Source of the DNA: Bacilli bacterium
GTDB taxonomy: Bacteria > Bacillota_I > Bacilli_A > ML615J-28 > CAG-698
Length of the DNA stretch: 64,000 nucleotides
Direction of reading: 5' to 3'
NCBI GenBank assembly: GCA_017962745.1
Contig: JAGCUR010000013.1
Span: forward strand, 1,046-65,045
How positions within the stretch are numbered: position 1 is the stretch's first letter; every line of letters begins with the position of its first letter. Under the pieces are notes generated by a model. That model saw only the letters and a list, made by a program, of their open reading frames with translations. It did no database searches and was not told the DNA's origin. Shown here one piece after another: positions 1 through 64,000 of the stretch. A program made the position numbers and the translations under genes.

Positions 1-1078
1 GCTTAAACTCTACATCCCCTTTTACTTCCTCTAAGCTAATAGCATCCTGCTTATCAAGAGGTTCTGGAGTTGCATCGATTAGTTTAAATACCCTTTCACC
101 TGCTGCCAGTGCTGACTGGATATCCACAAATATATTAGCTATTTCGTTAATTGGTCCTGAGAACCTTCTTGAGTATTGAACAAAACTAGCAAGGTTACCA
201 ACTGTAAAGTTAGGATTAGTTAATAAAAGGATTGATCCAAACATACATACAAGTGATAACGATAAATTGTTAACAAAGTTAACACCAGGTCCCGTAATAC
301 TGCCATAAAACTCTGCTTTATAAGCAGCAGTTGTTGCTTTAGTGTTATACTCATCAAAGTTAGCTAATACTTTATCTTTAGTAGCATATGCCTTAATCGG
401 TTTAATTCCCGTGATCATTTCTTCCGAAAAACCATTTAACTCGCCTAAAGTTCTACTTCTAGCTCTAAACATCTTTTGCGTATGTTTAAGCATAAACCTC
501 GTAAATAAAAGTGAAATCGGAATCGTCACCGCAAATACTAATACTAATAGTGGTGATAAAATAATCATCATTATTAAAGAGCCAACAATTGTAATAGCTG
601 ATGTACAGATTTGGATTAAGTCACTAGAAAGCGATGTATTAATCGTATCAATGTCATAACTCATCCTTGAGATGATATCTCCTGTTTGATATGAATCAAA
701 GAAGGAAATCGGTAAGCTCATTAATCTAGAGAATGTATCAGCTCGCATCTTATAAACTATCTTTTTGCTCATCTTCATCATAATGATAGCTAGTACATAA
801 GAGAAGATACTAGATAAGATATAAAAGCCTAACATGAGCGATGTATAAATAAATATATCTTTTAAAATAACGCTATTTGCTTCCCCTACAATTAACGTTT
901 TTATATCGTCAACGATATGGCCAGATAATACCGGTCCAATCAAAGCAAACAGGTTTGCTAAAATGGTTAAGGCTAACGCTAGTAATAGCCACCATTTATA
1001 GTAATACATATAATCCCAAAGACGTCTTAATACATATTTAACGTCTTTTGGTTTTTCTTTTACTTTTGTGGATGACAT
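1..1078 (-). CDS. ABC transporter permease/ATP-binding protein, second subunit of a heterodimeric exporter (partial; 3' end beyond window start)
   Basis: Minus-strand ATG at 1076-1078 with a GAGG RBS 5 nt upstream. The frame stays open to the window edge. The by-eye translation (MSSTKVKEKPKDVKYVLRRLWDYMYYYKWW...) gives a hydrophobic N-terminal TMD typical of ABC exporters. It sits 11 nt downstream of the partner ABC gene. Confidence 0.6.
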   Translation of the reverse strand, partial: MSSTKVKEKPKDVKYVLRRLWDYMYYYKWWLLLALALTILANLFALIGPVLSGHIVDDIKTLIVGEANSVILKDIFIYTSLMLGFYILSSIFSYVLAIIMMKMSKKIVYKMRADTFSRLMSLPISFFDSYQTGDIISRMSYDIDTINTSLSSDLIQICTSAITIVGSLIMMIILSPLLVLVFAVTIPISLLFTRFMLKHTQKMFRARSRTLGELNGFSEEMITGIKPIKAYATKDKVLANFDEYNTKATTAAYKAEFYGSITGPGVNFVNNLSLSLVCMFGSILLLTNPNFTVGNLASFVQYSRRFSGPINEIANIFVDIQSALAAGERVFKLIDATPEPLDKQDAISLEEVKGDVEFK

Positions 1079-1088
1079 TCTACCTCTA

Positions 1089-2801
1089 CTATTCATGTTC
1101 ATCCCCCATTTGTAATTTATATGTATTCAAATATTCTTTGCTACTAGCAAGCAAATCATTATGAGTTCCGTATCCTACTTGTTTTCCATCTTCTAAAAGT
1201 AAGATATGGTTACAGTTAATAATTGAAGATATTCTTTCACTGATGATAATTGTAGTTGTATCTTTATTAAATTCTTTTAAAGCCTTTCTTAAATTAGCAT
1301 CAGTTTTATAATCAAGGGCACTTGAAGAATCATCAAGAATTAAAATATCAGGATTATTAGCGATTGCTCTAGCGATTAATAATCTTTGCTTTTGACCACC
1401 CGATACATTAGTACCTTTAGCCGCAATCATATAATCTAAGCCTTCTTTTTTAGAAAAGACAGTATCGGTTGCTTGTGCTACTTCGATGGCTTTAATAACT
1501 TGATCATCCGTTAAGTCACGATTGAATTTAATATTATCTTTAATCGAAGCGGAGAATAAAATATCATTTTGGAAAGCAACCCCAAACTTCTTCTTTAATT
1601 CTTCATCTTCCATCGATCTAATATCTTTACCATCGATTAAGATTTGGCCACTACCAATATCATATAGTCTTAAAAGTAAACTTATAATTGTTGTCTTACC
1701 TGATCCGGTTGGACCAATGATACCTAAGCTTTCGCCTTTCTTTAAAGCAAAGTTAATATCAGTTAAGTTATCGATTTTACCATTATAAGAAAAGTTTACA
1801 TTTTTAAACTCTACATGGATATCGCTATCTTCTTCATTAATATCTTCTTTCTTTAAATCTTCATCTAGACTAAAGACTGCTTCAATACGTTTTGCTGAAG
1901 CAATTGTACGGCTAGACATCGTAAAGATTCTAGTTACGCTTAACATTGCATTTAAAATTAAGTGGAAATAAGAAATAAAAGCAATGATCTTACCAACTTT
2001 AGTATCTCCACCAATTACTAAATATGCTCCTACAACTAATACACTTACTAAGCCGATATTTAAACATAAGTTAATAAGGGGACTTAAGCGCGCCATCATG
2101 TAACCAGCTTTTAATTCATTATCGATAACATGTTGGTTAACTTCTGAAAATCTTTCTTTTTCGTATTCTGTTTTTGATAATGCTTTAATCACTCTAATAC
2201 CAGTGACGCTTTCTCTTATATCTCTAACCATATCATCACTAGCATTTTGAATATCGGTATATAGTGGTATTCCTTTTTTAGAAATAAATACTGTAATTAA
2301 TACAATAAAAGGTAGGACTGCTAGTAATACTAAAGTTAGTTTCACATTTAATGTGAAAGTAACAATGATGCCACCAACTAGTAGAATCGGTGCTCTAACA
2401 CCAAGTCTTTGGATCATCCCCACAAAATGATGAACATTATATGTATCATTATTCATCCTTGAAATTAATGATGGAATCGTAATATCATCCATCTGCTTAG
2501 GACTCAAATCTTCAATACGTTTAAACAAATCATGCCTTAGGTCAGTTGTAACCATCATGGCAACTCTAGATGCCATTTGGTTAGCAAACATATTTCCTAA
2601 AAAGCAAGCTGCACTGCAGCCAATCATAATAATTCCATATATTATAATTGGCCTAATTTCCCCAAGTGGTACTAATTCATCAATGATAAATGATAAGATA
2701 TAGGGAATTACTAAATCCATTAAAGTTCCAAATATCTTAATCATTAAACCAATTAGCATTCTCGGAGTATATGGTTTAACATACTCTAATACTTTCTTCA
2801 T
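1089..2801 (-). CDS. ABC transporter ATP-binding/permease protein (multidrug-type exporter, fused TMD-NBD)
   Basis: 570 aa. Six-TM N-terminal half. Walker A GPTGSGKTT, ABC signature LSGGQKQR, Walker B ILILDD. Confidence 0.9.
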   Translation of the reverse strand: MKKVLEYVKPYTPRMLIGLMIKIFGTLMDLVIPYILSFIIDELVPLGEIRPIIIYGIIMIGCSAACFLGNMFANQMASRVAMMVTTDLRHDLFKRIEDLSPKQMDDITIPSLISRMNNDTYNVHHFVGMIQRLGVRAPILLVGGIIVTFTLNVKLTLVLLAVLPFIVLITVFISKKGIPLYTDIQNASDDMVRDIRESVTGIRVIKALSKTEYEKERFSEVNQHVIDNELKAGYMMARLSPLINLCLNIGLVSVLVVGAYLVIGGDTKVGKIIAFISYFHLILNAMLSVTRIFTMSSRTIASAKRIEAVFSLDEDLKKEDINEEDSDIHVEFKNVNFSYNGKIDNLTDINFALKKGESLGIIGPTGSGKTTIISLLLRLYDIGSGQILIDGKDIRSMEDEELKKKFGVAFQNDILFSASIKDNIKFNRDLTDDQVIKAIEVAQATDTVFSKKEGLDYMIAAKGTNVSGGQKQRLLIARAIANNPDILILDDSSSALDYKTDANLRKALKEFNKDTTTIIISERISSIINCNHILLLEDGKQVGYGTHNDLLASSKEYLNTYKLQMGDEHE

Positions 2802-2803
2802 AT

Positions 2804-3244
2804 CTAGTCCTCATAATTTAAGTCAATATAACTTGAAGCGTTATTAGCTACCTTTGTTAATAATTTGTTTAGTTCTTCTACTTCATCTTCTTTTAAGCCA
2901 TCAGTAATTATTTCATTAAATTTACCCATGGCTTCTTTAATATATGGCAAAGTATCATAGGCTTTCTTAGTTGGATATACTTTATATGCTCTTTTATCAT
3001 CTTCATTTACTTCACGATAAACGTATCCGGCATCAATTAATGTTTTGATACTTCTCGCAACGCTAGATTTATTAACATATACTTTTTTAGCCAAAGCATC
3101 TTGGCTAACTCCTTCGCTATGATTACATAAATAATAAATATACATATGATGCGATGGTAATAAATCAATATCCTTAAAAGCGATATTGCGATAAAGCATC
3201 GCACATCTTTCAGTTATGGAAATCCATCTTGTAATTCTTGCCAT
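2804..3244 (-). CDS. MarR family transcriptional regulator
   Basis: 146 aa. Winged-HTH region SQDALAKKVYVNKSSVARSIKTLIDAGYV. The gene sits immediately upstream of the ABC exporter pair. GAGGTG RBS. Confidence 0.85.
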   Translation of the reverse strand: MARITRWISITERCAMLYRNIAFKDIDLLPSHHMYIYYLCNHSEGVSQDALAKKVYVNKSSVARSIKTLIDAGYVYREVNEDDKRAYKVYPTKKAYDTLPYIKEAMGKFNEIITDGLKEDEVEELNKLLTKVANNASSYIDLNYED

Positions 3245-3254
3245 AGTTCACCTC

Positions 3255-3280
3255 TAATTAGTTGCATATGCAACTAATTA
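3255..3280. promoter_or_regulatory. 26-bp perfect palindrome TAATTAGTTGCATATGCAACTAATTA, a candidate MarR operator, with TGTATAAT extended -10 immediately upstream on the minus strand
   Basis: Read directly from the sequence. The palindrome lies between an extended -10 (minus strand, about 3281-3290) and the RBS of the MarR gene. This is the classic autoregulatory MarR layout. Confidence 0.6.
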
Positions 3281-3305
3281 CATTATACAACTATTCTTCT
3301 ACTTT

Positions 3306-3650
3306 TCAATAGATAATACAAAAATTCATTCCTTGATTAATAAATGCTTCAAATAAACCTAGGTTATATATAAAATCAGCTTCGGCGTTATTTCTCCATA
3401 AAAATATATAATCATCGTGATATTCTAAATATTTCTCGATTTCTAGTAACATCCTTGCAAGCCTATCACTAAAGCATTCCGATACAATATCATATTTAAC
3501 ACTTTTGCAGCCTTTAAAGATGGGGTATATTCTAATAATATTTAAGCCAATTAAAATGATCTCATCATCTATAAACTTAGAGCAGTTTTTACAATCAATA
3601 ATTTCTAATAAATCATTAAGATTTCTTCTTTTGTTTTTTATACAATACAT
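3306..3650 (-). CDS. hypothetical protein
   Basis: 114-aa ORF. I recognise no family. Cys-rich N-terminus (CKNCSKF). Confidence 0.4.
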   Translation of the reverse strand: MYCIKNKRRNLNDLLEIIDCKNCSKFIDDEIILIGLNIIRIYPIFKGCKSVKYDIVSECFSDRLARMLLEIEKYLEYHDDYIFLWRNNAEADFIYNLGLFEAFINQGMNFCIIY

Positions 3651-3696
3651 ATTAGCCTCCTAATATATATTTAACAAAACTCTCTCTTTTTTCTTA

Positions 3697-3727
3697 AACA
3701 AAAAAAAGTAGATACGATGTATCTACT
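3697..3727 (-). terminator. rho-independent terminator downstream of the LCP gene
   Basis: 8-bp stem AGTAGATA/TATCTACT with GATG loop, followed by a T-run on the minus strand. Confidence 0.6.
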
Positions 3728-3728
3728 T

Positions 3729-4718
3729 TTATTCTTCAGGTGCTTTATCATAGAATGTGGATATAACTAGTTCTTTTAAGTCTTCTTCGTAAGGAATAAA
3801 CTCGATTAAACCTTTGTTCTTTTGCGTATAGCCTTTAATTTGTTTAATTCCATTATAGTGGAATGTCTTTACATAATTTAAGATATCGGCCATATCCATA
3901 TATGTTACATCCATGCACACATAATTGTTAACGATATGCAAAGCATCTAAAATATCTGAGAAAGTATAATCGTTAGTTCTTGCTTTTCTAACTAATTCTT
4001 CCATATAGACTTGTTGACGGCGCATTCTAGAAATTTGCGTACCATCGCCAACTTCCATTCTAGCGCGAAGATATTTAAGGCAAGTATCACCAGTTAAAGT
4101 AATTGTTGCCCCTTCTTCCCAAGTAGGATCAATTACTGTTAAATCTTCTTCAAGAGTAATTGTTACTCCGCCTAGAAAATCATTAAGTAGGGGAACAGTA
4201 GTCATATTGATACCGATATATCTTTCAATATCAACACCCATCAATACTTTTGATGCAGCTCTACAAGTGTTTCTAAAACTCATATCGAGTCCATCACCAA
4301 CTGTATGAGCATAATCAATTTGCGTATACTTTGATCCGATTACTTTTCCGCTTAAACCTAAGACATCAACTTCTACCATTGTATCTCTACTTATTGGAAT
4401 AATTGTATAAGAACTATCTGTTAGATTAAATGATACTAAACAAATTAAATCATTTAATGCAGTATTGTTATATCCATTACTAGCTTTCATTTCACCAGTT
4501 GAATCAATACCAACGACTAAATAATTAACTGTGTCTTTAGCAATATATTTTTCACCATCGATATAAATGATTTCATGTTCCTTTGGCACATTTTGTGCTC
4601 TTTCAGTTTTACTACCTTGGGCAAATAAGAAATACCCACCAGCAATAGAACCTAAAGTAACCACTACACCAACAAGTGAAAGTATTATAATTAATAATAT
4701 TTTTCTTGCTTTTACCAT
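3729..4718 (-). CDS. LCP family protein (LytR-CpsA-Psr cell-wall glycopolymer ligase)
   Basis: 329 aa. N-terminal TM anchor. LCP motifs YLVVGIDSTGE and ...LNDLICLVSFN... Confidence 0.85.
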   Translation of the reverse strand: MVKARKILLIIILSLVGVVVTLGSIAGGYFLFAQGSKTERAQNVPKEHEIIYIDGEKYIAKDTVNYLVVGIDSTGEMKASNGYNNTALNDLICLVSFNLTDSSYTIIPISRDTMVEVDVLGLSGKVIGSKYTQIDYAHTVGDGLDMSFRNTCRAASKVLMGVDIERYIGINMTTVPLLNDFLGGVTITLEEDLTVIDPTWEEGATITLTGDTCLKYLRARMEVGDGTQISRMRRQQVYMEELVRKARTNDYTFSDILDALHIVNNYVCMDVTYMDMADILNYVKTFHYNGIKQIKGYTQKNKGLIEFIPYEEDLKELVISTFYDKAPEE

Positions 4719-4776
4719 AATCTAACACCTACTAATAATAAACTGCCTAGTTGCGCTAGGCAGTTTATAATTTTAA

Positions 4777-7029
4777 TTATTCTTCTGAGCCTTCATCACT
4801 TGGTGATAATAATTGTCCACCAGTTAATGCAACCATCTTAGCAACGCCTAATGTGTAAGCATCGCAATCAATTGTTAAGGCTTTATCCATCTTACCACGA
4901 GGTTTTAACTTGTAAGCTGTCATTGATTTATCTACACCTTTAACTTTTTCTTTGATTGCAGCTAAATCAACTGTAGCGCCTTCTTCAAATGCTTCACATA
5001 ATTGATCTGTGAATACTTCACCGAAGTTAGTCTTGTCAATTTCTCTATCTGAATGACCAACTAAGTTAAGTGCATCATTGTCATCCATATATTTGTTAAT
5101 GTTATAAACAGAAGTTTCTTTTAATAACTTGTATTGACGAGCTCTAGCTTTAGGTTTTTCGCCTCTTTCAACACTCATCTTAATTTGACCTTTAGCAATT
5201 AAAGTCTTTTCAGAATCGCCTCTGAACTCAGCTAATTCATCAATTGGTTCGTATTCTTTTTTCTTTTCAGCTTTAATATCTTTTAATAAGTCTTTTAAGA
5301 TGTTAAGAGCGTATTTAGTTCTTCTCATACTCTTAATCTTCATTACTGCGAAACCATCTTTATCAGGTTGTAATGGAGTCTTAGGATCGCTAGCGTATTT
5401 TTCAACATCAACTGTTAGATATAAGTTAAGTGTTTTACCACGAACCATTAATCTAGCAAATGTTTCTCTACTCTTTGCGAATGTTTCATGTTTCCATGAT
5501 ACTCTATTAGTAATTTGATATGAGCATAATAAGTCTTTAATTAATTGATAGCATTGTTGCATGCTTTCATCTAATGCTACTAATTTAGCAATGTGAGATT
5601 TATTGTAGTTGATTGATAAGTATTCATCTTTTTCTTCTACAACTTCTTCTTCAGCAGCGGCAGCAGCAGCAACGATTGGAACAACAACTGGTTCAACTTC
5701 TGGAGCAGCTTCTTCTTCAGGTGCTTCTTCAGCTTCTTCTGGAGCAGCTTCTTCTTCAGGTGCTTCTTCAGCAGCTGGTTCTTCAGCTACAGGTTCTTCT
5801 TCAGCAGGTGCTTCTTCCTCAGCTGGAGCTTCTTCTTCGTTAGCTTGTTCTTGTTCTTCTTCTGGAGCAGCTTCTTCTTCAGGTTCTTCTTCAGCAGGTT
5901 CTTCTTCTTTATCGTTCTTATCTCTCTTGAAGAAAATATAGATAACTAATAAGATGATGATGATTACTAATAAGATGATGATAACGATGAACATCCAGAT
6001 AGGACCTGAACTTCCACGTTCACCTTTTTCACCTTGATCACCTTTGTCACCTTTTTCGCCTTGTTGACCTTGTTGGCCTTGAGAACCTTCTGGACCTTGA
6101 GGACCTTGAGGGCCTTGAGGACCTACAGCACCTGGATCACCTTGTTGACCAGCAGCAGAGATACCTGTATCTGCGCCATTGATTACCCAGTTACCAGTAG
6201 TAGGATCAATTTCAATAGTTGGTGTATCACCAGCTTGACCTGGTTCACCTTGAGCAGCGATTCCAGTGTCTACGCCATCAATTTGCCAGTTACCATTATC
6301 ACCAATAGTGATTAGAGGACTATGTCCATCTTCACCAGCAGGACCTTGGATTGCAGTAGGAACTGCATTTTCATCAGGTTGTAAGAATGCAACTGGACAT
6401 AAGTGACTGAATTCAACTTCTAATTTTCCGTTTTCATCATCGTATGCAACTTTATCAGAATCAACAACTGTCCATTCTTTAGTTGCTTCATTTTGGTGAA
6501 TAACGACTGGTGATTTACCATTAGAAGATTGATAATCAAATTCGAATTTAATAGTTCCGCCAGCAGCGAATACTGCAGCGATTTCATCAGTTACTGATAA
6601 ATCGAATACTTGTTCAGCATCGAAGTCTTCAGATTTGTACATTTTACCATCAACTAATAAATTAGCTAATGCAGATTGAAGGGCTTCTTGACTTTCTTTT
6701 TGATCGCCTTCCAATGCAGCACCACTGAATATTTCACGTAAAGCTTGTGTTGCTTCGCTTAAAGCTTGAACTTTTTCAGGGTCTCCACCTTCTCCATCTA
6801 TTGGAGTGATAGTAACCTTTGATAAGTCAACACTAGTTTCAGATCCATCAGCATTAATCACAGTTGCAGTTGCTACTTCTGGAGTCTCAGCTGCGAATGG
6901 GCTACCAGCAGGGCTGCCAGTAGGACTTGCAGTAGGACTTGGTTCAGCAAATGCAACAGGGATACTAACTAATACTAATAACATTGCTACTATTACAACA
7001 AATAGCATTTTGAAATTAAATTTTCTCAT
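4777..7029 (-). CDS. type-I membrane protein with collagen-like (Gly-X-Y) ectodomain, acidic E/P/A-rich cytoplasmic linker and unknown C-terminal domain
   Basis: 750 aa. Signal peptide MRKFNFKMLFVVIVAMLLVLVSIPVAFA. GXY run GPQGPQGPQGPEGSQGQQGQQGEKGDKGDQGEKGERG. Twice-repeated motif GNW[QV]I[DN]G[VA]DTGI. Single TM IWMFIVIIILLVIIIILLVIYIFF. Then (EEAPE)n low complexity and a roughly 330-aa C-terminal domain. Confidence 0.8.
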   Translation of the reverse strand: MRKFNFKMLFVVIVAMLLVLVSIPVAFAEPSPTASPTGSPAGSPFAAETPEVATATVINADGSETSVDLSKVTITPIDGEGGDPEKVQALSEATQALREIFSGAALEGDQKESQEALQSALANLLVDGKMYKSEDFDAEQVFDLSVTDEIAAVFAAGGTIKFEFDYQSSNGKSPVVIHQNEATKEWTVVDSDKVAYDDENGKLEVEFSHLCPVAFLQPDENAVPTAIQGPAGEDGHSPLITIGDNGNWQIDGVDTGIAAQGEPGQAGDTPTIEIDPTTGNWVINGADTGISAAGQQGDPGAVGPQGPQGPQGPEGSQGQQGQQGEKGDKGDQGEKGERGSSGPIWMFIVIIILLVIIIILLVIYIFFKRDKNDKEEEPAEEEPEEEAAPEEEQEQANEEEAPAEEEAPAEEEPVAEEPAAEEAPEEEAAPEEAEEAPEEEAAPEVEPVVVPIVAAAAAAEEEVVEEKDEYLSINYNKSHIAKLVALDESMQQCYQLIKDLLCSYQITNRVSWKHETFAKSRETFARLMVRGKTLNLYLTVDVEKYASDPKTPLQPDKDGFAVMKIKSMRRTKYALNILKDLLKDIKAEKKKEYEPIDELAEFRGDSEKTLIAKGQIKMSVERGEKPKARARQYKLLKETSVYNINKYMDDNDALNLVGHSDREIDKTNFGEVFTDQLCEAFEEGATVDLAAIKEKVKGVDKSMTAYKLKPRGKMDKALTIDCDAYTLGVAKMVALTGGQLLSPSDEGSEE

Positions 7030-7192
7030 ATTCTTCTCCTTGTTTTTAAAAAAGTCTAATGCGTTTTATTACTCTCATAACAAAAATAGACACTTCTTTT
7101 CCTTATTTTACTGCCGATTTGTTTTTTTTTCAACATTTTGTTATTTTTTCATAATTAGTGAAAACACTTTCATTAAATTTTTTTATAATTTT

Positions 7193-7238
7193 TATAAAAA
7201 TAGCGCTTATCTAGTTAGCTAAACTAACTAAAAAGCGC
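7193..7238 (-). terminator. rho-independent terminator downstream of leuS
   Basis: Nested inverted repeats AGCGCTT...AAGCGC and TAGTTAG...CTAACTA, followed by a T-run on the minus strand. Confidence 0.5.
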
Positions 7239-7248
7239 AAATTTTCTT

Positions 7249-9666
7249 TTAAATTACAATACTTACTAACTTATTAGGTACTACAATTACTTTCTTAACT
7301 GGGTTATCACCCACATATTGTTTTACCTTTTCGTTAGCTAAAGCGATTCGTTCTAACTCTTCATTAGGTAGTCCTTTAGTAACTTCTACTTTATCTCTAA
7401 GTTTACCATTTACTTGGAAGACAACAGTTACTGTATCTTCATGAGTCTTAGCTTCTTCAAATGTTGGCCACTCTTCGTAGACGATACAGCCAGCTTCTGG
7501 TTTAAGCATACTATATAACTCTTCAGTAATATGTGGACAAATTGGATTTAGTAGTTTTAAGAAGCCTAAAGCATATTCAAGTGGTAAGTTAGGATCTTTG
7601 AAGCATTCATTCATGAATACCATCATTTGACTAATAGCCGTATTAAATCTTAAAGCAGTATAGTCTTCAGTAACTTTCTTAACTGTTTGATGATATAATC
7701 TTTCAAAGTTTTTATTCTCAGGAACGATATGTAACATCTCAGTATAGAATCTATAAACTCTATCTAAGAATCTATGTGGTCCTTCTACACCTTTAGTTGA
7801 CCATGGCTTAGTTGCTTCTAGTGGACCCATAAACATTTCATAAAGACGAAGTGTATCAGCACCATAATCCCTAACAACATCATCAGGATTAATGACATTG
7901 CCTCTACTCTTACTCATCTTTTCACCATCTACACCTAGAATCATTCCTTGGTTAAATAGTTTATGGAATGGTTCTTTACTATCTACAACTCCACAATCAT
8001 ATAATACTTTATGCCAGAATCTTGCATATAGTAAGTGAAGCACAGCGTGTTCAGTTCCACCAATATATAAATCAACTGGTAACCATTTATTTACTTCTTT
8101 TTGAACTTCTTTATCACTTAATGGTAAGAAATCATCACCATCTTTTAGTAAGTAACCAATATAGTACCAACAAGATCCAGCCCATTGAGGCATTGTATTT
8201 GTTTCTCTTCGGCCTTTAACACCATCACTTCTAACTACTTCTAGCCATTCATGCGCATTAGCTAGTGGGCTTTCACCATTATGAGATAGAGTAACTCGCT
8301 TCATTACTGGTAGTTCAAGTGGTAAATCTTTTTCTTCTAGGACACTAACTTTACCATCTTCCCAGAAGATTACTGGGAATGGTTCACCCCAATATCTTTG
8401 ACGGCTAAAGATCCAATCTCTTAGCCTGTAATTTACATCTTTATAACCGATACCTTTTTCACTTAAGAAAGCGATCATTTTATCAATTGCATCTTGCTTA
8501 TTTAAACCATTTAAGAATTCAGAATTGATATGGATACCATCTCCAGTGTAAGCACCACTTGTCATATCGCCTTCAAGGACTTGGATGATATCGATATTAT
8601 ATTTCTTAGCAAAATCATAATCTCTTTCATCATGAGCAGGAACTGCCATGATAGCACCAGTTCCATAACTAGAAAGTACATAATCAGCTATCCAAATTGG
8701 TAACTTCTTACCATTAGCTGGATTAATGGCATATGCTCCTGTAAAGCAGCCGGTTTTTTCTTTATTTAAATCAGTTCTTTCTAGATCACTTTTAGCTTTC
8801 GCAAAATCAACGTAAGCTTGTACATCTTTTAAGTGGCTAGCTGGTGTAATCTTCTTAACAAGTTTATGTTCAGGAGATAATACACAATATGTAGCACCAA
8901 ATAAAGTATCAGCTCTAGTAGTAAATACTTCAAATGTTTCATTAGTGCCATCAACTTTAAATGTGATCTTAGCACCAACTGATTTACCAATCCAGTTCTT
9001 CTGCATTTCTTTTACGTTATCTGGCCAATCAAGTAAATCAAGATCTTCTAATAATCTTTCTGCGTAAGCAGTAATCTTTAAAACCCATTGCTTCATTGGT
9101 TTTTTAACAACTGGGTAGCTACCTCTTTCACTTACCATCTTACCATTATCGTTTAATACTTCTTCGTTTGCTAAAACGGTACCTAATTCTTCACACCAGT
9201 TAACTTCAATATTTTTAACTTCAGCTAATCCTTTTTCATAAAGTTTAGTAAAAATCCATTGTGTCCATTTAAAATATTTAGGATCACAAGTGGCAAGTTC
9301 TTTACTCCAGTCAAAAGATAAACCTAACATTTGTAATTGGTTTTTAAATATTTCAATATTGCGATATGTGAAATCAGCTGGTGAATTACCAGTGTTAATA
9401 GCATATTGTTCAGCAGGCAATCCGAATGCATCAAATCCCATTGGATGAAATACTGCATATCCTTGCATTCTTTTCATTCTTGAAACGATGTCAGTAGCAG
9501 TGTAGCCTTCAGGATGACCGACATGTAAACCTGCTCCACTAGGATATGGGAACATATCTAGTGCATAAAACTTTTCTTTATTTGTTACAAGTGGTTGTTT
9601 AAAGACCTCATTTTCAGCCCAATACTTTTGCCACTTCTTTTCGATTTGTGTAAAATTATAACTCAT
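7249..9666 (-). CDS. leuS: leucine--tRNA ligase
   Basis: 805 aa. Class-I HIGH motif HVGHPEGY and KMSKS motif. Overall LeuRS architecture. Confidence 0.95.
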
Positions 9667-9677
9667 AATCTTATCTC

Positions 9678-10496
9678 CTAATTTCTTCTAATGCTTAATA
9701 ATTGGTTGGAAGCAATCATATTATAAATTACTGCTAGCACAATCCCAATCATATATATAAATCTAAGTCCAAATAATTCTGATAATAATCCGCTTACCAC
9801 CATTGGTGATAGCGCGTAACATGCAATTACATAATTTTCTTTAAATGAAATTATTCTTCTAGTGATTAACCTTTGTACTAAGGCGAGGACTACTCCGATC
9901 GCTAACATAATACCGAGGTTCGATAAAGTATAGCCAATGATTACTCCTATCGTAACATATGGAATATATCTTTTAATTTCTTTATTAACTACATTAAATA
10001 TATCATTCCAAAATTCATAATTTTGATCTGATATGGCATGATGTAAATTGATATTTGTTAACTCCGGATACTCTTCATACTTAAACATTGGCAGCGATGT
10101 AGCAAACCTACCATTTAAATAATAATAAATACTAACGCCATTTTCTAAAAAGACAATGCGGTAACTTGTTTTCTTTTCAGGATCAGATAATTCTTTTAGA
10201 GCAAATGTTACCATAATCTCTTCATCGATATAATAATCAGATAGCATTACTTCACTCGTATTAGATAATTTATTATTAACAATTGTGTAAGGTACTTCTT
10301 TATCCTTAAATGTATCTTGAATCTTTAATCTCTCATCGAGTGATAATTTATCAAACCTAGCTACTTTAATACTAGCCGGTATCATCATAATAAAGGCGAG
10401 TAGTAAAATGTAAACAAAGACCAAACCAAAACTATCAACACGCATGTTGATGATTTCAGTTGGGACAAATAAAGCTGTCTTTAATCTTTTAATCAT
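9678..10496 (-). CDS. hypothetical polytopic membrane protein (possibly DUF1189-like)
   Basis: 272 aa with several TM helices. It ends 11 nt upstream of leuS, so it is probably co-transcribed. Confidence 0.45.
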
Positions 10497-10593
10497 TTTA
10501 TCACCTTTAACTTGTATGCATTATATCACATTTTTTGCCTATCAACAATACACTTTTATGCAGTTTAATCTATTATTAATAACTGATTATTTC

Positions 10594-11421
10594 CTACTTA
10601 TACCAATTGGGATAGCATTCAATTTCAACTTTTTCGTTAGTTATTGGGTGCCTAAATCCTAATTTATAGCAGTGTAGCATCAGCTCACCATCGCCATCGC
10701 CATATAATTTATCCCCTAAAAGTGGGTGATTATGGTAGGCAAAATGCACTCTAATCTGGTGAGTCCTACCAGTAAGTAGCCTTGCTTCTACAGTAGATAC
10801 ATCGCCATTTTCTAACACTTTATAAATCGTATGAGCACTTTTGCCATCGCTAAATACCCATCTTTTAATGTTAATTTCTTCTACTCTTCGAATCGGATCA
10901 GTGTACTCACCTTCTAATTCTTCAAAAGAATTATGCACTTTACACAAATATAATTTGTCAAATTTGGCGTTATTTAGAAGGTTATGGACATATCCATTCT
11001 TGGCAATTAAGACAATACCACTTGTAGAAAAGTCGAGCCTAGTGACAATATGGATGTTAGAATCAATGCCTTTTTCTAAATAATATTTCTTAACTGAACT
11101 TATTAAGTTATCTTCTTGATGCCTTTTAGATGGCTGAATAGCTAGGTTAGATTGCTTATTTACGATTAGTAAATAATCATCTTCATAAAGAATATCGAGT
11201 GGGATATCATTAGTTTTAAAGTCTTCATTTAGCTTTTCATTATATTCTATTTCAATAATATCGCCTTTATTTACTTCGTAATAATTCTTTACGAGATTAC
11301 CATTTACATAAGCAATATCTTCTAATCTTACTCTTTTTAAAAGATTGCGTGATACGCCTTGCAGTTTTAAATAATCTTTTAATTTAATATTATCTTGATC
11401 TACTACATACTTAATTTTCAT
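10594..11421 (-). CDS. RluA family pseudouridine synthase
   Basis: 275 aa. Catalytic motif VTRLDFSTSGIVLIAKN and an N-terminal S4-like region. Confidence 0.85.
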   Translation of the reverse strand: MKIKYVVDQDNIKLKDYLKLQGVSRNLLKRVRLEDIAYVNGNLVKNYYEVNKGDIIEIEYNEKLNEDFKTNDIPLDILYEDDYLLIVNKQSNLAIQPSKRHQEDNLISSVKKYYLEKGIDSNIHIVTRLDFSTSGIVLIAKNGYVHNLLNNAKFDKLYLCKVHNSFEELEGEYTDPIRRVEEINIKRWVFSDGKSAHTIYKVLENGDVSTVEARLLTGRTHQIRVHFAYHNHPLLGDKLYGDGDGELMLHCYKLGFRHPITNEKVEIECYPNWYK

Positions 11422-11444
11422 ATAATCATTATACTCTTAATTAT

Positions 11445-11477
11445 AATAAAATAAAAGACCATACAATGCATGGTCTT
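11445..11477 (-). terminator. rho-independent terminator downstream of the EF-G-like gene
   Basis: Perfect 8-bp stem AAGACCAT/ATGGTCTT with a 7-nt loop, followed by a T-run on the minus strand. Confidence 0.65.
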
Positions 11478-11484
11478 AAATGCT

Positions 11485-13425
11485 TTATTGAGCTTGTTTG
11501 TATTCGTCACAAATCTTCTTGATTAACATTTCAGGAACTTCTTCGTAACGAACGAATTTTCTTGAGAATCTACCACTTGCTTGAGTCATAGCTTTTAAGT
11601 CAGTAGTATATTTAATGATTTCAGCTTCAGGAACTTCAGCGATAATCTTGCTCTTGCCGCCTTCCATTTCTTCAGTAGATAAGATACGGCCACGACGTTT
11701 AGTCATATCACCCATGATAGCTCCGAAGTATTCTGATTTAGCGATTACTTCTACTTCCATAATAGGTTCTAAGATTGTAGGACGTAATTTATCAACAGCA
11801 TTCTTGAATGCTAATCCAGCAGCGATAACGAATGAAATTTCGTTAGAATCTACTGGATGGTAGCTTCCATCATATAGAGTAGCCTTAACTTTGATTACAG
11901 GGAATCCAGCTAATGGGCCATGTTCTAGTACTTTAATTAAACCTTTTTCTACAGCAGGGAAGTAGTTTTTAGGAACTGATCCACCGAAGATTTCTTCGCA
12001 GAATTCGAAGTCTTTATCAGTAGGTTCAAATCTAATCCAAACATCACCGAATTGTCCAGCACCACCAGATTGCTTCTTATGACGTCCTTGAGCTTCACCT
12101 TTAGAGCGAATTGTTTCTCTATAAACAATCTTAGGATCTGCTAAGTCAACATCTACTTTATACATATTCTTCATCTTTTCAAGAATATATCCGATGTGAG
12201 TCATACCTTGACCACCGATTAAAGTTTGAGATGTTTCAGCATTTCTCTTGATTTCGAATGTTTCATCTTCTACAGATAACTTTTGTAAAGCTGTAGAGAT
12301 CTTTTCTTCGTCTTGTTTATTCTTAGGGTTAATTGCTACATAGATTGTAGGAGTTGGATGTTCTTCCTTCTTGAAAGTAACCATATCTTTCTTATCACAT
12401 ACTGTGCAGCCTGTGAATAAGTTAGCCATCTTAGCAACTGCTACGATATCACCAGCAAATGCAGCATCAACTGGAATTTGAGTCTTACCCATCATTGAGA
12501 ATAATTGGCTCATTTTTAATGCTTCACCAGTATTTGCTAAAACTGCTTCTTGCGCAACTTTTACAGATCCTGAGCAAACTTTTAAGAAGTTGATTGAACC
12601 AACGAATGGGTCAGAAATTGTCTTAAATACTTTTGCACTGAATGGAGCGGCATCGCTTACCTCTCTTACTACTTCTTTACCAGCAGCATCGATTCCTTTG
12701 ACAGGAGCAACGCTACAAGGAGATGGTAATACATCGATTACTTTATCCATTAATTCTTTAACGCCTTCATTCTTAATTGCACTTGCAGTAACAATTGGGA
12801 AGAAGTCACAGTTTAGAGTAGCATTTCTTAAACCTTTAACAGTATCTTCTTCGCTTAACTCTAATTCTTCTAAATATTTATTTAATAATTCTTCATCACT
12901 TTCAGCAGCAATTTCCATTAATTCTTCACTGAATGGAGCATTAACTTCTTTTGCATGGCTTGATAATTCATCATTAATTTCAGCTAGTACAGCATCCATC
13001 TTAACATTTTCTTTATCAGTCTTATTGATCAAGATTAATGTAGGGATCTTACGAGCACGTAATTCGTCCCAACATCTTTCAGTACCAACTTGAACACCAC
13101 TTGATGCATCGATTAATAATACAGCACCCTCTACTACACTTAATACATTTTCGATTTCACCGATGAATTCTTCAGAACCTGGAGTATCAATGAAATTGAT
13201 TTTGTATCCATTATATTCTACTGGGATTAAACTAGCAGTTAGTGTAGTTTGTCTGTTTTGTTCTTCAGCTGTATAGTCACCAACAGTATTCTTTCTTTCA
13301 ACTTCGCCCTTAGCTTTAATAGCTCCACTTACGAATAGTAAGCTTTCAGCTAATGATGTTTTACCAGTTCCTAAGTGACCTAGTAAAGCGACGTTTCTAA
13401 TTTGTTTGCTATGATATTCTTTCAT
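11485..13425 (-). CDS. elongation factor G family translational GTPase (EF-G paralog / ribosomal-protection-like)
   Basis: 646 aa. G1 GHLGTGKTS, G3 DTPGSEEF (atypical; EF-G has HVDF), G4 NKTD. EF-G domains II-V are recognisable. Confidence 0.75.
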   Translation of the reverse strand: MKEYHSKQIRNVALLGHLGTGKTSLAESLLFVSGAIKAKGEVERKNTVGDYTAEEQNRQTTLTASLIPVEYNGYKINFIDTPGSEEFIGEIENVLSVVEGAVLLIDASSGVQVGTERCWDELRARKIPTLILINKTDKENVKMDAVLAEINDELSSHAKEVNAPFSEELMEIAAESDEELLNKYLEELELSEEDTVKGLRNATLNCDFFPIVTASAIKNEGVKELMDKVIDVLPSPCSVAPVKGIDAAGKEVVREVSDAAPFSAKVFKTISDPFVGSINFLKVCSGSVKVAQEAVLANTGEALKMSQLFSMMGKTQIPVDAAFAGDIVAVAKMANLFTGCTVCDKKDMVTFKKEEHPTPTIYVAINPKNKQDEEKISTALQKLSVEDETFEIKRNAETSQTLIGGQGMTHIGYILEKMKNMYKVDVDLADPKIVYRETIRSKGEAQGRHKKQSGGAGQFGDVWIRFEPTDKDFEFCEEIFGGSVPKNYFPAVEKGLIKVLEHGPLAGFPVIKVKATLYDGSYHPVDSNEISFVIAAGLAFKNAVDKLRPTILEPIMEVEVIAKSEYFGAIMGDMTKRRGRILSTEEMEGGKSKIIAEVPEAEIIKYTTDLKAMTQASGRFSRKFVRYEEVPEMLIKKICDEYKQAQ

Positions 13426-13497
13426 ATTCGATAATCTCCTTTATTTGTCCTTTACCATTATACTATATATAAGTATCTTTTACTAGTTTTTTTTATT

Positions 13498-15777
13498 TTA
13501 TTCAATTCCTTCTTTATAATGGCCATATGTCACATCATCTAAATCATATTCTTCAATATACTTATCATTATTTAGATATGCATTAAAGGCTTCAAGATAC
13601 TCTTCAATTACTAATTCATAATCTTCTTCTACACTTAAATCGACAAGTAAATTGTTAACGCCCATCTTCAAAAGTTCATCAACTTGATTCACTAAATGTA
13701 GTCTCTTTGAATTAAGTAGTTTTAAATGACATGCTCCATCATTTACAAGTGGGAATTTATAACCTAGTCTATCTACTAAATAATACTTACTAGCCTTACA
13801 TGCTCCGCAGCCTAGCTTATCATAGCCTAAAGCTTTATTAATTAAGCAATGCTTCATAATCATTAATTCATAATATCCATATACCATAACCATGATATTA
13901 GGAATATTACCATATACATGTTTATAAGTATCAATAGTTGATTTAATGTCATCCTTACTTGCTTCGATTGACATACCAACAATCTCGCACCCATTCTCTA
14001 ACATATTTCTTACACTAGCATAATTAATAATATTAGAATAAACATTAACCACTTTCTTATTATATATACTGTTATTATTAATTCTACGGTCAACTAGTAT
14101 TACATTTAATTCTTCATCAAGCAATTTATATTTATTAGCTGCTTCATATAAATTCTTATCATCAACTAATAAATCTTTAACACCCTGATTTATACAAGCT
14201 TCTAATTGATTCAAATTACTTACTTTAAAGAATAGATGTTTATCATTACTGCTATATACTTCTTTTGTACTTGGAATAAATTTGTTAACTCTAACTTCTT
14301 TATTTCCTTTTCTTATATTATTAAGAGCATCAATGGCTTTTCTTCTTAATTCATTAATCTCTTTAATCGGTAAGAATATTAAATCAGTTATTTCAATATT
14401 TCTAAATTCATATACTGAATCACTAGTCTTTCTAAGTTGTTCTATTTGTCTAGATTTAATATCAGCATTCTTAGCCGCTTCATATGGATAATCCGACTTA
14501 ATAGTTACTTTGTTTTTACCATCACTAATTTGTAAGCAGGCAACATCATCTAGATAAAGTTTGGCATCAAGCAATACTTTATCTTCTTTTTTATTAATAA
14601 CTTCATCTTCTAAATTAGCATCACTAGTCTTAAGCACAGTGGCACCAACTTCAGCTACCTTGTGTACTTTTATTTGAATTAAGTCACCAGCTTTAGCGAA
14701 AGTTCCTTTAATGCCATTAACAAACATTTCATTAACGATAACAGCATCGTTATCTTTATTTAGAATTCTTAAGCCATCACCACTTCTAATGCTATCTTCT
14801 AATTTAATATAAGCATAACCATTATTGTACTTTGTAACTTTACCTACTTTAATACCTATGTGGTTAGATGTAGCTACATTAGAAAAATGTTTATTATCTT
14901 CATTAAATAAATAGCCTTTAGTAAATGTACGATTAAACATTACTGCTAAATCTTTTTTATAGTTAGCTACTTGTTCACTATCAAGCATACTATCGATTGC
15001 TTTTCTATATCTATTAGTGATTAAGCCAACATATTCTGGTCTTCTCATTCTACCTTCTAGTTTGATTGATGTAACACCAATGTTAGCTAGCTTATCTACA
15101 TTTTCAATTTCACATAAATCTCTTGGACTTAAATAAAATCTCTTTTGTCCTTTAGTTTCATCATCTTTAACTAGTTCATAAGATAGTCTACAAGGTTGAG
15201 CACATTTACCTCTATTGCCACTTCTTTTACCAATTACACTTGATAAATAGCAGTTACCTGAATAGCACATACATAATGCTCCATGGGCAAATACTTCTAC
15301 TTCAATATCTACTTCTTCAATAATCTTTTGGACTACTTCGATTGGTGTCTCACGGGCAAGGATGATTCTTTTAAAGCCAAACGCTTTTAAATCCTTAGCG
15401 TGATTTACGCTTAAGCAATTCATTTGCGTTGAAGCATGCAATACTAAATCCGGATATACTTGCTTTAAAATCGATGCTAATCCTAAATCTTGAATGATGA
15501 TTGCATCTACTCCACCTTTGTAAAGTTCCCCTACAAAATCAACGCAGCTAGATAACTCGCTATTTTTAATTATCGTATTGACCGTAACATATACTTTCTT
15601 ATCACGGATATGGGCATACTCAATAGCTTCAATTAATTCTTCAGTTGTAAAGTTAGTAGCATATGCTCTAGCACCAAAGTTTTTACCAGCGATATATACG
15701 GCATCAGCCCCATTATTAATTGCCAGTTTAAATGAAGTCATATCACCAGCTGGTGCTAATAATTCTAATCTATTCAT
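13498..15777 (-). CDS. U32 family peptidase (collagenase-like, with long C-terminal extension)
   Basis: 759 aa. U32 signature EVFAHGALCMCYSGNCYLSSVIGKRSGNRGKCAQPCR. Confidence 0.85.
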   Translation of the reverse strand: MNRLELLAPAGDMTSFKLAINNGADAVYIAGKNFGARAYATNFTTEELIEAIEYAHIRDKKVYVTVNTIIKNSELSSCVDFVGELYKGGVDAIIIQDLGLASILKQVYPDLVLHASTQMNCLSVNHAKDLKAFGFKRIILARETPIEVVQKIIEEVDIEVEVFAHGALCMCYSGNCYLSSVIGKRSGNRGKCAQPCRLSYELVKDDETKGQKRFYLSPRDLCEIENVDKLANIGVTSIKLEGRMRRPEYVGLITNRYRKAIDSMLDSEQVANYKKDLAVMFNRTFTKGYLFNEDNKHFSNVATSNHIGIKVGKVTKYNNGYAYIKLEDSIRSGDGLRILNKDNDAVIVNEMFVNGIKGTFAKAGDLIQIKVHKVAEVGATVLKTSDANLEDEVINKKEDKVLLDAKLYLDDVACLQISDGKNKVTIKSDYPYEAAKNADIKSRQIEQLRKTSDSVYEFRNIEITDLIFLPIKEINELRRKAIDALNNIRKGNKEVRVNKFIPSTKEVYSSNDKHLFFKVSNLNQLEACINQGVKDLLVDDKNLYEAANKYKLLDEELNVILVDRRINNNSIYNKKVVNVYSNIINYASVRNMLENGCEIVGMSIEASKDDIKSTIDTYKHVYGNIPNIMVMVYGYYELMIMKHCLINKALGYDKLGCGACKASKYYLVDRLGYKFPLVNDGACHLKLLNSKRLHLVNQVDELLKMGVNNLLVDLSVEEDYELVIEEYLEAFNAYLNNDKYIEEYDLDDVTYGHYKEGIE

Positions 15778-15829
15778 ATACCCTCCTACAATTAATAAAG
15801 CGAATAGATTATCTACTCGCTTATTATTT

Positions 15830-16675
15830 TTATTCTTTTACGATATATAAAATACCAATAGTTCTTGGTCCACAATGAGCAGCGATAACGCTACTTGCAT
15901 TCGTTTCTACAAGATTATCAATTTGGACATCACGTTTCTTTAATTCATCCATTAGATAAATAGCATCTTCATGTGTATCAGGATGTGTAACAAATACGAA
16001 ATCAGGATCGATATTATTAATATCCGCATCAAACATTTCTAATTGTAGATCTAATGCTTTCTTAAAATTACCGATTGGCTTTTTAGCAACTACCATTTTA
16101 CCATCAACTACTTTTACGATTGGTTTAATCTTAAGTAGTGTACCAAATAATCTAGCAGTTCCTGAACATCTTCCACCTTTATGTAAGTAATCAAGCGTAT
16201 CAATCGCAAACTGCGTTCTAACTCTTGGTTTAATCTTTTCGATTTCCGCTACGATTTCTGGAGCACTCATTCCAAGGTCACGAAATTTAGCAGCTTTTAA
16301 TAAAAGTAAGCCAATACCTGTAGATAAGTTAGCACTATCAATTGGATAGAAGTTAGGACATTCTTCACTAGCAATTCTAGCGTTATTAAATGTACCTGAA
16401 ATTCCACCACTTATACCCATATAGATGACATCTTCATCTTCTGGATATTCTTTCACTAAATCAACAAAGAATGCTGGTGGTACACTAGCAGTGTGTGGCA
16501 TTTGGCCTGTCTCATCAATTAGTTTAAATAACATCTTAGTATCGATGTCAACGCCACCTTTGTATGATTTTTCCCCAATGTTAATAATTAATGGGAATTC
16601 TCTAATACCATACTTCTCTTTTAATTCAGGTGTTAAGTCAGATGTGCAATCTGTAATTATATTTACTTTTCTCAT
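15830..16675 (-). CDS. DegV family fatty-acid-binding protein
   Basis: 281 aa. The DegV N-terminal pattern MRKVNIITDCTSDL matches over full length. Confidence 0.85.
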   Translation of the reverse strand: MRKVNIITDCTSDLTPELKEKYGIREFPLIINIGEKSYKGGVDIDTKMLFKLIDETGQMPHTASVPPAFFVDLVKEYPEDEDVIYMGISGGISGTFNNARIASEECPNFYPIDSANLSTGIGLLLLKAAKFRDLGMSAPEIVAEIEKIKPRVRTQFAIDTLDYLHKGGRCSGTARLFGTLLKIKPIVKVVDGKMVVAKKPIGNFKKALDLQLEMFDADINNIDPDFVFVTHPDTHEDAIYLMDELKKRDVQIDNLVETNASSVIAAHCGPRTIGILYIVKE

Positions 16676-16737
16676 AATTTACCTCTCGCTAGTTTAATTA
16701 TATATTCTTTACTACGTTTAAACAATGTTTTTGTTTA

Positions 16738-18600
16738 CTACTTGTTTTTCGCATCCCACTTTTTACGTTCAACAGTATCTAAGATTCGCTTTCTTAATCT
16801 AACGCTTCTTGGTGTTATTTCAACAAGTTCATCATCGTTAATATAATCTAAGCATGCTTCTAGACTCATACGACGTGGTTTCTTTAAAACAACAGTAACT
16901 TCTTTATTTGATTCACGCATGTTTGTTAAATTCTTTTGTTTAGCAACATTAACGCTCATATCTTCTTCACGGTTACATTCACCAACGATTTGGCCTTCAT
17001 ATACTTCTTCATGTGGTTCAATAAATAATACGCCTCTGTCTTCAATATTACCAATACCATATGCATTACTAGTTCCGGTAAAGGCAGCAACTAGTACTCC
17101 CCACTTACGATTACCTAAAGTCGCATTTGCATCCATTGGACGGTAGTCTAAAAATGAATGTGATAAAGTTCCATAACCTTTTGTGGCAGTAAGGAAAGAT
17201 GTTGATAAGCCAATTAGTCCGCGGGAAGGGATTGTATAGATGATTCTAGTTTGGCTACCATCAGCACTCATATCTTCAAAGATACCACCACGGTTTCCAA
17301 ATAAGCTAATAACATCTCCTGCTGATTCATTTGGTACATCGATTTGCGCAAATTCGTAAGGTTCGCAAACGACCCCATCGATTTCTTTTAAAATCGGTTT
17401 TGGTCTTGATACTTGGAATTCATATCCTTCGCGACGCATATTTTCGATTAATATACCAAGATGTAATTCTCCTCTTCCGCAGACGATCCATTCATCACTA
17501 GTACCAATTCTTTTTACTCTTAAGCTAACATCCTTTTGAGTTTCTTTAAATAATCTATCATCAATTTTAGTACTAGTAACAAACTTGCCTTCTTTACCCG
17601 CAAATGGTGAAGTATTAGTACCAAAGATCATTTCGATAGTTGGTTCACTAACATGGATTGGTGGTAGGGCTTCTTCAGCGCCAACATCGCACACAGTTTC
17701 CCCTACATATATGTCACCAAGCCCAGCTATCGCTACGATATCACCTGCATAAGCGACTTCTGTTTCAATTTTATTTAAACCTAAAAATGTAAAGATCTTT
17801 TGAATTCTAAATTGCTTAATTGATCCATCCATTCGCATACAACTTGCCATTTGGTTAACGCGCATTACTCCGCGTTGAATCCTTCCAATTGCCATTCTAC
17901 CAACGTAGTCATTATAATCAAGTAATGATCCTTGGAATTGTAAGCTACCATCTTTGTTTACTGCTTTATGCGTTTTATCAGGAGCCGGAATTTCACTAAC
18001 AATTAAATCAAATAAAGGATCCATTGTCTCCTCTTGGGTTTCTAAGTCACTTGACAAGCTACACGTTCCTTTTAAAGCACTAACATATGCAACTTTAAAA
18101 TCAATTTGTTCATCTGTGGCACCTAACTCAATAAATAAGTCGATTACTTCATCTACAACCTCTTCGCATCTAGCCGAATCTTTGTCAACTTTATTGATAA
18201 CTACAATTGGCTTTAAGCCATATTCTAAAGCTTTCTTTAAAACAAATCGTGTTTGTGGCATTGTACCTTCATAGGCATCTACTACAAGTAATACACCATC
18301 AACCATTGTCATGATTCTTTCAACTTCGCCTGAAAAATCTGCATGGCCTGGTGTATCCAAAATATTAATTTTATAATTCTTATAATATATAGCAGTATTC
18401 TTAGCTAGAATAGTAATTCCTCTTTCACGTTCCAAATCATTAGAATCAAGTGCTCTTTCTTCAATTTGTTCTCTAGCTTGAAGAGTTGCACTCTTTTTTA
18501 ATAACTGGTCAACAAGAGTAGTTTTACCATGGTCAACATGTGCAATAATAGCTATATTTCTAATTTCCATATTTTCCATATATTCACTCTTTCTAGTCAA
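16738..18600 (-). CDS. typA: translational GTPase TypA/BipA
   Basis: IRNIAIIAHVDHGKTTLVD, DTPGHADF, NKVD motifs. The true start is probably at MENMEIRN, about 18576-18579, rather than the longest ORF. Confidence 0.9.
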   Translation of the reverse strand: MTRKSEYMENMEIRNIAIIAHVDHGKTTLVDQLLKKSATLQAREQIEERALDSNDLERERGITILAKNTAIYYKNYKINILDTPGHADFSGEVERIMTMVDGVLLVVDAYEGTMPQTRFVLKKALEYGLKPIVVINKVDKDSARCEEVVDEVIDLFIELGATDEQIDFKVAYVSALKGTCSLSSDLETQEETMDPLFDLIVSEIPAPDKTHKAVNKDGSLQFQGSLLDYNDYVGRMAIGRIQRGVMRVNQMASCMRMDGSIKQFRIQKIFTFLGLNKIETEVAYAGDIVAIAGLGDIYVGETVCDVGAEEALPPIHVSEPTIEMIFGTNTSPFAGKEGKFVTSTKIDDRLFKETQKDVSLRVKRIGTSDEWIVCGRGELHLGILIENMRREGYEFQVSRPKPILKEIDGVVCEPYEFAQIDVPNESAGDVISLFGNRGGIFEDMSADGSQTRIIYTIPSRGLIGLSTSFLTATKGYGTLSHSFLDYRPMDANATLGNRKWGVLVAAFTGTSNAYGIGNIEDRGVLFIEPHEEVYEGQIVGECNREEDMSVNVAKQKNLTNMRESNKEVTVVLKKPRRMSLEACLDYINDDELVEITPRSVRLRKRILDTVERKKWDAKNK

Positions 18601-20116
18601 AATTGATATGAATCATTTTTAGTTCATCATAAAAGTTCTTTTCGTGTGATACTAAAATAACAGTTCCGGGATAAGTTGCTATCTTTTCAAATAAAGATTT
18701 TTTAGCTAACTTATCAAGATGGTTAGTAGGCTCATCCAAGATTAGCAAATTAGATTTAGTTAAAGATAATTTAGCAAATCTAACTTTAGCAGCCTCGCCT
18801 CCGCTTAAATACTTCATACTCTTTAAAGGTAATTCTCCACTTACTCCATAACGAGCGAGGATTCCACGAATCTCTTTATCATCCAGCTGTGGATAATCAT
18901 TTCTAAAGTATTGCATAGCAGTAATATCTTCGGGTTCTTCTTCTTGAGCATAATAATAAATTGTATTTAAATCAGTTAAATCAAAGTTTCCTTTAATTGG
19001 TGCTAGCTTTCCTAAAATAGTTTTTACGAAAGTCGTCTTACCAATACCATTTTTCCCAATGATTACATACTTTTTACCAAATTCTAGTTTTAAGTTAATA
19101 TGTTCTAAAATTGGATGCGTATAACCAATACTTAAATCATTAACAACTAATGGTGATTTATGAAATGATTTTGTAAATTCAAAATTAAAGTGTACTGGCT
19201 TTTCGCTAACTGGCTTTTCCATTACTTCCAACCTATCAAGTATCTTTTGTCTACTTTGCGCACGGTGCGTAGTAGATGCTCTAACTAAGTTTTTATTAAT
19301 GAAGTCTTGTTGATGCTTGATATAAGCTTGTTGACGATTATATGCTTTCTCATAAGCGATACGATTTACTTCGTGTTGCTTTAAGTAAGCATCATAATTA
19401 CCTTTATAACGAGCAAGCAGTTTGTTTTCTAAAACCAATGTCACATCGCATACATTATTTAAAAAATCTACATTATGGCTAATTACAATAAAACTATTCT
19501 TATAGCCTGTTAAAAACTTAGTTAACCATTCTACGTGTCTAGCATCTAAAAAGTTAGTAGGTTCATCTAGTAACAATACATCTTTTTCTTCAAGTAACAT
19601 CTTACCTAAAAATACTTTAGCTCTTTGTCCACCTGATAATTCTTTTAAGCTTCTACCTTCTTCTATATCAATACCTAAACCGTTTATTACATTACCAATT
19701 TTAGATTTAATCATATAAAAGTTGTTTTCATCTAAAAAAGTTTGAATGTTTTCCGCTTTTCTTAAAATCTTATCATAATCATCAGGATTAGCATCAACTA
19801 AACTGTTATATAAATTATTCATCTCCTCTTCTTTTTTAAATAATGGTGTATAAACGTCATATAAATAGTCAGTTATTGAAATATCAGTTTTAACTTCAAG
19901 TTGTTGATCCAAATACGAAAATGTTACATTCTTATCCCAAATGATTTTACCTTCATCTGGAGTTAGGCGAAAGGCAAGTAAATTCATTAATGTAGATTTA
20001 CCAACACCATTTAGCCCAATCAAGCCAACATGTTCGCCATTATATATAGTTACTGATGCTTTATTAAAAAGTTCTTGTGCACCATAACCAAATTTTAAGT
20101 CGATAATCTCTAACAT
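18593..20116 (-). CDS. ABC-F family ATPase (tandem NBDs, no TMD)
   Basis: 507 aa. Two Walker A motifs (GLNGVGKST, GKNGIGKTT) and two LSGG signatures. No membrane domain. Confidence 0.85.
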   Translation of the reverse strand: MLEIIDLKFGYGAQELFNKASVTIYNGEHVGLIGLNGVGKSTLMNLLAFRLTPDEGKIIWDKNVTFSYLDQQLEVKTDISITDYLYDVYTPLFKKEEEMNNLYNSLVDANPDDYDKILRKAENIQTFLDENNFYMIKSKIGNVINGLGIDIEEGRSLKELSGGQRAKVFLGKMLLEEKDVLLLDEPTNFLDARHVEWLTKFLTGYKNSFIVISHNVDFLNNVCDVTLVLENKLLARYKGNYDAYLKQHEVNRIAYEKAYNRQQAYIKHQQDFINKNLVRASTTHRAQSRQKILDRLEVMEKPVSEKPVHFNFEFTKSFHKSPLVVNDLSIGYTHPILEHINLKLEFGKKYVIIGKNGIGKTTFVKTILGKLAPIKGNFDLTDLNTIYYYAQEEEPEDITAMQYFRNDYPQLDDKEIRGILARYGVSGELPLKSMKYLSGGEAAKVRFAKLSLTKSNLLILDEPTNHLDKLAKKSLFEKIATYPGTVILVSHEKNFYDELKMIHINFD

Positions 20117-20282
20117 GGTTACTCCCCTTCTTATCTAACTATTGCATTTTACCATAAATAGCATCCATTTACAATAAAATGAGAAATGTAAAAGGTTACA
20201 GCTATTGAAATTATGAGAGTTATCTGTGATTATTTATTTCATTAAACACGCTTTATAATAAATTAGATATTTTAATAATATA

Positions 20283-20345
20283 ATTAAAAAGAAATGATAA
20301 TCAATAATTAGCATCTATTATGCTTTATTAATAATTATCATTTCT
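20283..20345 (-). terminator. nested inverted repeat / terminator at the distal end of the Rhs-immunity locus
   Basis: 11-bp perfect IR GAAATGATAAT...ATTATCATTTC with an inner AGCAT/ATGCT stem, followed by a T-run on the minus strand. Confidence 0.5.
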
Positions 20346-20376
20346 CAATTGTGACATTTTTTCACAAACTAATATA

Positions 20377-21525
20377 TTATTGTAAAAACTCATATATAAA
20401 GAATCTATGGCTATCAATGTCTACCGTTAGAACTAGATATTCATCATATTTGAAGTAATCTATTTCGTTTTCTTTCAATCCTTCAATAGAATATACAAAA
20501 CAATAATCTATTTCCTCGTTGCTAATCGTTAGAGCAACATCGTATGGAAAATCGCTTGGATTACATTTTATAAAATCATTATTATTTTTAAGTTCATTAA
20601 ACTTTATAGCAAATTCATCTTCATTTGTTGTTGTAACAACAATTTCTCTAGTTGATTTGACAACTCTGCTTTCAATAATTGCATTTTTTGGTAATTGATA
20701 ACTTATTTTACTTTCAATATTCTTGATGATATCTGAATCGTAAGTAACAGGTGATACCCTTTGAAGGACTACGGAAAATGTGAACGCTAATAAAGCAAAC
20801 GATATTACTAATATTGATGTAATAAAAAACTTCTTCGCTTGTAGTAACAATCTCTTCCAAAATGCAGCAAAACATAACAAAAACATTGCTGGGATCATAC
20901 TTAATATGAATATCCACGATAAACTCATTACTTTGTCAACATACCAATAATAATCATTAGCTATTATTTTTGTTATCAAAAGACCAATAGGAAATACGTT
21001 CAAAGTGGTAATAAACAATAAATCCGTTATGGATGATGTATACACAATCTTTCTATCACTAATTTTACATCTACTCATATGCACATCATTGATACCTTGT
21101 TTACAATGCATGCTTAAGTAATCAATATATTCCTTTCGTTTATAAATTTTTACGTCATACATCTTTTCATTTGCGATGATATTACAATCAAAATATCCTC
21201 GAGAATTTAATGTATACATATACTTTTTTATGTCTGAAAGTTTAATAATATCGTTTTTTATACCTCTTAATATGTATAGCTTTTCATCTGTTCCAATCAC
21301 TTTATACTGAGTTTCGAATAGCACTATGAAATATATGATGGATAAAAAAAGCACAAAAATAATTGGTATTATGCGAACAAAAAAGTTTACTTTTCTATCC
21401 ATCAGCCAACTCGTCAACATTGACACAGCGAAAATAATTGATGGTAAAAAAATAGCAACCGCAGTAGCATTTTTGTTATAATCCACAAAAGAATAAATAC
21501 TTGAATCTTTGCTTTTATTAACCAT
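20377..21525 (-). CDS. polytopic membrane protein, candidate immunity protein for the orphan Rhs toxin cassette
   Basis: About 382 aa from the ATG at 21523-21525 (AGGTG RBS). The track ORF starts at an upstream GTG. Several TM helices. It overlaps the 3' end of the orphan CT by 8 nt. Confidence 0.6.
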   Translation of the reverse strand: MVNKSKDSSIYSFVDYNKNATAVAIFLPSIIFAVSMLTSWLMDRKVNFFVRIIPIIFVLFLSIIYFIVLFETQYKVIGTDEKLYILRGIKNDIIKLSDIKKYMYTLNSRGYFDCNIIANEKMYDVKIYKRKEYIDYLSMHCKQGINDVHMSRCKISDRKIVYTSSITDLLFITTLNVFPIGLLITKIIANDYYWYVDKVMSLSWIFILSMIPAMFLLCFAAFWKRLLLQAKKFFITSILVISFALLAFTFSVVLQRVSPVTYDSDIIKNIESKISYQLPKNAIIESRVVKSTREIVVTTTNEDEFAIKFNELKNNNDFIKCNPSDFPYDVALTISNEEIDYCFVYSIEGLKENEIDYFKYDEYLVLTVDIDSHRFFIYEFLQ

Positions 21526-22381
21526 AGTATGCACCTAACAAATTATCATTATCGAATTCTTTAACACAGCAGTATCTACCGCCTCCGCAAAAGCAACTAA
21601 CGAGTACAGTTCCTGCAACACCAACAATAATAGCACCGGTGGCTTGCTTTCCCTCAATCGCCATTGTTGAGTAAATTCCATCTGAAGAATACCCAGATTT
21701 AAAACCCATTGTTCCATCTTTTGATATTGTGACACCATATACAACACCATTTTTTAATATAACATCGATTCCAGCTGTTTTTTTTGATTGATAAAGTTCA
21801 ATTTTTACAGAATCACCGATTGGAAATCCAGAGCCAAAATAGGTTGTATCATTTCCCCGATCAACAAATGAATATCGTCCACCGTAGTTTTCGTGACTTT
21901 CTCCAACTGTGAAGGTGATGTTAACTATAGTATTACCAAACAGTTCATTACTGATCAAAGAATGTGTATAATGTGTCCTATCTGATACGTTTATTACCAC
22001 GTGACAACTAAGTAACAAGCCACCATTTTGCTGAAATGCGCTTGTCATTTTTTTATTAGAGGATAATAAAAATATACCAGTTGTTCTTCTCGTTATAGTC
22101 ACACTTGAATTTTCATAAACCAAAAGTATAGGATTATTTAAACAATACGCATATAGATTTAATCCACCAGCTACATTAGCATTTAAGTAATCCACACTAT
22201 CATACGATATAAATCTACCCCAATTAGGATTATAATATCTAGTTTTTAAATAATATAAATTATTTTCATAATCTATATAATATGATTTATAAATAATATG
22301 ATTAATATTACTTAAATCAACGCCTGGTAAATGACTTACATCAATTATATTACCATATGCATCATAAGTATATTCTAACAC
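21518..22381 (-). CDS. orphan Rhs C-terminal toxin cassette (5'-truncated, no ATG; about 80 aa of conserved Rhs core end plus about 207-aa novel CT)
   Basis: First about 80 aa (VLEYTYDAYGNIID...RYYNPNWGRFISYDSVDYL...NLYAYCLN) are near-identical to residues of the large Rhs protein. The apparent start is GTG, which equals the Val of the parent sequence. Divergent tail with a C-terminal Gly/Cys-rich hydrophobic segment. Confidence 0.7.
   Translation of the reverse strand: MLEYTYDAYGNIIDVSHLPGVDLSNINHIIYKSYYIDYENNLYYLKTRYYNPNWGRFISYDSVDYLNANVAGGLNLYAYCLNNPILLVYENSSVTITRRTTGIFLLSSNKKMTSAFQQNGGLLLSCHVVINVSDRTHYTHSLISNELFGNTIVNITFTVGESHENYGGRYSFVDRGNDTTYFGSGFPIGDSVKIELYQSKKTAGIDVILKNGVVYGVTISKDGTMGFKSGYSSDGIYSTMAIEGKQATGAIIVGVAGTVLVSCFCGGGRYCCVKEFDNDNLLGAYYG
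22142..22381. repeat. about 240-bp direct repeat (copy 2) of the rhs core-end region, about 90% identical to 23841-24080
   Basis: Judged by direct DNA comparison of the two segments. Confidence 0.8.
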
Positions 22382-22437
22382 AATCTTTTTATATTTTTAA
22401 GATTTTGGCTTCATATTATTTGCAATTAAACATTGCA

Positions 22438-23310
22438 TTAATTGCGATTTGAAATATACTCATATCTTTCATCAGAAAAGACACTTTTATTAAAATAAAC
22501 AAATTGTATACTATTATTTTCTAAATCGTATTCATATACTATATCAGAAGTAAAAATGTTATTCAGGCCAAGCCGATAAATAAGTAAAATATGACCATAA
22601 GAAATATATATTTTACATGGCTTATATTCAACTTTTGACATATCTTCGCGGTATTGAGAGTTTTCAAAATAGTCATTATTAATGATAGTAACTTCGTCTG
22701 TCAAAAGATCTTTTATTTCAAAAGATTTTCTATCATCGGTAATTTTTACATCAATATTATATTTCTTTTTTTGCTCCTCATATCTAATATCTTCTAGATT
22801 GACGTTTTCGCCTTTTGAATAATTGTAATATCTTTTTTCTATCACATCATATACATCAATAATATTTGATTCATCTTTAGTACTATATAAAATATAAAAA
22901 CAATTATCAAAAGTCATATACTTTGGGTTCTTTTTTATTGATTCAGTGGTGTATAACTGATTTACTACATTATCAAGCATATTCATCGAATAAAAAGTTA
23001 TTTTTACATTTGACAAACCGCGCTCATATAAATAGAATACTTCATTTGATGTAAGAATTATTTGATTATTGTCATAAATCTTGTTTATAGCAAAAATTGA
23101 TTTTTCATATTCTCTATATTCAACAGAAGCACTTGTTATATCAGCTATATTTTCGTTATTTTCGTATTTTTCGAATATTTTTTCAATTTTGTCTTCAGTT
23201 CGATATCTTTTTTCATCTCTTATATATAGCCATAGTTCAAAAATTACAAATAGGATGCTTACTACTATTATTGGGAAAATTATAAAGTAAATCTTTTTCT
23301 TAATTGCCAT
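22438..23310 (-). CDS. candidate immunity protein for the main Rhs toxin (N-terminal TM anchor)
   Basis: 290 aa. AGGAGGG RBS. ATG overlaps the rhs 3' end by 31 nt. N-terminal TM FIIFPIIVVSILFVIFELWLY. I recognise no family. Confidence 0.6.
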   Translation of the reverse strand: MAIKKKIYFIIFPIIVVSILFVIFELWLYIRDEKRYRTEDKIEKIFEKYENNENIADITSASVEYREYEKSIFAINKIYDNNQIILTSNEVFYLYERGLSNVKITFYSMNMLDNVVNQLYTTESIKKNPKYMTFDNCFYILYSTKDESNIIDVYDVIEKRYYNYSKGENVNLEDIRYEEQKKKYNIDVKITDDRKSFEIKDLLTDEVTIINNDYFENSQYREDMSKVEYKPCKIYISYGHILLIYRLGLNNIFTSDIVYEYDLENNSIQFVYFNKSVFSDERYEYISNRN

Positions 23311-26300
23311 GGGTACCCTCCTATAAAATTGTAAAAATCTTGGGTTGCAGCAAAAGGATTAAAGTTCCAATAAAGAAGTTGCATACCAGCCGAACACACT
23401 ATTTCATCTATCTCTGTTCTCCCGATAATATCGTTATAAATTGTATGCCCCACATCCAAATCTTTAAATCGTGGATTTTTGGTCAAAGCGTATGCGATAT
23501 TATGACAAAGCCACTCAAACTCGACACCTATAGACGAGCCATCAATAATATCTCTCGTTTTTTCTTTAAAATAATTCAAATATATGCTGTATCCATATTT
23601 TATCCATGGGGTATGTATTTTTGACGAATCTTTCAAAGTCACATTACCATCTTTTACTATGATGTCGTCTTCTTCATTTATATTGCCCATAGCAATAATA
23701 TCCGATGTTGTTGATGCAACAGCGCCTATCATAGTGGCAATAGGATCTGCTAGTACTGCACCAATATACATAACGATCGTCCAAAATTTTCCCCAATCAA
23801 ATGTCCCTTCTGGATCGCAGCCATTTACAGGATCATTCAAGCAATATGCGTATAAATTTAATCCACTAGCTATATTAGCATTTAAGTAATCTACACTATC
23901 ATATGATATAAACCTACCCCAATTAGGATTATAATATCTAGTTTTTAAATAATATAAATTATTTTCATAATCTATATAATACGATTTATAAATAATATGG
24001 TTAATATTACTTAAATTAACGCCTGGTAAATGATTTACATCAATAATATTCCCATATGCATCATAAGTATATTCTAAAACAATATTACCAATGCTGTTAG
24101 AAATGTATTTAATTACTCCTAATATATCTTTAATATAGCAATATGTACTACCATTATATATAAAGCCATATACATTATTATCTTTATCATATAAATACTT
24201 AACAATATAAAAACTATTATTATTTAAATTTGTTATCTTTTCCCCAACTAAATTACCTTTAATATCATAAACATATTTAAATGATTTGTCATCAGTTACT
24301 TTTTTAATTCTTCTGCCTAAATGATCATAATCATAACTAATAGTACCATAGCTCTTTAGTTTCATCCCTTCCCAAGTTAAATTGGTATTGTTGATTGTTG
24401 ATGGGAGGGAATTGGTATAAGAATCATATGTGATGATTTCAATATCATTATTATTTTCATCTGTTATTCTAGTTAATGCATTTTTGTTTAGATTATCTTC
24501 ATATTTGTAATTTCGTGTATTAACAACAACATCGTTTACTTTAATCTCTCTTTTTAAAATGTTACCACTATTATCATATGTATATACTCTTTCTTGAGCA
24601 GAGTTTTGTTCTAAATTCTTGTCATGTGTTAAGTAACCTAATGCATTATATTCATATTGTTTAATAATATTATTATTTCTTTTGATCTTTTTTATTCGAT
24701 TCATTGAATCATATATGTATTCTAATGTCATATTATTATTTAAGTAAGATATGATTTCATTTTCAACTTTTGATGTTCCATTATAATCATATGCATATGA
24801 TGTCTTTTTGTAATTATATGTATTACATATAATTAGATTATCATCATGTATTATATTTCTTTTTGATAATCTATTTAGGCTATCATATTTATTTTCTAAT
24901 AATGAATGATTTAAGAACATCATATCGTTTTGTAAAGAACTGATACTTTTATATGTTCTATCGATGCATAGCATCTCAATAAAACCATCTAATGGCTCAC
25001 TTAAATCATTGGTATTACCTAACTGTAATTTTAAATAATTACTATCCAGATTTATACTTAATGCATAGTCGTCTATATAATTATTATTAAGTACAACTCT
25101 ATAATTAAATGTACCATTATTATAATAATACGAAAAAGCTAATGTATTTACATCATTATTAATAACTAAACTATTGCTAATTAAATTATTATTTAAATAT
25201 AGTTTATTATTAATTATTGATAATTTAATAGCTTGATTATCTGCAAATAATCTAAATAATGTTTTTGATTCAGCTTCATTAATATTATTCTCGTTTATTG
25301 TAAACCTTAATAAAATTGTACCTGAATTCGTTAAGCCTGTCTGATAAATTACTTTATTTTTATTTACGTATAGATTACATCTATGCGACTTTTTATTATA
25401 AATAAAGGAATTATCAATAAGTTCGTTATTATCTTTAGTTACATCAATTAAATCCACTTGCAAAGTATGCATATTTGGTAAAGTTTTAAAATCATTAAAT
25501 AATGGTAAAACTTTATAATTATCTAATAGCGATTGATTGAACAATGTAGTTGAAGTAAAGCCTGTGAATGTATAATTACCATCATATTCAATATTACCAA
25601 ATACATAGTTTAGACCAAAATATGATAATTCATATACGCCATTAAAGTTAATCCCTCTATGTGCAATAATCCCATATACATATAAATTAGCACCATAAGT
25701 TTGATTATCGGAAGTGCATCCAATTGAAAGTTTTTTAAATGTTACATTACTAACACTACAATTATAATCTTTATTGTTAATGAGTAAATGCAATGTATTA
25801 CTATCAAGCACTAAAGATATCGCATATATTTTATTAGTATCTAATTCAATATATTCATTGATTAACTGATTATTACCATAATTGCAACTTATATAATGAG
25901 TACTAGAATTATAAGTTACATATAGATTAATATCACTTGAACTTTTGAAAGATGCAATTATGCCTCCTGCTTTAATTTTTGAAAAGACTGTAACGCCATT
26001 AATTTGTTTATTTGTAATATCGTAAGTTAATCTAGTTTGCGTGCTTATAAGTTTTATTATTGAAACGCAGTGCTCACTAACAATTAAAGGGTTAACATTT
26101 GATGTAATAACATCTTCATCTATTCCCCCGTTATCGCCTTTATAAACTAAATTACTACTTTCTAAATCAAAAAAACACGAATAATTAGCATTATGATCAT
26201 TTGATCTTGCTAGCCTTATCTTTTCATAATAATGCTCAGGTGCAAATACATTGCTTTCTTTAGAATCAGTAAATGCTTGAAACGTCTCATTACTATCGTT

Positions 26301-28817
26301 AAATATCAAATTATATAATCTAATAATACTATTTGTATTATCACGAAGCATATTTGATACAATTTCGTTACTTTCAATTTCGCACAAATTATCTTCTTCA
26401 TCATATGCTAAATTAATGGTAGAATCATTTGTATTATTATGGATTTCTTTTAATCTATTATATGCATCATATAGAAAACTAAATTTACTAATATCTGTAC
26501 TAGTACCATGATCTCTATATTTTACTGTCGATAAATTATATTTGTTATCATAATCAAAAATGTATTTATCCCCATTATCACCATACTCTTTTGATTTAAT
26601 TAAAGATAGATGGGGAAGAGATGATGAATCTTCATTTACATATTTAATATTTATTAAACTTTTATATATAATCTGATAGGTATCATCATATATTAATCTT
26701 ACACTTGATAATCGATTATCATTATTATAAACGCTTTGTACCTCATTATCGCGTCTGTCAGTTAAAACATCAACTGCTAAATTAGATCCATAACTTATTA
26801 AATTTTGATCTTTAAGTACATCGTTGTCATCTTTGATGACTACGCTATTTAATAAATTCTTTTGATTATATGAATAAAAATATTGGCTACCATCTGGTAA
26901 TACCTTTCTTTCCACTAAATAATGTTTTGTCCCATTACTTTCATATTCTATTTGATAATCTTCTACTTTTTCTCTAGAAATGAATTCCCCATTTGATTCA
27001 TATTCATATTCTTTTCTTAGATATATTTTTCTATCTTTGAAAACAGATGCATCATACTCATGACTAGTTAATACTTCGTTTGTAACTTCGTTATAATTAT
27101 TGTATTGGTAATTTGTTTTATTGCCAAATAGCCCTGCTTGTTCTTCTATTAAATCATCACTCACTAAGTTATTATCTCTAGTAGCAATATAGTTATAATC
27201 ATAATGCGTTATATTATATTTTCCAAATGCACTAATTACTTTATTGTTTTCATTTATTAAATATTTAGTTTCGTTTTTACCAACTAATATATTCGTAATA
27301 TTATTGTTATTATCATAAGTATATGCAAAACCTGCTATTTGTTTAGTTAAACATATTGAATCAAATGTGTATGTGGCTCCACTTCCTTTTATAAAGAATA
27401 ATACTTTGATTTTGTCAAAACCAACTTCTGGATTAATCTCAAAAAAGAATAATTCTTTATAATCCGTGTTACTTGGCAACGCCTTAGAATAAGTTATCCA
27501 CTCATTGTTACCTTTTAATAATGATATTTTAACTGTCGCGCTAGTTCCTTCTACTTCACATTTAGTTAAACATCTAAATACATAAGTATCTAAAGGCGTA
27601 CCGCTAACATTAATTATTTGATATGTACTGCTTACAAAAGGTATGGAATTGTTTTGTATTTTTAATAGTTTTGAAGATGTTACATATTCATTATTGTAAT
27701 AATAATTAGCATCAGCATTATTTATATATGATACATTAGCATTATCAGACTGCCAAGATGGTGTACTTCCTTGGCAAAAACCATCACTTATTAAATTATT
27801 AATTTCTGTTTGATGTAAATAATTATTTTTAAAAGCATTTGATTTAAAAATAATATTTTTGCGTGAATCAAATCTTTGCCCTGCTATATATTTATTTGTA
27901 TCAATTATATGATTAATTAAATAATTATCATCAAAATAATAATGAGTATGCATATTATTATAACTAACAACTGTGTGATAATTATTTATTAAATTAATAG
28001 AGGTTACATCAAAAGTATTATCATTAGTGCCTCTACCTTCATATACTGTATATGTACCATTTGTTGGGTGTTCTACTAATATTCTTTCTTTTGTGATTGT
28101 ATTGTACATTTGATAAACCGGATCGAATGATAATTGTATATTATTAACTAGATTATTTGTTCCATTATTAATAATATAATAATTAATATTGTTTATATAA
28201 TTTGAAGAAAAAGTAATTATAACTTTGCGTACGTTTACATAATCTTTTCTAATTGTTGCTTCGAGTGCCCCATAAATCATTGGCATAAAATCTATTGCTT
28301 CACCATAATTATTATAAATAGATTCTATGTAGTCTTCATCATAACTGAAATGGATTTTATTAATTGTATTATTTCTATCTTCAATTAATATTAATTTGTA
28401 TGAAGAATCAAATGTATATACACTATCAATATAGACAATCTTTTTTTGATTGTTCTCTATTACCATATATGAAGCAAGGTCAATATTTTCATATCTATTA
28501 TTTTGATTGATGTAATCTTCTGTTGACATATCAGCGTTTGTAACTACATATTTATCATTTTGACTATCGTATGATAATTCTTTCATAATAGACAGTTTAC
28601 AACCAGTTTTAAAATTACAATCAACTTCATTGCTTGAGGAAGTATATATTAAAGATAAATTTATTGGAGATAATTTATAAGGGGAATTATAAAGGGGAAT
28701 TATAAAATGAAGATTATCAAAGTTTTTTGATAAATTAATATACGTGTTAGATCCATCGCTTATAGATGCATTGAAATATGTTCCATATGATTTGATACCT
28801 TGATTAGCCATAATCAT
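23280..28817 (-). CDS. Rhs / YD-repeat polymorphic toxin (1845 aa)
   Basis: Many YD-type repeats (YDxxGN..., YxYDxxGR...). Rhs core end RYYNPNWGRFISYDSV...NLYAYCLNDPVNGCDPEGT. A variable CT of about 175 aa follows. AGGAGT RBS. No signal peptide. Confidence 0.9.
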   Translation of the reverse strand: MIMANQGIKSYGTYFNASISDGSNTYINLSKNFDNLHFIIPLYNSPYKLSPINLSLIYTSSSNEVDCNFKTGCKLSIMKELSYDSQNDKYVVTNADMSTEDYINQNNRYENIDLASYMVIENNQKKIVYIDSVYTFDSSYKLILIEDRNNTINKIHFSYDEDYIESIYNNYGEAIDFMPMIYGALEATIRKDYVNVRKVIITFSSNYINNINYYIINNGTNNLVNNIQLSFDPVYQMYNTITKERILVEHPTNGTYTVYEGRGTNDNTFDVTSINLINNYHTVVSYNNMHTHYYFDDNYLINHIIDTNKYIAGQRFDSRKNIIFKSNAFKNNYLHQTEINNLISDGFCQGSTPSWQSDNANVSYINNADANYYYNNEYVTSSKLLKIQNNSIPFVSSTYQIINVSGTPLDTYVFRCLTKCEVEGTSATVKISLLKGNNEWITYSKALPSNTDYKELFFFEINPEVGFDKIKVLFFIKGSGATYTFDSICLTKQIAGFAYTYDNNNNITNILVGKNETKYLINENNKVISAFGKYNITHYDYNYIATRDNNLVSDDLIEEQAGLFGNKTNYQYNNYNEVTNEVLTSHEYDASVFKDRKIYLRKEYEYESNGEFISREKVEDYQIEYESNGTKHYLVERKVLPDGSQYFYSYNQKNLLNSVVIKDDNDVLKDQNLISYGSNLAVDVLTDRRDNEVQSVYNNDNRLSSVRLIYDDTYQIIYKSLINIKYVNEDSSSLPHLSLIKSKEYGDNGDKYIFDYDNKYNLSTVKYRDHGTSTDISKFSFLYDAYNRLKEIHNNTNDSTINLAYDEEDNLCEIESNEIVSNMLRDNTNSIIRLYNLIFNDSNETFQAFTDSKESNVFAPEHYYEKIRLARSNDHNANYSCFFDLESSNLVYKGDNGGIDEDVITSNVNPLIVSEHCVSIIKLISTQTRLTYDITNKQINGVTVFSKIKAGGIIASFKSSSDINLYVTYNSSTHYISCNYGNNQLINEYIELDTNKIYAISLVLDSNTLHLLINNKDYNCSVSNVTFKKLSIGCTSDNQTYGANLYVYGIIAHRGINFNGVYELSYFGLNYVFGNIEYDGNYTFTGFTSTTLFNQSLLDNYKVLPLFNDFKTLPNMHTLQVDLIDVTKDNNELIDNSFIYNKKSHRCNLYVNKNKVIYQTGLTNSGTILLRFTINENNINEAESKTLFRLFADNQAIKLSIINNKLYLNNNLISNSLVINNDVNTLAFSYYYNNGTFNYRVVLNNNYIDDYALSINLDSNYLKLQLGNTNDLSEPLDGFIEMLCIDRTYKSISSLQNDMMFLNHSLLENKYDSLNRLSKRNIIHDDNLIICNTYNYKKTSYAYDYNGTSKVENEIISYLNNNMTLEYIYDSMNRIKKIKRNNNIIKQYEYNALGYLTHDKNLEQNSAQERVYTYDNSGNILKREIKVNDVVVNTRNYKYEDNLNKNALTRITDENNNDIEIITYDSYTNSLPSTINNTNLTWEGMKLKSYGTISYDYDHLGRRIKKVTDDKSFKYVYDIKGNLVGEKITNLNNNSFYIVKYLYDKDNNVYGFIYNGSTYCYIKDILGVIKYISNSIGNIVLEYTYDAYGNIIDVNHLPGVNLSNINHIIYKSYYIDYENNLYYLKTRYYNPNWGRFISYDSVDYLNANIASGLNLYAYCLNDPVNGCDPEGTFDWGKFWTIVMYIGAVLADPIATMIGAVASTTSDIIAMGNINEEDDIIVKDGNVTLKDSSKIHTPWIKYGYSIYLNYFKEKTRDIIDGSSIGVEFEWLCHNIAYALTKNPRFKDLDVGHTIYNDIIGRTEIDEIVCSAGMQLLYWNFNPFAATQDFYNFIGGYPWQLRKRFTL
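23841..24080. repeat. about 240-bp direct repeat (copy 1) inside the rhs gene, homologous to 22142-22381
   Basis: Judged by direct DNA comparison. Encodes VLEYTYD...AYCLN. Confidence 0.8.
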
Positions 28818-28921
28818 TTACTCCTTTTTCTTTATAATAAAATTATACATTTATAATATTGCATATGTAAACATTATAAAAGAAAAACAATGACTATAGT
28901 TAGCCATTGTCTTTCTTTTTA

Positions 28922-30463
28922 TTAATCATCAGCACCAAGTGCATCTAATCCTTTAGCATTTTCACCAGTATCTTTTTTATGTGGTGCCTTTACAAAGAAG
29001 AATACAGCACCAGCTATACCCATTAGGGTAGCTGAGTAAATTGGTAAAGCAACCCAACTAGTTTTGATGAAGATGAAACCGATTAGAATTGGTGTAATCG
29101 ATTGAGCTAACATACTAGCTGTATAGTATAGTGAAGTAAATCTTCCAAGTTTATCTGATGTACAATAATCAGTTACAAGAGGGAATGAACAAATATGGAT
29201 TAATGATGATCCAAATCCGATTGCTGGTAACAATACGAAGAATAACCAAGGAAGGCTAGCTGCGAATGTTCCATGAGTATTTGATTCAGGAATTAATGAA
29301 TAGATGATGTAACATACACATACTAAGCAAATACCTGAGAATATTGTCCATTTACGACCAATCTTATCAGCTAAGAAACCAGCTGTTAAGAAACCGATGA
29401 TTGAAGCAGCACCTGATACAACTGTCATGATAGCTCCACCGGCACTAGATGTATCTAGCCAGAACATTACATAGTTTGTTTGGAATGTTTCTACGGCATT
29501 TAGTGACATGAACCAGAACATTTCTGCAATTAGAATTAACACTAAGTTACGCATATTGTTCTTTGATAGTTTTTCAGTAGTTGTAACTTGTTCTGCAGAT
29601 TCACCCATCGCATCACCAAGTTTGATTTCTTCATCAAGTTCTTCGTGTAATTTATTTTCTCTTACTTTAAATAATAAAAGAACTAAAGATCCTAGCAAGC
29701 AGACGCTGCAAACAATAAATGGGATTTCTAACATTAATAATGATCTATTAGAACCATCAATATATTTTGTAACTGGAATTACGATAGCTGCAACTGATCC
29801 AACTGCTCCACCAACATAACCAACGATATTGATAATACCATTAGCTCTACTTCTTAGTGGTTTTGGTGTTAAGTCTGGCATTAATGCAACAGCTGGTGAA
29901 CGATAACTCATCATGAAGATGATGATTAAGCACATCATTGCAACCATTCCGACAATCATTCCTAGCATAGCTGCGCTTTCAGCTGCCATTGCTTTAACGA
30001 AGAATAGTGGAACAAATGGTAGAACCATTGCTGTAACAACTGATCCTACGATGATAAATGGCATTCTCTTACCAAGTTTAGTTTTAGTCTTATCTGATAA
30101 GTTACCAAATATAGGCATAATGAATAAAGCAGCGATATTATCAAGTGCCATGATAATACCTACTTTCCATTGAATTTGTAAGTAATCTTGTTCAGTAATA
30201 AAGTTATGTGCTAGCAAGTCTTTCATTGTAGCATAACCGGCAGCAGCACCAGCTGCTACTTGATCAGCATAATCATGTCTAGCAAACATAAATGATAACA
30301 TTGGTGCACAATATGAATTATATAATTGCCATACAAGTAAAATACCAAAGAAGGCAAGTCCAATCCACATCGTACGTTTTAAATAATCTTTATTAAACGA
30401 TATCTTTTTTGTTTCTGTTATTTCCATAAACTCCTCCATAACATAACCATTATACCAATTCAC
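28922..30463 (-). CDS. MFS transporter (with long central cytoplasmic loop)
   Basis: 513 aa, at least 12 TM segments. A charged central loop of about 60 aa. Confidence 0.8.
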   Translation of the reverse strand: MNWYNGYVMEEFMEITETKKISFNKDYLKRTMWIGLAFFGILLVWQLYNSYCAPMLSFMFARHDYADQVAAGAAAGYATMKDLLAHNFITEQDYLQIQWKVGIIMALDNIAALFIMPIFGNLSDKTKTKLGKRMPFIIVGSVVTAMVLPFVPLFFVKAMAAESAAMLGMIVGMVAMMCLIIIFMMSYRSPAVALMPDLTPKPLRSRANGIINIVGYVGGAVGSVAAIVIPVTKYIDGSNRSLLMLEIPFIVCSVCLLGSLVLLLFKVRENKLHEELDEEIKLGDAMGESAEQVTTTEKLSKNNMRNLVLILIAEMFWFMSLNAVETFQTNYVMFWLDTSSAGGAIMTVVSGAASIIGFLTAGFLADKIGRKWTIFSGICLVCVCYIIYSLIPESNTHGTFAASLPWLFFVLLPAIGFGSSLIHICSFPLVTDYCTSDKLGRFTSLYYTASMLAQSITPILIGFIFIKTSWVALPIYSATLMGIAGAVFFFVKAPHKKDTGENAKGLDALGADD

Positions 30464-30536
30464 ACATAAAAAGACAAATCATTTAAGGGCAAATAACAAA
30501 AAAGGCAAGCTCCAGTTTGCCTTTTCTTATTATATA

Positions 30537-31718
30537 TTATTCTTTAGTATAATCATCAAAGTAACCTTGGATGTAAATAACTGGTGTACCTTTATCTCCT
30601 GATCCACTTGTTAAGTCGCATAAGCTACCAAGTAAATCAGTTAAGTTACGAGGTGTAGTACCAAGCGAGTTATGAGCATCTTTAGTCTTTGATTTATTTG
30701 ACTTAATATATTCAGTCATTGCGATTCTTGCTTCTTCACCTTTTAGGTTAGCAAATGTAGTATCAGCTAATAACTTGAATTTTAATTCATTAGGTTGACC
30801 AATTAAGCCTGATGTGAAGAATGGAGAAACAACTGGATCAGCTAATTCCCAAATCTTACCAAATGGATCTTTAAATGCTCCATCACCATAAATGAATACT
30901 TCTACAGTCTTACCATACTTTTCAAACATCTTCTTTTGAATAGCATCAACTGTACCTTGTGAATCTCTTGGGAATAATTTAATCTTACCATTTGATGCAT
31001 AGTTAGAACCAAGAACACCATAGTTTTGATTATATCCACTACCATCAACTGATGAAGTAAGAAAATCATCTAAGCCTAAAACTACTTTAGCGCCAGCTTC
31101 TTTTAAGATACGTTTAGTTCTAGCACGTGTATGGATGTCTCCACAAATGACTTTATCTGTGTATTTTAGAATGGCTGTTGCTTGATTAGCAAAAATAATC
31201 TTAATGTTAGGAGCAGCTTCGCTATATAATCTAACATAATCTGTTTTTGTGAATGGATGAAGTAAATCTTTACCAAATAAATCTCTAAATTCTTTTTCAG
31301 TAAATACTCTATCATATGGGTTTACATGATTATTATCTAAATCATCAAATGAAATGATTGGGTTACCTACTTCATCAGATGGATAACTTAGTTGAACGAT
31401 TAATTCATCTACTCCACTAGCAATTGCCTTTAACATTTCTAAGAAACGATTTCTACTTAAAATCGGAAATACTAAACCGACTGTTCCACTTCCCATTTTA
31501 TTTCTTACATCTTTTGAGAATTGTTCGATTGTAGCATAGTTACCTTGTGCTCTAGCTACAACTGATTCAGTAATACCAATAACATCACGGTCGCATACTT
31601 TAATACCACTTTCATCAATTGCTTTCATCAATGTATCACTAACAACTGATACAATGTCATCGCCCTCTTTAATAACGGGCATTCTTACACCTCTAACAAC
31701 AGTTCCAAAATAACGCAT
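30537..31718 (-). CDS. CofE-like (F420-0:gamma-glutamyl ligase family) protein of unknown function
   Basis: 393 aa. The N-terminus MPVIKEGDDIVSVVSDTLMKAIDESGIKVCDRDVIGITESVV resembles the CofE fold. Glycine-rich motif LGTTPRNLTDLLGSLCDLTSGSGDKGTP near the C-terminus. Confidence 0.5.
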   Translation of the reverse strand: MRYFGTVVRGVRMPVIKEGDDIVSVVSDTLMKAIDESGIKVCDRDVIGITESVVARAQGNYATIEQFSKDVRNKMGSGTVGLVFPILSRNRFLEMLKAIASGVDELIVQLSYPSDEVGNPIISFDDLDNNHVNPYDRVFTEKEFRDLFGKDLLHPFTKTDYVRLYSEAAPNIKIIFANQATAILKYTDKVICGDIHTRARTKRILKEAGAKVVLGLDDFLTSSVDGSGYNQNYGVLGSNYASNGKIKLFPRDSQGTVDAIQKKMFEKYGKTVEVFIYGDGAFKDPFGKIWELADPVVSPFFTSGLIGQPNELKFKLLADTTFANLKGEEARIAMTEYIKSNKSKTKDAHNSLGTTPRNLTDLLGSLCDLTSGSGDKGTPVIYIQGYFDDYTKE

Positions 31719-31737
31719 TTATTTATCCCCTTTTTCA

Positions 31738-32094
31738 TTAAATTCTTTCTACAGTTCTAGTCGCTACAATATCAACACCAAGTCCAAGGACGTTTTTAAT
31801 TACCGCGTCACCACATTTAATCGGTGCTTTAACACTTACTTTATTAATTTCAGTCATCACATCAAAGATTTTACCTTTAGGAATTGGCGAGGCTGTTGCT
31901 ACCGGTAAGCGAATTATTTCTCCATCAGTAATTTTGACTGTGGAAGAAATCATTCTAGTTGGGTTAGTAACTTCGGCTATGCCGTAAGCTTTACCTCTAG
32001 CGCAAGAATTACCAGTTACATTTAAGTTTTCATCTACTTCTAAATGGCATCCTCTAGGACAACTAATACATATAAGTTTTCTTACTTCGCTCAT
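31738..32094 (-). CDS. DUF1667 domain protein
   Basis: 118 aa. CxxC...C motif ICISCPRGCHLEVDENLNVTGNSCARG. Conserved partner of GlpA-like FAD oxidoreductases. Confidence 0.75.
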   Translation of the reverse strand: MSEVRKLICISCPRGCHLEVDENLNVTGNSCARGKAYGIAEVTNPTRMISSTVKITDGEIIRLPVATASPIPKGKIFDVMTEINKVSVKAPIKCGDAVIKNVLGLGVDIVATRTVERI

Positions 32095-33341
32095 TATTCT
32101 TCCACCTCCAATGTAACATTATCTAGGTTAGTTAAGATACTAGAATCAATCTTAACATTTTCCATTTCTGATGGAATCATATAAAGTTTCTTAACTCTCT
32201 TAATTTCTTTATCGCCTTGTTTTACAACTAAATAACAATTCTTAAGTGGCTTTCTAACTCTAAATGAAATACTAGCCCCATTAGAATTAATCGATTGTGG
32301 TAAAACATAACCGATTAGATTTCCATTAACTACTTTAATCTTTGGTAAATCTTCTAATTCACCTTTAATATATTTAGCACAGTTTTCACCAGCTTTAGTA
32401 CCTTCAATACTTACGAAGTCTACAAGGTCATGAACATGTAACCCATTTCCGCACGCAAATACACCTGGAATCGATGTCTGTAAATTAGAATCAACTACGG
32501 CCCCTTTAGTAAGCGGGTCAATTTTAACTCCAGCTTCTGTAAGTAGATTAATTGAAGGAATTAAACCAACTGATAAAAGTAATGTATCGCATTCAATTTC
32601 GCGATCTGTCCCTGGTACAAATTGCAATTTATCATCAACTTCGCAAAGAATGATTTTTTCTAACCTATCTTTACCAATAATATCTTTTACAGTGTGATGT
32701 AAGTAAAGTGGAATATCATAATCATTTAGACACTGCACGATATTTCTGTTTAAGCCATTTGAATATGGCATGATTTCCGCTACACCGATAACATTAGCGC
32801 CTTCTAGCTTCATACGTCTAGCCATGATTAAACCAATATCACCACTACCTAAAATGAATACATTATTACCAATCTTTAATCCATCTACATTTAAATACTT
32901 TTGGGCAACTCCGGCACACATTACACCACTTGGTCTATCGCCTGGAGTATTGATAGCGCCTCTTGTTCTTTCAATACAACCTGCAGCCATGATAATTGAT
33001 TTAGTAGCCACTCTTAAATAACCATCGGAAGCATTTGAATAAGTAACAAATAACTGGCCATTATCATTTTCAATCTTTAGAACCATTGATTGAAGTTTAT
33101 AATTAATACCTCTATCTTTTACTTGTTTAATAAACCTCTCCGCATAAGCTGGTCCTGTTAGTTCTTCTTTAAATGTTTGAAGACCAAATCCAGAATGAAT
33201 GCACTGAAGTAATATTCCTCCTAGAAAATCACCTTTTTCTAGAATCAAGATATCTTTAATACCATTATCATAAGCCGATATAGCGGCAGCTAAACCTGCT
33301 GACCCACCACCGACAATAATTACATCATATGATTTTTTCAT
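32094..33341 (-). CDS. FAD/NAD(P)-binding pyridine nucleotide-disulfide oxidoreductase family protein
   Basis: 415 aa. N-terminal GxGxxG VIIVGGGSAGLAAA and a second Rossmann motif ILGSGDIGL. Confidence 0.8.
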   Translation of the reverse strand: MKKSYDVIIVGGGSAGLAAAISAYDNGIKDILILEKGDFLGGILLQCIHSGFGLQTFKEELTGPAYAERFIKQVKDRGINYKLQSMVLKIENDNGQLFVTYSNASDGYLRVATKSIIMAAGCIERTRGAINTPGDRPSGVMCAGVAQKYLNVDGLKIGNNVFILGSGDIGLIMARRMKLEGANVIGVAEIMPYSNGLNRNIVQCLNDYDIPLYLHHTVKDIIGKDRLEKIILCEVDDKLQFVPGTDREIECDTLLLSVGLIPSINLLTEAGVKIDPLTKGAVVDSNLQTSIPGVFACGNGLHVHDLVDFVSIEGTKAGENCAKYIKGELEDLPKIKVVNGNLIGYVLPQSINSNGASISFRVRKPLKNCYLVVKQGDKEIKRVKKLYMIPSEMENVKIDSSILTNLDNVTLEVEE

Positions 33342-34759
33342 TATTTGCCCTCCTTAGTAGGTCCAAGCACGATATATGAATTAGCATTAGCATACATGAT
33401 ATCTTCTGGATTCTTATTAAGTTCTTTAGCTAAAATATCTAAAACAATTGCTTGGCAGAATCCGCCTTGGCATCTACCCATTCCTGGGCGGCATCTTCTC
33501 TTAACGCCTTTAATAGTTGTAGCTCCGCAATTTCTTCTAATGCAATCTAAGATTTCACCTTCTGATACTGCTTCGCATCTACAAACGATACGACCAAATT
33601 TAGGATCCTTTTTGATCAATGCATCGCGTTCTTCGATGCTCATCTCTTCCATTCTAATTACTTTTCTCCTAGATGGCTTAAACTGAGGATTAACTTCTTT
33701 ATCTTTGATAAATTCACTAACCATCTTAGCAATAGCAGGTGATGCAGTCAGTCCTGGTGATTCAATACCTGCCGCATTAATAAAGCCATCTGCTTCATTA
33801 ATAATAAAGTCATGAGTATCACCAACTGCTCTTAAACCAGCAAATTCAGTAATTTGTTCACGATATGGAATATTATCAACTAGTCTAGTCGCATTAGTTC
33901 TAACATTATCTAAGACATCTTTATTAGTTCTTACACTATCAAATTCTTCAATAAATTCACTAGATGGTCCTACTAAATAATTATCATGAGTAGTAGGAGA
34001 TACTAGTACACCTTTACCTTTATCGCTAGGGACATTAAATAAAGTATGTTTTACATATCCATTTTGGAAATGATCTAAAACATAATATTCACCACGTCTA
34101 GGTCTAACGCTAAATGTATGTGGATTTACTAAATCATTGATCTTAGATGAATATACACCAGCGGCATTAACTACATACTTTGCAAAGTATTCGCCTTTGT
34201 TAGTTGTAATAATGAAGCCATTATCTTTTTTAATGCTAACTACTTCTTCAGCTAAATGTAAGCTAACACCATTATCCATAGCATTTTCCATTGCCGCTAC
34301 AACTAATTCAAATGGATTGACAATACCAGCTGTTGGGCAAAGTAAGCCACCTTTAGCACTTGCAGTAATATTAGGTTCAATTTCTTTTAATTCTTTTTCA
34401 TCTAATACTTTATAAGGTACACCGTTTGCTTCACTTCTTTTCGCAAGTTCAGCAAGCGTTACTAATTCTTCTTCGCTATTAGCAACAGTAATTGAGCCAA
34501 TTCTTCTAAACTGAACATCAAGTTCCTTACACATTGCTTCATACATCTTATTTCCTTCCACGTTAAGCTTTGCTTTAAGCGTACCTGGAACTGGATCATA
34601 TCCAGAATGCACAATTGCACTATTAGCGCCACTGGCACCACAGCCAACATCGATTTCTTTTTCTAGTACTAAGATATTTAATTTATATTTAGATAATTCT
34701 CGAGCACATAGTGCACCAATTACACCAGCACCGATTATGATACAATCATATCTATTCAT
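33341..34759 (-). CDS. FAD-dependent oxidoreductase (anaerobic glycerol-3-phosphate dehydrogenase GlpA-like) with C-terminal BFD-like [2Fe-2S] domain
   Basis: 472 aa. CIIIGAGVIGALCA GxGxxG motif. C-terminal CRCEAVSEGEI...CRPGMGRCQGGFC. Confidence 0.8.
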   Translation of the reverse strand: MNRYDCIIIGAGVIGALCARELSKYKLNILVLEKEIDVGCGASGANSAIVHSGYDPVPGTLKAKLNVEGNKMYEAMCKELDVQFRRIGSITVANSEEELVTLAELAKRSEANGVPYKVLDEKELKEIEPNITASAKGGLLCPTAGIVNPFELVVAAMENAMDNGVSLHLAEEVVSIKKDNGFIITTNKGEYFAKYVVNAAGVYSSKINDLVNPHTFSVRPRRGEYYVLDHFQNGYVKHTLFNVPSDKGKGVLVSPTTHDNYLVGPSSEFIEEFDSVRTNKDVLDNVRTNATRLVDNIPYREQITEFAGLRAVGDTHDFIINEADGFINAAGIESPGLTASPAIAKMVSEFIKDKEVNPQFKPSRRKVIRMEEMSIEERDALIKKDPKFGRIVCRCEAVSEGEILDCIRRNCGATTIKGVKRRCRPGMGRCQGGFCQAIVLDILAKELNKNPEDIMYANANSYIVLGPTKEGK

Positions 34760-35381
34760 TTTCCACCTCGCTACAAAATTTTGTTAAGTCATCATAACTT
34801 ACTTTCGTAACATCATATAGGTCTTTTTTATAAGTAGTAATAATGCTTAGGTAATCATCAAAACAAAGAGCTACTTGTTTAGATGAATTTAAAATATCAT
34901 TAATTGATTCTTTAGTTAGATTAGAGCCAATCCCTTCACCCGTCATCTTAAAGAAGCTTTCTTTACGAACAAAACAGTCAATTAAATATTCGCTACCTTT
35001 ATGTTCATTATAAAATTCATATTCTTCTTTAGTTAGGATTCTTGTGGCGATCTTATCATCGATGTTTCTTTTCTTTTCTAGATCAATACCAACTGGGTTA
35101 TTTGATACTGCTACCATTACAGCCCCAACCGTATGGGTAATTGAAAAATAAACATCGCTTGCATGAGGCTTACCCGCCTCATCATATGCATATTGCTTAG
35201 GAACATCAAAACCATATTCATAAAATGCATATTGAAGTAAAACTTCAGCCGCAATGCGCTCTATTTTCACTTCTTCATTAGTGATTAGTTTAAGTTTTTC
35301 TTTCCTAACATCAGAAAATACTTTTTCAAACTTATCATCAATTTTAAAATCATTTAATTTTAAATAATAAATATTTACCAT
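34752..35381 (-). CDS. 4'-phosphopantetheinyl transferase (Sfp type)
   Basis: 209 aa. FSITHT...GIDLE motif pair characteristic of the PPTase superfamily. Confidence 0.7.
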   Translation of the reverse strand: MVNIYYLKLNDFKIDDKFEKVFSDVRKEKLKLITNEEVKIERIAAEVLLQYAFYEYGFDVPKQYAYDEAGKPHASDVYFSITHTVGAVMVAVSNNPVGIDLEKKRNIDDKIATRILTKEEYEFYNEHKGSEYLIDCFVRKESFFKMTGEGIGSNLTKESINDILNSSKQVALCFDDYLSIITTYKKDLYDVTKVSYDDLTKFCSEVENE

Positions 35382-35416
35382 CTATATCACCACAATAAAT
35401 CATTATACTATTTTTT

Positions 35417-36241
35417 TTAAATTACTCCATAATTTTCTAGTGCTTTTTTAACACCATGATTATCATTAGTATCAGTTACAAACTTTGCGACCTTTTTTAC
35501 TTCTTCTACGCTATTACCCATCGCAATACCGTAGGCAGCATCTCTAACTAATTCGTAATCATTCATCGAATCACCAAAGGCCATTATCGCATCTTCTTCA
35601 ATACCATATAGCTTAGCTACTTCATATAAGCCTTTATATTTATTTGATTCTTTTTTGATTACTTCAATAAAGCATGGCATTGATACCATCACATTAAAAT
35701 AAGGTTCAATCTTTTCTTTAATTAGCGGGAATAGTTTTGCAATAATATCTGGGTCAGCATCAATCATAAATTTACAAGCATCATTGATACCACTATCTAA
35801 GAAGTCACCAATAAATAATTTATTCTTATTTAATCTTACTTCTAAATCTAGATATTCATTGTTAGCTGTTGCATATACATTACCATTATGGTGAACGCAT
35901 AATGCTAAGTTACTAACATCGATTGTCTTTTCCAGATCTTTGATCGCTTTTTTTACTATATCCATAATAAAGAATAGTTCATCTTTATTTAAACTATTCT
36001 CGTAAACTATTTCTTCAGTTTTTATATCGTAAATTACCGTGCCGTTATATGCACAAAAGTAACCATCGCTAATACCTAAATCGTTATAGTATTCTTTAGT
36101 TCTTTTAGAAAATGGTCTACCAGAACAAAGTACTACTTTAACCCCATTAGCAATTGCTTTTTTAACCGCTTCTAAATCTAAGATATTTTTATTAGAATCT
36201 AAAAGCGTATCATCTAAATCAAAACCAATTAATTTAATCAT
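35417..36241 (-). CDS. Cof-type HAD-IIB family hydrolase (sugar-phosphate phosphatase-like)
   Basis: 274 aa. Motif I FDLDDTLL. C-terminal GDSMNDYEL. Confidence 0.85.
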   Translation of the reverse strand: MIKLIGFDLDDTLLDSNKNILDLEAVKKAIANGVKVVLCSGRPFSKRTKEYYNDLGISDGYFCAYNGTVIYDIKTEEIVYENSLNKDELFFIMDIVKKAIKDLEKTIDVSNLALCVHHNGNVYATANNEYLDLEVRLNKNKLFIGDFLDSGINDACKFMIDADPDIIAKLFPLIKEKIEPYFNVMVSMPCFIEVIKKESNKYKGLYEVAKLYGIEEDAIMAFGDSMNDYELVRDAAYGIAMGNSVEEVKKVAKFVTDTNDNHGVKKALENYGVI

Positions 36242-37136
36242 TTTCTATTTCTTCAATCTTTAATTCTAAATCGGTAGTGCGAACAAATTCTTGATTTAAT
36301 TTCTTTGATGTAGCTGATAAACTTTGAAGGCTAGCAAAGCTTGAAGCAATACCCCATTGTAATTGTTCATCAAATACACAATCTAGTTTAGCAGCAAACC
36401 CGGCAAGTAGAGCGTCTCCTGCTCCGTTTGTATTAACAGGAGTAATTACTTTGTGAGTTACCTTATATAAGCCACTTGGATCTTGATATAAAAGCCCTTG
36501 GTCGCCTAAGCTTACGATAACGCTTTTAACACCAGCGCTTCTTAAAGCTTTGCAAATCTTAAGCGGATCTTTTTCGCCAGTTAAAGCTTCACCTTCAAGT
36601 GGTGTAACTTTAAGCATATATATTTGATCTAAGAATGGCTTTAGTTTAATCGCTTTTGCTGAAGATATCGCATCTACAATCTTACGATTATCTTGGTCAA
36701 ATAAAAATTCGAGAACGGATTCGTTAAAGTTTGTATCGATGATGAAGATATCATCTGGTCTAAATGGAATATTGTGAACATCGCTTTTTGTTAATAGTTC
36801 GTAACTTTCCATTGAAGCAAGCCCAAAATATAAATCATTATTATCATCGATTACATTTAGATAACTTGATTGTGGTTTATTTGTTATTTTACAAAATTGT
36901 AATCTAATTCCAAGACTTGCTAAGCTATTAAACATCGCTTGACTAATCTCATCTGAACTAAATACGCTGACAAAGAATACTTCGCAGCCAAGCCTAGCCA
37001 AGTTTTCCGCGATGTTTCTGCCAACGCCACCATAACTAAAAGAAATTTTACCAATGTTTGAATCGTGCAAAACTAGTCCAGAAGGTACAGTAACATTGAT
37101 ATCTACATTAGCTCCACCAAATACAAAATAACGCAT
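36234..37136 (-). CDS. PfkB family carbohydrate/nucleoside kinase
   Basis: 300 aa. N-terminal GG motif FGGANVDI. C-terminal TNGAGDALLAGF anion-hole motif. Confidence 0.8.
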   Translation of the reverse strand: MRYFVFGGANVDINVTVPSGLVLHDSNIGKISFSYGGVGRNIAENLARLGCEVFFVSVFSSDEISQAMFNSLASLGIRLQFCKITNKPQSSYLNVIDDNNDLYFGLASMESYELLTKSDVHNIPFRPDDIFIIDTNFNESVLEFLFDQDNRKIVDAISSAKAIKLKPFLDQIYMLKVTPLEGEALTGEKDPLKICKALRSAGVKSVIVSLGDQGLLYQDPSGLYKVTHKVITPVNTNGAGDALLAGFAAKLDCVFDEQLQWGIASSFASLQSLSATSKKLNQEFVRTTDLELKIEEIEND

Positions 37137-37145
37137 GGTCCCCTC

Positions 37146-38027
37146 CTAATCGATATTAATTAACTCGTATGCTCTTTCACCAAAACCAAGTCTTGATGCA
37201 GCATCTAAAATATATTCACCATTTTGACGATTTACACGCGCCATGAAATGGTCTTTTCCTTTATCATTTGATTTCTTTACTAAATCAATACATGCTTGAT
37301 CAATCGCAATTGGATCAGTTGATGCTAGGATACCAATATCTGCCATGCATGGATCTTCTGCTACTTCGCAACAATCACAGTCAACCGATAAATTGCACAT
37401 AATATTAATATATACTACTTTATCTTTAAATAAATTATGTACTGCACTTGCCGCATCAGCCATTGATTCTAAGAAAGCATTTTGCGGAGGTAAATCATTC
37501 CACAAGTTATATTGGTCGCAAGTTCTACCAGCTGAATGAATATAAGCTTTACCAGCACTTGATGCACAACCAATTGAAAGTTGCTTTAAAGCCCCACCAA
37601 AGCCACCCATTGGGTGCCCTTTAAAGTGTGAGCATACTAATAAGCTATCATAGTTAAGTAAGTTTTTACCAACATAGTCTTTTTTAATAGTAATCCCATT
37701 TGGGATATCTAACTCTACATCAGGTCCTACTTCATCCATTAAATCTACTTTATAATATTTAGTCCATTCATGCTCAGCTAATAACTTTAAATGTTTATCT
37801 GATTCATTTCTAGCTCCACCGTATGCCGTATTACACTCAACAACGGTTCCGCCAACTAGTTTAACTAGTTTTTCCATAAATTCAGGATGTAAATAGTTTT
37901 GGTTACCATGTTCTCCTGAATGTACTTTAAATGCTACTTTGCCTTCTAGTCTTTTTCCAACTTGATTAAATATTTTAACTAAACTGTCCGGTGTAATTTC
38001 TTTTGTAAAGTAAACTTTTGCTTTCAT
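37146..38027 (-). CDS. DUF362 domain protein (putative Fe-S cluster binding)
   Basis: 293 aa. Cys cluster CNLSVDCDCCEVAEDPC. Confidence 0.65.
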   Translation of the reverse strand: MKAKVYFTKEITPDSLVKIFNQVGKRLEGKVAFKVHSGEHGNQNYLHPEFMEKLVKLVGGTVVECNTAYGGARNESDKHLKLLAEHEWTKYYKVDLMDEVGPDVELDIPNGITIKKDYVGKNLLNYDSLLVCSHFKGHPMGGFGGALKQLSIGCASSAGKAYIHSAGRTCDQYNLWNDLPPQNAFLESMADAASAVHNLFKDKVVYINIMCNLSVDCDCCEVAEDPCMADIGILASTDPIAIDQACIDLVKKSNDKGKDHFMARVNRQNGEYILDAASRLGFGERAYELINID

Positions 38028-38111
38028 CTTATAACTCCTATATATTAATTTTACATTATCTAAAAATAATTGTTAATAAAAACATTTATTATAAGAAATA
38101 AAAATGTTTTC

Positions 38112-38149
38112 TTAAAAAACCAAAAAAGCCTTGGTTAGTATACCAAGGC
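38112..38149 (-). terminator. strong rho-independent terminator downstream of the MscS gene
   Basis: Perfect 8-bp stem GCCTTGGT/ACCAAGGC, followed by TTTTTTGGTTTTTT on the minus strand. Confidence 0.75.
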
Positions 38150-38157
38150 AATAGATT

Positions 38158-39168
38158 TTAATTTTTCTCTTCTAAATCTTTCGATAATTGTCTTTGTTCC
38201 TTAACAAAATTTTCTACTTCTTTATTGGAAGTAAAGTTTTGATCTTTCTTTTCTTCAAGTTTAGAAATAGTAACTTGAGGGAATGGAACATTAATTCCGT
38301 TTTCATCAAACATCATCTTAAGTTCTCTATTTAGCGCTCTTTTAACAATATATAAATCTTCTTCTTTACATTTAGCCATGAATAATAGGTTTACTGAAGA
38401 TGCAGCAAGCTCATCAACTCCTTTATAGAATGGTCCTTCGATAATTTCTGGAACATTTGCTCTAATTCTATCTAAGTTATCCATAATAACTTTTTCAACT
38501 TCTGGAATTGGTTTACCATATTCAATACCAATGTAAGCAACAGCGATTGATAATTGTTTAGTTTGGTTAACAATTGAAGCGATATGTGAATTGTTAACAA
38601 TCTTTACATTTCCACCCCAGTCGATAATCTTTGTAGTTCTAATACCAATTTCTTGAACTTCACCACGCCAGTTATCTACAACTACGATATCGCCAACTTC
38701 AAAATCACCTTCAAATACAATAAATACACCCGCAATAATATCGGCGATTAAGCTTTGAGCACCTAAACCTATAACTAATCCTAAAATTCCAGCACTAGCA
38801 AGTAGAGTTCTACCATCTACACCAAAAGCAGATAATATTAGAAGAATCGCTACAATCGCGATGGCATATTTAATAAAACTAGCAAGTAGCTTAACGATAG
38901 TTAAGCTTCTTTTGTTGTTAGCAAACAACTTTGTTAAGACAAATTTAAATACAATATAAATAATATATCCAAAAGTTATTATTTCAATTGATCTAATAAC
39001 TGCAGGAATCTTACGATATAGTGTATCAATTGCTTCATGCCCAACCGGGTTATTATTAAATATTGAATTTTCTGAGAATAGTTGTGTAGAAAATATAAAA
39101 CTTAAAACACATACTATAATACCTATAATTAGTAATACTAATCCTGTAACATTAATTTTCTTTTTCAT
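38158..39168 (-). CDS. mechanosensitive ion channel family protein (MscS-like)
   Basis: 336 aa. Three N-terminal TM helices and an MscS beta-domain region (GDxVxV...GxVxxI). Confidence 0.8.
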   Translation of the reverse strand: MKKKINVTGLVLLIIGIIVCVLSFIFSTQLFSENSIFNNNPVGHEAIDTLYRKIPAVIRSIEIITFGYIIYIVFKFVLTKLFANNKRSLTIVKLLASFIKYAIAIVAILLILSAFGVDGRTLLASAGILGLVIGLGAQSLIADIIAGVFIVFEGDFEVGDIVVVDNWRGEVQEIGIRTTKIIDWGGNVKIVNNSHIASIVNQTKQLSIAVAYIGIEYGKPIPEVEKVIMDNLDRIRANVPEIIEGPFYKGVDELAASSVNLLFMAKCKEEDLYIVKRALNRELKMMFDENGINVPFPQVTISKLEEKKDQNFTSNKEVENFVKEQRQLSKDLEEKN

Positions 39169-39169
39169 A

Positions 39170-41179
39170 TTATCCTCCTAATTCTAATGTGAAATTACTC
39201 CAATTTTGTGGTTCTAAATTTGTGCCATCATTTTCAAACAAGATGAAACAGCATTCTCCATCTTCCAATTCTTCTAAAGACACAAACAATCTTGTTCCTT
39301 CAAACATTTCGTTAGCATCTATAAACACTGGATATTCGTTACCATTTTTATTTAACAATAAATAACTCCAGCTATATTCATTTTCTCCAACGTTCAATGA
39401 GATATATGGTTCTGGATATTGATCTTTATCATACAAATGTTCAACACTAACTGGAACATAAGTGGCTGATTGATATGTGATAATACCACTAGACACCATG
39501 GCTGTCCCATTGGCATATACTATATAACTATAATTGCTTCGATATTCTCCGCCATTATCATATAAAATAGAATACTTTTGGCCAGTTGCACTTTCATGCA
39601 TTTCTAAATCAAATGATTTATTATATCCCTTATCACTAGTTAGATTAATGCTTAAAGCTTCGCTTTCATCATATTCACCTATGTCCACAATAGCTAATAT
39701 GTTGTGTATAAAAGATATAATTTGTACATTACTTATACTAGATGACGCTACATTATAAACAATATTCTTTTCATCATAGTAAACACTATAATTATCAATT
39801 AATAATTCATACCTATAATATTCATATTCGCTAATTTGATAATTTAATTCATAATAATACATATCATCAAATTGTGGGTTAGTGATTGTTTCTTCTAAGA
39901 AAACATTATCATCTTTATAAACAACTAATTTAACTATCTCATTTTCACTAAATTCACTAAAAGCTAAATTAACATATACATCCTTATTTTCATTATTAAC
40001 GTCTAATTCATATAATACTGTATCCCAAATATAGCCTAATACTATTTCTTCTTGGTAAATAACATTATTATTAGCATAAATGACTGCATCATATTTACCA
40101 TCAGTTAAATTGTTTACTTCACCATCGCATCTATAATATTCTTCTTCTTGAATTATATTATCTAATTCAATGCTATTAACTAGATTACCATCTAAATATA
40201 AATTTAAGCTAATTATTTCATTATCTACATAATTATCAAAATCAATATAGTAATAGAAAGTTAAATCACCATATTCATATCCAAAACAACTAGCAGTTGT
40301 ATAAGTTGGCATTTGTACATCTACTTTATTAATCATTTCTAAATTATTATTAATATATAGACATACATTATATTCTCCATCACTATTTACGCTAAATGAA
40401 TTATCATAAATATAACTATATTCATTTTGCATAACTTGATCAATTGGAATCGTTTCTATAATCTCTCCTTCTTTTTCAAGTTGTAAAAGAACATAATCAT
40501 CACTATTAAACTTGCTAAATTCTACGCTTACACAAATTAGTTCATCAACATAATTAGCATCCATTTTACTTACTATGGTTTGTGAATTCCTCGATTCAAT
40601 TACATAATCATTTTCATAAAGTGTATTAAAACCGCTTACTACACTTATATTATAAGATACGTTTTCTTTTAGCCCTTCCACATCCGCAAAATACATGTAT
40701 TGTTTTTCTTCTTCAGGGCCTTCCTCAAATGCTTCAATTTTATAAACTCGATCAGTAAATTCATTTTTAATTACCAATTCTAAGTTATCTTCTTCATAAT
40801 ATTCTGAAAATATTATGCTTATAAATAACATATTTTCGTAGTCTTCAATAAAGACATCATTAATTTTACTCTTTGGGCCAAAGATAAAACTAGTACCCAT
40901 AACTACTGCCATTGTAATAACAAGGGCTGAAGATAATATTTTAGTAAATATACTTGATAACTTTCTTGCTTTCAGACTTGATTTATTATCATTAAATTCT
41001 TTAAAGGAAGTGAATTCTTGGAATTCTCTATTGGAATAATTAGCACTATTATATTCATTATAATCATGATATTCGTTGGTAATAGCTTTTAGGCTATTAG
41101 AGCTTTCGATCTTATTTTTTTCATTATCCAAGCTAATCACTTCCTTTCTTATATAATCTAAGTTCATTATAACATACAA
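39170..41179 (-). CDS. hypothetical membrane-anchored surface protein (Tyr/Asn-rich beta-repeat ectodomain)
   Basis: 669 aa. About 80-aa cytoplasmic N-terminus, one TM (ILSSALVITMAVVMGTSFIF), then repetitive Y/N/E-rich modules. Confidence 0.55.
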   Translation of the reverse strand: MYVIMNLDYIRKEVISLDNEKNKIESSNSLKAITNEYHDYNEYNSANYSNREFQEFTSFKEFNDNKSSLKARKLSSIFTKILSSALVITMAVVMGTSFIFGPKSKINDVFIEDYENMLFISIIFSEYYEEDNLELVIKNEFTDRVYKIEAFEEGPEEEKQYMYFADVEGLKENVSYNISVVSGFNTLYENDYVIESRNSQTIVSKMDANYVDELICVSVEFSKFNSDDYVLLQLEKEGEIIETIPIDQVMQNEYSYIYDNSFSVNSDGEYNVCLYINNNLEMINKVDVQMPTYTTASCFGYEYGDLTFYYYIDFDNYVDNEIISLNLYLDGNLVNSIELDNIIQEEEYYRCDGEVNNLTDGKYDAVIYANNNVIYQEEIVLGYIWDTVLYELDVNNENKDVYVNLAFSEFSENEIVKLVVYKDDNVFLEETITNPQFDDMYYYELNYQISEYEYYRYELLIDNYSVYYDEKNIVYNVASSSISNVQIISFIHNILAIVDIGEYDESEALSINLTSDKGYNKSFDLEMHESATGQKYSILYDNGGEYRSNYSYIVYANGTAMVSSGIITYQSATYVPVSVEHLYDKDQYPEPYISLNVGENEYSWSYLLLNKNGNEYPVFIDANEMFEGTRLFVSLEELEDGECCFILFENDGTNLEPQNWSNFTLELGG

Positions 41180-41235
41180 ATAACTAACTTAGTATCAATA
41201 AAAAAAGAATTGATGAAACATCAATTCTTATAATA

Positions 41236-41311
41236 TGGTGCCCGAGACAAGATTTGAACTTGCGACCTACGCATTACGGGTGCGTTGCTCTACCAGCTGA
41301 GCTACTTGGGC
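41236..41311 (-). tRNA. tRNA-Thr (anticodon CGU)
   Basis: Cloverleaf folded by hand: acceptor GCCCAAG/CTCGGGC (one A.C mismatch), U8 A9, D-arm GCTC-AGCTGGTA-GAGC, anticodon arm ACGCA-CCCGUAA-UGCGU, T-arm GCAAG-TTCAAAT-CTTGT, encoded CCA. Position 33 is C, which is unusual. Confidence 0.7.
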
Positions 41312-41318
41312 ACCGATA

Positions 41319-42608
41319 TCAATCTAGATTCTCATACATGTAATTATTCCATGGATGATTCTTATAAAAGTTAACATGAAGTCTATGCATTTCTTCAATC
41401 AATATGCTCCACTTCATCATGCAGTGACTATCTGGGAATATATCCACATATTCATTATCTACATATATATTAAAACTTTGCGCATCTTGAATTGAAATTA
41501 CTGTGTATAATTGTTTCCAGTTTAAATCAAAATCATGTTCTTTAGTATCTTCACCTCTAAAATGTAAGCCATCATGATCTAAGCTTAATAATCCATTTGC
41601 TACTATTTCACTAGTAGCTTTGTGTTTTAAGTAATGATCATTAGGAAGTTTACCCAGTTTAACATGATCACTATAAACATAATTTGGATCTTTACGAATA
41701 TCTTTGATGATTTGAATTCTCTCGCCATTCACCCATTCCGATATCGTATTAGGAATTACGCAACTATCATCATATGGATGGAAATCATAATAATCATCTA
41801 GTTCAGCCCCGTTTCCGCAAGCTTCACAAGTAAACTTGTTACCCTCGCCTTTCATCTTAAACTCAGCACCGCACTTAGGACATCTATAAAGTAAATCTTC
41901 TAAATGGTAGCACATACGGCCATTACCTTCATATTTATAATGCTTTTCTTTATTCCATGCATATTCATCATGCCTAAAAGCATTATTAATTATTTCATCA
42001 ATTTCTTCGCTTGATTTAGCTTCTAAGTCAGCTGGTGATAAAAGTAGCGAACTTGTAGCATAAGTATTACCGCTTCTAATATCTAAGCATGCTTTAGTGT
42101 TAAGTAAGTGTTGACCTCTTAAACGTACAAAGTAAACTGGTAATTTATAATGTTTAAGCATATGGCCAGTTCCGGGAACGATTGGTTTATTCATACCGTC
42201 ATTAGTGGCTAAGCCTTCAGGTGCAAAAGCAATGCAAGCACCAAGGTTGATCATCTTACGCATGATACGTGTTGATAAGATATCGTTAACATAAGGCTTT
42301 TTAGGTAAAACATTATTATGCTTAAAAGCAAAATGTAAATGTGATCTAAAGAATTCCCCATAAGAACATAAAATGTTAACTCTTCTAGGGTATGCTATCT
42401 CCATTACATACATATGATCTAGTCTTGATAAATGATTGAAGATTACAAAGCAAGGGCCCTTGCAATCGTTAATATCATCAATCTTTTCGTAGTGAGGATG
42501 ATACTTCCTACCTACAATTCTCATAACATTACGGTAAATAAAGTACCATAACCTTTTAGTTATATGATAATTACGATTAGTAATTTCTTTTCTTATATCT
42601 TTTTTCAT
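41319..42608 (-). CDS. lysophospholipid acyltransferase (PlsC-like) family protein with C-terminal zinc-ribbon-containing extension
   Basis: 429 aa. HX4D motif FNHLSRLDH and APEG block. Later CPKCGAEF...CEACGN. Confidence 0.7.
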   Translation of the reverse strand: MKKDIRKEITNRNYHITKRLWYFIYRNVMRIVGRKYHPHYEKIDDINDCKGPCFVIFNHLSRLDHMYVMEIAYPRRVNILCSYGEFFRSHLHFAFKHNNVLPKKPYVNDILSTRIMRKMINLGACIAFAPEGLATNDGMNKPIVPGTGHMLKHYKLPVYFVRLRGQHLLNTKACLDIRSGNTYATSSLLLSPADLEAKSSEEIDEIINNAFRHDEYAWNKEKHYKYEGNGRMCYHLEDLLYRCPKCGAEFKMKGEGNKFTCEACGNGAELDDYYDFHPYDDSCVIPNTISEWVNGERIQIIKDIRKDPNYVYSDHVKLGKLPNDHYLKHKATSEIVANGLLSLDHDGLHFRGEDTKEHDFDLNWKQLYTVISIQDAQSFNIYVDNEYVDIFPDSHCMMKWSILIEEMHRLHVNFYKNHPWNNYMYENLD

Positions 42609-43534
42609 TTAGACTTCCCTTTTTCTTTTGATCTCTTGTCATTTATTATTTGCATTTCTTTTTCAGTAATTAATGTACAGTTATTTTCTTTAGCCCAGTT
42701 AACACAGCCCGTTAATACTAGTTTTAAGAATGGGCGAGGGACTTTAACTAACATCTTTAGCGCATCATCAGAAAACTTAACTACATCATCAATACGATCG
42801 GCTGCATATCTTACACTAGTTAAATCCACTTCACGGTTAGGAATAGGTTGCGCATTTGGCTTTTTATAATCCGAACACCAGAAGTTTTTCGAATCTCTAT
42901 AGCCCCAGTTTGTGGCAAGAGGCATAAAGTTCGATTTAGTTACACCATTGATGATCGCATCATAATACTTTTCCTTCATCAAAATCTTATCGACTTTTAA
43001 AATGAAGTGGGCACCAAACTTTGATGTAATACCATTAAAGTTATGATATGGACCGCTATATTCTTCTTGAACAGTAGTATCTTCACAATCTTCTAATTCT
43101 TTCCACCAACTACATTCAAAAACTTGTAGAGCTTCACTTATAACTTTTGGATATTTTTCATCTTTATTAGCTTCAGCTAATAAGCCATCTTCTAGGTGGA
43201 AACAAAAATCTTTCATCTTCTCTTCTGGTGTATCACCAGGAAAGCCTAAATCAACGTGTTTAGCAAATATCTTTTTTGAATATGGTAAAAAGTTAATCGT
43301 GCATTTACCATGTCTAATAATACCCTTAGCGGTATTCGATGTGTTTCTACATTCTAACACCATTGCATAGTGATCTTTACCGGCAATGTAATAAGGAAAA
43401 CATAATGAGTAAGCTCCAAAACTAGTCTTTTCCCCTTTTTCATCAAGCGTCCCAATTAAGCATAGTGGCATTGGGAAGAATGATGAAGTTTGATAAAAGT
43501 TATCAACTATTCTTAAATTTTTAAAACTGCTCAT
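42605..43534 (-). CDS. hypothetical protein with flavin-reductase-like N-terminal domain
   Basis: 309 aa. The N-terminal pattern PMPLCLIGTLDEKGEKTSFGAYSLCFPY...VLECRNTSNTAKGIIRHGKCTINF resembles FMN-binding split-barrel flavin reductases. Confidence 0.45.
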   Translation of the reverse strand: MSSFKNLRIVDNFYQTSSFFPMPLCLIGTLDEKGEKTSFGAYSLCFPYYIAGKDHYAMVLECRNTSNTAKGIIRHGKCTINFLPYSKKIFAKHVDLGFPGDTPEEKMKDFCFHLEDGLLAEANKDEKYPKVISEALQVFECSWWKELEDCEDTTVQEEYSGPYHNFNGITSKFGAHFILKVDKILMKEKYYDAIINGVTKSNFMPLATNWGYRDSKNFWCSDYKKPNAQPIPNREVDLTSVRYAADRIDDVVKFSDDALKMLVKVPRPFLKLVLTGCVNWAKENNCTLITEKEMQIINDKRSKEKGKSK

Positions 43535-43553
43535 ATTTACCCTTTCTTTTATA

Positions 43554-44561
43554 TTATAAGAATATAAATTCTAAAATCATGGCGATAACGCCAATCAAAC
43601 AAAATGCACTCGCAAAAGCGATATATTTAGTCTTTTTAGAAGCGATTGCATTAATAAGCGTTGGAATAGCACTTGCTAGTAATACTACTAAAAAGATTGA
43701 GCATACAATCATACCAATTCCTTGGTTGATTAAAAAGATAATTATACCTAGTGTTACTAAGGCTGCTAAAACGAATGATACGTTTAGGCCAGTCTCAACT
43801 CTACTATAAACTTTACCAAATAGTTTTAAGATGAAATAAGCAGCTAGTGGCACTAATAGCGTACCAACACCGATAATTAAAACATAAATTAATTGTCCAA
43901 AACTACCTAAACTATTAACCAAAGATACTCTAACGTTTTCTAAGAAATCCGCATTGCATGATCTAAAGTTATTGAAGTTAGTATCAATTACATTAGCAAG
44001 TACACCAGCAATTACTGCATAAATTGCAAAAGCGATTAAGATTGCTTTAATATCTTTCTTTGTGTCAAATTCACATACGCCGCCGCACACAAAGAAAAAG
44101 AATGGTAACAAGGCAATATTATGAAAGATTACTGAGTGGAACTGGAAGAATCTATAAATATCTTCACCACTAAAGAATACTTTAATCATGCGAATATCAT
44201 TATCTGGATAAATCAGTAATGGATATACTGACATAAACAAGAATAAACAAGTCGATATAACCCCTGCTAATACTCTAAACGTATTTTTATATTTACCTTT
44301 ATAAAATACAGCTAAAGGTAAGAAATATAAAAACAGTGAACAAAAATGAAGTGGAATATGATACAAATCATATCCACGAATAATACTTAGTAATTGTTTA
44401 AAAAACTCTAATACTAATAAAACAATTGTTACGATCGTGATCGGTAACATTTTTTTATTATCATCTTTATTCTTAATTAATTTATATAAGAAAAAAGAAA
44501 ATAAGATAATAACAATGAATACGGGAATGAGCGTATAAGCCCTAAACCTTGACCAAAACAT
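43554..44561 (-). CDS. hypothetical polytopic membrane protein
   Basis: 335 aa, 8-9 predicted TM helices. No recognisable motif. Confidence 0.55.
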   Translation of the reverse strand: MFWSRFRAYTLIPVFIVIILFSFFLYKLIKNKDDNKKMLPITIVTIVLLVLEFFKQLLSIIRGYDLYHIPLHFCSLFLYFLPLAVFYKGKYKNTFRVLAGVISTCLFLFMSVYPLLIYPDNDIRMIKVFFSGEDIYRFFQFHSVIFHNIALLPFFFFVCGGVCEFDTKKDIKAILIAFAIYAVIAGVLANVIDTNFNNFRSCNADFLENVRVSLVNSLGSFGQLIYVLIIGVGTLLVPLAAYFILKLFGKVYSRVETGLNVSFVLAALVTLGIIIFLINQGIGMIVCSIFLVVLLASAIPTLINAIASKKTKYIAFASAFCLIGVIAMILEFIFL

Positions 44562-44593
44562 TTTTTTTCTCCTTTATCAATACATTTTATTAT

Positions 44594-45112
44594 TTATTGT
44601 AATGTTTTCCAGTAACGTCTTGTTAAGAACATTATGCCATCTTCTTCTACGTTTACTTTATCGGCTAAAGTAAAACCATTCTTTTCCATAACTTTAGCTG
44701 ATGCATAATTATCATCATTACAAGTTATTAAAACGCGCTCTAGTTTCAACTCTTTAGCCTTCTTTAAAGCTAATGATAACATTAGTGTTCCGTATCCTTT
44801 ATTCCATTCAGAGAATCTTACACCATATCCAATATGACCACCACGCAATATGAGGGCATCATTTAATTTATGGCGGATAGATATCTCCCCAATGAAATAT
44901 TTAGTATCTTCTTCTACAAGCCAGTACTTGTCTTCCCCAACACGGTTAGATGGAAGATTACGCTCGAGGCGATAATTTTCAAACTTCTCAAAAATATCGC
45001 AAGCTGCGGGATCGCTAAACCTATAAGTACTCACTTTATTTTTAGTGTATTCTTCTCTAGCCTCAATGTAAGATGCTAAATAGTCTTTACAAGGTATAAC
45101 TAACTTTACCAT
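44594..45112 (-). CDS. GNAT family N-acetyltransferase
   Basis: 172 aa. Acetyl-CoA binding region GYGVRFSEWNKGYGTLMLSLALKKA. Confidence 0.8.
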   Translation of the reverse strand: MVKLVIPCKDYLASYIEAREEYTKNKVSTYRFSDPAACDIFEKFENYRLERNLPSNRVGEDKYWLVEEDTKYFIGEISIRHKLNDALILRGGHIGYGVRFSEWNKGYGTLMLSLALKKAKELKLERVLITCNDDNYASAKVMEKNGFTLADKVNVEEDGIMFLTRRYWKTLQ

Positions 45113-45146
45113 CGTTACTCCTTAAATAATAATTTGTTTATTTTTA

Positions 45147-45221
45147 TGGCAGGCACTATAGGATTCGAACCTATGAATGACTGGGTCAGAGCCAGTTGCC
45201 TTACCGCTTGGCTAAGTGCCT
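45147..45221 (-). tRNA. tRNA-Gln (anticodon CUG)
   Basis: Perfect 7-bp acceptor AGGCACT/AGTGCCT. D-loop AGCCAAGCGGTAAGGCA typical of tRNA-Gln. Anticodon arm ACTGG-CTCTGAC-CCAGT. T-arm ATAGG-TTCGAAT-CCTAT. Encoded CCA. Confidence 0.85.
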
Positions 45222-45252
45222 AAATTAAACTTATATGCTAAGCATATAAGTT

Positions 45253-46563
45253 TTATAATTTCATAATTTTATAAATATCTTCAATTGATTGAAGTTCACT
45301 TCTAATAGTGACCTCTCCATCATTAATTACTAAATCTTTTTCTTCCGGAAGTAAGCAGTGGTGAACACCACCTTTTCCATTCATACTATTTTGATACGAT
45401 CCAGTTCCCATTAGACCAATATATAATTCATCAATCTTTGGTAAATTAATATAACCTTTATCTTTTTCAAAATATACATCATCACAGTCGCATGTAATTC
45501 CGGCTAAGTATCCTTTGACCATTTCTTGATCAAGACCATTGATTGGTCTTACCTCAATTGGTTCACCTAAAGCATACATTTCAGGCATGGCTATAAGCAA
45601 GCTACCATCGACGATATGCCATGGATATTTATCAGTATATTTAATACCAACTACTTTATAAATATTAACTGTTGCATCCTTTTGTGAATACTTACCATTT
45701 TCACTCATTAAGTTAGGATAAGGTAAGCCTTCTTTATTGCATAACTTCATAATTAAGTTAAGGACATAATTTGCCCACTTATCGTAATCAAAACCTTCAT
45801 CAACGGGAAGTGGTGTTCCTCCACCCATATTAAAGTTAGTTACTGACTTATAAAGCTTAGCGGCTTTTATGTAATATTTATTAAATACTTTTTCAAAATT
45901 AGCTTCAAATTTATCTTCCTCGTAATCAAAACCTCTTTGGTGGAAATGGATGGTAGATAAAGTAAGGTTAGTATTTTTAATATCATTTAAAATATAATCA
46001 ATTTCACTATCCATCAAGCCAAAGCGATCATTTTTGATTTCTTCTTCCTTTTCCGAATACATCGCTTCAATATGAATACGCATACCAACTTCAATTGCTA
46101 GGCCACTTTTCTTTAAAGCAACATACTCAGAAACTGAATCAATGATATCGATAATCTTAATTCCTTCATTATGAATTTTAATAATCTCCCCGATATAATC
46201 ATCTAATTTATATCCATTACAAACGATATATTTATATTTGTATTCCGGATAACGATTAAATAATTCATGAGTGAATAGTAAATCATAATAACTTGAAGTC
46301 TCTAATCCATCCGCATGTTTAAATGCTTCAATTACTTCTAAAGCCCCATAGTTAGCTTTATTAGCATTTAAGTAAATAAATTTAGCTGGATAATTATTCT
46401 TTTTAATCGCTTTATCAAAACTAGCTTTTAAGCTGACGATATGATCTTTAATAACATCTAAAAATGTTATTTTTAAAGGAGTACCATATTTTCTTGCTAA
46501 AGCGGTTAAAGAATAACCATTATAAAATAATTCGTTATTTTTAATTTCTTTTAATCTTTTCAT
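45253..46563 (-). CDS. type III PLP-dependent decarboxylase (Orn/DAP/Arg decarboxylase family; ornithine/lysine/DAP decarboxylase-like)
   Basis: 436 aa. YGTPL N-terminal motif, ANKAN (PLP-Lys region), MGGG glycine motif. C-terminal CDCDD resembles the CESGD active-site region. Confidence 0.7.
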   Translation of the reverse strand: MKRLKEIKNNELFYNGYSLTALARKYGTPLKITFLDVIKDHIVSLKASFDKAIKKNNYPAKFIYLNANKANYGALEVIEAFKHADGLETSSYYDLLFTHELFNRYPEYKYKYIVCNGYKLDDYIGEIIKIHNEGIKIIDIIDSVSEYVALKKSGLAIEVGMRIHIEAMYSEKEEEIKNDRFGLMDSEIDYILNDIKNTNLTLSTIHFHQRGFDYEEDKFEANFEKVFNKYYIKAAKLYKSVTNFNMGGGTPLPVDEGFDYDKWANYVLNLIMKLCNKEGLPYPNLMSENGKYSQKDATVNIYKVVGIKYTDKYPWHIVDGSLLIAMPEMYALGEPIEVRPINGLDQEMVKGYLAGITCDCDDVYFEKDKGYINLPKIDELYIGLMGTGSYQNSMNGKGGVHHCLLPEEKDLVINDGEVTIRSELQSIEDIYKIMKL

Positions 46564-46566
46564 AAG

Positions 46567-47484
46567 CTAAAGTCTAATAGTTGTTCCACTTAATCCTTGT
46601 AATGCTTCGCTAGCTTTTTCAATAGAAGTAATAATCGCTATGCGGCTCTTACCACCCTTGGCAAAGTCGATACTAGCTTCGACTTTTGGTTTCATACTTC
46701 CAGCCTTAAAATGACCTTCAAGATTATATTTTTCCATCTCATCTACAGTTGCTTTTACTAATTTTTGTTCATTTGGCATTCCAAAATTAATTAGCGCATT
46801 ATCTACAGCAGTAAGTATTAGTAAGCAGTCAGCATCAATTTGATCAGCTAATTTACTTGATGCAAAATCTTTATCGATTACCGCATCAATACCACTTAAC
46901 TTTCCATCACTAGATATGACTGGGATTCCCCCGCCGCCACATGCAATTACGATAAACCCAGCATTAACTAAGGAAGCGATTTGTTCGCTTTCAATAATCT
47001 TAACAGGTTTTGGGCTAGCGATAACGCGTCTATAGCCTCTTCCTGCATCTTCTTTTACCGGATAACCCAGTTTGAGCGCTTCTTCTTTAGAATAAAAAGA
47101 ACCAATTGGTTTAGTTGGGTCTAAGAAAGCCGGATCATCTTTAGCTACTTCTACTTGGGTAATTAAAGTAACTACTTTCTTATTAATATTATTAAGAGCT
47201 AACTCGTTACTAATCGCATTTTGTAAGTGATAGCCAATATAACCTTGGCTCATCGCTCCACATTCACTAAATGGCATATCTTCAACTTTTGGATTTACCT
47301 TTTTACCTTCGCTAAAAGCGAGGTTAATTAAGCCCACTTGCGGACCATTGCCGTGTGAAATAATAACATCATGCCCTTGTTTAATAATCTCTACAATCTT
47401 TTTAGCAGTTAGGGTAGCATTCCCTTTTTGTTCAGCTACGCTACTGCCTAATGCATTGCCACCTAAAGCAATAACTATTTTCAT
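46567..47484 (-). CDS. arcC: carbamate kinase
   Basis: 305 aa. [13 protein letters not shown]-terminus. Full-length match to the carbamate kinase pattern. Confidence 0.9.
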   Translation of the reverse strand: MKIVIALGGNALGSSVAEQKGNATLTAKKIVEIIKQGHDVIISHGNGPQVGLINLAFSEGKKVNPKVEDMPFSECGAMSQGYIGYHLQNAISNELALNNINKKVVTLITQVEVAKDDPAFLDPTKPIGSFYSKEEALKLGYPVKEDAGRGYRRVIASPKPVKIIESEQIASLVNAGFIVIACGGGGIPVISSDGKLSGIDAVIDKDFASSKLADQIDADCLLILTAVDNALINFGMPNEQKLVKATVDEMEKYNLEGHFKAGSMKPKVEASIDFAKGGKSRIAIITSIEKASEALQGLSGTTIRL

Positions 47485-48473
47485 TATCGCACCATCGTAG
47501 CATAGATTACGGCTTTAATTGTATGTAATCTATTTTCTGCTTCATCAAAGACTTTTGACTGGTTTCCTTCAAAAACATCTTCAGTAACTTCTAGGCCATC
47601 TAGACCAAACTTTTCATATACTTCCATTCCAATTTTAGTTTCTAAGTTATGGAATGATGGTAAGCAGTGTAAGAAAATAGCATCATTTTTAGCTTTAGCC
47701 ATCAGGCCGCTATTTACTTGATATGGAAGCAGCATCTTAATTCTTTCTTCCCATACGCTATCAGCTTCACCCATTGATACCCATACATCAGTTACTACTA
47801 CATCAGCATCTTTAATTGCTTCATCGATATCTTCAGTTAGGTGAACACTTGCTCCAGTTGAGTTAGCTACATCTTCACATTTATTAAATAATTCTTCCGT
47901 AGGCCATAAAGCCTTTGGCGCACATGCCACAAAATTCATACCCATCTTAGCAGCACCAATCATTAGTGAATTACCCATATTATATCTAGCATCACCAAAA
48001 TATGCCATCTTGATACCTTTTAAGCGCCCCTTATGTTCTTTAATAGTAAGTAAGTCAGCTAAAATTTGCGTTGGGTGATATGTTTCAGTTAACCCATTCC
48101 AAGTAGGTACTCCACTATACTTAGCAAGGCATTCGACTGTTTCTTGTTTAAAACCACGATATTCAATACCATCAAACATTCTACCTAGTACTCTAGCTGT
48201 ATCTTTAATTGATTCTTTTTTACCCATTTGACTACCAGTTGGTCCAAGGTAAGTCGCATGCATTCCGAGGTCGTATGCGGCAACTTCAAAAGCGCATCTT
48301 GTACGCGTTGAATCTTTTTCAAATAATAAGACAATGTTTTTACCTTCTAATACATTAGTCTTAATTCCTTTTTTCTTAGCATCTTTCAATTCTGCTGCTA
48401 AATTTAATAAATAATCAATCTCTTCAGGTGTGAAATCTAAAAGTGTTAATAAATTTCTTTTATATAAATTCAT
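47484..48473 (-). CDS. arcB: ornithine carbamoyltransferase (catabolic)
   Basis: 329 aa. STRTRCAFE carbamoyl-phosphate motif and HCLP motif. Confidence 0.9.
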
Positions 48474-48477
48474 TTTC

Positions 48478-49686
48478 TTACTCTCTTTCTAATGGCATAC
48501 ACATACATCTAGGGCCACCGCGGCCACGTGACAACTCACTTGATGGAATTGTATGTACAGTTATTCCATAATTTTTCAATGTTTTATTCGTTATATCATT
48601 TCTTTCATATGCTATTACTTCACCAGGAGCAATTGCGATCGTATTCGATCCATCACTCCACTGTTCTCTAGCAGCAGACACGCTATCTTCCCCTCCACAA
48701 GGAATAAGCGTCACTTTTTTACCAATATAAGCTTCTAAAATATCTTCTAACGTATCATTTAATTCTTTAACTTTTAATTTACCGACCTTTTCTTCATCTT
48801 TAGTAACTTCATAAACCTTTAGAGTCTCATAACATTCTTTATGAATCGTAAATTTATCATAGTCTACTTGGGTAAAGACTGTATCAAGGTGCATAAAAGT
48901 TCGCATCTTTGGAATTGTGAAAGCTAAAACTCGTTTTAGCGAAGTCTTTTGTTCATAAAACATATTTTTAGCTAATTTTTCAATCGCTCCACTATGAGTT
49001 CTTTCACTTACACCAACGATTAGGGTTTCTTTATTTAATACTAAGATATCTCCACCTTCAATATTTAACTCATTATCGCGGTTATAGAATAATTTAGTAC
49101 CTTTATAATCCTTATGATATAAGAAAATATACTTAGCATAAATCGTTTCACGGCTACGGGTAGCTGAATACATCTTGTTTAAGCAAATTCCATCATAAAT
49201 GGAAGCAAATGGATCTCTAGTAAAATATAAATTAGGCATTGGATTACAAACAAATGGATAATCAACTACATAATCGGTTAATGTAATCTTTTTATCTGAT
49301 TCCATTTCACTCTTTTTAATACCAGCCATCGTTTTTAACACTAATTCTTTAGGATCAGTAATTCCCATTAGGTAATCAGTAACGATTTCTTTTAAAGTTT
49401 CACTATGAATACTAGCTTCACTAACAAATTCCTTAACAAATTTCTCTTTAATTTCACTATCTTTTAATACATCAGCTACTAAATCTTCTAAATAAACTAC
49501 TTTTACACCGGCATTTCTGAATGCATTAGCAAATGCATCGTGTTCAGCGCGGGCAAGTGGTAGCCATGGGATATCATCAAACAATAATTCTTCTAAATAG
49601 CGAGGAATTAAATTGTTTAATTCTTCTCCTGGATAGTGAAGAAGCACGGTTTTTAGCTTCCCAATCTCTGAATATACATTAATCAT
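48478..49686 (-). CDS. arcA: arginine deiminase
   Basis: 402 aa. The N-terminus [23 protein letters not shown] and the C-terminal catalytic Cys region ([10 protein letters not shown]) are typical of ADI. Confidence 0.9.
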
Positions 49687-50260
49687 GGTCTTCCTCCATA
49701 CAAAGTGCGCTAATAATCTTATTAATTATCCTACTCATTTCGCTAATTTCCATCTTCGGAATGCGTTTATCTTCATCTTGACCTAAAAAACTTGGTAAAT
49801 GGATAAATAAACTATCAATTTCTAACTCTTTTAGCGTGCAATAATAGACGTAATTACATAGATATGAGCCACAATTTTTAGAAATTGTGATCTTTTCTTC
49901 GCCAACTTTATTTATTATACTTTCTAAATTCAATTTAGTATACAAATAATGGCTAGAATTTTCATAAATTTCCTCATTTGGGTAGTATTCATCCATATCT
50001 TTAGCCTTCGGATTGTTTAAATTCGTGGCTCTAGATTCTAAACTGATGGCCTCTCTACCACGGGCCTGACCAAGCATTAAAATTAAATCGTATTTATTAG
50101 CAAATGCTTTATCCTTTATCGTTTGAAAATCTTTTAAGTACTTAACTTCAAGCCTTATTTTATCCACATTTTCGAAGTCGATAACTTTCGCAACTTCTTC
50201 GCTAGAATTTGTACTAATTTCCCCAAAAGGAGCAAAATAAGTTAGCAATATTTTTTTCAT
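49679..50260 (-). CDS. pcp: pyroglutamyl-peptidase I
   Basis: FAPFG, GQARGR and catalytic Cys NCGSYLCN motifs. Start taken at MKKILL (GAGG RBS) rather than the longest ORF. Overlaps arcA by 8 nt. Confidence 0.8.
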   Translation of the reverse strand: MKKILLTYFAPFGEISTNSSEEVAKVIDFENVDKIRLEVKYLKDFQTIKDKAFANKYDLILMLGQARGREAISLESRATNLNNPKAKDMDEYYPNEEIYENSSHYLYTKLNLESIINKVGEEKITISKNCGSYLCNYVYYCTLKELEIDSLFIHLPSFLGQDEDKRIPKMEISEMSRIINKIISALCMEEDHD

Positions 50261-50297
50261 CACTTTTTGCCTCATTTTTTTAGCTATTTTCTATATC

Positions 50298-50326
50298 ATT
50301 TTATACTTATTTTTCAAAAATATCAA
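50298..50326 (-). promoter_or_regulatory. sigma-A type promoter for the pcp-arcABC operon (-35 TTGATA, 17-bp spacer, -10 TAAAAT)
   Basis: Minus-strand read: gttaTTGATAtttttgaaaaataagtaTAAAATgatatag. This lies about 40 nt upstream of the pcp start. Confidence 0.5.
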
Positions 50327-50707
50327 TAACGCAAAATTTTAGGTATAATCGCGTTTATCCCGAATCTTAAAACTTATTTGAATAATTTACTAAATTACAA
50401 AATAAGGGCAATTTTAGCCAAAAAAAGACCTAAATTTTTGGCATTTTAAACGCATGGGTAAATTTTAAATATATACTTTGGCAAATTTTGCCTTTTTTTT
50501 AAAATTATAAAAAAAATGCTATTTTTTATATTCATTTTTTTGCCTTAATTTTGCGCTATTTTTTTTCCTTTTTTTGGCATCATTTTTTAATCACTTTTGG
50601 CAAGACCCAATTCATGCAGTTTCTAGCAACTTGGACTAGCGATTTTAGCCAAATTTACTCACTTCTACCAATTTAGAACTTGATACCAGTAAGGCTTTTG
50701 AAAAATT

Positions 50708-50747
50708 AGTCCAAAATTAAGAGGCAAAACATCATATTTTTGCCTCT
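50708..50747 (-). terminator. rho-independent terminator downstream of the methyltransferase / Fec-type operon
   Basis: Perfect 9-bp stem GAGGCAAAA/TTTTGCCTC with an 8-nt loop, then a T-rich tract on the minus strand. Confidence 0.65.
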
Positions 50748-50760
50748 AATTTTAGTTATT

Positions 50761-51336
50761 TTATTTCTTTTTTAGTACCATTAAATAATACTTATCGTTA
50801 TCAACCCAATTTTGTAACTCGAAGTAGTCTAAAAAGGCCTTAGATTCATCTGATGGAGCCTCTAATACCCTACTTATATGGTTTGAAACGCTCATATGAT
50901 GCTTAAATAAAGCTTCCCTCGACATCCCGTGCGCAATTACTAGCTTACCATTTTCTTTAAGTAAGCTATTTACCTTCTTTGACAAAGCGTCTCTATCTAA
51001 AAAATGGGGGTATGCGTTATAAAATATTATAAAATCGTACTTGTGATCATCATTATATTCATAAAAGTCATAGCATTCAAACTCTAAAACGATAGAATTC
51101 GGATGAAGTTCTCTTGCGCCTTTAATCATATTCTCGCTTATGTCGATTGCTTTAACAGGGACTTGGGTAATTTCGTAAATAAACGGTGTAATTATCCCTT
51201 TTCCGCAGCCAACATCTAATACTTTATCGCCCTTTTTGATTCCGGCTTCTTTTAGTATGCGTTTAATTAGTGATATATCGTCTTTGTTATGCCAATTAAG
51301 AGCTGCTTTTTCAAAAAACTCTTTAATTTCGTTCAT
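50761..51336 (-). CDS. class I SAM-dependent methyltransferase
   Basis: 191 aa. Motif I VLDVGCGKGIITP. Confidence 0.8.
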   Translation of the reverse strand: MNEIKEFFEKAALNWHNKDDISLIKRILKEAGIKKGDKVLDVGCGKGIITPFIYEITQVPVKAIDISENMIKGARELHPNSIVLEFECYDFYEYNDDHKYDFIIFYNAYPHFLDRDALSKKVNSLLKENGKLVIAHGMSREALFKHHMSVSNHISRVLEAPSDESKAFLDYFELQNWVDNDKYYLMVLKKK

Positions 51337-52490
51337 TAATTAAGCACTTCTTTGTTTAACTTTCCGTATCCACCATAGCTCATTGGATAACTATTAATCT
51401 TAGATGCTAGTTTTACACCTAAAAATGCTTCTGTAATTTCATCAAGTTTTTCATTAATATCAATATCGCTAAATAATTCTGGATAAATTACTTTAGCATT
51501 AAACCAAGTATTGCATAAAGCAATTTCTAGGTTAGTATAATATGCATTATATGCCATTTGAAGATATACTTCACCATCTTCCCATGCTTTGCATGCATCA
51601 AACATTGTATTATCAGCCTGATATAAGCCTTTAATATTCTTAATAGCAGCTGCATCAAGGATCATTACATCCATTTGTGGAGCTAAACTTAAGAATTTTT
51701 CAGCTTCAATTCCTTGAATACCATCTTTTGCTAAATCAGTAACAATATTATTAATCTTTGCAATATTGAATGGTTCGTAATTTTGGGCAGTCATTAAATG
51801 ATTTGTAGTACCCCAGTTACCTAAACCTGCAATATATACTTTCTTTTGCTCGCTTGCAGTAATATCTTTAACACGACGTTCGATTTCTTCTCTAGATGAA
51901 GCAATATAATCATTTAAAGTTTTAGCTTTTTGTTCTTTATTAAAGATTTTACCAAGTAAAGTGATTGTCTTCTTTACATTTTCATCAAATACACCTTTGT
52001 TACCGTATTTAATTACGACTACTGGAACACTAACTAACTCTTGTAAGCTGTTAGCTTTATCGATATCTTCGTATTCAGAAATAATAATATCAGGGTTACA
52101 TGCTAAAATCTTTTCCGTTTCCGCAAATTGTGATTGTGGGCCACCGACGCCACAACTAGGTAATTTTTTAAATGCTTCTTCATTAGCAATAAAATATGGT
52201 CTAGCTACACCATCAAACATCTTAGGACGTTCGCTTAAACTTGAATTATCAATATCTTCAACCCCAGCTAGTAAGCTTACATCGCCAATATAGCAATACA
52301 TTCTAAGTGCGCCTGCCCCAATGCAGATTACTCTTTGGTAAGATCCAGGTGTAATATTTAGTTTACGACCTAACATATCTTCTACTTCTACTGGGCCAGT
52401 TGGCTCATTTTTATCTTTACATCCGCTTAAGCTTAAACTTAAGCACAATCCTAACACTAATACTAATAAAATTCTTAGACGTTTAATCAT
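51336..52490 (-). CDS. ABC transporter substrate-binding lipoprotein (iron-siderophore/cobalamin/heme type, class III SBP)
   Basis: 384 aa. Lipobox LSLSGC. FecB/BtuF-like fold pattern. Confidence 0.75.
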   Translation of the reverse strand: MIKRLRILLVLVLGLCLSLSLSGCKDKNEPTGPVEVEDMLGRKLNITPGSYQRVICIGAGALRMYCYIGDVSLLAGVEDIDNSSLSERPKMFDGVARPYFIANEEAFKKLPSCGVGGPQSQFAETEKILACNPDIIISEYEDIDKANSLQELVSVPVVVIKYGNKGVFDENVKKTITLLGKIFNKEQKAKTLNDYIASSREEIERRVKDITASEQKKVYIAGLGNWGTTNHLMTAQNYEPFNIAKINNIVTDLAKDGIQGIEAEKFLSLAPQMDVMILDAAAIKNIKGLYQADNTMFDACKAWEDGEVYLQMAYNAYYTNLEIALCNTWFNAKVIYPELFSDIDINEKLDEITEAFLGVKLASKINSYPMSYGGYGKLNKEVLN

Positions 52491-53245
52491 ATTTCCTCCT
52501 TAACACTAACTAGTAAATTATCGTCTACTTGTCTAATTTTAATATCTTTTCCATATACTTTAGATATATTTTCTTCATTTAATTCATCCCTACCGCCAAA
52601 TGAGATAATCTCGCCTTCTTTTAAAAGTAAGAATTTATCACCTAGGCGATATGCCATATTCAAATCATGGACCGCGATAATACAACTTATACCATCTTGC
52701 TTGATTTTTTTGATCTGTTTTTCTAGTAAATCGATATTTAAAATATCCAAGTTACTGCTCGGTTCATCAAATACAATAATCTTTGGCTCTTGGGCAAGGC
52801 TACGTGCAATGGCAACGAGTTGCGCTTCACCGCCTGAAGTAGCTGATGCTTCTTTATCTTTTAAGCTAGCAAGCCCTAAATCTTCAATTATTTTATTCAC
52901 TACTTCTAAATCGTGCGCCCCCGGGGCAAAAGAATAATAAGATAAGCGCGCTGATAATATAGTATCAGTAACACTTAATGGTGGCAAGGTTACATTTTGC
53001 GGAACATAACTTATAAGTTTAGCTTTTTCTTTAATGCTTAAATCTTTTAAGTTAGCATCGTCAATTAATACTTCACCGCTAGATAACTTAACTAGCCCTA
53101 ATATTGCTTTTAGAATAGTTGACTTACCAGCTCCGTTTTTGCCAAGAAGCACAAGTGTTTCGCCTTGATCTAAGCTAAAACTACAATTTTTAATAACATC
53201 TACATTTTTCTTGTATCCACAAGTTATATTTTTAACTTCAAGCAT
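52487..53245 (-). CDS. ABC transporter ATP-binding protein (FecE/BtuD-like)
   Basis: Walker A GKNGAGKST, signature SGGEAQLV, Walker B IIVFDEP. Start placed at MLEVKNITCGY. The longest ORF adds 32 non-conserved residues overlapping the permease gene. Confidence 0.85.
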   Translation of the reverse strand: MLEVKNITCGYKKNVDVIKNCSFSLDQGETLVLLGKNGAGKSTILKAILGLVKLSSGEVLIDDANLKDLSIKEKAKLISYVPQNVTLPPLSVTDTILSARLSYYSFAPGAHDLEVVNKIIEDLGLASLKDKEASATSGGEAQLVAIARSLAQEPKIIVFDEPSSNLDILNIDLLEKQIKKIKQDGISCIIAVHDLNMAYRLGDKFLLLKEGEIISFGGRDELNEENISKVYGKDIKIRQVDDNLLVSVKEEI

Positions 53246-54275
53246 GGCTATCTCCTTTCTTTGAAAAGATAATAAATAAAAAGAATGGAGCACCAATAAT
53301 TGATGTAATGATGCCAACTGGAATTGCACTGCCTTTACCAATCGTTCTTGCTAGCATGTCAGCTACAACAAGTAAAATTGATCCACAAAGTAGGCTTGCT
53401 GGAATTAAGATTTTATGGTTGTGACCAAATATCTTTTTAGCGATATGCGGACAAACTAGCCCCACAAAACCAATAATTCCTAAATGTGATACGATGCTTG
53501 CACAAATTAAGGATGCTAAAAGGAGTGAAATTAATCTTAACCTTTGCACCTTAACCCCTTGCGTCTTCGCTACATCATCACCTGATAGCACTGAATTATA
53601 TCTATTTGCCATTAAGAAAAAGAATATACAAGACACAACTAAAACAATAGTTATTGTTAAATCGATTTTTAAGTTAGCTCTAGATAAATCGCCAAACGAC
53701 CATATTATTGCCGCAGACAAAGATACATCCGATGAATAATACTGTAACAAGCTCGTTAGTGCTGTCCAAATAGAACCAATGGCTACGCCTATTAAAATAA
53801 TAGTCTCTTTAGCCATATTTTTTAGTCTACCTAGTCCTAGTATTAATAAAACTGATGCAAAAGCAAAAACGAATGCTAGGATTGATGTAGGGATAAGTGG
53901 GGCATTAGCTAAATAATTATTTAAATTATTACCCGTAATTAAAAAGCCCCCGCTTAAAACAATGATTGCCACATTTGCCCCGAATGTTGCTGCGTTACTA
54001 ACACCAAGCGTAGATGGGGATGCCATCTGGTTACCTAAACATGTTTGCATGATTAGGCCAGCTACTGCTAATCCTGCTCCGCAGATTAAGCTAGCAATTG
54101 CACGCGGCAATCTAATCTTTTGCATTATTACTATATAGTTGTTTGGGCCTTTACCAAATAAGCCGCCTATCGCATCCTTAAATGACATATTGGAAGAACC
54201 CACAAATAAAGATAGGCCAAACAGCAATATAGTTACAATTATTAAAATAATGATAATATAGTTTTTCTTTTTCAT
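53238..54275 (-). CDS. iron-chelate ABC transporter permease (FecCD family)
   Basis: 345 aa, about 9 TM. FecCD-type glycine-rich loops. Confidence 0.85.
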   Translation of the reverse strand: MKKKNYIIIILIIVTILLFGLSLFVGSSNMSFKDAIGGLFGKGPNNYIVIMQKIRLPRAIASLICGAGLAVAGLIMQTCLGNQMASPSTLGVSNAATFGANVAIIVLSGGFLITGNNLNNYLANAPLIPTSILAFVFAFASVLLILGLGRLKNMAKETIILIGVAIGSIWTALTSLLQYYSSDVSLSAAIIWSFGDLSRANLKIDLTITIVLVVSCIFFFLMANRYNSVLSGDDVAKTQGVKVQRLRLISLLLASLICASIVSHLGIIGFVGLVCPHIAKKIFGHNHKILIPASLLCGSILLVVADMLARTIGKGSAIPVGIITSIIGAPFFLFIIFSKKGDSHA

Positions 54276-54339
54276 ATTATCATTATACTTTAAGGTAGTA
54301 AGTGTTTCAATCGTAATGTACTAAAAAAGAAGTGATTGC

Positions 54340-55926
54340 TCACTTCTTTTTATTTTCATATATAATTTCTGGAAGTTCATCTGCTTTATATGGATAAATA
54401 CGATTAACTTCGCTTTTTTCATGTTCATCATACCAAACTTGGGCATAGAATGGGACGTGTGATGCAATATAGTCTAGTTGCCAGCTATTCGCATCAAAAC
54501 ACTCTGTGCACCAGTGCCCAGCAAATAAGACCGCATATGGAGTCGCATAGAATTCGTGGCCTTGGAAGCATCGCCAACGAAGTGGTTTATAAATATCGCC
54601 TTTTTCCATTTTAGTCGATAGACATTTACCACCTCTAAAAGCAGCTGCTTTGATGCAATCGTTTAAATCAATTTCACTTGGCTTTTTGTATTCATCAAAA
54701 CCAAGGCTAGTTAAAACGATATTAGAGCCACTCTTCTCTTCAATATATCCTTCTTCTTCACACCATAACTTATAATACTGCCAGTCTTCACCAATCTCTT
54801 TATACTTATCAATTGATCCAAAGAAGCAATCAATTCTTCCTTCAATATTATGATCAATCCAGTAACGTGGTGCATTTGGATCTTTAAATAATCTTTGGAT
54901 TACTAATTTAGAAATCCAACTCTTTGGAATAATACGACCAACTTTAAAGTACCAATGGCTTTTAGTGTATTTTTTCCAAAAGTATGAATAACTCTTATTT
55001 AAATAATCAGTATAACTATTTAGCACTAATGAATCCGCAAACCAAACTCCATGGAAGTTACGCGTGATATTATAATTTGGTTTGAAATAATCTTTAGCGC
55101 TTCTACCCATAATCATAAAACCATCATTAATGGCTTCAAACCCGGTTTTTCTACCATCAACACCAGAACCTACATTATAAACTTTATTCCAAAATTCTTT
55201 AGCTAACATTTTTGATGCATCTTTTAGAATAATATTCTTAAATAAAATGGCAGTATCATAATCAGTTACCCATTCAAGTGGTCCATTGAATGGTGTATGG
55301 AAGATTAGGCCATCATTCATATTTTTAAGAATCAAATCTTTATATAGAACTGCTGATTCTCTTAAAGATACATAATATTTTAAATTAGAATCTAGAACAG
55401 CACGTTCAGCTAATATCTTAGAATAACTATAAGTATCATATATTGATGGAATTAAAGGATCACCGACTCTTGCCCATGGATGTTTTTTATTTCTGCTGCC
55501 ATATACTGCTATACTTGATACGTGAATTAGATGAATATTATCACCATCAAAATCACTTAAAATCGCATCAATGATATTTTTAGTCCCATCTACATTAGTT
55601 TTAATGGTTCTTTCTGGATAGTGGTCTGTAGCAGGTGGGATAACTCCAGCTGCATGAATAATATATTCACAGCCATGAACAAACTGGCTACAATCATTTT
55701 TATTTGTAATATCACCATACATTATCGTGATATTATTTTTATATTTTTTCTTTAATGCCCTAGCAAAGCGTATATTTTTCTTACTTGGGCGAATAATGAT
55801 TTTTAAAGCAATATTATCAACGCCAAGCAAAATAGGTATACTAGCTTTGCCTAGTGTACCGGTTGCTCCTGTTAACCCCACATTGATTTTAATCATAATA
55901 CCCTCCAAGCGATTATTTGATAACAA
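54340..55926 (-). CDS. NAD-dependent epimerase/dehydratase (SDR) family protein with about 200-aa Cys/His/Trp-rich C-terminal extension
   Basis: Rossmann GLTGATGTLG near the N-terminus. The true start is probably MIKINVG. C-terminal region with CWYY...HWCTECFD motifs of unknown function. Confidence 0.7.
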   Translation of the reverse strand: MLSNNRLEGIMIKINVGLTGATGTLGKASIPILLGVDNIALKIIIRPSKKNIRFARALKKKYKNNITIMYGDITNKNDCSQFVHGCEYIIHAAGVIPPATDHYPERTIKTNVDGTKNIIDAILSDFDGDNIHLIHVSSIAVYGSRNKKHPWARVGDPLIPSIYDTYSYSKILAERAVLDSNLKYYVSLRESAVLYKDLILKNMNDGLIFHTPFNGPLEWVTDYDTAILFKNIILKDASKMLAKEFWNKVYNVGSGVDGRKTGFEAINDGFMIMGRSAKDYFKPNYNITRNFHGVWFADSLVLNSYTDYLNKSYSYFWKKYTKSHWYFKVGRIIPKSWISKLVIQRLFKDPNAPRYWIDHNIEGRIDCFFGSIDKYKEIGEDWQYYKLWCEEEGYIEEKSGSNIVLTSLGFDEYKKPSEIDLNDCIKAAAFRGGKCLSTKMEKGDIYKPLRWRCFQGHEFYATPYAVLFAGHWCTECFDANSWQLDYIASHVPFYAQVWYDEHEKSEVNRIYPYKADELPEIIYENKKK

Positions 55927-55960
55927 AACTAACCAAGAAATTGGTTAGTTTTTTAATTAA

Positions 55961-56932
55961 TTATTTTAAGCCAGCTGTAATGATTGCCATTTGATATACT
56001 TCATAAGCATTGCATCCACGACTTAAGTCGTTGATTGGAGCATTTAAGCCTTGAAGAATTGGACCGAAGGCATCATAGCCGCCAAGTCTTTGGGCAATTT
56101 TATAACCGATATTACCAGCATTGATATCTGGGAAAATAAATGTGTTAGCTTGTCCAGCAACTTTTGAATCTTTGGCTTTAGTCTTTGCTACAACTGGTGA
56201 TACAGCTGCATCGAATTGAAGTTCGCCATCAACTGGAAAATCTAAATCCATTTCTTTTAATTTATTAGCAGCGCTTCTTACTTTATCAACACTTTCACCT
56301 TTGCCAGAGCCTAGTGTAGAATAAGATAGCATAGCAAGTTTTGGATCGATTCCGAATGCTTTAGCAGTTCTAGCAGTTTCTACAGCAATTTCAACTAACT
56401 CATCATCTGATGGGAATAAGTTAATTGCGCAATCACCCATAGCAAGTTTAGTTTCTTTACCATTTTCTTCTTTGAATAAAATAAATGAACTAGATACGAT
56501 TTTACTACCAGGTTTAGTCTTAATTATTTGTAGAGCTGGTCTAACTGTATCAGCAGTAGAATATGTTGCGCCACCTAGTAAGCCATCTGCTAAGCCCATT
56601 TTAACTAACATAGTACCAAAGTAATTTGATTTCTTTAATAAAGCTGCGCATTCATCCCAAGTTTGTTTACCTTTTCTAATTTCAGCCATTAAATCAACCA
56701 TTTTATTCATATCAGCATAGCTTAGTGGATCGATGATTTCAATACCATCAATATTAAATCCGCATTCTTTAGCTTTAGCTTTTACTTCTTCTACATTACC
56801 AAGTAGTAATGGCTCTAGTAAGCCTTCTTGTTTTAAGCGTGAAGCTGCTTCTAAAATTCGAGGATCATTACCTTCAGTAAACACTAATTTTCTTTTGTTT
56901 TGTTTTAAAACTTCAACTAATTTTTCTAACAT
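55961..56932 (-). CDS. pta: phosphate acetyltransferase
   Basis: 323 aa. Full-length match to the Pta pattern (LVFTEGNDPRILEAA..., GDCAINL..., DLSRGC). Confidence 0.9.
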   Translation of the reverse strand: MLEKLVEVLKQNKRKLVFTEGNDPRILEAASRLKQEGLLEPLLLGNVEEVKAKAKECGFNIDGIEIIDPLSYADMNKMVDLMAEIRKGKQTWDECAALLKKSNYFGTMLVKMGLADGLLGGATYSTADTVRPALQIIKTKPGSKIVSSSFILFKEENGKETKLAMGDCAINLFPSDDELVEIAVETARTAKAFGIDPKLAMLSYSTLGSGKGESVDKVRSAANKLKEMDLDFPVDGELQFDAAVSPVVAKTKAKDSKVAGQANTFIFPDINAGNIGYKIAQRLGGYDAFGPILQGLNAPINDLSRGCNAYEVYQMAIITAGLK

Positions 56933-56979
56933 TTTATTCCTCCAAATACATCTTCATTATACTATCTTTAATCATCATT

Positions 56980-57975
56980 TTAAAGCAAATAGATATTTTG
57001 TTTTTTAAGCTCTTCTACTTCTTGCTTATCCCATACCGATACTTGTACTTCACCGATATGCGCTTTGCATAACATGTACATACATAATCTACTTTGACCA
57101 ATACCACCACCAATAGAAAGTGGTACTTTATCTTCCATTATCCATCTACAATATTCATTGTTAACTTTATTTAATTCATTCTTTTGTGTTAACTGTTTAA
57201 TTAGACTAGACTTATCTACTCTAATACCCATGCTTGATAGTTCAAATGCTATTTCGTATAAATCATACCAAAGTAAGATATCACCATTTAAGTTCCAATC
57301 ATCATAGTCAGCTGCTCTGCCATCATGGCTTGCCCCATCTTCAAGAGGCCAACCAATTTGGTATAAGAATACTGCTTTATATAATGAACATATTTTATTT
57401 TCTCTTTCTTTTCTAGTTAGAGTTGGATATAACTTTTCAAGCTCAGCGGTAGAAATAAAATAAATATCATCCGGTAAGTCACAATTTTTAATTTTAAATT
57501 TGCTACTTACTTTTTCGTTTACTTCTTTAATACAGCTATAAATGTCTTTAACTGTTTCTTTTAAGTAATCAAGAGTTCGATCGGCTTCACTTATTACTTT
57601 TTCCCAGTCCCACTGGTCCACATATACTGAATGCATAAAATCAACTTTTTCATCACGACGAATAGCATTCATATCCGTGTATAATCCTTCGTGCATCGAG
57701 AAATTGTATTTAGCTAGGCCGTAGCGCTTCCACTTAGCAAGCGACTGAACAATTTCAACTTCTTTATTTAGGCTTGCTACATCAAACTTAACAGGGCGCT
57801 CATACCCATTTAAGTTATCGTTTAAGCCTGTTTCGGGATACACAAATAAAGGAGCTGTAACACGTCTTAAATTTAGTTTTTCGCTTAAGCAACCAATAAA
57901 TTCATCTTTGATGAACTTAATCGCTCTTTGCGTATCAAAAATGTTTAAACTCGATTTGTATTTTTTAATTTCCAT
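56980..57975 (-). CDS. asnA: aspartate--ammonia ligase (asparagine synthetase A)
   Basis: 331 aa. The AsnA N-terminal pattern (FIKDEF...L.L.RVTAPLFV) and class-II aaRS-like core. Confidence 0.85.
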   Translation of the reverse strand: MEIKKYKSSLNIFDTQRAIKFIKDEFIGCLSEKLNLRRVTAPLFVYPETGLNDNLNGYERPVKFDVASLNKEVEIVQSLAKWKRYGLAKYNFSMHEGLYTDMNAIRRDEKVDFMHSVYVDQWDWEKVISEADRTLDYLKETVKDIYSCIKEVNEKVSSKFKIKNCDLPDDIYFISTAELEKLYPTLTRKERENKICSLYKAVFLYQIGWPLEDGASHDGRAADYDDWNLNGDILLWYDLYEIAFELSSMGIRVDKSSLIKQLTQKNELNKVNNEYCRWIMEDKVPLSIGGGIGQSRLCMYMLCKAHIGEVQVSVWDKQEVEELKKQNIYLL

Positions 57976-58058
57976 AATGTTTCCTTTATACCATTAGGAT
58001 TATACACCAAAATTGTAATTTTTGCCACACATAAATTAAAAAAGGACGTGTAAGTCCT

Positions 58059-59195
58059 TTATAAATTCTTATTAGCTTTAGCGATATATTCGTTTGCTAA
58101 TTTATTAAAATTGCCTCTATTGCTAGTTACATAATCAACCATATAAATTGGCATGGCATCTAAGTACTTCATAAATAGGTCTTTATCTTTAACCATCTTT
58201 TTATTAAAAGATGCTGCCATATCTAGTAAACTCCAAGAAAACATACTTCTAAGTAATTTTAAGTTCGTGAAGAAACCGGTCTTTTGCGCTTGGTTTACTC
58301 TTAAGATGTTAGCGTAATCGTGAGTTTCAATAAACTTATATTCGTTTTCGATTGAACTTCTCATCTTATTAGTACTATTATCGTTATGCCAATATGATCT
58401 AATAGAAGCGTATTCCCTTGCTTCATTTGTATCAGCATCCCCATCACGCTTATAAATTAGTGAATTACCTTCGCATTTAGCAAGCATTATAATACCAGCA
58501 TCAGTTCCAATTACTTTTTGATAAGTTAAATCAGCTAAGTTATCAAAATTAGTATCATAATGAATGTAATCCACAAACGATTTATTCTGATCATTTTTAT
58601 ATGTATTCATATAATCGATGAATGCTTGATACTCACTACTTGCCAAATCATAGTTTTCACCTGCAGAAGAGTGGAAATGTTGAAGATCAAAGATGATGAA
58701 TTCACCATCATGACTACCCAAAAAATCTACAATCTCTTTCACATATTCGATGATTTCGCGGCCAATATAACCATGCGTTGCATAATACTTATCGTCGATT
58801 TTAGTAGCCCTAACATCAAAATATCTTACCCCTGCTTCAAGCATTTTAGAAGCGCTAGCATTTTGCGTTCTAGTTAGTCTTACAACTAAGCCTTTAGCAA
58901 GCAAGTTAACGGCTTTATTAGTGACAATGCCCCCTTCAATTGTGTTAGGTTTGCTATTAAACTTAATACCATCAGTAAAAGCATCGTGAGCTCCAAGCAT
59001 TTTGATATCCACGACTTTAGCGTTAACATTTGTAATGTTATCCCGCATTATGTGGTCATAACCGGTATTTGCCTTTTTTGATACAAAAGAAAAAGGCATG
59101 AATAACGTTAAGAATAATAATAGAATAATCAATATTATTGTTTTGGTTTTTTTATGTTTTTTCATTTTCCCCACCTTCACATTAATTATACACAA
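58059..59195 (-). CDS. secreted PLC-like phosphodiesterase (PI-PLC X-domain-like) protein
   Basis: N-terminal signal/anchor. LGAHDAFT and VRYFDVRA...THGY resemble the bacterial PI-PLC X domain. Start probably at MKKHKK. Confidence 0.5.
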   Translation of the reverse strand: MCIINVKVGKMKKHKKTKTIILIILLLFLTLFMPFSFVSKKANTGYDHIMRDNITNVNAKVVDIKMLGAHDAFTDGIKFNSKPNTIEGGIVTNKAVNLLAKGLVVRLTRTQNASASKMLEAGVRYFDVRATKIDDKYYATHGYIGREIIEYVKEIVDFLGSHDGEFIIFDLQHFHSSAGENYDLASSEYQAFIDYMNTYKNDQNKSFVDYIHYDTNFDNLADLTYQKVIGTDAGIIMLAKCEGNSLIYKRDGDADTNEAREYASIRSYWHNDNSTNKMRSSIENEYKFIETHDYANILRVNQAQKTGFFTNLKLLRSMFSWSLLDMAASFNKKMVKDKDLFMKYLDAMPIYMVDYVTSNRGNFNKLANEYIAKANKNL

Positions 59196-59244
59196 AACAT
59201 AAAAAAAAGTATTAGCAAAATTGCTAATACTTTATCTATTTATC

Positions 59245-59688
59245 TTATTTCTTTAAAAGTTTTGATACGCCGAAACAGCATAATCCACAAGCAGCAACTA
59301 AGCCACTAATTGCGCATAAAACCGCACCAGCTCCTAACTTAATATATTCAGATGTGTTGCTACCATTAACAATGCTTTCAGTTAAGAAGAATAGGATCAT
59401 AGCAACAAGAGCAAATAAAGCTGTTCCTAGTGCAATAAAGTGAGCAAATGGAACTTTGTCAAGTTTGCCTAATAATGCAGCAGCACATAAACATGCTGAT
59501 ACTAAGAATACTAAAATCATGAATACGAAGGCAATAACCATTCCAGCGCCTTCATCTAAAAGATTGTAAACATTAGTTGTTGTATCAAACAATGTTTCTT
59601 TTAGGCCAGGTAATGCCATCCAAACAAAAACTAGTAAACTGAAAAATGCGGCAACGCCTAATAAAATTAAATCTAAATACTTTTTCAT
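59245..59688 (-). CDS. small hypothetical membrane protein (4 TM)
   Basis: 147 aa, four hydrophobic helices. Cys-rich tail CGLCCFG. Confidence 0.5.
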   Translation of the reverse strand: MKKYLDLILLGVAAFFSLLVFVWMALPGLKETLFDTTTNVYNLLDEGAGMVIAFVFMILVFLVSACLCAAALLGKLDKVPFAHFIALGTALFALVAMILFFLTESIVNGSNTSEYIKLGAGAVLCAISGLVAACGLCCFGVSKLLKK

Positions 59689-59754
59689 TTTCTCCTCCTG
59701 TTTAATTTTTACACTTATAGTTTAACACATTAATCCTAATAGTAAAGACTATTA

Positions 59755-61032
59755 TTATTTAAAATTACCAAATTCAGCGATAGCTTCATCTACTGTCATT
59801 GTACCATTTGTAACTTGGGCACCAGCTCTACGAACTTGTACGTCTGGTGTATCAGCTAAACCTAAAGTGTACATGTAAATGATACTATCTTCTTTAATTT
59901 CATCGAATGAAGAATATACTTCATCAAGTGCCATGTTTTTACAAGGTGTCACCATACGTTTATTTTGGGCCATAGCATTTAATTCACTTGTAGAAACAAG
60001 GAAACGCATAAATTCGTTAGCGATATCTAAGTTCTTGCTATCCTTATTAACTGAGAAGCCAATTGAAATAGTATTCAAGAAATATCCACCACTTTGTGTA
60101 GATGGTACTGGATGGAAACTATATTTAAATGGATTAGCAATAAATGCTTCTGATTGTGTTTCACGTTTCTTTGTACCCGATACTGTATTAACTGATGAGA
60201 ACATCATTGGAATATCACCTTCAAAGAATCTCATGATAACTGCATTATAATCATTAGCTAATTCATTGCAACTTTCTAAATTAACAATATTCTTACTCAT
60301 GAAGTCGCTAATTAAGTTTAATGTAGAACGCATATATTCACCAGCGCCTTCTTTCATTTGGTTAAGATCTTGAATAGTTTGGGCATTATTTGCAATACTT
60401 CCGCAGAAATATGGGAAGAATAATGAGTATAACATTGATGTAGTTTCATTGTTATAACCCATAACTGGATTAGCATAACCTTTTTCTTTTAGTTGTAAGC
60501 TAACATTTACTAATTCTTCATATGTTTTAGGAATTGATAAACCTTCTTTTTTGAAGATATCTTCATTAACCATCATTCCATAAGTAGTTGTATAGATTGG
60601 AACAAGTGAAGTTTTACCATATCTATCTTTAGCAAGTAAGCCATCTCTAATGCAAGATAAGTTAATCTTTAGTGAAGCATCAGATAAATCTTCTGCTTTT
60701 TCAAATACAGCATTATAACTATCTGAATTTAACCATGCTGATTGTGTGAAATAAATATCTGGAGCTGTATCGCTAAGTAGCGTAGTAGCAATAATTTTAT
60801 TGTAATTATCAAGCTTTTCATATTTTAACTTTACATTTGGATAATATTCTTTGAAGCGGTTGAATTCTTCTTCTAATGCTTCAAAGTTATCATAATGTCC
60901 AGCAATAGTTAGTTCACCTGTTATTTCTTTATCAAGCGATGGAGTGAACTTTTCTTCTTTTTCTTTTTCCTTACAACCAATTAGTAAAGCAATCATTAAA
61001 AATACTAACAATATGCTAAATGCTTTTTTCAT
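59755..61032 (-). CDS. ABC transporter substrate-binding lipoprotein (family 1, carbohydrate type)
   Basis: 425 aa. Lipobox LIGC. Size and pattern of sugar SBPs. Overlaps the upstream sensor kinase gene by 4 nt. Confidence 0.75.
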   Translation of the reverse strand: MKKAFSILLVFLMIALLIGCKEKEKEEKFTPSLDKEITGELTIAGHYDNFEALEEEFNRFKEYYPNVKLKYEKLDNYNKIIATTLLSDTAPDIYFTQSAWLNSDSYNAVFEKAEDLSDASLKINLSCIRDGLLAKDRYGKTSLVPIYTTTYGMMVNEDIFKKEGLSIPKTYEELVNVSLQLKEKGYANPVMGYNNETTSMLYSLFFPYFCGSIANNAQTIQDLNQMKEGAGEYMRSTLNLISDFMSKNIVNLESCNELANDYNAVIMRFFEGDIPMMFSSVNTVSGTKKRETQSEAFIANPFKYSFHPVPSTQSGGYFLNTISIGFSVNKDSKNLDIANEFMRFLVSTSELNAMAQNKRMVTPCKNMALDEVYSSFDEIKEDSIIYMYTLGLADTPDVQVRRAGAQVTNGTMTVDEAIAEFGNFK

Positions 61033-63554
61033 TTTTTGTTCTCCTTTATTTTCCTTATTTCTTTAATAACAAACTTAATATCAATAGGTTTAGCAATATG
61101 ACCATTCATTCCCGCATTTATACATTCTGCCACATTTTCAGAGAATGCGTCAGCTGTCATAGCAATGATTGGAATATTAGCTTTTTCTTTATCTTCTAAT
61201 TTTCGAATTGCCCTAGTAGCATCTAAGCCATTCATCTCTGGCATCTGAATATCCATAAAGATTAAATCATATTCACCAGGTTTAGCTTCCATTAATTTTT
61301 CTAGACAAACTTTACCATTATTAGCTCTAACTGATCCTACTTTATGCATTTCAAGAAGCGTATGAATGATTTCCCAGTTGATGTCATTATCTTCCGCAAT
61401 CAAAGCAACCATTCCTTCAATATCTGAATAATCATCTTCAACTTCAACTTGGGCTACTTTCATATCTAATAATTCGCTAATCTTAGCATAAAGAGTTGAT
61501 TTGAATAGCGGTTTACTGATGAACCCATTGATACTAGAATCTTTGATTGCTTCTTCCGCATCATTCCAATCATAAGCAGATGTTAAAAGGATTGGCGTTT
61601 TATCGCCGATAATTTCCCGAATCTTGCGCGCTGTCTCAATTCCATCCATCGCTTTCATCTTCCAGTCAACGATAATAACATCATACATCTTAGAATCTTT
61701 ATGACTGCTAACTAGCTCTACCCCTTTAGCACCGCTATTTGCTTTTTCAGCCGTAGCGCCAAGAGATGCAAGAGTATCAGCTGCGGTAGCAAGAAGATCT
61801 TCATCATCATCTATTAGCAATACATCAATTGGTTTAAGCATCATCTCATCATTTTGCTTATCCGCAATCTTTAAGTCAATCGTTACAGTAAATGTAGTCC
61901 CTTTACCTAATTCACTTTGGCATTCAATAGTTCCACCCATCAAGTCTACCATTTTCTTAGTTATCGCTAAACCTAAGCCCGTTCCTTGAATCTTATTAAC
62001 GCGTGAATCTGTTTGACGGGAGAATGGTTGATACATTACGGCCATGAATTCTTCGCTCATGCCCATACCAGTATCAGAAACTATATATGTTTGCCTAATG
62101 AAACCTTCTTTATCGCTATCTTCTTGTTTTAAAGCGATACTTACTGTCCCACCAGGTTGGGTATATTTAATAGCGTTAGAAAGTATATTAATAAATACTT
62201 GGTTTAATCTAATTTGGTCAGCGTATAAATATTCCGTATTAACATTATCAACTCTAACGTTAAAGTTAATATCCTTTTCTTTAATCATCGGTTGCGAAAT
62301 ATTAACTAATGTTTCTACCATCTCTACAACCGAGAAATTAAGTGGGTTAAGTGATAATTTGCCACTTTCAACTTTTGATAAGTCTAATACGTCATTTATC
62401 AGTGTCAGTAAGTGATTACTAGCAAGCGAAATCTTGCGCAAGTTCTCGCTAACAATTTTCTTGTCATCAATCTTCTTTTCTGAAATCGCAGTTAGGCCAA
62501 TAATTGCATTCATCGGTGTACGAATATCATGCGACATTGTAGATAAGAAATCAGTCTTAGCTTTATTTGCTGACTCTGCTGCGATTGCCATTTGGTGCAA
62601 GCGCTTATTGACAAGGCGCATATAAATACCATTGGCAAGTAATAATAAGAGTAATGCAACGCTTACAACTCCAATTAACAACCAGTTTCCAGTACTAGTT
62701 GATAATTTACTATTTTGAATATAGTTAAGCATAACCCATCCATTTGCGGTAGCGATTGGTGTATGGGCAATAACGCAAGTATCGCCTCTTGAATCTTTCA
62801 TAAAGAGATTACCAGTAGTTATAGTTACTTCTTCTTTAAGAGTTTGTAGTTCAGTATTACTAATTGCGTTATATGATTTATAGAATTCAAAGAAATTATT
62901 ACTCTTAAACGAGCTACCTCTGATGATGTAATCACCATTAGCGTTAATGATTGATAGTTCCGCATCTTTAAATTCTTGTTGAGGGAAAGTCCATTTGTCT
63001 TCTAATTCAGATACTAATACGATTCTTAGAAGGAGGGCATCTCTTGGACTTCCACCATCATCAACTGTAATCTTATTGATAAATGCTAGAGATTGCTTTC
63101 CATTCATTGGATTAGTATATGCTCTAGATACATTAATTGCTTTACCAACATCAGCGATCCATTCTCTATTACCAAATATATCTACATTGCTATAAGATAC
63201 ATCATAGCTATAAGGATTCATAATATTTGGTCTAGTAGATAGGCCACTTAATGTATCTGCATAAATCAGGTGAGCAGCAGTATTTGTTAAGACATGTGAA
63301 GACTTAACAAATTCAGTTGCTTCATCTAATGTCATATTATTTTTATTGATATAACTTGCCCATACGTCACAAATACCTTGTTCACCTTGAAGATAGTTTT
63401 CCGTAATGCTTTCTAGCGCAATAGTCAAATTTTCAAAGCTAGCAATTCTATTGTCATAAATCTTCTTTTGTTCAGAACGCGAGTATAAAACAACGAATGT
63501 CAAAATACCAAATATGATTAAAACATTAATGATGGCGAGCAATTTATTTCTCAT
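61029..63554 (-). CDS. hybrid sensor histidine kinase with two C-terminal receiver domains
   Basis: 841 aa. Two TM flank a periplasmic sensor of about 270 aa. H-box SHDIRTPMNAIIGL. HATPase G-boxes DTGMGM and GTGLGL. REC1 LLIDDDED...DWKMKAMDG. REC2 LIAEDNDIN...MDIQMPEMNG. Confidence 0.85.
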   Translation of the reverse strand: MRNKLLAIINVLIIFGILTFVVLYSRSEQKKIYDNRIASFENLTIALESITENYLQGEQGICDVWASYINKNNMTLDEATEFVKSSHVLTNTAAHLIYADTLSGLSTRPNIMNPYSYDVSYSNVDIFGNREWIADVGKAINVSRAYTNPMNGKQSLAFINKITVDDGGSPRDALLLRIVLVSELEDKWTFPQQEFKDAELSIINANGDYIIRGSSFKSNNFFEFYKSYNAISNTELQTLKEEVTITTGNLFMKDSRGDTCVIAHTPIATANGWVMLNYIQNSKLSTSTGNWLLIGVVSVALLLLLLANGIYMRLVNKRLHQMAIAAESANKAKTDFLSTMSHDIRTPMNAIIGLTAISEKKIDDKKIVSENLRKISLASNHLLTLINDVLDLSKVESGKLSLNPLNFSVVEMVETLVNISQPMIKEKDINFNVRVDNVNTEYLYADQIRLNQVFINILSNAIKYTQPGGTVSIALKQEDSDKEGFIRQTYIVSDTGMGMSEEFMAVMYQPFSRQTDSRVNKIQGTGLGLAITKKMVDLMGGTIECQSELGKGTTFTVTIDLKIADKQNDEMMLKPIDVLLIDDDEDLLATAADTLASLGATAEKANSGAKGVELVSSHKDSKMYDVIIVDWKMKAMDGIETARKIREIIGDKTPILLTSAYDWNDAEEAIKDSSINGFISKPLFKSTLYAKISELLDMKVAQVEVEDDYSDIEGMVALIAEDNDINWEIIHTLLEMHKVGSVRANNGKVCLEKLMEAKPGEYDLIFMDIQMPEMNGLDATRAIRKLEDKEKANIPIIAMTADAFSENVAECINAGMNGHIAKPIDIKFVIKEIRKIKENKK

Positions 63555-63681
63555 TATGTATCGTTCCTCGTTACGTTATATTATTTATAGACTATATACA
63601 AATTCAATGTATCATAATTTTTTTATCTTTTCAATAAATTATTAAGTTAGCTTACTTTACTCAATACATTTTGCTTTTGAA

Positions 63682-63708
63682 ATAAAAAAAATACGCATCC
63701 TGCGTATC
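63682..63708 (-). terminator. rho-independent terminator after the rRNA/tRNA operon
   Basis: Stem ATACGCA/TGCGTAT with TCC loop, followed by T9 on the minus strand. Confidence 0.6.
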
Positions 63709-63770
63709 CAATAAAATATATATACTCATCTACTTAATTTAATCTTTAAATTAAATAGGATGTTACAAAA

Positions 63771-63847
63771 TGGTGACGAATACGGGATTCGAACCCGTGT
63801 ATGTATGCGTGAAAGGCATATGAGTTAAACCGCTTCTCCAATTCGCC
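63771..63847 (-). tRNA. tRNA-Glu (anticodon UUC)
   Basis: D-loop AAGCGGTTTAA. Anticodon loop CTTTCAC. T-arm ACGGG-TTCGAAT-CCCGT. Encoded CCA. Close to Bacillus tRNA-Glu. Confidence 0.8.
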
Positions 63848-63851
63848 ACAA

Positions 63852-63928
63852 TGGCGCCTCAACTAGGACTCGAACCTAGGACCCCCTGATTAACAGTCAG
63901 GTGCTCTAACCAACTGAGCTACTGAGGC
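63852..63928 (-). tRNA. tRNA-Asn (anticodon GUU)
   Basis: U8 A9. D-arm GCTC-AGTTGGTTA-GAGC. Anticodon arm CCTGA-CTGTTAA-TCAGG. T-arm CTAGG-TTCGAGT-CCTAG. CCA. Confidence 0.8.
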
Positions 63929-63940
63929 GTTAGAAATAAA

Positions 63941-64000
63941 GTTGGCAACTACCTACTTTTGCAGGGTAAAGACCCAACTATCATCGGCGTAAAAGTGCTT
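63941..64000 (-). rRNA. 5S rRNA, 3' portion (continues beyond window end)
   Basis: The reverse complement GCCGATGATAGTTGGGTCTTTACCCTGCAAAAGTAGGTAGTTGCCAAC matches the conserved 3' half of Firmicutes 5S rRNA (GCGCCGAUGGUAGUCGGGG...GAGAGUAGGACGCCGCCAAGC). Confidence 0.75.

Follow-up and report, generated by a model that had tools for sequence, protein, structure and literature searches.

A collagen-stalked membrane protein of a Bacilli bacterium with a widespread, predicted cytoplasmic module that may bind nucleic acid

Gene and genomic context

The window is the whole stretch of DNA analysed here, 64,000 nucleotides of contig JAGCUR010000013.1 from a Bacilli bacterium (assembly GCA_017962745.1, positions 1,046 to 65,045 of the forward strand), and all coordinates refer to it. 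Its open reading frame list contains an ATG-start frame on the minus strand (4777..7029) that encodes a protein of 750 residues and is preceded, a few bases 5' of the ATG, by an aaggag ribosome-binding site. The features of the gene and of the encoded protein are, in the direction of transcription:

7105..7133, minus: promoter-like site TTGAAA-17-TAAAAT upstream of the gene (consensus match only)
6946..7029, minus: signal peptide, aa 1-28 (MRKFNFK, an 18-residue hydrophobic core, AFA/EP; sequence rules)
6892..6945, minus: short linker rich in S/P/T/G, aa 29-46 (sequence)
6355..6891, minus: head domain, aa 47-225, two long helices and a beta-sandwich (AF2 model)
6397..6405, minus: H-L-C, aa 209-211, in the turn that joins the final pair of beta-strands of the head, a GPS-like position
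6001..6354, minus: collagen/GNW stalk, aa 226-343 (Pfam match and sequence)
5929..6000, minus: transmembrane (TM) helix, aa 344-367, made up entirely of I/L/V/F and free of helix breakers
5908..5928, minus: positively charged stop-transfer KRDKNDK, aa 368-374 (a pattern that recurs across the family)
5635..5907, minus: acidic E/A/P-rich linker, approximately aa 375-465, presumed disordered (sequence)
5275..5622, minus: basic N-terminal sub-domain of the C-terminal module, aa 470-585, net +8, pI 9.5 (fold match)
5050..5274, minus: connector sub-domain, aa 586-660 (alignment and AF2 model)
4801..5049, minus: domain resembling the C-terminal part of uL15, aa 661-743 (profile and fold matches)
4738..4768, minus: hairpin with a 14-bp stem, past the stop codon and ahead of the next gene (LCP), possibly a weak terminator

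The identical protein was called on three independent metagenome contigs, and the reading frame is kept in relatives of 94-95% identity. Its surroundings are of the housekeeping kind (leuS, rluD-type, EF-G-like, peptidase U32 and LCP genes). The downstream LCP gene is kept only in the closest relative, and no shared gene neighbour pointing to a pathway was found across 34 family loci, an observation that counts against a nucleic-acid role for the protein.

Domain architecture and membrane topology

By sequence rules and the architectures of its homologues, the product is predicted to be a single-pass membrane protein of type I (N-out, C-in). A sequence-only reading had proposed a Sec signal peptide, an ectodomain ending in a Gly-X-Y run, one TM helix and an intracellular acidic stretch rich in E/P/A, and each of these elements was recovered: the signal peptide is recognised at aa 1-28; the ectodomain occupies aa 29-343 (315 aa) and ends in the run at aa 294-343; the TM segment at aa 344-367 (IWMFIVIIILLVIIIILLVIYIFF, Kyte-Doolittle 3.9) is clear-cut, contains no G, P, N or S and is followed by K/R; and aa 372-465 consist of 40% E, 22% A and 12% P, with a net charge of -43. 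The corresponding linkers across the family contain 20-45% acidic residues. Because neither an LPXTG sorting signal (LP.[TSA]G) nor a lipobox at the signal peptide was found, sortase anchoring and lipoprotein status were both rejected.

The location of the C-terminal module was deduced from its homologues. Among 190 family representatives, almost every membrane-bound member has K/R after its last TM, and 35 complete relatives are soluble, having neither signal peptide nor TM, from which we infer that the module is cytoplasmic. The TM helix, its K/R flank and these soluble relatives together support the topology read from the sequence, with the collagen-like segment on the outer side and the large folded domain in the cell. 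The two halves are predicted to be separated by a hydrophobic TM followed by K/R rather than both to lie outside the cell, and the C-terminal module is no cell-wall binding module.

Within the stalk, two TPxIxI...GNWxIxGxDTGI modules (aa 239-258 and 269-291) break up short Gly-X-Y runs, and after them comes an unbroken run of 50 residues, or approximately 17 triplets, that scores above threshold against Pfam Collagen PF01391 (32.5 bits, gathering score 27.2). Both exact copies of GNWxIxGxDTGI (aa 246-257 and 279-290) and the long uninterrupted run (aa 294-343) are as first described. Variation in repeat number among homologues, proposed at that stage as a check, was also found: triplet counts differ between strains, and a relative that is 72% identical lacks the collagen/GNW block entirely. 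Judged by these sequence comparisons, the block is an insertion that is specific to this lineage and varies in length. Among family representatives it occurs together with the cytoplasmic domain only in this species cluster, in agreement with the initial impression that such a coupling is unusual.

The stalk resembles the collagen-like proteins Scl1/Scl2, Lcl and BclA in its charged and Gln-rich Gly-X-Y segment, in the globular head N-terminal to that segment and in its strain-variable repeat number. It differs from them in that the protein has no LPXTG, its anchor being a TM helix that leads into 380 aa of cytoplasmic sequence, and in that its Gly-X-Y is interrupted by GNW modules of a kind seen in phage tail-fibre proteins. 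Scores against the Scl-type families NF038329 and NF038330 fall far under their cut-offs (31.8 vs 325 and 18 vs 400 bits), as does that against a further NCBIfam collagen-like family (29.1 vs 500 bits), and membership among the LPXTG-anchored collagen-like adhesins (Scl1/Scl2) was rejected on these scores and the missing motif. Other NCBIfam matches (SAG1386/EF1546, EbpS, GltJ and others) lie far under their cut-offs, reflect low complexity or the TM, and were set aside. An analogy, and no more, is offered by eukaryotic membrane collagens and by adhesion GPCRs or Notch, which connect a collagen or GAIN-type element outside the cell to a domain inside it: the membrane collagens have type II orientation whereas this protein is type I, and unlike adhesion GPCRs it has no 7TM, with no evidence of signalling or of evolutionary kinship.

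The cytoplasmic module and its family

The C-terminal region had been described as a lysine-rich domain of approximately 330 aa with no recognisable family. Its lysine content holds (13% over the folded region, aa 466-750), its size is closer to 285 aa, and the absence of a family is not borne out, the module having a uL15-homologous end, a basic DUF1801/YjbR/MotA-like domain and relatives in 1,820 representative clusters at E<=1e-3 (673 at E<=1e-10). Queried with the C-terminal domain, a word-indexed search returned only 2 close relatives, and it was an exhaustive HMMER search that revealed the rest. The carriers, at least 1,820 protein clusters, are gut Bacillota (Clostridia, Erysipelotrichaceae and other Bacilli), and the database names of their proteins are only 'hypothetical' or 'ribosomal protein L15/TonB'. 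Because the broad family alignment was too diverse for a genome scan, a narrower one was used; among the matches listed, these came mostly from one Clostridia/Christensenellales subgroup. Plasmid and phage collections contained no match to the module, and literature searches on uL15-type membrane proteins, Ribosomal_L27A and collagen-TM proteins returned nothing relevant.

The module is strongly conserved across these clusters, with invariant motifs, and its relatives take three forms: some have nothing but a membrane anchor at the N-terminus, some are fused behind large surface proteins, and some are soluble. Ectodomains, of up to ~4,100 aa, are borne by 49 of the 190 representatives and lacking in 99, and at two loci the same architecture is split over adjacent genes 13 nt apart.

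The last ~80 residues are, on combined profile and fold evidence, homologous to the globular C-terminal domain of uL15. A profile that includes the window protein matches uL15 in the PDB with E=6e-13, homologues score 35-43 bits against Pfam PF00828 (gathering score 21.5), and Foldseek of the AF2 model (pLDDT 91.4, the model also used for the basic sub-domain) gives uL15 with prob 1.0; the window protein alone matches uL15 with E=0.016 and does not pass PF00828. The module is nevertheless not ribosomal protein uL15 itself, which was ruled out: homologues score 30-34 bits against TIGR01071 (cut-off 77.95), their matches being confined to profile positions ~61-143, the module has no counterpart of the long basic N-terminal extension, and the domain is membrane-tethered and joined to others. 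That extension makes much of the rRNA contact of uL15. The net charge of the uL15-like domain is -2 in the window protein and +3.5 in the family median; this slight acidity and the missing basic extension are both observations that count against nucleic-acid binding.

The basic sub-domain carries a positive net charge in every one of the 30 members aligned (+5 to +17; median pI 9.8). Its model was matched by Foldseek to YdhG/DUF1801, YjbR and the DNA-binding domain of T4 MotA with prob 0.98-1.0 and target-normalised TM-score 0.5-0.56; over the matches 9t2w_A, 2fki, 5jlt_A, 1kaf_A and 2oc6 the ranges are 0.77-1.0 and 0.48-0.56. The predicted structure is accordingly that of a DUF1801/YjbR/MotA-C-terminal-like fold, sharing the alpha/beta arrangement of these proteins and of the MotA 'double-wing'. 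It departs from them in that the window protein itself has no significant sequence match, and in that the family's sub-domain repeats in up to 7 copies and sits in membrane-tethered proteins. The family profile gave no sequence match in the PDB over this sub-domain; a repeat of one relative (P0006) reached DUF1801 PF08818 with E=6e-5, at 23.8 bits against 27.2. The DUF1801/YdhG fold alone is no proof of nucleic-acid binding, since it is shared by PDB 9t2w, labelled frataxin, an iron-chaperone-type protein.

The same sub-domain occurs in 3-7 copies within soluble McrC-like (DUF2357) proteins, and McrC-type restriction proteins carry fused target-recognition domains (PMC11090510). The three forms of the relatives, the soluble McrC-like proteins included, therefore indicate a cytoplasmic module, and family architecture suggests that it binds nucleic acid.

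The head domain

The head (~180 aa; AF2 model with pLDDT 88, pTM 0.83) weakly resembles GAIN and ZU5 folds as modelled. Foldseek returned the GAIN domain of BAI3 (prob 0.92, E=0.03, 97 columns), ankyrin ZU5 (prob 0.4-0.63) and CD97, with no match at E<=1e-3, and no significant viral fold match was found. A homology search with the head found nothing; among the relatives it is common only to P0003, P0004, P0032 and L001. GAIN domains and their microbial counterparts, the MAIN domains of surface proteins such as B. subtilis YfkN, self-cleave at HX(S/T) in the turn before the last strand (Brogan & Rudner, bioRxiv 10.64898/2026.05.12.724683). The head has H-L-C at this position, with Cys in place of Ser/Thr, and the His is not conserved, since the closest relatives (80% identical in the head) carry D-S-L-C and remoter ones D-S-L-C or T-S-L-C.

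A canonical motif, ..T.HFS.YA(I/V)V, stands directly before the TM in 11 of the 49 ectodomain-bearing relatives (ten found by motif scan, P0045 by eye), and a His-less (K/E/S)-L-S variant in approximately six more. Comparison of the head by hhalign with 16-17 canonical or degenerate juxtamembrane HFS domains gave a probability below 1%, from thin alignments (Neff 1.9), and an alignment drawn up by eye was accordingly given no weight. The window protein shares with MAIN proteins a signal peptide, an extracellular beta-sandwich and a surface anchor in matching order, a hydrophobic residue between His and putative nucleophile in the turn before the last strand and, through many of its relatives, canonical HFS domains just before the TM. 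It is unlike them in its anchor (a TM helix with a conserved module in the cytoplasm, where they use sortase, SLH or wall-binding domains), in its Cys and the missing His of its relatives, in the lack of sequence-profile support, and in having nothing N-terminal of the head and a collagen stalk between head and TM. The entries listed in the preprint's supplementary tables include no PF00828, L15, YjbR or MotA (bioRxiv 10.64898/2026.05.12.724683). We regard it as improbable that a MAIN-like subset of the family is wired through TM and acidic spacer to a nucleic-acid-binding module, with the window protein as its collagen-stalked, Cys-nucleophile member.

Proposed role and alternatives

We propose a Sec-exported N-out/C-in protein whose head is borne on a short collagen-like stalk that should trimerise the protein and hold the head off the membrane, although a collagen helix of ~17 triplets is short for stability at 37 C. 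Inside, an acidic disordered spacer, which may serve as a stand-off or as an intramolecular competitor, would bear the basic DUF1801/YjbR/MotA-like domain, the connector and the uL15-like domain. The ligand of this module would be a polyanion in the cytoplasm, of which nucleic acid (DNA or structured RNA) is the likeliest, so that through the protein and its relatives an element of the membrane or surface would be linked physically to nucleoid or RNA. Judged from sequence and models, a collagen-stalked protein with such a nucleic-acid-binding module has about an even chance of being the correct description. A surface adhesin, a sensor and a phage-receptor-like protein, as suggested in the sequence-only reading, are candidate roles.

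A competing view, that the protein is an adhesin or surface fibre whose linker and module have no ligand and merely stop the TM from being pulled out, is unlikely, if the least so of the alternatives. The module does stand behind giant adhesin-like ectodomains in place of sortase or SLH anchoring, dragging a linker of net charge -43 through the bilayer should on physical grounds be very costly, and no conserved partner gene was found; yet conservation with invariant motifs over 1,820 clusters is unexpected for an inert plug, half of the family lacks an ectodomain that would need anchoring, 35 members are soluble and McrC-like proteins reuse the basic sub-domain. Docking of the uL15-like domain on 23S rRNA, or on an assembling or hibernating 50S subunit at the membrane, is improbable and is in any case a special case of the nucleic-acid-binding proposal rather than a true alternative: clear sequence-level homology to uL15 and the mildly basic family median (+3.5) favour it, but only the globular C-terminal part is present, without the basic N-terminal extension, and the copy in the window protein is acidic. 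An origin as a prophage tail-fibre or receptor-binding gene, or as an assembly artefact fusing two genes, we consider effectively refuted. The collagen/GNW block matches PHROG tail-fibre families (E down to 1e-15) and, by tblastn, nine phage records, but the neighbours are housekeeping genes, the same frame recurs on three contigs and in 94-95% identical relatives, phage and plasmid collections lack the module, and the head has no significant viral counterpart.

A mechanosensor of the adhesion-GPCR, Notch or RsgI type would have a MAIN head that self-cleaves between L and C of H-L-C and is removed by force, after which the remaining stub would be cut in the membrane and the freed nucleic-acid-binding module would alter gene expression. 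The fold matches to GAIN (BAI3), ZU5 and CD97, the position of H-L-C and the HFS-type motifs of the relatives are consistent with this, and the MAIN preprint knows of no signalling link for these domains yet (bioRxiv 10.64898/2026.05.12.724683). Against these stand the hhalign result, the His missing from both the closest and the remoter relatives, a would-be Cys nucleophile, a residue outside those assayed in the preprint, the lack of any segment N-terminal of the head that could be released, the stalk between head and TM, and the majority of the family (99/190) that has no ectodomain. Site-2-protease substrates usually have helix-destabilising residues in the TM. The TM here is pure I/L/V/F, and regulated intramembrane proteolysis was down-weighted because it has no such helix breakers. 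Force-triggered signalling of this kind is accordingly doubtful, about as improbable as the wired MAIN-like subset.

Significance

On bacterial surfaces, collagen-like and GAIN-like proteins are known as fibres fixed to the wall, with an idle inner end. In the present protein that end is a large module whose strong conservation extends over at least 1,820 protein clusters; both of its recognisable folds are of types that bind nucleic acid, McrC-like restriction proteins use one of them as well, and the module recurs behind giant adhesins, some with canonical autoproteolytic HFS domains. If the module binds DNA or RNA, it would represent a widespread, undescribed coupling of the cell surface to the nucleoid or the translation machinery, and would furnish the signalling half that, according to the preprint, is missing for MAIN domains. 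Were the wired MAIN-like subset real, its members would be more than passive release devices, and bacteria would possess a pathway, comparable to adhesion GPCRs or Notch, by which mechanical events on the cell surface act on DNA or RNA in the interior. Even without DNA or RNA binding, the module would constitute a new domain family and a new type of surface-protein anchor in abundant gut bacteria.

Gene and protein architecture

The gene is preceded by its own aaggag ribosome-binding site and promoter-like site, and its stop codon is followed by a hairpin with a 14-bp stem. Three metagenome contigs (65-154 kb) each encode the identical protein, which is laid out as follows:

4777..7029, minus strand, ATG ORF, 750 aa
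aa 1-28, signal peptide (AFA|EP), without lipobox
aa 29-46, S/P/T-rich linker
aa 47-225, head
aa 226-343, collagen/GNW block
aa 246-257 and 279-290, two exact copies of GNWxIxGxDTGI
aa 294-343, uninterrupted Gly-X-Y run
aa 344-367, TM helix, then KRDKNDK
aa 372-465, acidic E/A/P stretch, net charge -43
aa 466-750, folded C-terminal region

The Pfam Collagen score is 32.5 bits (gathering score 27.2), and the protein contains no LPXTG motif. The ORF, its segments and the Collagen score bear out the collagen-like type-I membrane protein described by the sequence-only reading, which was also right in its core intuition that such an outside-in architecture is unusual; we hold this architecture and topology with high confidence. 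The C-terminal domain is present as that reading had it, and the sole numerical correction concerns its size, about 285 aa rather than 330.

The minus strand carries all ORFs of at least 200 aa in the window, and GC skew stays negative over 1..64000; the entire window is on one replichore, with genes co-oriented. An LCP (LytR-CpsA-Psr) gene (3729..4718, minus strand) lies 58 nt downstream of the collagen gene, an arrangement shared with the related locus L001 (94%). An LCP gene implies a cell wall to which glycopolymers are attached; beyond this one lies a 114-aa ORF without family (3306..3650, minus strand). The leuS gene starts 11 nt behind the DUF1189 gene (7249..9677). T-box control of leuS occurs in many Firmicutes; Rfam finds no T-box leader in the window, which has only four tRNAs. 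A 1,845-aa ORF (23280..28817, minus strand) has no Pfam match and the lowest GC in the window (23-27%, vs about 32% elsewhere), and three more ORFs of 287-385 aa without Pfam match adjoin it (20377..23310, minus strand). A foreign island is one possibility for this region; a further giant surface protein is another.

A large family of cytoplasmic modules

The C-terminal region itself has no Pfam, NCBIfam or PHROGs match, and a word-indexed search returns only 2 near-identical relatives, one labelled 'Bacilli bacterium'. Exhaustive phmmer against 1.84 billion representatives yields 1,820 matches at E<=1e-3 (673 at E<=1e-10), so that the domain previously called unknown belongs to a very large, unnamed and uncharacterised family. 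Our literature search found no description of it; database names include 'hypothetical', 'ribosomal protein L15/outer membrane biosynthesis protein TonB' and 'L18E/predicted transport protein', and the carriers named are Clostridia, Christensenella-like, Erysipelotrichaceae, 'Mollicutes' and Bacilli MAGs, mostly of gut origin. Matches split into two parts, an N-terminal sub-domain (query 1-155), often repeated in up to 7 copies, and a C-terminal part (about query 195-276).

By profile, Pfam and predicted fold, the C-terminal part is uL15-like. It matches PF00828 (uL15/L18e/L27A) in 9 of 10 homologues scanned, eight above gathering (35-43 bits vs 21.5) and one below (17.5 bits). The profile of a 30-sequence family alignment headed by the window protein matches uL15 chains in PDB at E=6e-13 to about 1e-9, vs E=0.016 for the window sequence alone. 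In an AF2 model built on this alignment (pLDDT 91.4, pTM 0.74), Foldseek against PDB assigns the C-terminal part to uL15 (prob 1.0) and the N-terminal sub-domain to YdhG/DUF1801 (9t2w, 2oc6), YjbR (2fki), DUF419 (2a1v) and the T4 MotA C-terminal DNA-binding domain (5jlt, 1kaf), the latter matches having prob 0.72-1.0 and target-normalised TM-scores of 0.39-0.56. Each of the 30 aligned members has a basic version of this sub-domain (net +5 to +17, median pI 9.8; +8 in the window copy).

Five soluble relatives of 1,100-1,750 aa (P0010, P0012, P0014, P0019, P0020) combine 3-7 copies of the basic sub-domain with DUF2357; a sub-threshold match to DUF1801 (E=6e-5) comes from one repeat. McrC, a component of type IV restriction systems, has DUF2357 as its N-terminal domain, and proteins of these systems are often fused to target-recognition domains (PMC11090510). 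These soluble relatives may form an undescribed McrC-like class with a new target-recognition repeat.

Location of the module in relatives

We surveyed 190 family sequences. Of these, 99 are anchored by an N-terminal hydrophobic segment alone, another 49 place an ectodomain of 100 to about 4,100 aa ahead of the last TM, 35 are complete proteins without any hydrophobic segment, and the remaining 7 are fragments. Nearly every last TM is followed by K/R residues, and linkers are 20-45% acidic. Where two hydrophobic segments are apparent, the order is TM, KRKK, short hairpin, KKK, which still places the module inside the cell. Two loci split the architecture into genes 13 nt apart (L048, 1874-8119; L050, 358-8122): a giant Flg_new surface protein (1,704 or 2,209 aa) ending in coiled-coil stalk, TM and KKRK, then a short-form gene (372/373 aa) encoding the module behind an initial hydrophobic hairpin. 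Taken together, survey, K/R flanks, hairpin order and split loci indicate that the module lies in the cytoplasm and is repeatedly associated with surface proteins, and that it occurs in other contexts too. No gene neighbour is conserved across 34 loci, and the plasmid and phage collections contain no match to the module. In one Clostridia MAG (L047, 7001-9012) a sigma-70-family gene follows a short-form gene by 100 nt, a pairing not conserved in the 34-locus survey.

The collagen stalk

We compared the stalk with L001 and P0003 (94-95% identity to the window protein, counted over the C-terminal module), P0004 (72%, likewise) and the more distant P0032. In the latter two the last strand of the head (..SLCPVAFL..) runs straight into the TM; the window lineage adds about 118 to >150 residues of Gly-X-Y and GNW modules between them. 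Triplet sequence differs among near-identical strains (GPQGPQGPQ... in the window protein is GQNGQNGQDG... in relatives), and so does triplet number, a comparison that the sequence-only reading had proposed; L001 and P0003 have an additional (GQQ)n block between GNW modules, the region at which the L001 scaffold gap falls. By this comparison the stalk is a recent, variable insertion, and within the module family the collagen-stalked form of the window protein is rare. The collagen/GNW block is similar to collagen-flanked phage tail-fibre segments (PHROG E down to 1e-15; 9 phage records by tblastn).

The head and self-cleaving domains

An AF2 model from just 4 sequences gives a confident single-domain head (pLDDT 88, pTM 0.83) of three N-terminal strands, two long helices and a seven-strand sandwich. 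Foldseek against PDB finds no strong match; weak ones are the BAI3 GAIN domain (prob 0.92, E=0.03), ankyrin ZU5 domains and CD97. In May 2026 Brogan and Rudner described microbial GAIN (MAIN) domains, to which structure-based annotation gives the label ZU5. These domains cleave themselves at HF|S, within the turn preceding the final strand, and lie between a large ectodomain and an anchor of sortase, SLH or wall type; according to the authors, the retained fragment has not been tied to any signalling mechanism (bioRxiv 10.64898/2026.05.12.724683).

Among the 49 ectodomain-bearing relatives, 11 carry the canonical ..F.T.HFS.YA(I/V)V directly ahead of the TM (ten from a motif scan, P0045 by eye), about 6 a His-less (K/E/S)-L-S variant, 4 SLCP(V/I)A, and about 15 an unrelated helical juxtamembrane element. 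Co-occurrence of canonical HFS domains with the module in other family members is solid at motif level; it does not appear in the portions of the MAIN preprint and its supplementary tables available to us. The window protein has S-H-L-C (aa 208-211) in the turn that joins the last two strands of its head. MAIN membership of the modelled head is possible but unproven, because hhalign gives a probability <1% against the HFS domains of relatives, the His is not conserved (nearest relatives have D-S-L-C), the candidate nucleophile is Cys, and nothing N-terminal of the head is available for release.

Proposed function and alternatives

We infer, with confidence evenly balanced, a probably trimeric type-I membrane fibre in which a short collagen stalk would keep the head off the membrane and an acidic spacer would end in a cytoplasmic module binding a polyanion, most likely nucleic acid. 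Four observations suggest the ligand: both folds, the uL15 homology, the basic charge that the first sub-domain never lacks, and the several copies of that sub-domain in the McrC-like proteins. As a special case, the module could tether ribosomes, which we consider improbable. It is unlikely, though somewhat less so, that the module is an inert plug against extraction.

A force-triggered signalling device dependent on cleavage is also doubtful, more so than the plug: the TM helix consists entirely of I/L/V/F, which argues against intramembrane cleavage and would fit an oligomeric anchor that is stable. That the gene is a phage remnant or artefact seems very improbable; its collagen/GNW block does resemble tail-fibre segments, but it lies among leuS, a DUF1189 gene, a pseudouridine synthase, an EF-G-like GTPase, peptidase U32 and the LCP gene.

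On the fibre reading, this would be a collagen-like or GAIN-like protein of the bacterial surface whose anchor and effector are new. The formerly 'unknown' domain is its most interesting part: the module family ties surface proteins, including autoproteolytic GAIN-like ones, to folds of nucleic-acid-binding type in the cytoplasm.

Follow-up and report, generated by a model that had tools for sequence, protein, structure and literature searches.

The locus analysed here is best read, with a probability of about 0.8, as a Rhs polymorphic-toxin island that an uncultured rumen bacterium of the Bacilli, related to Acholeplasma, acquired horizontally. The kind of weapon is already familiar; this one belongs to a rare, unstudied branch, and its toxin domains are undescribed. 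A preliminary description of the window, the whole stretch of 64,000 nucleotides that was analysed, had placed four minus-strand open reading frames here (23280-28817, 22438-23310, 21518-22381 and 20377-21525), and all of them are present. The sequence supports reading them as a polymorphic-toxin locus with a putative main tip (CT1) and a putative spare, orphan tip (CT2), in which the 290-aa protein is probably the antidote of the main toxin. The features are as follows, in transcription order.

20202..28921, minus strand: whole island, about 8.7 kb, flanked by the genes for an MFS transporter (28922-30463) and an ABC-F protein (18593-20116)
28878-28919: terminator of the MFS gene, just before the promoter-like site
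28842..28871, minus strand: promoter-like site TTTACA-18-TATAAT (11/12, a consensus match only), upstream of the Rhs gene and just past the MFS terminator
23280..28817, minus strand: main Rhs gene, ORF of 1845 aa from its first ATG; probable start at ATG 28811, giving 1843 aa
27813..28790, minus strand: first YD-repeat beta-shell segment, Rhs aa ~10-335, beginning almost at the N-terminus; signal peptide, PAAR and LXG absent
27333..27800, minus strand: carbohydrate-binding-module-like (CBM-like) beta-sandwich inside the shell, Rhs aa ~340-495
24918..26237, minus strand: shell insertion, Rhs aa ~861-1300, aligned to ConA-like lectin (Laminin_G_3 / CBM40-like) domains of the family
23805..24065, minus strand: Rhs-associated core domain, aa 1585-1671, ending in PVNGCDPEG (aa 1663-1671), the PxxxxDPxG boundary motif
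23283..23804, minus strand: main tip CT1, aa 1672-1845 (174 aa), a TM helix followed by a domain of ~125 aa
23721-23777, minus strand: TM helix of the main tip, aa 1681-1699
22438..23310, minus strand: immunity candidate 1 (imm1), 290 aa, a TM anchor (aa 10-28) and a domain of ~260 aa
22127..22387, minus strand: orphan core copy, a 261-nt direct repeat of 23826-24086, 92% identical
21518..22381, minus strand: orphan cassette, 287 codons, an 85-aa core remnant and the 202-aa CT2 (nt 21521-22126)
21587-21643, minus strand: C-terminal TM helix of CT2, aa 247-265, followed by a Cys/Gly-rich tail
20377..21525, minus strand: immunity candidate 2 (imm2), 382 aa (385 aa from 21534), five predicted TM helices and a C-terminal soluble part
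about 20284..20346, minus strand: intrinsic-terminator-like hairpin, AT-rich stem of ~24 bp and U5 (RNAfold -32.3 kcal/mol, z -5.7)

The island has an empty counterpart in a sister genome, Bacilli bacterium RGIG8164 from buffalo rumen (L010), in which the MFS gene is followed directly by the ABC-F gene across a 140-nt spacer; the ABC-F products of the two genomes are 95% identical. Homology between them stops at the MFS stop codon and picks up again at 'TGTAACCTTTTACATT', at about 20201. The G+C content is 24-28% in the island vs 32-34% in its flanks, with 24% in the Rhs body and shell, 35% in the main tip and 35.5% in the orphan tip. A check of the island edges for direct repeats or mobility genes gave no more than a weak AT-rich resemblance, which was not trusted. 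A Pfam search of 43 of the larger ORFs of the window returned no secretion-system, transposase or integrase domain (six of the 43 had no Pfam match at all), in agreement with the preliminary description, which had reported no such genes nearby. The expression signals comprise the promoter-like site, Shine-Dalgarno (SD) sequences for imm1 and imm2 with none for the orphan, and the terminator. This terminator, already proposed as closing the unit, was confirmed as a hairpin with a U-tract; a simple terminator scanner missed it because the stem is poor in G-C pairs. Genetic code 4 was considered, given the Mollicutes affinity of the host, and was ruled out. The standard code applies because all four island genes end in TAA and TGA is a stop elsewhere in the window, where it ends seven genes; Trp is encoded by TGG. 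A 5.5-kb ORF in DNA of 25% G+C, the 261-nt repeat and the HMM E-values are all far beyond chance.

The main gene had been described as encoding an 1845-aa Rhs protein with its own tip. The ORF of that length exists, but the second ATG (28811) is likely to be the real start: it has an SD (aaaggag) 9 nt upstream, gene callers report 1843 aa, and the N-termini of the family read M-x-N-Q-G. An N-terminal extension is impossible because the first ATG is directly preceded by an in-frame TAA. The N-terminus is all-beta, with shell strands from about aa 14, and hydropathy analysis revealed no hydrophobic stretch ahead of aa 1681. The 210-kDa protein has no signal peptide, PAAR or LXG, and no secretion gene was found among its neighbours (Pfam and NCBIfam, in the window). 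The earlier label "contact-dependent" is without support here, since no export or delivery route is recognisable. The YD-repeat beta-shell is present; the Pfam RHS_repeat score lies just under threshold (20.6 vs 22 bits), which relatives exceed. In the region aligned to aa ~861-1300, six of seven family members carry Laminin_G_3 (Pfam, best 1e-12) and one carries a Sialidase N-terminal lectin match (2.5e-8). The family profile of this region matches PDB 6er2-4 (3.8e-4); the window protein itself has no direct Laminin_G_3 match in Pfam. TIGR03696 (Rhs_assc_core, NCBIfam) matches the core domain, aa 1585-1671, at an E-value of 1.5e-17 (63.8 bits, cutoff 32.5). In a phmmer search of the PDB, aa 1364-1671 matched RhsP (8h8a, 3e-22), and PDB sequence matches were confined to the last 300 residues of the shell. 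The PxxxxDPxGL motif separates shell from tip in Rhs proteins and holds the catalytic Asp of the autoprotease (PMC8636562). In the main protein it reads P1663-VNGC-D1668-P-E-G followed by T instead of L, and cleavage is predicted. The variable tip follows aa 1671.

Both tips and both downstream proteins had been placed outside recognised families, and this was borne out: none matched Pfam, NCBIfam, PADLOC, PHROGs or PDB sequences, and when profiles of the two tips were searched against PDB sequences, or Pfam was run at E-values up to 10, only noise came back. The main tip had only three homologues among 5.8 billion clusters, two of which (P0002 and P0003) lie behind other Rhs cores with DPxG and a TM helix. 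Members of this family share the invariant motif NYF..T.D.I.GSS.G..FEW..HN. An AF2 model of the tip, built on a four-sequence alignment, reached a pLDDT of 36 and was unusable. A GSSxG...H...D pattern conserved across the four sequences gives a weak hint of a membrane-anchored hydrolase, in a domain too small for a canonical alpha/beta hydrolase. The gene imm1 overlaps the Rhs 3' end by 31 nt, has an SD (GGAGGG) 5 nt upstream of its ATG, and encodes a protein with a single N-terminal TM helix by hydropathy, matching the small overlapping TM protein first described. At one locus elsewhere (L090), an intact, 95%-identical 290-aa gene adjoins a stop-riddled remnant of the main tip; at another (L091), a homologue of the tip is followed by a lipoprotein-type gene, whose product showed no similarity to imm1 in BLASTP.

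The orphan cassette is the 5'-truncated copy that had been described, opening in frame at a GTG without an ATG. Its GTG corresponds to Val1580, and its first 85 residues match aa 1580-1664 of the main protein at 92% identity; TIGR03696 matches its aa 6-86 (E 8e-16, above the 32.5-bit cutoff). The cassette has no SD, and an in-frame stop lies five codons upstream of the GTG. No DPxG follows CLNNP in the orphan, which reads CLNNP-ILLV-YENS, so that 'CLNNPILLVYENSS' stands in place of PxxxxDPxG; its homologues (NPICIISTQT and NPIHIINIQV) also have no DPxG. The downstream gene imm2 overlaps the end of the orphan by 8 nt, with a weak SD (AGGTG) 7 nt upstream, and its five TM helices agree with the polytopic membrane protein of the preliminary description.

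A word-indexed protein search with the orphan tip gave no match among 5.8 billion clusters, and CT2 homologues were found only by walking upstream from imm2 homologues. The latter (P0005, 65%; P0006, 60%) invariably come right behind a CT2 homologue and overlap it to the same extent. Orphan tip and 5-TM partner recur jointly and ungapped, at 50-65% identity, in a different genomic context. At six loci (L093-L098), the 8-nt overlap is the same and the module aligns without gaps over ~2 kb at 50-90% nucleotide identity, terminator included; in L095 the terminator region is kept at 80% nucleotide identity. Homologues of the orphan cassette at these loci are 50-61% identical; the 202-codon tip aligns to versions 44-52% identical, free of gaps and stops, and its last 44 aa are about 91% conserved. 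The neighbours of the module elsewhere are unrelated genes (Lactamase_B, SPOUT, UvrB), and all of those other contigs break inside the core.

The clade of the Rhs protein itself is rare, with 25 matches among 1.84 billion representatives; its named members belong to Anaeroplasmataceae, Haloplasmataceae and "Bacilli" MAGs. The shell of clade members contains lectin-type insertions, and an export domain is not recognisable in them. A scan of genome contigs and one of JGI metagenomes, both with the Rhs protein, gave no relative; a JGI scan with the core alignment gave nine distant Rhs cores (L101-L109), 37-47% identical and uninformative for the clade. Tip polymorphism, which the preliminary description had proposed to check by comparative genomics, was found: among six full-length relatives, identity drops from 0.38 to 0.09 after aa ~1670. 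In other genomes the tip-partner pairs behave as modules. A sign of recombination activity comes from a strain variant (L005), in which 26 of 37 SNPs are packed into Rhs aa 1363-1571, a stretch that lies just upstream of the repeat; aa 1572-1845 and imm1 have no SNP. More distant family members repeat the layout of Rhs, membrane protein, orphan and small protein. One of them (L099) has a Rhs gene, a 132-aa polytopic protein, an orphan beginning 'NLFMYCGNNPVMNVDPSG' and then a 132-aa protein, and behind another Rhs protein (P0020) comes a 164-aa TM protein. Two distant relatives have an NTP_transf_2 gene ahead of them; this gene is absent at the window locus and was rejected as a component of the system. 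Membranes are a common theme: a TM helix occurs in both window tips, TM or Gly-rich tips in P0013, P0015 and P0020, and the partners throughout are membrane proteins or lipoproteins.

In the proposed mechanism, the shell would enclose the main tip, which an aspartyl autoprotease (Asp1668) would free, and the lectin-type modules would attach to glycans of a neighbouring cell. A TM helix is present in both tips, and membrane targeting is therefore the best guess. The TM-led main tip may act on or in the target cytoplasmic membrane as a pore, an ionophore or a membrane-anchored hydrolase, while the membrane-anchored 290-aa protein would protect the producer. For the Rhs pore-former Tse5, delivery occurs by shell-membrane contact and requires cleavage (PMC10684867). 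The orphan tip would be silent as it stands; RecA-type recombination across the 261-nt repeat would join it to the shell gene, with loss of tip 1 and its partner. An orphan is activated by recombination in Salmonella (PMC3967940). The 5-TM protein, translated from its own weak ribosome-binding site, would protect against relatives bearing tip 2. A swapped-in tip 2 might not be released, because its family does not have the DPxG that holds the catalytic Asp.

This last point bears on an unlikely alternative, in which the orphan is a decaying relic that cannot be translated by itself and would stay uncleaved and inert even if recombined onto the shell, and selection acts on the 5-TM gene alone, as orphan immunity or because of a different role in the membrane. 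The missing ATG and SD, the upstream stop and the lack of cluster matches for the tip fit such a relic, as does the replacement of the motif with the catalytic Asp (PMC8636562), given that cleavage-dead Tse5 is inactive (PMC10684867). However, the tip has remained open, gapless and stop-free against six homologous loci, with its last 44 aa strongly conserved, and a full-length relative, P0011, likewise has no DPxG. The absence of DPxG is common to all CT2 copies and is therefore a conserved trait of a selected family rather than recent decay.

Two further readings concern the target rather than the spare tip. The protein could be a surface adhesin or a teneurin/Tc-like toxin directed against eukaryotic targets (rumen protozoa, fungi or host epithelium, for example), with lectin modules that would bind eukaryotic glycans. 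We consider this improbable: coupled membrane-protein genes, orphan modules and hypervariable tips are the signature of self-protection from a kin-hitting toxin, and TcA, SpvB, NHL and FN-plug domains were not found (Pfam, PDB sequences). It is less probable still that the locus acts inside its producer, by addiction (post-segregational killing) or abortive infection, with a Rhs protein that is never exported. The lack of a signal peptide or known trafficking domain, and the maintenance of an island that has no mobility genes, would suit such a role, but all characterised Rhs toxins are exported (PMC8636562). Moreover, there is no PADLOC match, and the lectin-type modules and the membrane-anchored or lipoprotein (L091) partners point to an extracytoplasmic site.

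Rhs toxins have been studied in depth in Gram-negative bacteria, where they are delivered by T6SS, and in a few Firmicutes (WapA). Sequence identity to the T6SS effectors RhsA of P. protegens (7q97), Rhs1/Tre23 of P. laumondii (7pq5) and Tse5 of P. aeruginosa (8cp6) is about 10%. Unlike these, the window has no PAAR, prePAAR TM region, VgrG, Eag chaperone or T6SS genes, its host is monoderm, and its shell begins at about residue 10, with CBM-like and lectin-like modules interrupting it. As in the orphan rhs-CT/rhsI modules of Enterobacteria (Salmonella Typhimurium LT2, E. coli, Dickeya; PMC3967940, PMC3150448), a truncated core, an alternative tip and a (here putative) immunity gene lie downstream of the main rhs, and repeat homology would allow recombination that expresses the orphan. 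Here, in contrast, there is a single orphan, its tip has no DPxG, and tip 1 and its partner would be lost on recombination between the direct repeats unless a duplication came first. WapA of Bacillus subtilis and Streptococcus suis (PMC12704120) shares with the window locus a monoderm host, a Rhs body, a polymorphic C-terminal toxin, a downstream immunity gene (a candidate in the window locus) and the absence of a dedicated injection machine; however, it has a Sec signal peptide and cell-wall-binding repeats, and the window protein has neither. Tc TcB-TcC cocoons and teneurin-like proteins (5kis, 6sue, 9ifo; PMC13018210) also differ, as the window protein has no TcA partner and no SpvB, beta-propeller, NHL, FN-plug, ABD or Tox-GHH domain (by Pfam). 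Searches with Pfam and NCBIfam found no helical N-terminal domain of the T7SS LXG/WXG kind, and no FtsK/EssC-type gene lies in the window; nor were the TPS domain, FHA repeats, VENN motif or CdiB transporter of CDI (CdiB/CdiA) found in the protein or the window. The searched literature contained no link between Rhs/YD-repeat toxins and Mollicutes-related bacteria.

A bolder reading, possible but tentative, is that the window protein stands for a clade of Rhs toxins confined to Mollicutes-related lineages (Anaeroplasmataceae, Haloplasmataceae and uncultured rumen and gut Bacilli) and acting without an injection machine. The CBM-like and ConA/CBM40-like modules of the cocoon would dock on glycans of wall-less or thin-walled neighbours, and the TM-helix-led tip would be handed directly to the exposed cytoplasmic membrane, in some cases uncleaved. 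Such self-delivery would account for two regularities of the clade: its tips are nearly all hydrophobic, and membrane proteins or lipoproteins make up nearly all of the partners. By analogy with the teneurin C-terminal domain, the tips of the orphan family and P0011 may have dispensed with DPxG autoproteolysis and act while tethered to the shell.

The locus offers two tip families and two partner families, each with a handful of homologues among billions of sequences, a conserved tip family without the canonical release motif, and a shell that was modelled confidently, with lectin-type modules apparently built in. If its tips are membrane-active and deliver themselves, it would be a compact model for Rhs delivery independent of secretion systems, and it would be relevant to competition between kin in gut and rumen bacteria with reduced genomes; otherwise, it is a well-delimited standard polymorphic-toxin island with an empty-site control.

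The locus consists of four minus-strand ORFs, whose positions agree exactly with those in the preliminary description:

23280-28817, minus strand, main Rhs ORF, 1845 aa
22438-23310, minus strand, immunity candidate 1, 290 aa
21518-22381, minus strand, orphan cassette, 287 codons counted from GTG
20377-21525, minus strand, immunity candidate 2, 382 aa (the mechanical ORF reaches 21534)

The Rhs and 290-aa genes overlap by 31 nt, and the orphan and the 382-aa gene by 8 nt. TAA is the stop codon of all four genes and TGA terminates seven other genes of the window; thus, the standard code applies. An in-frame TAA lies directly 5' of the first Rhs ATG. The second ATG (28811) is favoured as the probable start because Shine-Dalgarno spacing, gene callers (1843 aa) and family N-termini agree. 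A promoter-like site (TTTACA-18-TATAAT) is located immediately 5' of the Rhs start, past the terminator of the MFS gene. The 290-aa gene is preceded by GGAGGG, 5 nt ahead of its ATG and within the Rhs 3' end, and the 382-aa gene by AGGTG, 7 nt 5' of its start. No Shine-Dalgarno sequence was found 5' of the orphan GTG, and an in-frame stop lies five codons 5' of it. The last gene is followed by a long AT-rich hairpin with U5 (z = -5.7). The plus strand opposite the Rhs 3' end contains two ORFs of 106 and 101 aa (23304-23889), probably artefacts of the AT-rich composition.

The four genes form an island between housekeeping genes. ABC-F, BipA, DegV and U32 peptidase lie on one flank; the other carries MFS, an F420-ligase-like gene and glycerol-3-P dehydrogenase. 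The identical locus is present on several metagenome contigs. The nearest species-level genome comes from buffalo rumen (Bacilli bacterium RGIG8164; 95% identity in ABC-F). There, MFS and ABC-F are adjacent with a spacer of 140 nt; this empty site places the island bounds at about 20202-28921. The next relatives, Acholeplasmataceae and gut 'Bacilli' MAGs, show 55-65% identity. The hairpin terminators 3' of MFS differ in sequence between the window (28878-28919) and RGIG8164 (L010, 9880-9912), which places the left island junction directly past the MFS stop codon; the island supplied or replaced the MFS terminator. A Pfam search of the remaining window genes revealed no secretion, transposase or integrase gene, which bears out the earlier statement that none lies nearby.

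Other window genes were also recorded. The 750-aa product of 4777-7029 (minus strand) carries a collagen triple-helix repeat (Pfam Collagen, 7e-8) and is possibly a surface fibre protein; its gene adjoins a LytR_cpsA_psr gene (3729-4718). Three successive minus-strand ORFs of 669, 429 and 309 aa (39170-43534), between a mechanosensitive-channel gene and tRNA-Thr, had no Pfam match at 1e-6. A full arginine deiminase pathway cluster (arginine deiminase, ornithine carbamoyltransferase and carbamate kinase; 46567-49686, minus strand) is consistent with Mollicutes-like energy metabolism.

Main protein and orphan share the Rhs core. The NCBIfam model TIGR03696 (Rhs-associated core) matches aa 1585-1671 of the main protein (E 1.5e-17) and aa 6-86 of the orphan (E 8e-16). 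Orphan residues 1-85 match main-protein aa 1580-1664 at 92% identity, and both begin at the same Val; at the DNA level this is a direct repeat of 261 nt, 92% identical, with copies 1699 nt apart. The main-protein core terminates in P-VNGC-DPEG, a PxxxxDPxG boundary; in the Rhs autoprotease, the second DPxGL motif harbours the catalytic Asp (PMC8636562). A strain variant (L005) differs from the window by 37 SNPs, of which 26 are concentrated in Rhs aa 1363-1571 (24105-24729), just 5' of the repeated core; Rhs aa 1572-1845 and the 290-aa gene are free of them. Such a mosaic suggests recombination around the core and gene conversion.

Sequence matches to solved Rhs and teneurin structures are confined to aa 1364-1671, and Pfam RHS_repeat is slightly sub-threshold on the main protein, whereas clade relatives score above threshold. 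When 1.84 billion representatives were searched by HMMER with aa 1-1200, only 25 proved to be relatives. Six of these, 1600-2000 aa long and 22-27% identical, are nearly full-length, with alignments starting at residue 2-5. Named clade members derive from Anaeroplasmataceae, Haloplasmataceae and 'Bacilli bacterium' MAGs; P0019 and P0038 are the members linked to Anaeroplasma or Haloplasma relatives. A CBM-like module occupies aa 340-495. A second insertion, at aa ~861-1300, aligns to a region in which six of seven family members score as Laminin_G_3 (best 1e-12) and one as a sialidase-type N-terminal lectin (2.5e-8), and its family profile matches PDB 6er2-4 chains and sialidase L; the window protein alone, a very Asn-rich protein, gave no direct lectin-domain match there. 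Among the relatives, P0017 (147 aa) has the clade N-terminus (first 47 residues) fused to unrelated sequence, and P0011 (2008 aa) has no DPxG past the core and a HEWGH zincin-like motif in its tip. A ~315-aa NTP_transf_2/Polbeta-type protein is encoded directly 5' of the distant Rhs relatives P0015 and P0020 (L110 1195-2130; L111 821-1786). The two copies are 29% identical. The gene, absent from the window and from related loci L099 and L100, could serve part of the clade in an accessory role.

Past the core, similarity falls away: identity between the window protein and six relatives is 0.38 in the core versus 0.09 past aa ~1670, and G+C is 35% in both tips versus 24% in the shell. The tip of the main protein (tip 1, aa 1672-1845) comprises a TM helix (aa 1681-1699) and a ~125-aa domain. 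Just three homologues were found among 5.8 billion clusters, and two of them are preceded by a different Rhs core with DPxG motif and TM helix. They share the motif TPWxxYGYSIYLNYF..T.D.I.GSSxG..FEW..HN...K.LD.G.TI, whose GSSxG/H/D pattern hints weakly that tip 1 could be a hydrolase. A lipoprotein-type gene (MKKIALWIITCLLIIGLSSC...) comes directly after the tip 1 homologue in L091. In L090 (1-444), tip 1 is reduced to a stop-riddled remnant (last 105 aa, 78% identical), and the 290-aa gene adjoining it is intact at 95% identity, the classic picture of putative immunity kept without its toxin.

The orphan tip (tip 2, orphan aa 86-287) had no match in a word-indexed protein search. Homologues of the 382-aa protein were found at 65% and 60% identity, and every contig carrying one has a core fragment and tip directly 5', with the same 8-nt overlap; these tips share 44-52% identity with tip 2. 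Between the window and L095, the alignment runs ungapped for ~2 kb (core, tip, partner gene and terminator; 50-90% nt identity), and similarity ends past the terminator. Elsewhere, the module has different neighbours (Lactamase_B, SPOUT methyltransferase, UvrB). The ungapped alignment and the different neighbours argue that tip 2 and its partner are a conserved, portable module under purifying selection. In all copies DPxG is missing past 'CLNNPI', and the last 44 residues of the family (TM helix, CFCGGGRYCC, acidic tail) are ~91% conserved. Judged from gene order, the distant relatives L099 and P0020 follow the same grammar as the window locus: L099, flanked by housekeeping genes, reads Rhs (TM/Gly-rich tip), 132-aa polytopic protein, orphan starting NLFMYCGNNPVMNVDPSG, and 132-aa protein, and directly 3' of P0020 lies an overlapping gene for a 164-aa membrane protein. 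L099 is the locus of the relative P0013; its orphan cassette (9335-10367) begins inside the core end, and the 132-aa protein behind this cassette is soluble. Another remnant, also Gly-rich, occupies 10617-10964.

The locus carries the defining sequence features of an Rhs polymorphic toxin with an orphan module, as first proposed. It differs from every known delivery class: the PAAR/VgrG, LXG and Sec-export features of T6SS Rhs effectors, T7SS toxins and WapA, respectively, are absent from it, as are the defining features of Tc toxins, teneurin-like proteins and CDI. The architecture, modules, island status and expression signals are observed directly, and its action may be pictured as follows. 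The shell would encapsulate tip 1, with release depending on Asp1668, and the CBM and lectin modules would dock on glycans. The tips would act at the target's cytoplasmic membrane, as judged from the TM or Gly-rich segments in both tips and most family tips and from partners that without exception are membrane proteins or lipoproteins. Such targeting would be analogous to that of Tse5, whose shell hands over a pore-forming tip upon membrane contact, cleavage being needed (PMC10684867). The 290-aa and 382-aa proteins would confer protection, and recombination across the 261-nt repeat would activate the orphan, as in Salmonella (PMC3967940). The label 'contact-dependent', though it may still apply, is without support, since no export route could be recognised for the Rhs protein.

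For Mollicutes-related bacteria, the literature searched yielded no work on Rhs or YD toxins. By its sequence features, the locus is an Rhs polymorphic-toxin system of a rare clade associated with these bacteria. It brings two undescribed tip families, one of them without the canonical release motif, and may represent a self-delivering, membrane-targeting Rhs.

Follow-up and report, generated by a model that had tools for sequence, protein, structure and literature searches.

An orphan, putatively toxic Rhs tip and a candidate membrane immunity protein in an uncultured Bacilli bacterium

In Salmonella Typhimurium LT2, an rhs orphan is expressed after recombination with the main rhs gene (PMC3967940; also PMC3150448). 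In Pseudomonas aeruginosa, the tip of Tse5 (RhsP1) inserts into the cytoplasmic membrane and depolarizes it, and the immunity protein Tsi5 has two transmembrane (TM) helices (PMC9637101). The tip boundary is formed by a complete DPxGL-(18)-DPxGL aspartyl autoprotease motif (PMC9637101). Membrane depolarization is also caused by EsxX of Staphylococcus aureus, an LXG toxin with a glycine zipper, against which the integral-membrane ExiCD, and also ExiAB, provide immunity (PMC12744356), and the polymorphic CdiA-CT tips of the CDI ionophore toxins dissipate the membrane potential (PMC11630599). Directly downstream of these ionophores lie the genes of the CdiI proteins, which are small, integral to the membrane and highly polymorphic, and toxin and immunity co-diversify (PMC11630599). 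Rhs-type systems in uncultured gut-type Bacillota are barely studied.

Here we describe an Rhs locus in a window of 64,000 nucleotides from an uncultured Bacilli metagenome-assembled genome (MAG), in which an rhs gene, a 290-aa gene, an orphan rhs-CT ORF and a membrane-protein gene follow one another in this order. These genes, and the segments, repeats and promoter-like site described below, all lie on the reverse (-) strand. The interval of the last two genes is probably a distal, displaced orphan cassette of a polymorphic-toxin locus, encoding a membrane-targeting tip (CT2) and its cognate membrane immunity protein. Both proteins belong to tiny, unnamed families, in an arrangement that is normal for Rhs weapons. 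If this is true, a toxin family (beta-meander body and hydrophobic tail) and an immunity family (TM hairpin and PH-like domain), both unannotated, are added to the Rhs weapons of uncultured gut-type Bacillota, and the general picture of polymorphic toxin systems is unchanged.

The main rhs gene (23280..28817, from the ORF list) encodes a protein of 1845 aa, with a match to the Rhs-associated core domain TIGR03696 at residues 1585-1671 (63.8 bits over positions 1-75 of the 76-position profile) and a sub-threshold match to RHS_repeat (20.6 bits, cutoff 22). The autoprotease region reads '...YDSVDY...LNDPVNGCDPEGT', and the protein's own C-terminal tip, CT1, is located after 'LNDPVNGCDPEGT'. The rhs stop codon is overlapped by the gene for a 290-aa protein (22438..23310) with one N-terminal TM helix and no family match in Pfam, NCBIfam or PADLOC, which is presumed to be the CT1 immunity protein. 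A promoter-like site TTTACA-18-TATAAT (28842..28871), the best of the region in a consensus scan with 11 of 12 positions matched, is found between a terminator-like hairpin (28878..28919), which it closely follows, and the Shine-Dalgarno sequence and start codon of rhs (AAAGGAGTAAATG, ~28815..28827). In this AT-rich DNA the scan returned 96 sites against 86.5 expected and is thus uninformative. Rfam gave no RNA families in 19500..29500, and the + strand ORFs of the interval (42-59 aa) were rejected as unsupported.

The orphan ORF (21518..22381; 287 codons plus stop; NCBI MBP5551175.1) follows the main rhs gene and the presumed immunity gene of CT1. Its residues 6-86, immediately before the variable tip, match TIGR03696 (58.3 bits, cutoff 32.5, profile positions 1-69 of 76). 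They are encoded in a direct repeat of the rhs core end (22127..22387; 261 nt), which is 92% identical to 23826..24086 in the same reading frame and orientation. The spacing of the two copies is 1699 bp, placing the orphan 1.7 kb downstream of the main-gene copy. The homology begins 6 nt before the orphan GTG start codon and ends right after 'AAT AAT CCT' (NNP). An in-frame TAA is found five codons upstream of the GTG, with K-Y-K-K plus I between, and no Shine-Dalgarno sequence is present upstream of the GTG.

Like rhs-CT(orphan)/rhsI(orphan) of Salmonella, the ORF is thus a 5'-truncated rhs fragment downstream of a main rhs gene and its immunity gene; neither orphan has expression signals of its own, and each is next to its own known or candidate immunity gene. 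The shared core is shorter here, at 261 nt with 92% identity, compared with 522 bp with 95% identity in Salmonella (PMC3967940). The toxin and immunity families are unrelated, and the host here is of Gram-positive type, so that the export route differs. By analogy, CT2 would be silent in its present position, where it lacks translation signals. If homologous recombination joined the two 261-nt core copies, CT1 and its immunity gene (1699 bp) would be removed and CT2 brought in frame onto the 1845-aa Rhs shell, so that the main rhs gene would provide the shell along with the expression signals needed by CT2.

A word-indexed search with CT2 against 5.8 billion proteins gave no match, and relatives were recovered only by exhaustive phmmer and profile searches. 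Eleven distinct relatives were found in gut-type metagenomes and MAGs, including close (L001-L006) and distant (P0008-P0015) ones. Ten of them have the tip fused to an Rhs core end; the remaining one, P0014, is a fragment that lacks the core but comes from a similar locus. In P0010, which has an 860-aa Rhs ORF and an overlapping 573-aa ORF upstream, the CT2-type tip stands after an intact DPxG motif ('VDPNGT'). The contigs of L001-L006 all break within the core repeat, which is why no close CT2 homolog was found on a complete Rhs. The suggestion of a first-pass annotation that the interval is an Rhs-type toxin-immunity cassette is supported by the core ends and by the large Rhs of P0010. The phmmer matches P0005 and P0007, repetitive low-complexity proteins, were judged spurious on their sequence. 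Scans of GTDB genomes with the membrane-protein profile and with the CT2 profile gave nothing in either case, and the species is therefore not among the GTDB representatives; of two JGI metagenome scans, the first found none and the second only a contig already known.

A complete DPxGL-(18)-DPxGL motif is absent from the orphan, in which 'LNNPILLVYENSS' has Tyr where the second Asp is expected. The second motif, which marks the start of the Salmonella Rhs-CTs, is also absent in L003, L006, P0009, P0011 and P0013 and present in P0010, and the second catalytic Asp is missing in seven of eight CT2-family sequence types. For this reason canonical release of the tip might fail in an Rhs-CT2 recombinant, unlike in Tse5, whose CT is freed by this autoprotease (PMC9637101). 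The missing motif raises the question of whether cleavage is required for every Rhs payload.

CT2 proper (21521..22129) comprises 203 unique residues after 'YCLNNP', and consists of a variable linker, a beta-meander body and a tail. The body, of ~110 aa, carries conserved polar residues (H, T, N, S, N-D), and alignments of the family show the motifs H-Y-T, N-x-(S/T)-(Y/F)-T and YSFvDxGNDxxxxGxG. AlphaFold2 places strands at residues 48-160 and a helix at 165-182, with a mean pLDDT of 49.5 (70-75 for residues 90-140), and the structure models are altogether of low confidence (pLDDT 49.5 and 55.4). In agreement with the earlier statement that neither protein belongs to a recognized family, CT2 and the membrane protein have no meaningful match beyond the Rhs core domain in Pfam, NCBIfam, PADLOC or PDB sequences. 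Matches to FAM163, DUF4131, Scm3 and Cmr3 (E ≥0.017) were dismissed as noise, PDB sequence searches with both proteins, as single sequences and as profiles, gave nothing below E 0.47, and the best Foldseek match of the low-confidence CT2 model in the PDB has an E of 0.13. No likeness of CT2 to known pore-formers was detected in sequence or fold (PDB, Foldseek, Pfam). With its beta-rich architecture, charged strands and invariant polar residues, the body is no less compatible with an enzyme or a binding module than with a pore-former, and could be catalytic or receptor-binding.

The tail, encoded by the last 48 codons (21521..21664; MAIEGKQ...AYYG), is the most constrained part of the tip. The first-pass annotation had ended the orphan at '...VKEF', missing eleven further residues (DNDNLLGAYYG). 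The tail contains the sole strongly hydrophobic stretch of CT2, A247-C265 ('ATGAIIVGVAGTVLVSCFC'; 21587..21643), with a Kyte-Doolittle 19-mer mean of 2.07, which AlphaFold2 models as a helix. The helix and Cys cluster noted previously are both present, but the description as glycine-zipper-like applies only in so far as A250, G254, T258 and S262 form a small-xxx-small face; the glycine spacing (G249-x4-G254-x2-G257) is not that of a canonical GxxxG zipper. The 'VGVAG' of the helix is conserved in the alignment. The Cys cluster (C263, C265, C271 and C272 in 'SCFCGGGRYCC'; 21566..21595) is clade-specific, since 'RYCCV' is replaced by 'RYRRV' in one close relative, and 'SCFCGGGR' by 'SPIPGGR' in the distant relatives. 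A hydrophobic Gly/Ala-rich tail closes every family member with an intact C-terminus, with one or two hydrophobic segments in the relatives and a perfect GxxxGxxxG helix in P0010. Against L003, the dN/dS of the tail is 0.085 at a dS of 1.0, compared with 0.43 for the body. Because synonymous sites are saturated (dS ~1.0), the tail is conserved at the protein level, and the same saturation rules out recent recombination as the source of its conservation. The tail DNA also contains the start codon and Shine-Dalgarno sequence of the membrane gene, and its conservation is in part due to them.

We infer membrane insertion or pore formation by CT2 from the conserved hydrophobic tail, the membrane location of the putative immunity proteins and the lack of an enzyme signature, together with the analogy to Tse5/Tsi5, EsxX/ExiCD and the CDI ionophores. 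Its helix would enter the cytoplasmic membrane of the target cell and cause damage by depolarization or leakage. With Tse5-CT, EsxX-CT and CdiA-CT, CT2 shares a hydrophobic, putatively membrane-spanning segment and an adjoining integral-membrane immunity protein, here a candidate. Tse5-CT is likewise an Rhs-borne tip without enzymatic signature, and the two TM helices of Tsi5 resemble the module common to the CT2-linked proteins. Differences from Tse5 are its delivery by the type VI secretion system of a Gram-negative bacterium, the large beta body of CT2, and the candidate immunity protein, which has 382 aa and two extra soluble domains; no similarity between Tse5 and CT2 was detected in sequence or fold (PDB sequence search, Foldseek). 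EsxX differs in having an LXG/T7SS shell instead of Rhs and in belonging to different protein families. The CDI ionophores are exported by Gram-negative two-partner secretion, and their domains are predicted five-helix bundles without homology to CT2, which is mostly beta with one terminal helix.

The candidate CT2 immunity gene (20377..21525) encodes a membrane protein of 382 aa plus stop, starting at ATG 21525 (alternative GTG 21534); the NCBI annotation has 280 aa only (MBP5551174.1). As noted earlier, it overlaps the orphan stop codon (21518-21520), in this case by 8 nt. Its Shine-Dalgarno sequence AGGTG lies 6 nt upstream of the start, inside the codons of the CT2 tail, and owing to this signal of its own the 382-aa protein can be made without CT2. 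The first-pass annotation was correct in calling it a multi-TM protein, but not in counting at least six helices: hydropathy gives five (~20-42, 48-70, 166-189, 202-224 and 233-255). About 220 of the 382 residues are non-membrane: residues 71-165 form a beta-rich domain of ~95 aa, and residues 256-382 an alpha/beta C-terminal domain of ~125 aa.

The N-terminal module (residues 1-165; 21031..21525) consists of a TM hairpin and the beta-rich domain, which has a C-terminal helix. The domain is predicted to be PH-like, and cytoplasmic from its charge bias. AlphaFold2 models the module as two helices, five strands and a helix (pLDDT <50 in the domain), and PH-domain folds are its top Foldseek matches, albeit weak ones (E ~0.1-1). 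A TM hairpin with a PH domain is also the build of bacterial membrane proteins of the bPH_2 or YdbS-YdbT type. Searches against the Pfam bPH families with the window protein, the N-terminal module and the small relatives gave no match even at E up to 10, and only sub-threshold matches to DUF6560 and DUF6585. The segment from TM3 to TM5 (20761..21030) contains the predicted outward loop 'ANDYYWYVDK' (20932..20961), which is invariant among homologs of only 60-65% identity and altered (ANG, AHG, VHG, AHD) in the strains with a deletion allele described below and in one orphan-bearing strain. The C-terminal domain (20380..20760) is acidic, with 13 K/R versus 24 D/E, and is predicted to be extracellular. 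It has no fold or family match (Foldseek, Pfam), and residues 270-380 are modelled with a pLDDT of mostly 74-86 and one 10-residue block at 69.

Wherever the sequence runs past the stop codon of a CT2-type tip, it continues with a gene for a membrane protein that has a TM hairpin and a beta domain. In the distant relatives this protein has ~145 aa, with two TM helices and a small, cytoplasmic-looking beta domain, and no extracellular domain. Alignment of the N-terminal module with these proteins by hhalign gives a probability of 83.5% (E 8.3e-6; columns 37-139 versus 31-138), compared with 0.9% for the C-terminal half of the membrane protein as a control. The TM hairpin and cytoplasmic PH-like domain may therefore be a module common to the immunity candidates of all distant CT2 relatives, to which the window's clade would have added three TM helices and an extracellular domain. 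The 382-aa protein itself forms only four clusters among 5.8 billion proteins, and in every case in which the contig extends upstream, CT2 or what is left of it directly precedes the gene. It is found with CT2 in two unrelated genome contexts, the common homology ending ~113 bp past the membrane-gene stop. The first-pass annotation would have been refuted by a conserved transporter of independent function, but the protein is not a transporter: its distribution is bound to CT2, and its best Pfam matches, to MFS_1 (13.9 bits versus a cutoff of 33.4) and DUF4131, are noise.

Membrane-anchored immunity proteins are also known for toxins acting on the cell envelope, and for this reason a membrane target does not follow simply from where the immunity protein is located. 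The CT2 body might be an enzyme or binding domain working at the outer face of the membrane (conceivable targets are a membrane protein or lipid-linked precursors of the cell wall), with the tail merely anchoring or positioning it and the 382-aa protein neutralizing it through its extracellular domain and outer loop. Such a role would suit the invariance of H54, T56, N71, T75, Y87, S88 and G93-N94-D95 of CT2 across the family, the modelling of the body as a beta-meander of 9-10 strands with charged strands, and the combination of a well-modelled acidic domain with the invariant loop. We consider it unlikely, as CT2 matches no enzyme family or fold, in distant relatives the small immunity candidates comprise no more than a TM hairpin and a domain that looks cytoplasmic, and the constraint on CT2 is strongest in the tail, not the body. 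On the preferred reading, the 382-aa protein would be the cognate CT2 immunity protein, working in the membrane. Toxicity of CT2 and its specific neutralization are suggested indirectly by the strict linkage of the two genes, by their co-diversification and by the fact that the membrane gene is kept where the putative toxin has been lost.

Against diverged relatives both ORFs have dN/dS values of 0.09-0.5 at dS ~0.5-1.2, the sole exception being one short segment (0.87); they are under purifying selection, and being conserved as coding sequence they are not chance ORFs. The N-terminal 100 codons of the membrane gene have a dN/dS of 0.34 versus L003. CT2 might still be a decaying, non-functional remnant of rearrangement next to a resident membrane-protein gene with a function unrelated to any toxin, given that the orphan has no start signal and no complete DPxG protease motif, that the membrane gene persists in strains without the toxin, and that in close strains its nonsynonymous:synonymous changes are 14:3 and 18:9, compared with 10:82 and 10:45 for the neighboring ABC-F gene. 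This is very unlikely in light of the CT2 frame, which is intact in three lineages differing at ~50% of residues (dN/dS 0.3-0.4), and of the membrane gene, which is never found away from CT2, travels with it between genome contexts and has an N-terminal module that recurs beside distant CT2 relatives.

Sister strains have lost 7.1 kb, with rhs, the presumed immunity gene of CT1 and the body of CT2, and retain an intact membrane gene. This deletion allele is found on 11 contigs, compared with 6 for the full orphan. An Rhs-less allele as the ancestral state, with Rhs as an insertion, was rejected, since the complete CT2 with its tail is shared with diverged lineages and the wider family. Immunity genes usually persist after toxin loss, and the membrane gene retained after the deletion behaves like such an orphan immunity gene. 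Its persistence in toxin-less strains is also compatible with an independent function. The coexistence of full-rhs strains with clean deletion strains that keep toxin tail and immunity gene is a natural experiment, which may be used to study the persistence and drift of immunity genes after toxin loss.

The deletion allele keeps the rhs promoter-like segment and only the last ~47-48 codons of CT2. The junction is in frame, and brings the CT2 tail directly under the rhs promoter and translation signals (Shine-Dalgarno sequence, start codon), generating a 50-aa ORF ('MIMAIEGKQVTG...') that still overlaps the membrane-gene start and is intact in all six sequence variants (11 contigs). This ORF, and a conservation of the tail far above that of the body, could indicate that the functional unit is a short tail peptide with the membrane protein, comparable to pairs of the type-I-toxin or bacteriocin-immunity kind, with the remainder of CT2 dispensable. 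However, the junction is a 5-nt microhomology (ATGGC) typical of accidental deletion, with a chance of 1 in 3 of an in-frame fusion, and the intactness of the variants is an ascertainment effect, as only intact ORFs would have been clustered. In L017 the tail appears to be decaying, with 8 nonsynonymous changes (I>T and two V>A among them) and no synonymous one; the conservation of the tail DNA is partly accounted for by the translation start of the membrane gene embedded in it; and the full body is present in all distant family members. A tail-peptide unit is thus highly improbable.

A broader proposal would make the CT2 family a class of Rhs payloads without canonical autoprotease release, with the 48-residue membrane-inserting tail as the warhead. 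The 382-aa protein would then confer two-sided immunity, its cytoplasmic PH-like domain acting against self-intoxication before export and its extracellular domain and loop against incoming toxin, and the deletion allele would be a minimal toxin and immunity pair, driven by the rhs promoter and maintained by addiction. Taken as a whole, we regard this as quite unlikely. Immunity to EsxX protects both sides of the membrane, involves separate proteins and was established experimentally (PMC12744356); the 382-aa protein, with a cytoplasmic and an extracellular domain, conceivably mirrors it, which is a guess based on predicted topology. Without a clean recombination tract, the sliding identity profile against L017 is a mosaic of 91-99.5%.

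The genes in this region of the window all lie on the minus strand. An MFS transporter gene comes first, followed by a terminator-like hairpin with the region's best promoter-like site (28871..28842), the gene for the 1845-aa main Rhs protein (28817..23280), and a gene for a 290-aa single-TM protein (23310..22438) that overlaps the Rhs stop codon and is presumed to confer immunity to the main Rhs tip, CT1. Next are the 287-codon orphan ORF (22381..21518), the gene for a membrane protein of 382 aa (21525..20377; a GTG at 21534 is an alternative start) and, after a 260-bp spacer, an ABC-F gene. The pairing of an orphan tip with an overlapping membrane gene, noted in the first-pass annotation, is real and needs minor corrections. 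On balance, the two genes probably represent a displaced Rhs toxin-immunity cassette, in which the orphan tip CT2 attacks the membrane through its tail and the membrane protein neutralises it.

An exact-sequence look-up identified the orphan as MBP5551175.1 (NCBI MAG 'Bacilli bacterium'), annotated as 'RHS repeat-associated core domain-containing protein'. Its anatomy is that of an orphan rhs-CT similar to those of Salmonella. Residues 6-86 match TIGR03696 (Rhs-associated core, 58 bits), and 22127..22387 forms a direct repeat with 23826..24086 of the main rhs gene (1699 bp spacing). In Salmonella, recombination over a 522-bp, 95% identical repeat joins the orphan tip to the main rhs gene (PMC3967940), while the repeat here is 261 nt long and 92% identical. 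CT2 would be silent until recombination sets it on the Rhs shell: repeat homology starts 6 nt ahead of the orphan GTG, a TAA in the same frame stands five codons 5' of this codon, and no Shine-Dalgarno sequence precedes it. Homology stops exactly after 'LNNP', where the main rhs continues with 'VNGCDPEGT' and the orphan with 'ILLVYENSS'. The former is the second half of the Rhs autoprotease motif DPxGL-(18)-DPxGL (PMC9637101). Because the orphan diverges at this point and lacks the second half, its TIGR03696 match ends at profile position 69 of 76, compared with 75 of 76 for the main rhs. The second DPxG(L/T), and thus the second catalytic autoprotease Asp, is missing in the CT2-type tips joined right after 'NNP' (window 22100..22140, L003, L006, P0009, P0011 and P0013); among the CT2-type tips compared, only P0010 keeps 'VDPNGT'. 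The missing cleavage motif is one of two features worth notice, the other being an in-frame deletion allele, and its absence from most of these tips is unexplained by the cassette reading.

CT2 itself (203 aa, 21521..22129) matches nothing in Pfam, NCBIfam, PADLOC or PDB sequences. Its single hydrophobic stretch by hydropathy, A247-C265 (mean 2.07), has small residues at i, i+4 (A250, G254, T258, S262) and is followed by 'CGGGRYCC' and, past the point that the first-pass annotation took for the C-terminus, eleven more residues. Relatives with 44-52% identity were reached via the neighbouring membrane gene on metagenome contigs (L001-L006, from ERZ28633896, ERZ27297839 and other samples), all attached to 'YYNPNWGRFISYDS..NLYAYCLNNP'. 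phmmer, run exhaustively over 1.84 billion representatives, found six matches: two repetitive artefacts that were rejected (P0005, P0007), one 48-aa tail fragment and three genuine Rhs ends (P0008, P0009, P0010), to which a profile search added P0011-P0015. At P0010, the tip ends an Rhs ORF of 860 aa that a 573-aa ORF closely precedes, lies behind the intact 'VDPNGT' and has a perfect GxxxGxxxG helix. The L001-L006 contigs each end inside the core repeat.

Family-wide motifs of CT2 include H-Y/H-T, G-N-I-S-Y-T and Y-S-F-x-N/D-x-G-N-D-x4-G-x-G, together with a Gly-rich strand run. The proteins close with a hydrophobic Gly/Ala-rich segment, often two split by 'SPIPGGR', which aligns where the window CT2 has 'SCFCGGGR'. 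The AlphaFold2 model, of low confidence (pLDDT 49.5, shallow alignment), contains a beta-meander (CT2 residues 48-160) and a helix (165-182), and a Foldseek search of this model against the PDB gave nothing significant. CT2 may instead be an envelope-directed enzyme with the tail serving as an anchor, an alternative that we regard as unlikely. On the cassette reading, it is the tail that would attack the cytoplasmic membrane.

The membrane protein has five helices by hydropathy, grouped 2 + 3, one fewer than the minimum of six proposed earlier. A basic beta-rich domain (residues 71-165) separates the two groups, and an acidic alpha/beta domain (256-382; AlphaFold2 pLDDT mostly 74-86) follows TM5. 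The positive-inside rule predicts an inside N-terminus, a cytoplasmic first soluble domain, and an outside location for both the 'ANDYYWYVDK' loop (20932..20961) and the C-terminal domain. The NCBI version (MBP5551174.1, 280 aa) starts at Met103 and omits the first two TM helices (window 21219..21525). The long form is likely the product, since the 100 codons upstream of the NCBI start are conserved (dN/dS 0.34 against L003) and all homologues begin with 'MVNK'.

The membrane protein is rare, forming only four clusters at 90% identity among 5.8 billion proteins. Wherever a contig continues upstream, the membrane gene has an 8-nt overlap with the stop codon of CT2 or of what remains of CT2. In L001, Lactamase_B, RlmH and UvrB genes replace ABC-F after the pair, and DNA homology to the window ends ~113 bp beyond the membrane gene, so CT2 and the membrane gene move as a unit. 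In the distant loci, a membrane protein of 114-154 aa comes next after the CT2-type stop wherever sequence continues, typically ~145 aa with a TM hairpin and then a small beta domain. A profile of five such proteins aligns with window residues 37-139 (hhalign 83.5%, E 8.3e-6), compared with 0.9% for the C-terminal half as a control. Weak fold matches to PH domains agree with a PH-like domain in this N-terminal module, which has no match to the Pfam bPH families. The family-common TM hairpin and PH-like module would neutralise CT2 within or at the membrane, and the extra 3-TM and extracellular part would be specific to the window's clade. In some distant loci (L010 1775-3086, L016 592-1456, L008 10653-11454), the toxin is followed by two small TM-hairpin proteins in a row, the second type not aligning with the first (hhalign probability <5%). 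Fusion of two small TM-hairpin genes could be the origin of the 382-aa protein.

Between clades, dN/dS is about 0.1 for the Rhs-core part, 0.35-0.43 for the CT2 body, 0.085 (against L003, dS 1.0) and 0.35 (against L006) for the CT2 tail, and mostly 0.14-0.51 for membrane gene segments, the exception being its first 100 codons, at 0.87 against L006. These values indicate that both ORFs are maintained as coding sequence, and the tail is conserved at the protein level. It is quite improbable that CT2 is a dead remnant next to an unrelated gene.

Sister strains (L017-L023; 94-97% nucleotide identity, same synteny) lack window 28806..21665 (~7.1 kb), which holds rhs, the gene for the 290-aa protein and the body of CT2. 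This allele was seen in L017, L018/L020, L019, L021, L022 and L023. The junction, a 5-nt microhomology (ATGGC), places CT2 from codon 240 onwards (last 47 codons) in frame after the rhs start 'ATGATTATGGC', giving a hydrophobic 50-aa ORF 'MIMAIEGKQVTG...AYYG' (MIMAIEGKQVTGAIIVGVAGTVLVSCFCGGGRYCCVKEFDNDNLLGAYYG) downstream of the promoter and Shine-Dalgarno sequence of rhs. This ORF still overlaps the start of an intact membrane gene (382-384 aa). The short form is present on eleven contigs and the 287-aa orphan on six. The short form was ruled out as the ancestral state, since full CT2 is common to diverged lineages; it is therefore a deletion. That the tail peptide and membrane protein form the real unit, as this arrangement might suggest, is very unlikely in our estimation.

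Window 18596..21664 is a mosaic relative to L017 and L021 (91-99.5% nucleotide identity). The membrane gene has far fewer synonymous and more nonsynonymous codon differences from the window (3/14 in L017, 9/18 in L021) than the adjacent ABC-F (82/10 and 45/10); the CT2 tail has 0/8 and 0/1. The 'ANDYYWYVDK' loop, invariant between clades 60-65% identical, is changed to ANG, AHG or VHG in toxin-less strains and to AHD in one orphan-bearing strain. Such a pattern is expected of an immunity gene that outlasts its toxin and then drifts or adapts, and is also compatible with an unrelated function.

The toxin-immunity reading is well supported by comparative genomics, and a pore or membrane mechanism is plausible. 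Precedents include the Rhs pore-former Tse5-CT, whose immunity protein Tsi5 has two TM helices (PMC9637101), EsxX/ExiCD (PMC12744356), and CDI ionophores with CdiI (PMC11630599). The CT2/membrane pair is new and unannotated, but the kind of system is well known.

In the main Rhs protein, no LXG, PAAR or other known export domain turned up in the searches run, and no signal peptide is obvious by eye at its N-terminus (28700..28817, 'MIMANQGIKSYGTYFN...'). No family match was obtained for CT1 or the 290-aa protein. At L009 (104-1292), the main Rhs protein carries a tip of another kind, a Gly-rich beta-type domain ('GIKVGSASVGIGFDF...GLSAGIGFNL'), with a 104-aa, three-TM protein after it; this tip may represent a second membrane-directed family at the same kind of locus. 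A hydrophobic Gly/Ala-rich helix directly after DPxG opens many of the Rhs tips at these Bacillota loci (window 23280..23830, L008 8001-10583, L012 2849-3550 and 3971-4600), as in CT1 ('FWTIVMYIGAVLADPIATMIGAV') and P0010 ('FLLGLVVGLVVGALVVGVI'), and may be a membrane-entry element that they have in common.

Follow-up and report, generated by a model that had tools for sequence, protein, structure and literature searches.

A repeated Rhs core end beside an orphan toxin tip in a gut Bacilli bacterium is better read as a scar of C-terminal displacement than as a switching site

Introduction

Does a direct repeat that connects a full-length rhs gene with a downstream rhs fragment serve the exchange of toxin tips, or was it left behind when one tip took the place of another? 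The question is raised by a locus in a 64,000-nt stretch of DNA from a Bacilli bacterium (GCA_017962745.1 JAGCUR010000013.1:1046-65045), the whole of which is called the window here. The Rhs-associated core ends, at its 3' side, in a plug/autoprotease domain that precedes the variable toxin tip. At this locus the core end is present twice, each time followed by a different tip (CT1, CT2) and a putative immunity gene (imm1, imm2). A sequence-only reading had proposed that the repeat marks a recombination site for CT switching and that the second, "orphan" copy is a silent cassette.

Results

The main rhs gene and its tip

The main gene and its surroundings comprise the following features.

28842..28871, minus strand: promoter-like site TTTACA-18-TATAAT upstream of rhs (consensus match only)
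23280..28817, minus strand: full-length rhs gene, 1845 aa (ORF, TIGR03696, PDB sequence matches)
23802..23816, minus strand: second DPxG motif (DPEGT), the canonical C-terminal autocleavage site, in the main gene only (family alignment, profile coverage, literature)
23283..23834, minus strand: CT1, a 184-aa variable tip that starts with a hydrophobic stretch (comparison with the tips of P0003 and P0004)
22438..23310, minus strand: imm1, 290 aa with an N-terminal transmembrane (TM) segment, putative CT1 immunity protein, overlapping the rhs stop

The encoded protein is identical to P0001, labeled "MAG Bacilli bacterium"; the NCBI protein MBP5551177.1, with 1843 aa, corresponds to an alternative start at 28811. 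Residues 1585-1671 match the Rhs-associated core profile TIGR03696 (Rhs_assc_core; 63.8 bits, cutoff 32.5) over profile positions 1-75 of 76, and a PDB sequence search matched the core end to the Rhs structures 8h8a (E 2.6e-26) and 7q97. The YD/RHS repeat family PF05593 scored 20.6 bits, slightly below the Pfam cutoff of 22 bits; precomputed PF05593 matches are present in the relatives P0002-P0005, and phmmer returned several weak YD-repeat matches to 8h8a. The N-terminal part yielded no Pfam or NCBIfam domain, and its first 60 residues show no visible hydrophobic signal-like stretch. No secretion genes were found among the neighboring genes examined, nor was a T6SS, PAAR, VgrG or other recognizable secretion domain detected that would indicate an export route. 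The gene is preceded by a Shine-Dalgarno sequence (AAAGGAG, -8.4 kcal/mol), and its promoter-like site is the best such match of a region in which promoter-like matches occur at chance level (97 found vs 87.6 expected).

The border between core and tip reads NDPVNGCDPEGT, and D1668, P1669 and G1671 are invariant in an alignment of five family proteins. By this comparison, DPEGT fits a PxxxxDPxGL-type motif, with the predicted core/tip border and the catalytic aspartate for C-terminal cleavage. The aspartate of the second DPxG motif is needed for toxin release in characterized Rhs proteins (PMC8636562; PMC8765631). CT1 shares 77% identity with the P0003 tip and 46% with the P0004 tip. It has no match in Pfam, NCBIfam or PDB, including a profile search against PDB sequences, and its AF2 model (pLDDT 39) is not usable. 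The imm1 gene carries a strong Shine-Dalgarno sequence (AGGAGGG, -10.7 kcal/mol), and its product is 86% identical to that of the gene following a CT1-like tip in L006 and L007.

The orphan and its tip

Downstream of imm1, the second set of features follows in the same orientation.

22382..22437, minus strand: 56-nt spacer from the imm1 stop to the orphan (in-frame TAA at 22397-22399, no Shine-Dalgarno sequence)
21518..22381, minus strand: orphan rhs-CT ORF, 287 codons from GTG, consisting of 82 core-end codons and CT2 (ORF, TIGR03696)
21521..22135, minus strand: CT2, a 205-aa tip lacking the second DPxG motif (HMMER family, AF2)
20377..21525, minus strand: imm2, 382 aa, multi-TM, putative CT2 immunity protein (ATG at 21525)

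Judged from its sequence, the orphan is a 5'-truncated rhs tip with an unrelated C-terminal domain and a putative immunity gene of its own. It matches TIGR03696 with 58.3 bits (cutoff 32.5) over profile positions 1-69 of 76 only, and there is no detectable similarity between CT1 and CT2 or between imm1 and imm2. The ORF is wholly open over 287 codons in AT-rich DNA, and the ATG of imm2 overlaps the CT2 stop (ATGGTTAA). Past the core end the orphan reads CLNNPILLVYENSS, and the second DPxG motif is absent, as it is in the CT2 relatives P0029, P0031, P0032 and P0033. The string YENSS was considered as a decayed DPxGT and set aside: P0029 has a similar IFENAS past its own DPxG-less junction, and recent decay is not clear.

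That the orphan is a silent cassette lacking an ATG was borne out in part. It has no ATG, and the Shine-Dalgarno energy at its GTG (-1.1 kcal/mol) equals the median of random positions, compared with a gene median of -7.2 kcal/mol; on the other hand, the GTG coincides with the first homologous codon, which is GTT in the main gene, and NCBI and ENA annotate a 287-aa gene (MBP5551175.1). An in-frame TAA lies 15 nt upstream of the GTG, and no promoter-like or terminator-like site is listed for the spacer. As both an ATG and a ribosome-binding site are missing, the orphan is probably made poorly or not at all. The open frame, the position of the GTG and the overlapping imm2 start could also mean that it is translated. 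A selected start common to orphans of several genomes (M/V-x-x-Y-x-YDAWGN) was considered and dropped, since homology in L008 extends about seven codons further upstream; a 1-nt indel in L008 creates an in-frame stop, so the shared "start" is a gene-calling effect. A "TTGACA" in the start region of L008 was likewise discarded, being core coding sequence (V-D).

The AF2 model of CT2 (pLDDT 71) predicts a nine-strand beta meander followed by a C-terminal hydrophobic helix, with no significant fold match in PDB. A word-based protein search with CT2 alone returned no homologues, and an exhaustive HMMER search found a rare family (P0028/P0030, P0029/31/34, P0032 and P0033), most of whose few members lack the second DPxG motif; two further HMMER candidates, P0025 and P0027, were disregarded as repetitive low-complexity proteins. 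CT2 belongs to a genuine family of tips that sit on Rhs core ends elsewhere and are followed there by small TM proteins, taken as immunity genes. With these genes imm2 shares a weak profile match (36% probability, E 3.9e-4); a homologue of 26% identity lies downstream in L006. Scans of genome contigs (with the Rhs and CT2 family alignments) and of metagenome contigs (with CT2 alone and the Rhs family alignment) gave pattern matches, none of which was upheld by tblastn. Position and co-conservation suggest that CT1/imm1 and CT2/imm2 are toxin/immunity pairs.

Extent and divergence of the repeat

23826..24086, minus strand: repeat copy in the main rhs gene, at the Rhs-associated core end, VLEYTYDAYGN...NLYAYCLNDPV (repeat search, alignment)
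22127..22387, minus strand: repeat copy heading the orphan (repeat search, alignment)

The direct repeat, first described as about 240 bp at about 90% identity and about 80 shared residues, proved slightly larger. Its copies on the minus strand are 261 nt long, spaced 1,699 bp apart and 92% identical (241 of 261 nt); the two longest exact runs measure 68 and 26 nt. Each copy contains the final 82 codons of the Rhs-associated core, across which 17 of 246 nt and four amino acids differ (78 of 82 identical). The shared peptide VLEYTYDAYGNIID...NLYAYCLN was correctly read from both ORFs, as were the continuations DPVNGCDPEGT in the main gene and NPILLVYE in the orphan. The abrupt end of identity at CLN needs amending: the continuations do differ, but DNA similarity reaches 22127/23826, three to four codons further (NNPI vs NDPV). 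At the 5' side, a few bases upstream of the first orphan codon are already similar. The next-best direct repeats within 14-32 kb are only 30-44 nt long at 65-80% identity, which places the 261-nt repeat far beyond chance.

Between the copies, dS is 0.35 and dN/dS 0.057. These values do not fit a recent duplication in place, and their combination indicates that the copies diverged mostly inside functional genes, which is the expected outcome if one of them arrived with an imported cassette.

A cassette shared with a divergent rhs gene

22438..24488, minus strand: exchanged cassette of 2.05 kb, comprising the last ~220 core codons, CT1 and imm1 (nucleotide match to L006)

This segment matches positions 14354-16419 of L006 with 83.4% nucleotide identity over 2,072 nt, and the match ends exactly at the imm1 stop. 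Outside the cassette, the Rhs body is only about 48% identical to that of the L006 relative (about 20-60%). Such a cassette on so divergent a body fits C-terminal displacement by imported DNA. The Rhs bodies are mosaic, with different closest relatives for their N-terminal, middle and tip parts. L006 has the same order, with CT1-imm1 ahead of a fragment resembling CT1, a TM immunity gene, a tail resembling CT2 and a gene resembling imm2; these degenerate, older tip remnants fit sequential displacement. Another genome (L008) carries an array of at least three orphans of the same kind.

Comparison with relatives was also tried as a way of naming the native repeat copy, and was given up because the site patterns are mixed: of the 20 sites that differ between the copies, 13 in the orphan and four in the main copy agree with L006, while the corresponding numbers for L002 are six and eight. 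Given these patterns, the direction of the presumed displacement event is not proven.

A deletion in related strains

28807..28811, minus strand: upstream deletion endpoint, ATGGC microhomology, rhs codons 3-4 (related-strain contigs)
21660..21664, minus strand: downstream deletion endpoint, ATGGC, at about CT2 codon 158 of 205 (related-strain contigs)

A single 7,147-bp microhomology deletion was found in at least seven contigs from seven samples. Lost with it are rhs, CT1, imm1 and all of the orphan but its last 46 codons, and imm2 comes to lie behind the rhs promoter; the promoter-like site at 28842..28871 is kept. In all deletion haplotypes (at least seven contigs without rhs) imm2 is intact, and its location behind the rhs promoter is common to strains with diverged backbones. 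The rearrangement present in the population is a microhomology deletion unrelated to the repeat and not a tip swap.

Discussion

Origin of the layout

It seems reasonably probable that the layout rhs(core-CT1)-imm1-[core-end fragment-CT2]-imm2 arose by C-terminal displacement, with a poorly made orphan and with switching as a rare side effect at best. In this model, a foreign cassette (the last ~220 core codons, CT1 and imm1) would have entered a resident rhs gene by homologous recombination in the conserved core, followed by illegitimate joining at its 3' side. The earlier tip would thereby have been pushed downstream as an orphan, keeping the last 82 core codons, CT2 and imm2, of which imm2 may remain useful as an immunity gene. 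The repeat is thus better read as the scar of a past displacement than as a dedicated switching site, and it is the dS of 0.35, the dN/dS of 0.06 and the cassette homology that turn the earlier proposal in this direction.

Alternatives

Active tip switching, in which the orphan serves as a silent cassette and a RecA crossover, possibly after duplication of the locus as in Salmonella, places CT2 on the delivery part and so changes the deployed toxin, is unlikely, although several observations speak for it. RecA could plausibly act on the repeat, with its 261 bp at 92% and its 68-nt exact block, though it is a weaker substrate than the 522 bp at 95% of Salmonella LT2, where recombination of this kind has been shown experimentally (PMC3967940); as the orphan is uninterrupted and agrees with the main gene in orientation and reading frame, a crossover chimera would be in frame as well; and population-wide retention of imm2 suggests that CT2-type toxins are a live threat. 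The proposed swap of tip and immunity gene would, however, come at a price. With recombination in the repeat, 1,699 bp holding the CT1 tip and imm1 would be lost, and the resulting rhs-CT2 fusion would have no canonical second DPxG motif, which is needed for toxin release in studied Rhs proteins; the loss of imm1 would make the cell sensitive to its siblings, as already noted for Salmonella after loss of the main immunity gene (PMC3967940). Such a product would make switching a rare side effect rather than an evident function. Moreover, the dS of 0.35 argues against recent gene conversion or exchange between the copies, and the rearrangement found in nature uses a 5-nt microhomology elsewhere. 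No rhs-CT2 chimera occurs in the 90% cluster of the main protein or among its 24 homologues from a collection of 5.8 billion proteins, a search in which only about six contigs carry the full island.

An independently expressed orphan, started at GTG or by another route and acting with imm2 as a toxin-antitoxin (TA)-like pair inside the producer or by itself as a membrane protein, is distinctly improbable. Orphan Rhs-CTs of Salmonella use internal promoters and a CTG start and act as type II TA modules (PMC7043789), and the GTG at the first homologous codon, the 287 open codons, the CT2 stop/imm2 start overlap suggestive of translational coupling, the annotated gene call and the conservation of the CT2-family beta domain over distant short ORFs without a cleavage motif all agree with this possibility. 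Against it stand the missing Shine-Dalgarno sequence in a genome whose genes usually have one, the spacer without a promoter-like site amid chance-level regional matches, and the deletion haplotypes, which dispense with all but the orphan's last 46 codons. Still less can be said for a recent tandem duplication of the rhs 3' end in place, followed by divergence of the tip: two direct copies in tandem orientation 1.7 kb apart would fit, but the dissimilar tips and immunity genes, the dS of 0.35 under strong purifying selection and the sharing of the CT1-imm1 cassette with a divergent rhs lineage make it very improbable. As the window stems from a metagenome-assembled genome, the tips of two strains might also have been joined by the assembler. 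This is scarcely credible, since the gene order around the repeat is the same in three assemblies, represented by three contigs, which speaks against an artifact of this kind; in addition, the 68-nt exact block falls short of the k-mer length that the contig names suggest for the assembler (k141), and the CT2-tail/imm2 adjacency is confirmed in independent samples.

Implications

Displacement as the preferred reading would broaden the reach of orphan tips and C-terminal displacement, described mostly at T6SS-linked rhs loci of Gram-negative bacteria, to an uncultured gut Bacilli lineage of low GC content whose Rhs protein is devoid of a recognizable export domain. The population offers a natural snapshot in which the toxin machinery was lost by a single microhomology deletion while the immunity gene of an old orphan was kept. 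The small, uncharacterized CT2 family, usually without the canonical autocleavage motif, bears on whether orphan tips can be reused by simple recombination. A speculative extension, which we hold to be quite unlikely, is that CT2-type tips (beta meander plus C-terminal membrane helix) form a distinct class of Rhs tips working without the second DPxG motif, either displayed on the shell without release, in the manner of teneurins, or made from orphan ORFs as stand-alone "core-end + CT2" proteins; if so, the widespread retention of imm2 after loss of rhs would mean that such toxins are still being used in attacks within the gut population.

Comparison with known systems

In the teneurin-type YD shells, the C-terminal plug is uncleaved (PMC8765631). 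The CT2-type tip likewise follows a core end without a second catalytic DPxG, a likeness in one motif only and by sequence, and teneurins are eukaryotic, unlike the source of CT2. In the T6SS of Vibrio cholerae, sequential effector displacement is reported to leave arrays of immunity genes (PMC5361080). The persistence of older immunity genes downstream of new pairs is shared, and immunity outlasts the toxin, as in the deletion haplotype; the effector family and the delivery system differ.

Internally expressed orphan Rhs toxins of Salmonella constitute type II TA modules with a CTG start and internal promoters (Starsta et al., 2020, PMC7043789). The present orphan resembles them in its non-ATG start candidate and adjoining immunity gene, whereas no recognizable internal promoter or ribosome-binding site is present here. 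Recombination of rhs-main with rhs-CT-orphan is proven for Salmonella Typhimurium LT2, where the repeat spans 522 bp at 95% (Koskiniemi et al., 2014, PMC3967940). Both loci have a direct repeat of the core end between main gene and orphan, at which recombination would put the orphan tip onto the delivery part, with loss of the main immunity gene. In contrast to LT2, the repeat has half the length and a lower identity (261 bp, 92%), no recombinant was found, the predicted chimera lacks the cleavage motif, and the natural variant is a microhomology deletion instead of a homologous crossover.

The closest counterparts are the orphan rhs-CT/rhsI modules of Enterobacteria, for which C-terminal displacement has been described (Poole et al., 2011, PMC3150448, citing Jackson et al., 2009). 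Differences lie in the host, an uncultured low-GC Bacilli MAG in which T6SS, PAAR, VgrG or another secretion domain was not found, in the tips, both of which belong to uncharacterized families, and in the orphan itself, which has only 82 core codons with homology ending before DPxG, while typical enterobacterial orphans retain DPxGL. The arrangement agrees in these respects: a full rhs gene, an immunity gene and a 5'-truncated rhs fragment follow each other in the same orientation (PMC3150448), the fragment shares the core 3' end, has an unrelated tip with its own immunity gene and lacks normal initiation signals, and tip-immunity cassettes are exchanged between divergent rhs genes in relatives. 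By its gene order and sequence, the locus of this uncultured gut Bacilli bacterium has the orphan rhs-CT/rhsI layout already known.

Organization of the rhs Block and Its Direct Repeat

The locus is a real, typical orphan rhs-CT/rhsI arrangement of four genes, flanked by the genes of an MFS transporter and an ABC-F protein, with housekeeping genes around them. The gene order is identical in three assemblies, and the G+C content of the block (23-29%) is lower than that of its flanks (30-36%). All genes of the block lie on the minus strand in the following order:

23280-28817, minus strand: main rhs ORF, 1845 aa, ending in the variable tip CT1 and containing the upstream repeat copy (23826-24086)
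Next, minus strand: imm1, putative immunity gene for CT1, 290 aa, with an N-terminal TM segment
21518-22381, minus strand: orphan ORF, 287 codons, opened by the downstream repeat copy (22127-22387) and ending in tip CT2 (21521-22135)
20377-21525, minus strand: imm2, putative immunity gene for CT2, 382 aa, multi-TM

The 240-bp repeat proposed in the sequence-only reading is real, as its two segments align gap-free within a direct repeat of 261 nt at 92% identity and a spacing of 1,699 bp. It is the sole long direct repeat in the searched 14-32 kb region, the remaining ones being 30-44 nt long and 65-80% identical. The copies agree at 241 of 261 positions, the two longest exact blocks being 68 and 26 nt, and share the peptide VLEYTYDAYGN to NLYAYCLN (78/82 residues identical). 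DNA similarity begins a few bases 5' of the first orphan codon. The shared peptide does run to NLYAYCLN as the earlier reading had it; its abrupt stop at this point, however, has to be softened, since DNA similarity fades over three to four further codons (NNPI vs NDPV).

The minus strand carries all 40 ORFs of at least 250 aa in the window (1-64000), and GC skew stays negative from end to end; the window sits on one replichore with extreme gene-strand bias. A 750-aa protein at 4777-7029 matches the collagen triple-helix repeat (PF01391).

Domains and Export

The main protein is identical to MBP5551177.1 (NCBI, “Bacilli bacterium” MAG). The RHS repeat-associated core domain (TIGR03696, NCBIfam) was found in the main protein (63.8 bits, profile positions 1-75 of 76) and in the orphan (58.3 bits, positions 1-69 only), and the Pfam RHS_repeat score of the main protein is slightly under threshold. 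In sequence, the core end matches Rhs proteins of solved structure (8h8a, E 2.6e-26; 7q97) as well as teneurin-like proteins. Neither tip and neither immunity protein matched a family in Pfam or NCBIfam, and the neighboring genes examined included none for a secretion system. The first ~120 residues (window 28400-28817) are among the best conserved of the protein family (64-78% identity). No export domain was recognized at the N-terminus in Pfam or NCBIfam; among these residues there is neither a signal peptide nor PAAR, LXG or any other domain known to direct export.

Translation Signals of the Orphan

Start sites were compared by their pairing energy with the anti-Shine-Dalgarno sequence, using the 40 long window ORFs and random positions as references.

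Pairing energy at start sites (kcal/mol)
imm1 ATG (AGGAGGG): -10.7
rhs ATG: -8.4
Median of 40 long window ORFs: -7.2
imm2 ATG at 21525: -3.7
Orphan GTG: -1.1
Median of random positions: -1.1

The earlier observation that the orphan lacks its own ATG thus holds and is reinforced by the absent ribosome-binding site. The first homologous codon is GTG in the orphan and GTT in the main gene, this GTG is preceded by an in-frame TAA at a distance of 15 nt, and the CT2 stop overlaps with the imm2 ATG (ATGGTTAA). None of the promoter-like or terminator-like sites listed falls within the 56-nt spacer before the orphan; promoter-like matches in this AT-rich DNA are overall at chance level (97 found, 87.6 expected). 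Weak initiation at the GTG is possible. Salmonella orphans that start with CTG have been shown to be expressed independently (PMC7043789); for the orphan here, this is considered quite improbable.

The Cleavage Motif and the CT2 Family

At the core/tip border, the main gene reads ...NLYAYCLNDPVNGCDPEGT, and the D, P and G of this second DPxG, the canonical C-terminal autocleavage motif, are invariant in 5/5 family members. In the main protein and its homologs P0002-P0005, the motif takes the form DP[ED]G[TM]. The tips of P0002-P0006 open with a hydrophobic, helix-like stretch of 20-40 residues right behind it (compared with window 23700-23800), of which the CT2 orphan has no clear counterpart. 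The orphan border reads ...NLYAYCLNNPILLVYENSS and contains no DPxG. Teneurins show no cleavage at all. In characterized Rhs proteins, the second-motif aspartate is needed for C-terminal autocleavage, toxicity and competition, as seen for D1338N in Photorhabdus Rhs1 (PMC8636562) and D1346N in P. protegens RhsA (PMC8765631). Therefore, wherever in the repeat a crossover took place, the resulting chimera would lack the canonical release site.

Judged from its relatives, CT2 is not junk. An exhaustive HMMER search and a profile search identified a small family of such tips on Rhs core ends (P0028/P0030, P0029/P0031/P0034, P0032 and P0033). DPNGT is found in P0030 only; the other lineages, about 22-32% identical to CT2, carry no DPxG after NNP[VIM]. 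Toward the edge of its contig (L011), the upstream continuation of P0033 seems to be Rhs core sequence. The second DPxG motif is likewise missing from P0011, a full-length Tenericutes Rhs with an unrelated tip. The AF2 model of the CT2 domain (pLDDT 71) comprises nine antiparallel strands followed by a C-terminal helix, and Foldseek found no significant PDB match for it. In four contigs (L008, L009, L011, L016), CT2-family tips are followed by small proteins with two TM segments, whose profile matches the N-terminal part of imm2 only weakly. In L009 (10001-11494), a Clostridia-like contig, a lone frameshifted CT2-family orphan and a small immunity gene lie between spo0A and polA, with no rhs gene in the 10 kb upstream.

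A Deletion Haplotype That Retains imm2

A deletion was first sighted in L014, an 830-bp contig 97% identical to the window, which contains the MFS gene end, the rhs promoter-like site and Shine-Dalgarno sequence, ATGATTATGGC fused in frame to about CT2 codon 158, and imm2. The deletion spans 7,147 bp between ATGGC pentamers (28811-28807 and 21664-21660) and takes out rhs, CT1, imm1 and most of the orphan, so that rhs codons 1-4 are fused to the last ~46 CT2 codons. Six more contigs of up to 29 kb from six different samples show the order MFS - 48-aa ORF - imm2 - ABC-F - BipA. As the junction is identical in all seven fetched contigs from seven samples (L014, L017-L022), the deletion was a single event. 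The 90% cluster of the orphan comprises six deletion alleles of 48-50 aa and two alleles of the full 287 aa, the latter on 6 contigs. With P0026 counted in, the deletion alleles occur on at least 12 contigs and outnumber the full-length orphan (6).

Divergence of the window from the deletion haplotypes (L017-L022)
MFS and ABC-F (flanks): dS 0.18-0.21; dN/dS 0.05-0.07
imm2 (20377-21525): dS 0.03-0.04; dN/dS 0.48-0.59

The lower dS of imm2 indicates that its region has a more recent common ancestor than the backbones; the region has apparently been transferred between diverged strains, and it evolves fast at the protein level. By these ratios, imm2 is under relaxed or diversifying selection, yet intact, which suggests that immunity to CT2-type toxins is worth keeping. 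In the samples ERZ27297857 and SRR12710963, the rhs locus of P0003, at another chromosomal site, co-occurs with the imm2-only deletion haplotype (L006/L007 and L017/L022); one strain may carry rhs at one site and a mere immunity relic at the MFS/ABC-F site.

Origin of the Repeat and Tip Switching

The 82-codon copies differ at 17 nucleotides, just four of which alter an amino acid (Nei-Gojobori dN = 0.020, dS = 0.35, dN/dS = 0.057). These values argue against a fresh duplication and against homogenization by recent conversion. The divergence built up mostly under purifying selection, as would be expected if each copy had spent that time within a functional rhs gene. The four homologs of the main protein (P0002-P0005, 42-54% identity) reveal a mosaic by sliding-window identity: P0002 groups with P0003 over the N-terminal 450 residues, the window protein with P0002 in the middle part, and the window protein with P0003 in the tip (76-85%). 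At the DNA level, window 24488-22438 is 83.4% identical to the P0003 locus (L006) over 2,072 nt; the match terminates precisely at the imm1 stop and upstream of it almost nothing aligns. Therefore, the last ~220 core codons, CT1 and imm1 have been exchanged as a unit between divergent rhs lineages, a comparison that supports cassette import.

Downstream of the cassette, L006 carries older, degenerate sequences, namely a CT1-like fragment, then a TM-rich ORF, then a CT2-tail-like remnant of 40-55 aa and finally an imm2-like gene (26% identical). Such an order is what successive rounds of C-terminal displacement would be expected to leave (Jackson 2009, as cited in PMC3150448). This region (16420-19485), with ~1 kb of broken ORFs, the CT1-like fragment of 97 aa and the TM protein of 234 aa, resembles a pile-up of older tips that were displaced. 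The unrelated contig L008 exhibits three or more successive orphans of the same design. In its array of three orphan tips (3800-7700), the starts are near-identical core-end sequence, each preceded by a terminator-like G+C-rich hairpin and T-run, and a 1-nt indel places an in-frame TGA just upstream of each.

The best-supported history, which we regard as probable, is that an imported core-end-CT1-imm1 cassette displaced an older CT2 tip; site patterns are mixed as to which repeat copy is the resident one. The earlier proposal that the repeat serves tip switching stands insofar as switching is a known phenomenon and the DNA would permit a low-frequency crossover. However, the product would lack the cleavage motif and lose imm1, the synonymous divergence between the copies is old, no rhs-CT2 chimera was found among the main-protein homologs, and the deletion actually observed is a different rearrangement; switching is thus a secondary, rather unlikely possibility.

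Comparison With Known Systems

Arrangements of this kind are already known. New are the host lineage, the lack of a recognizable export domain in this Rhs clade, two uncharacterized tip families (CT1 and CT2), an orphan whose homology ends short of the cleavage motif, and an immunity-only deletion haplotype at the population level. In Salmonella LT2, the repeat measures 522 bp at 95% identity, compared with 261 nt at 92% in the window, and duplication before recombination keeps the main immunity gene (PMC3967940).
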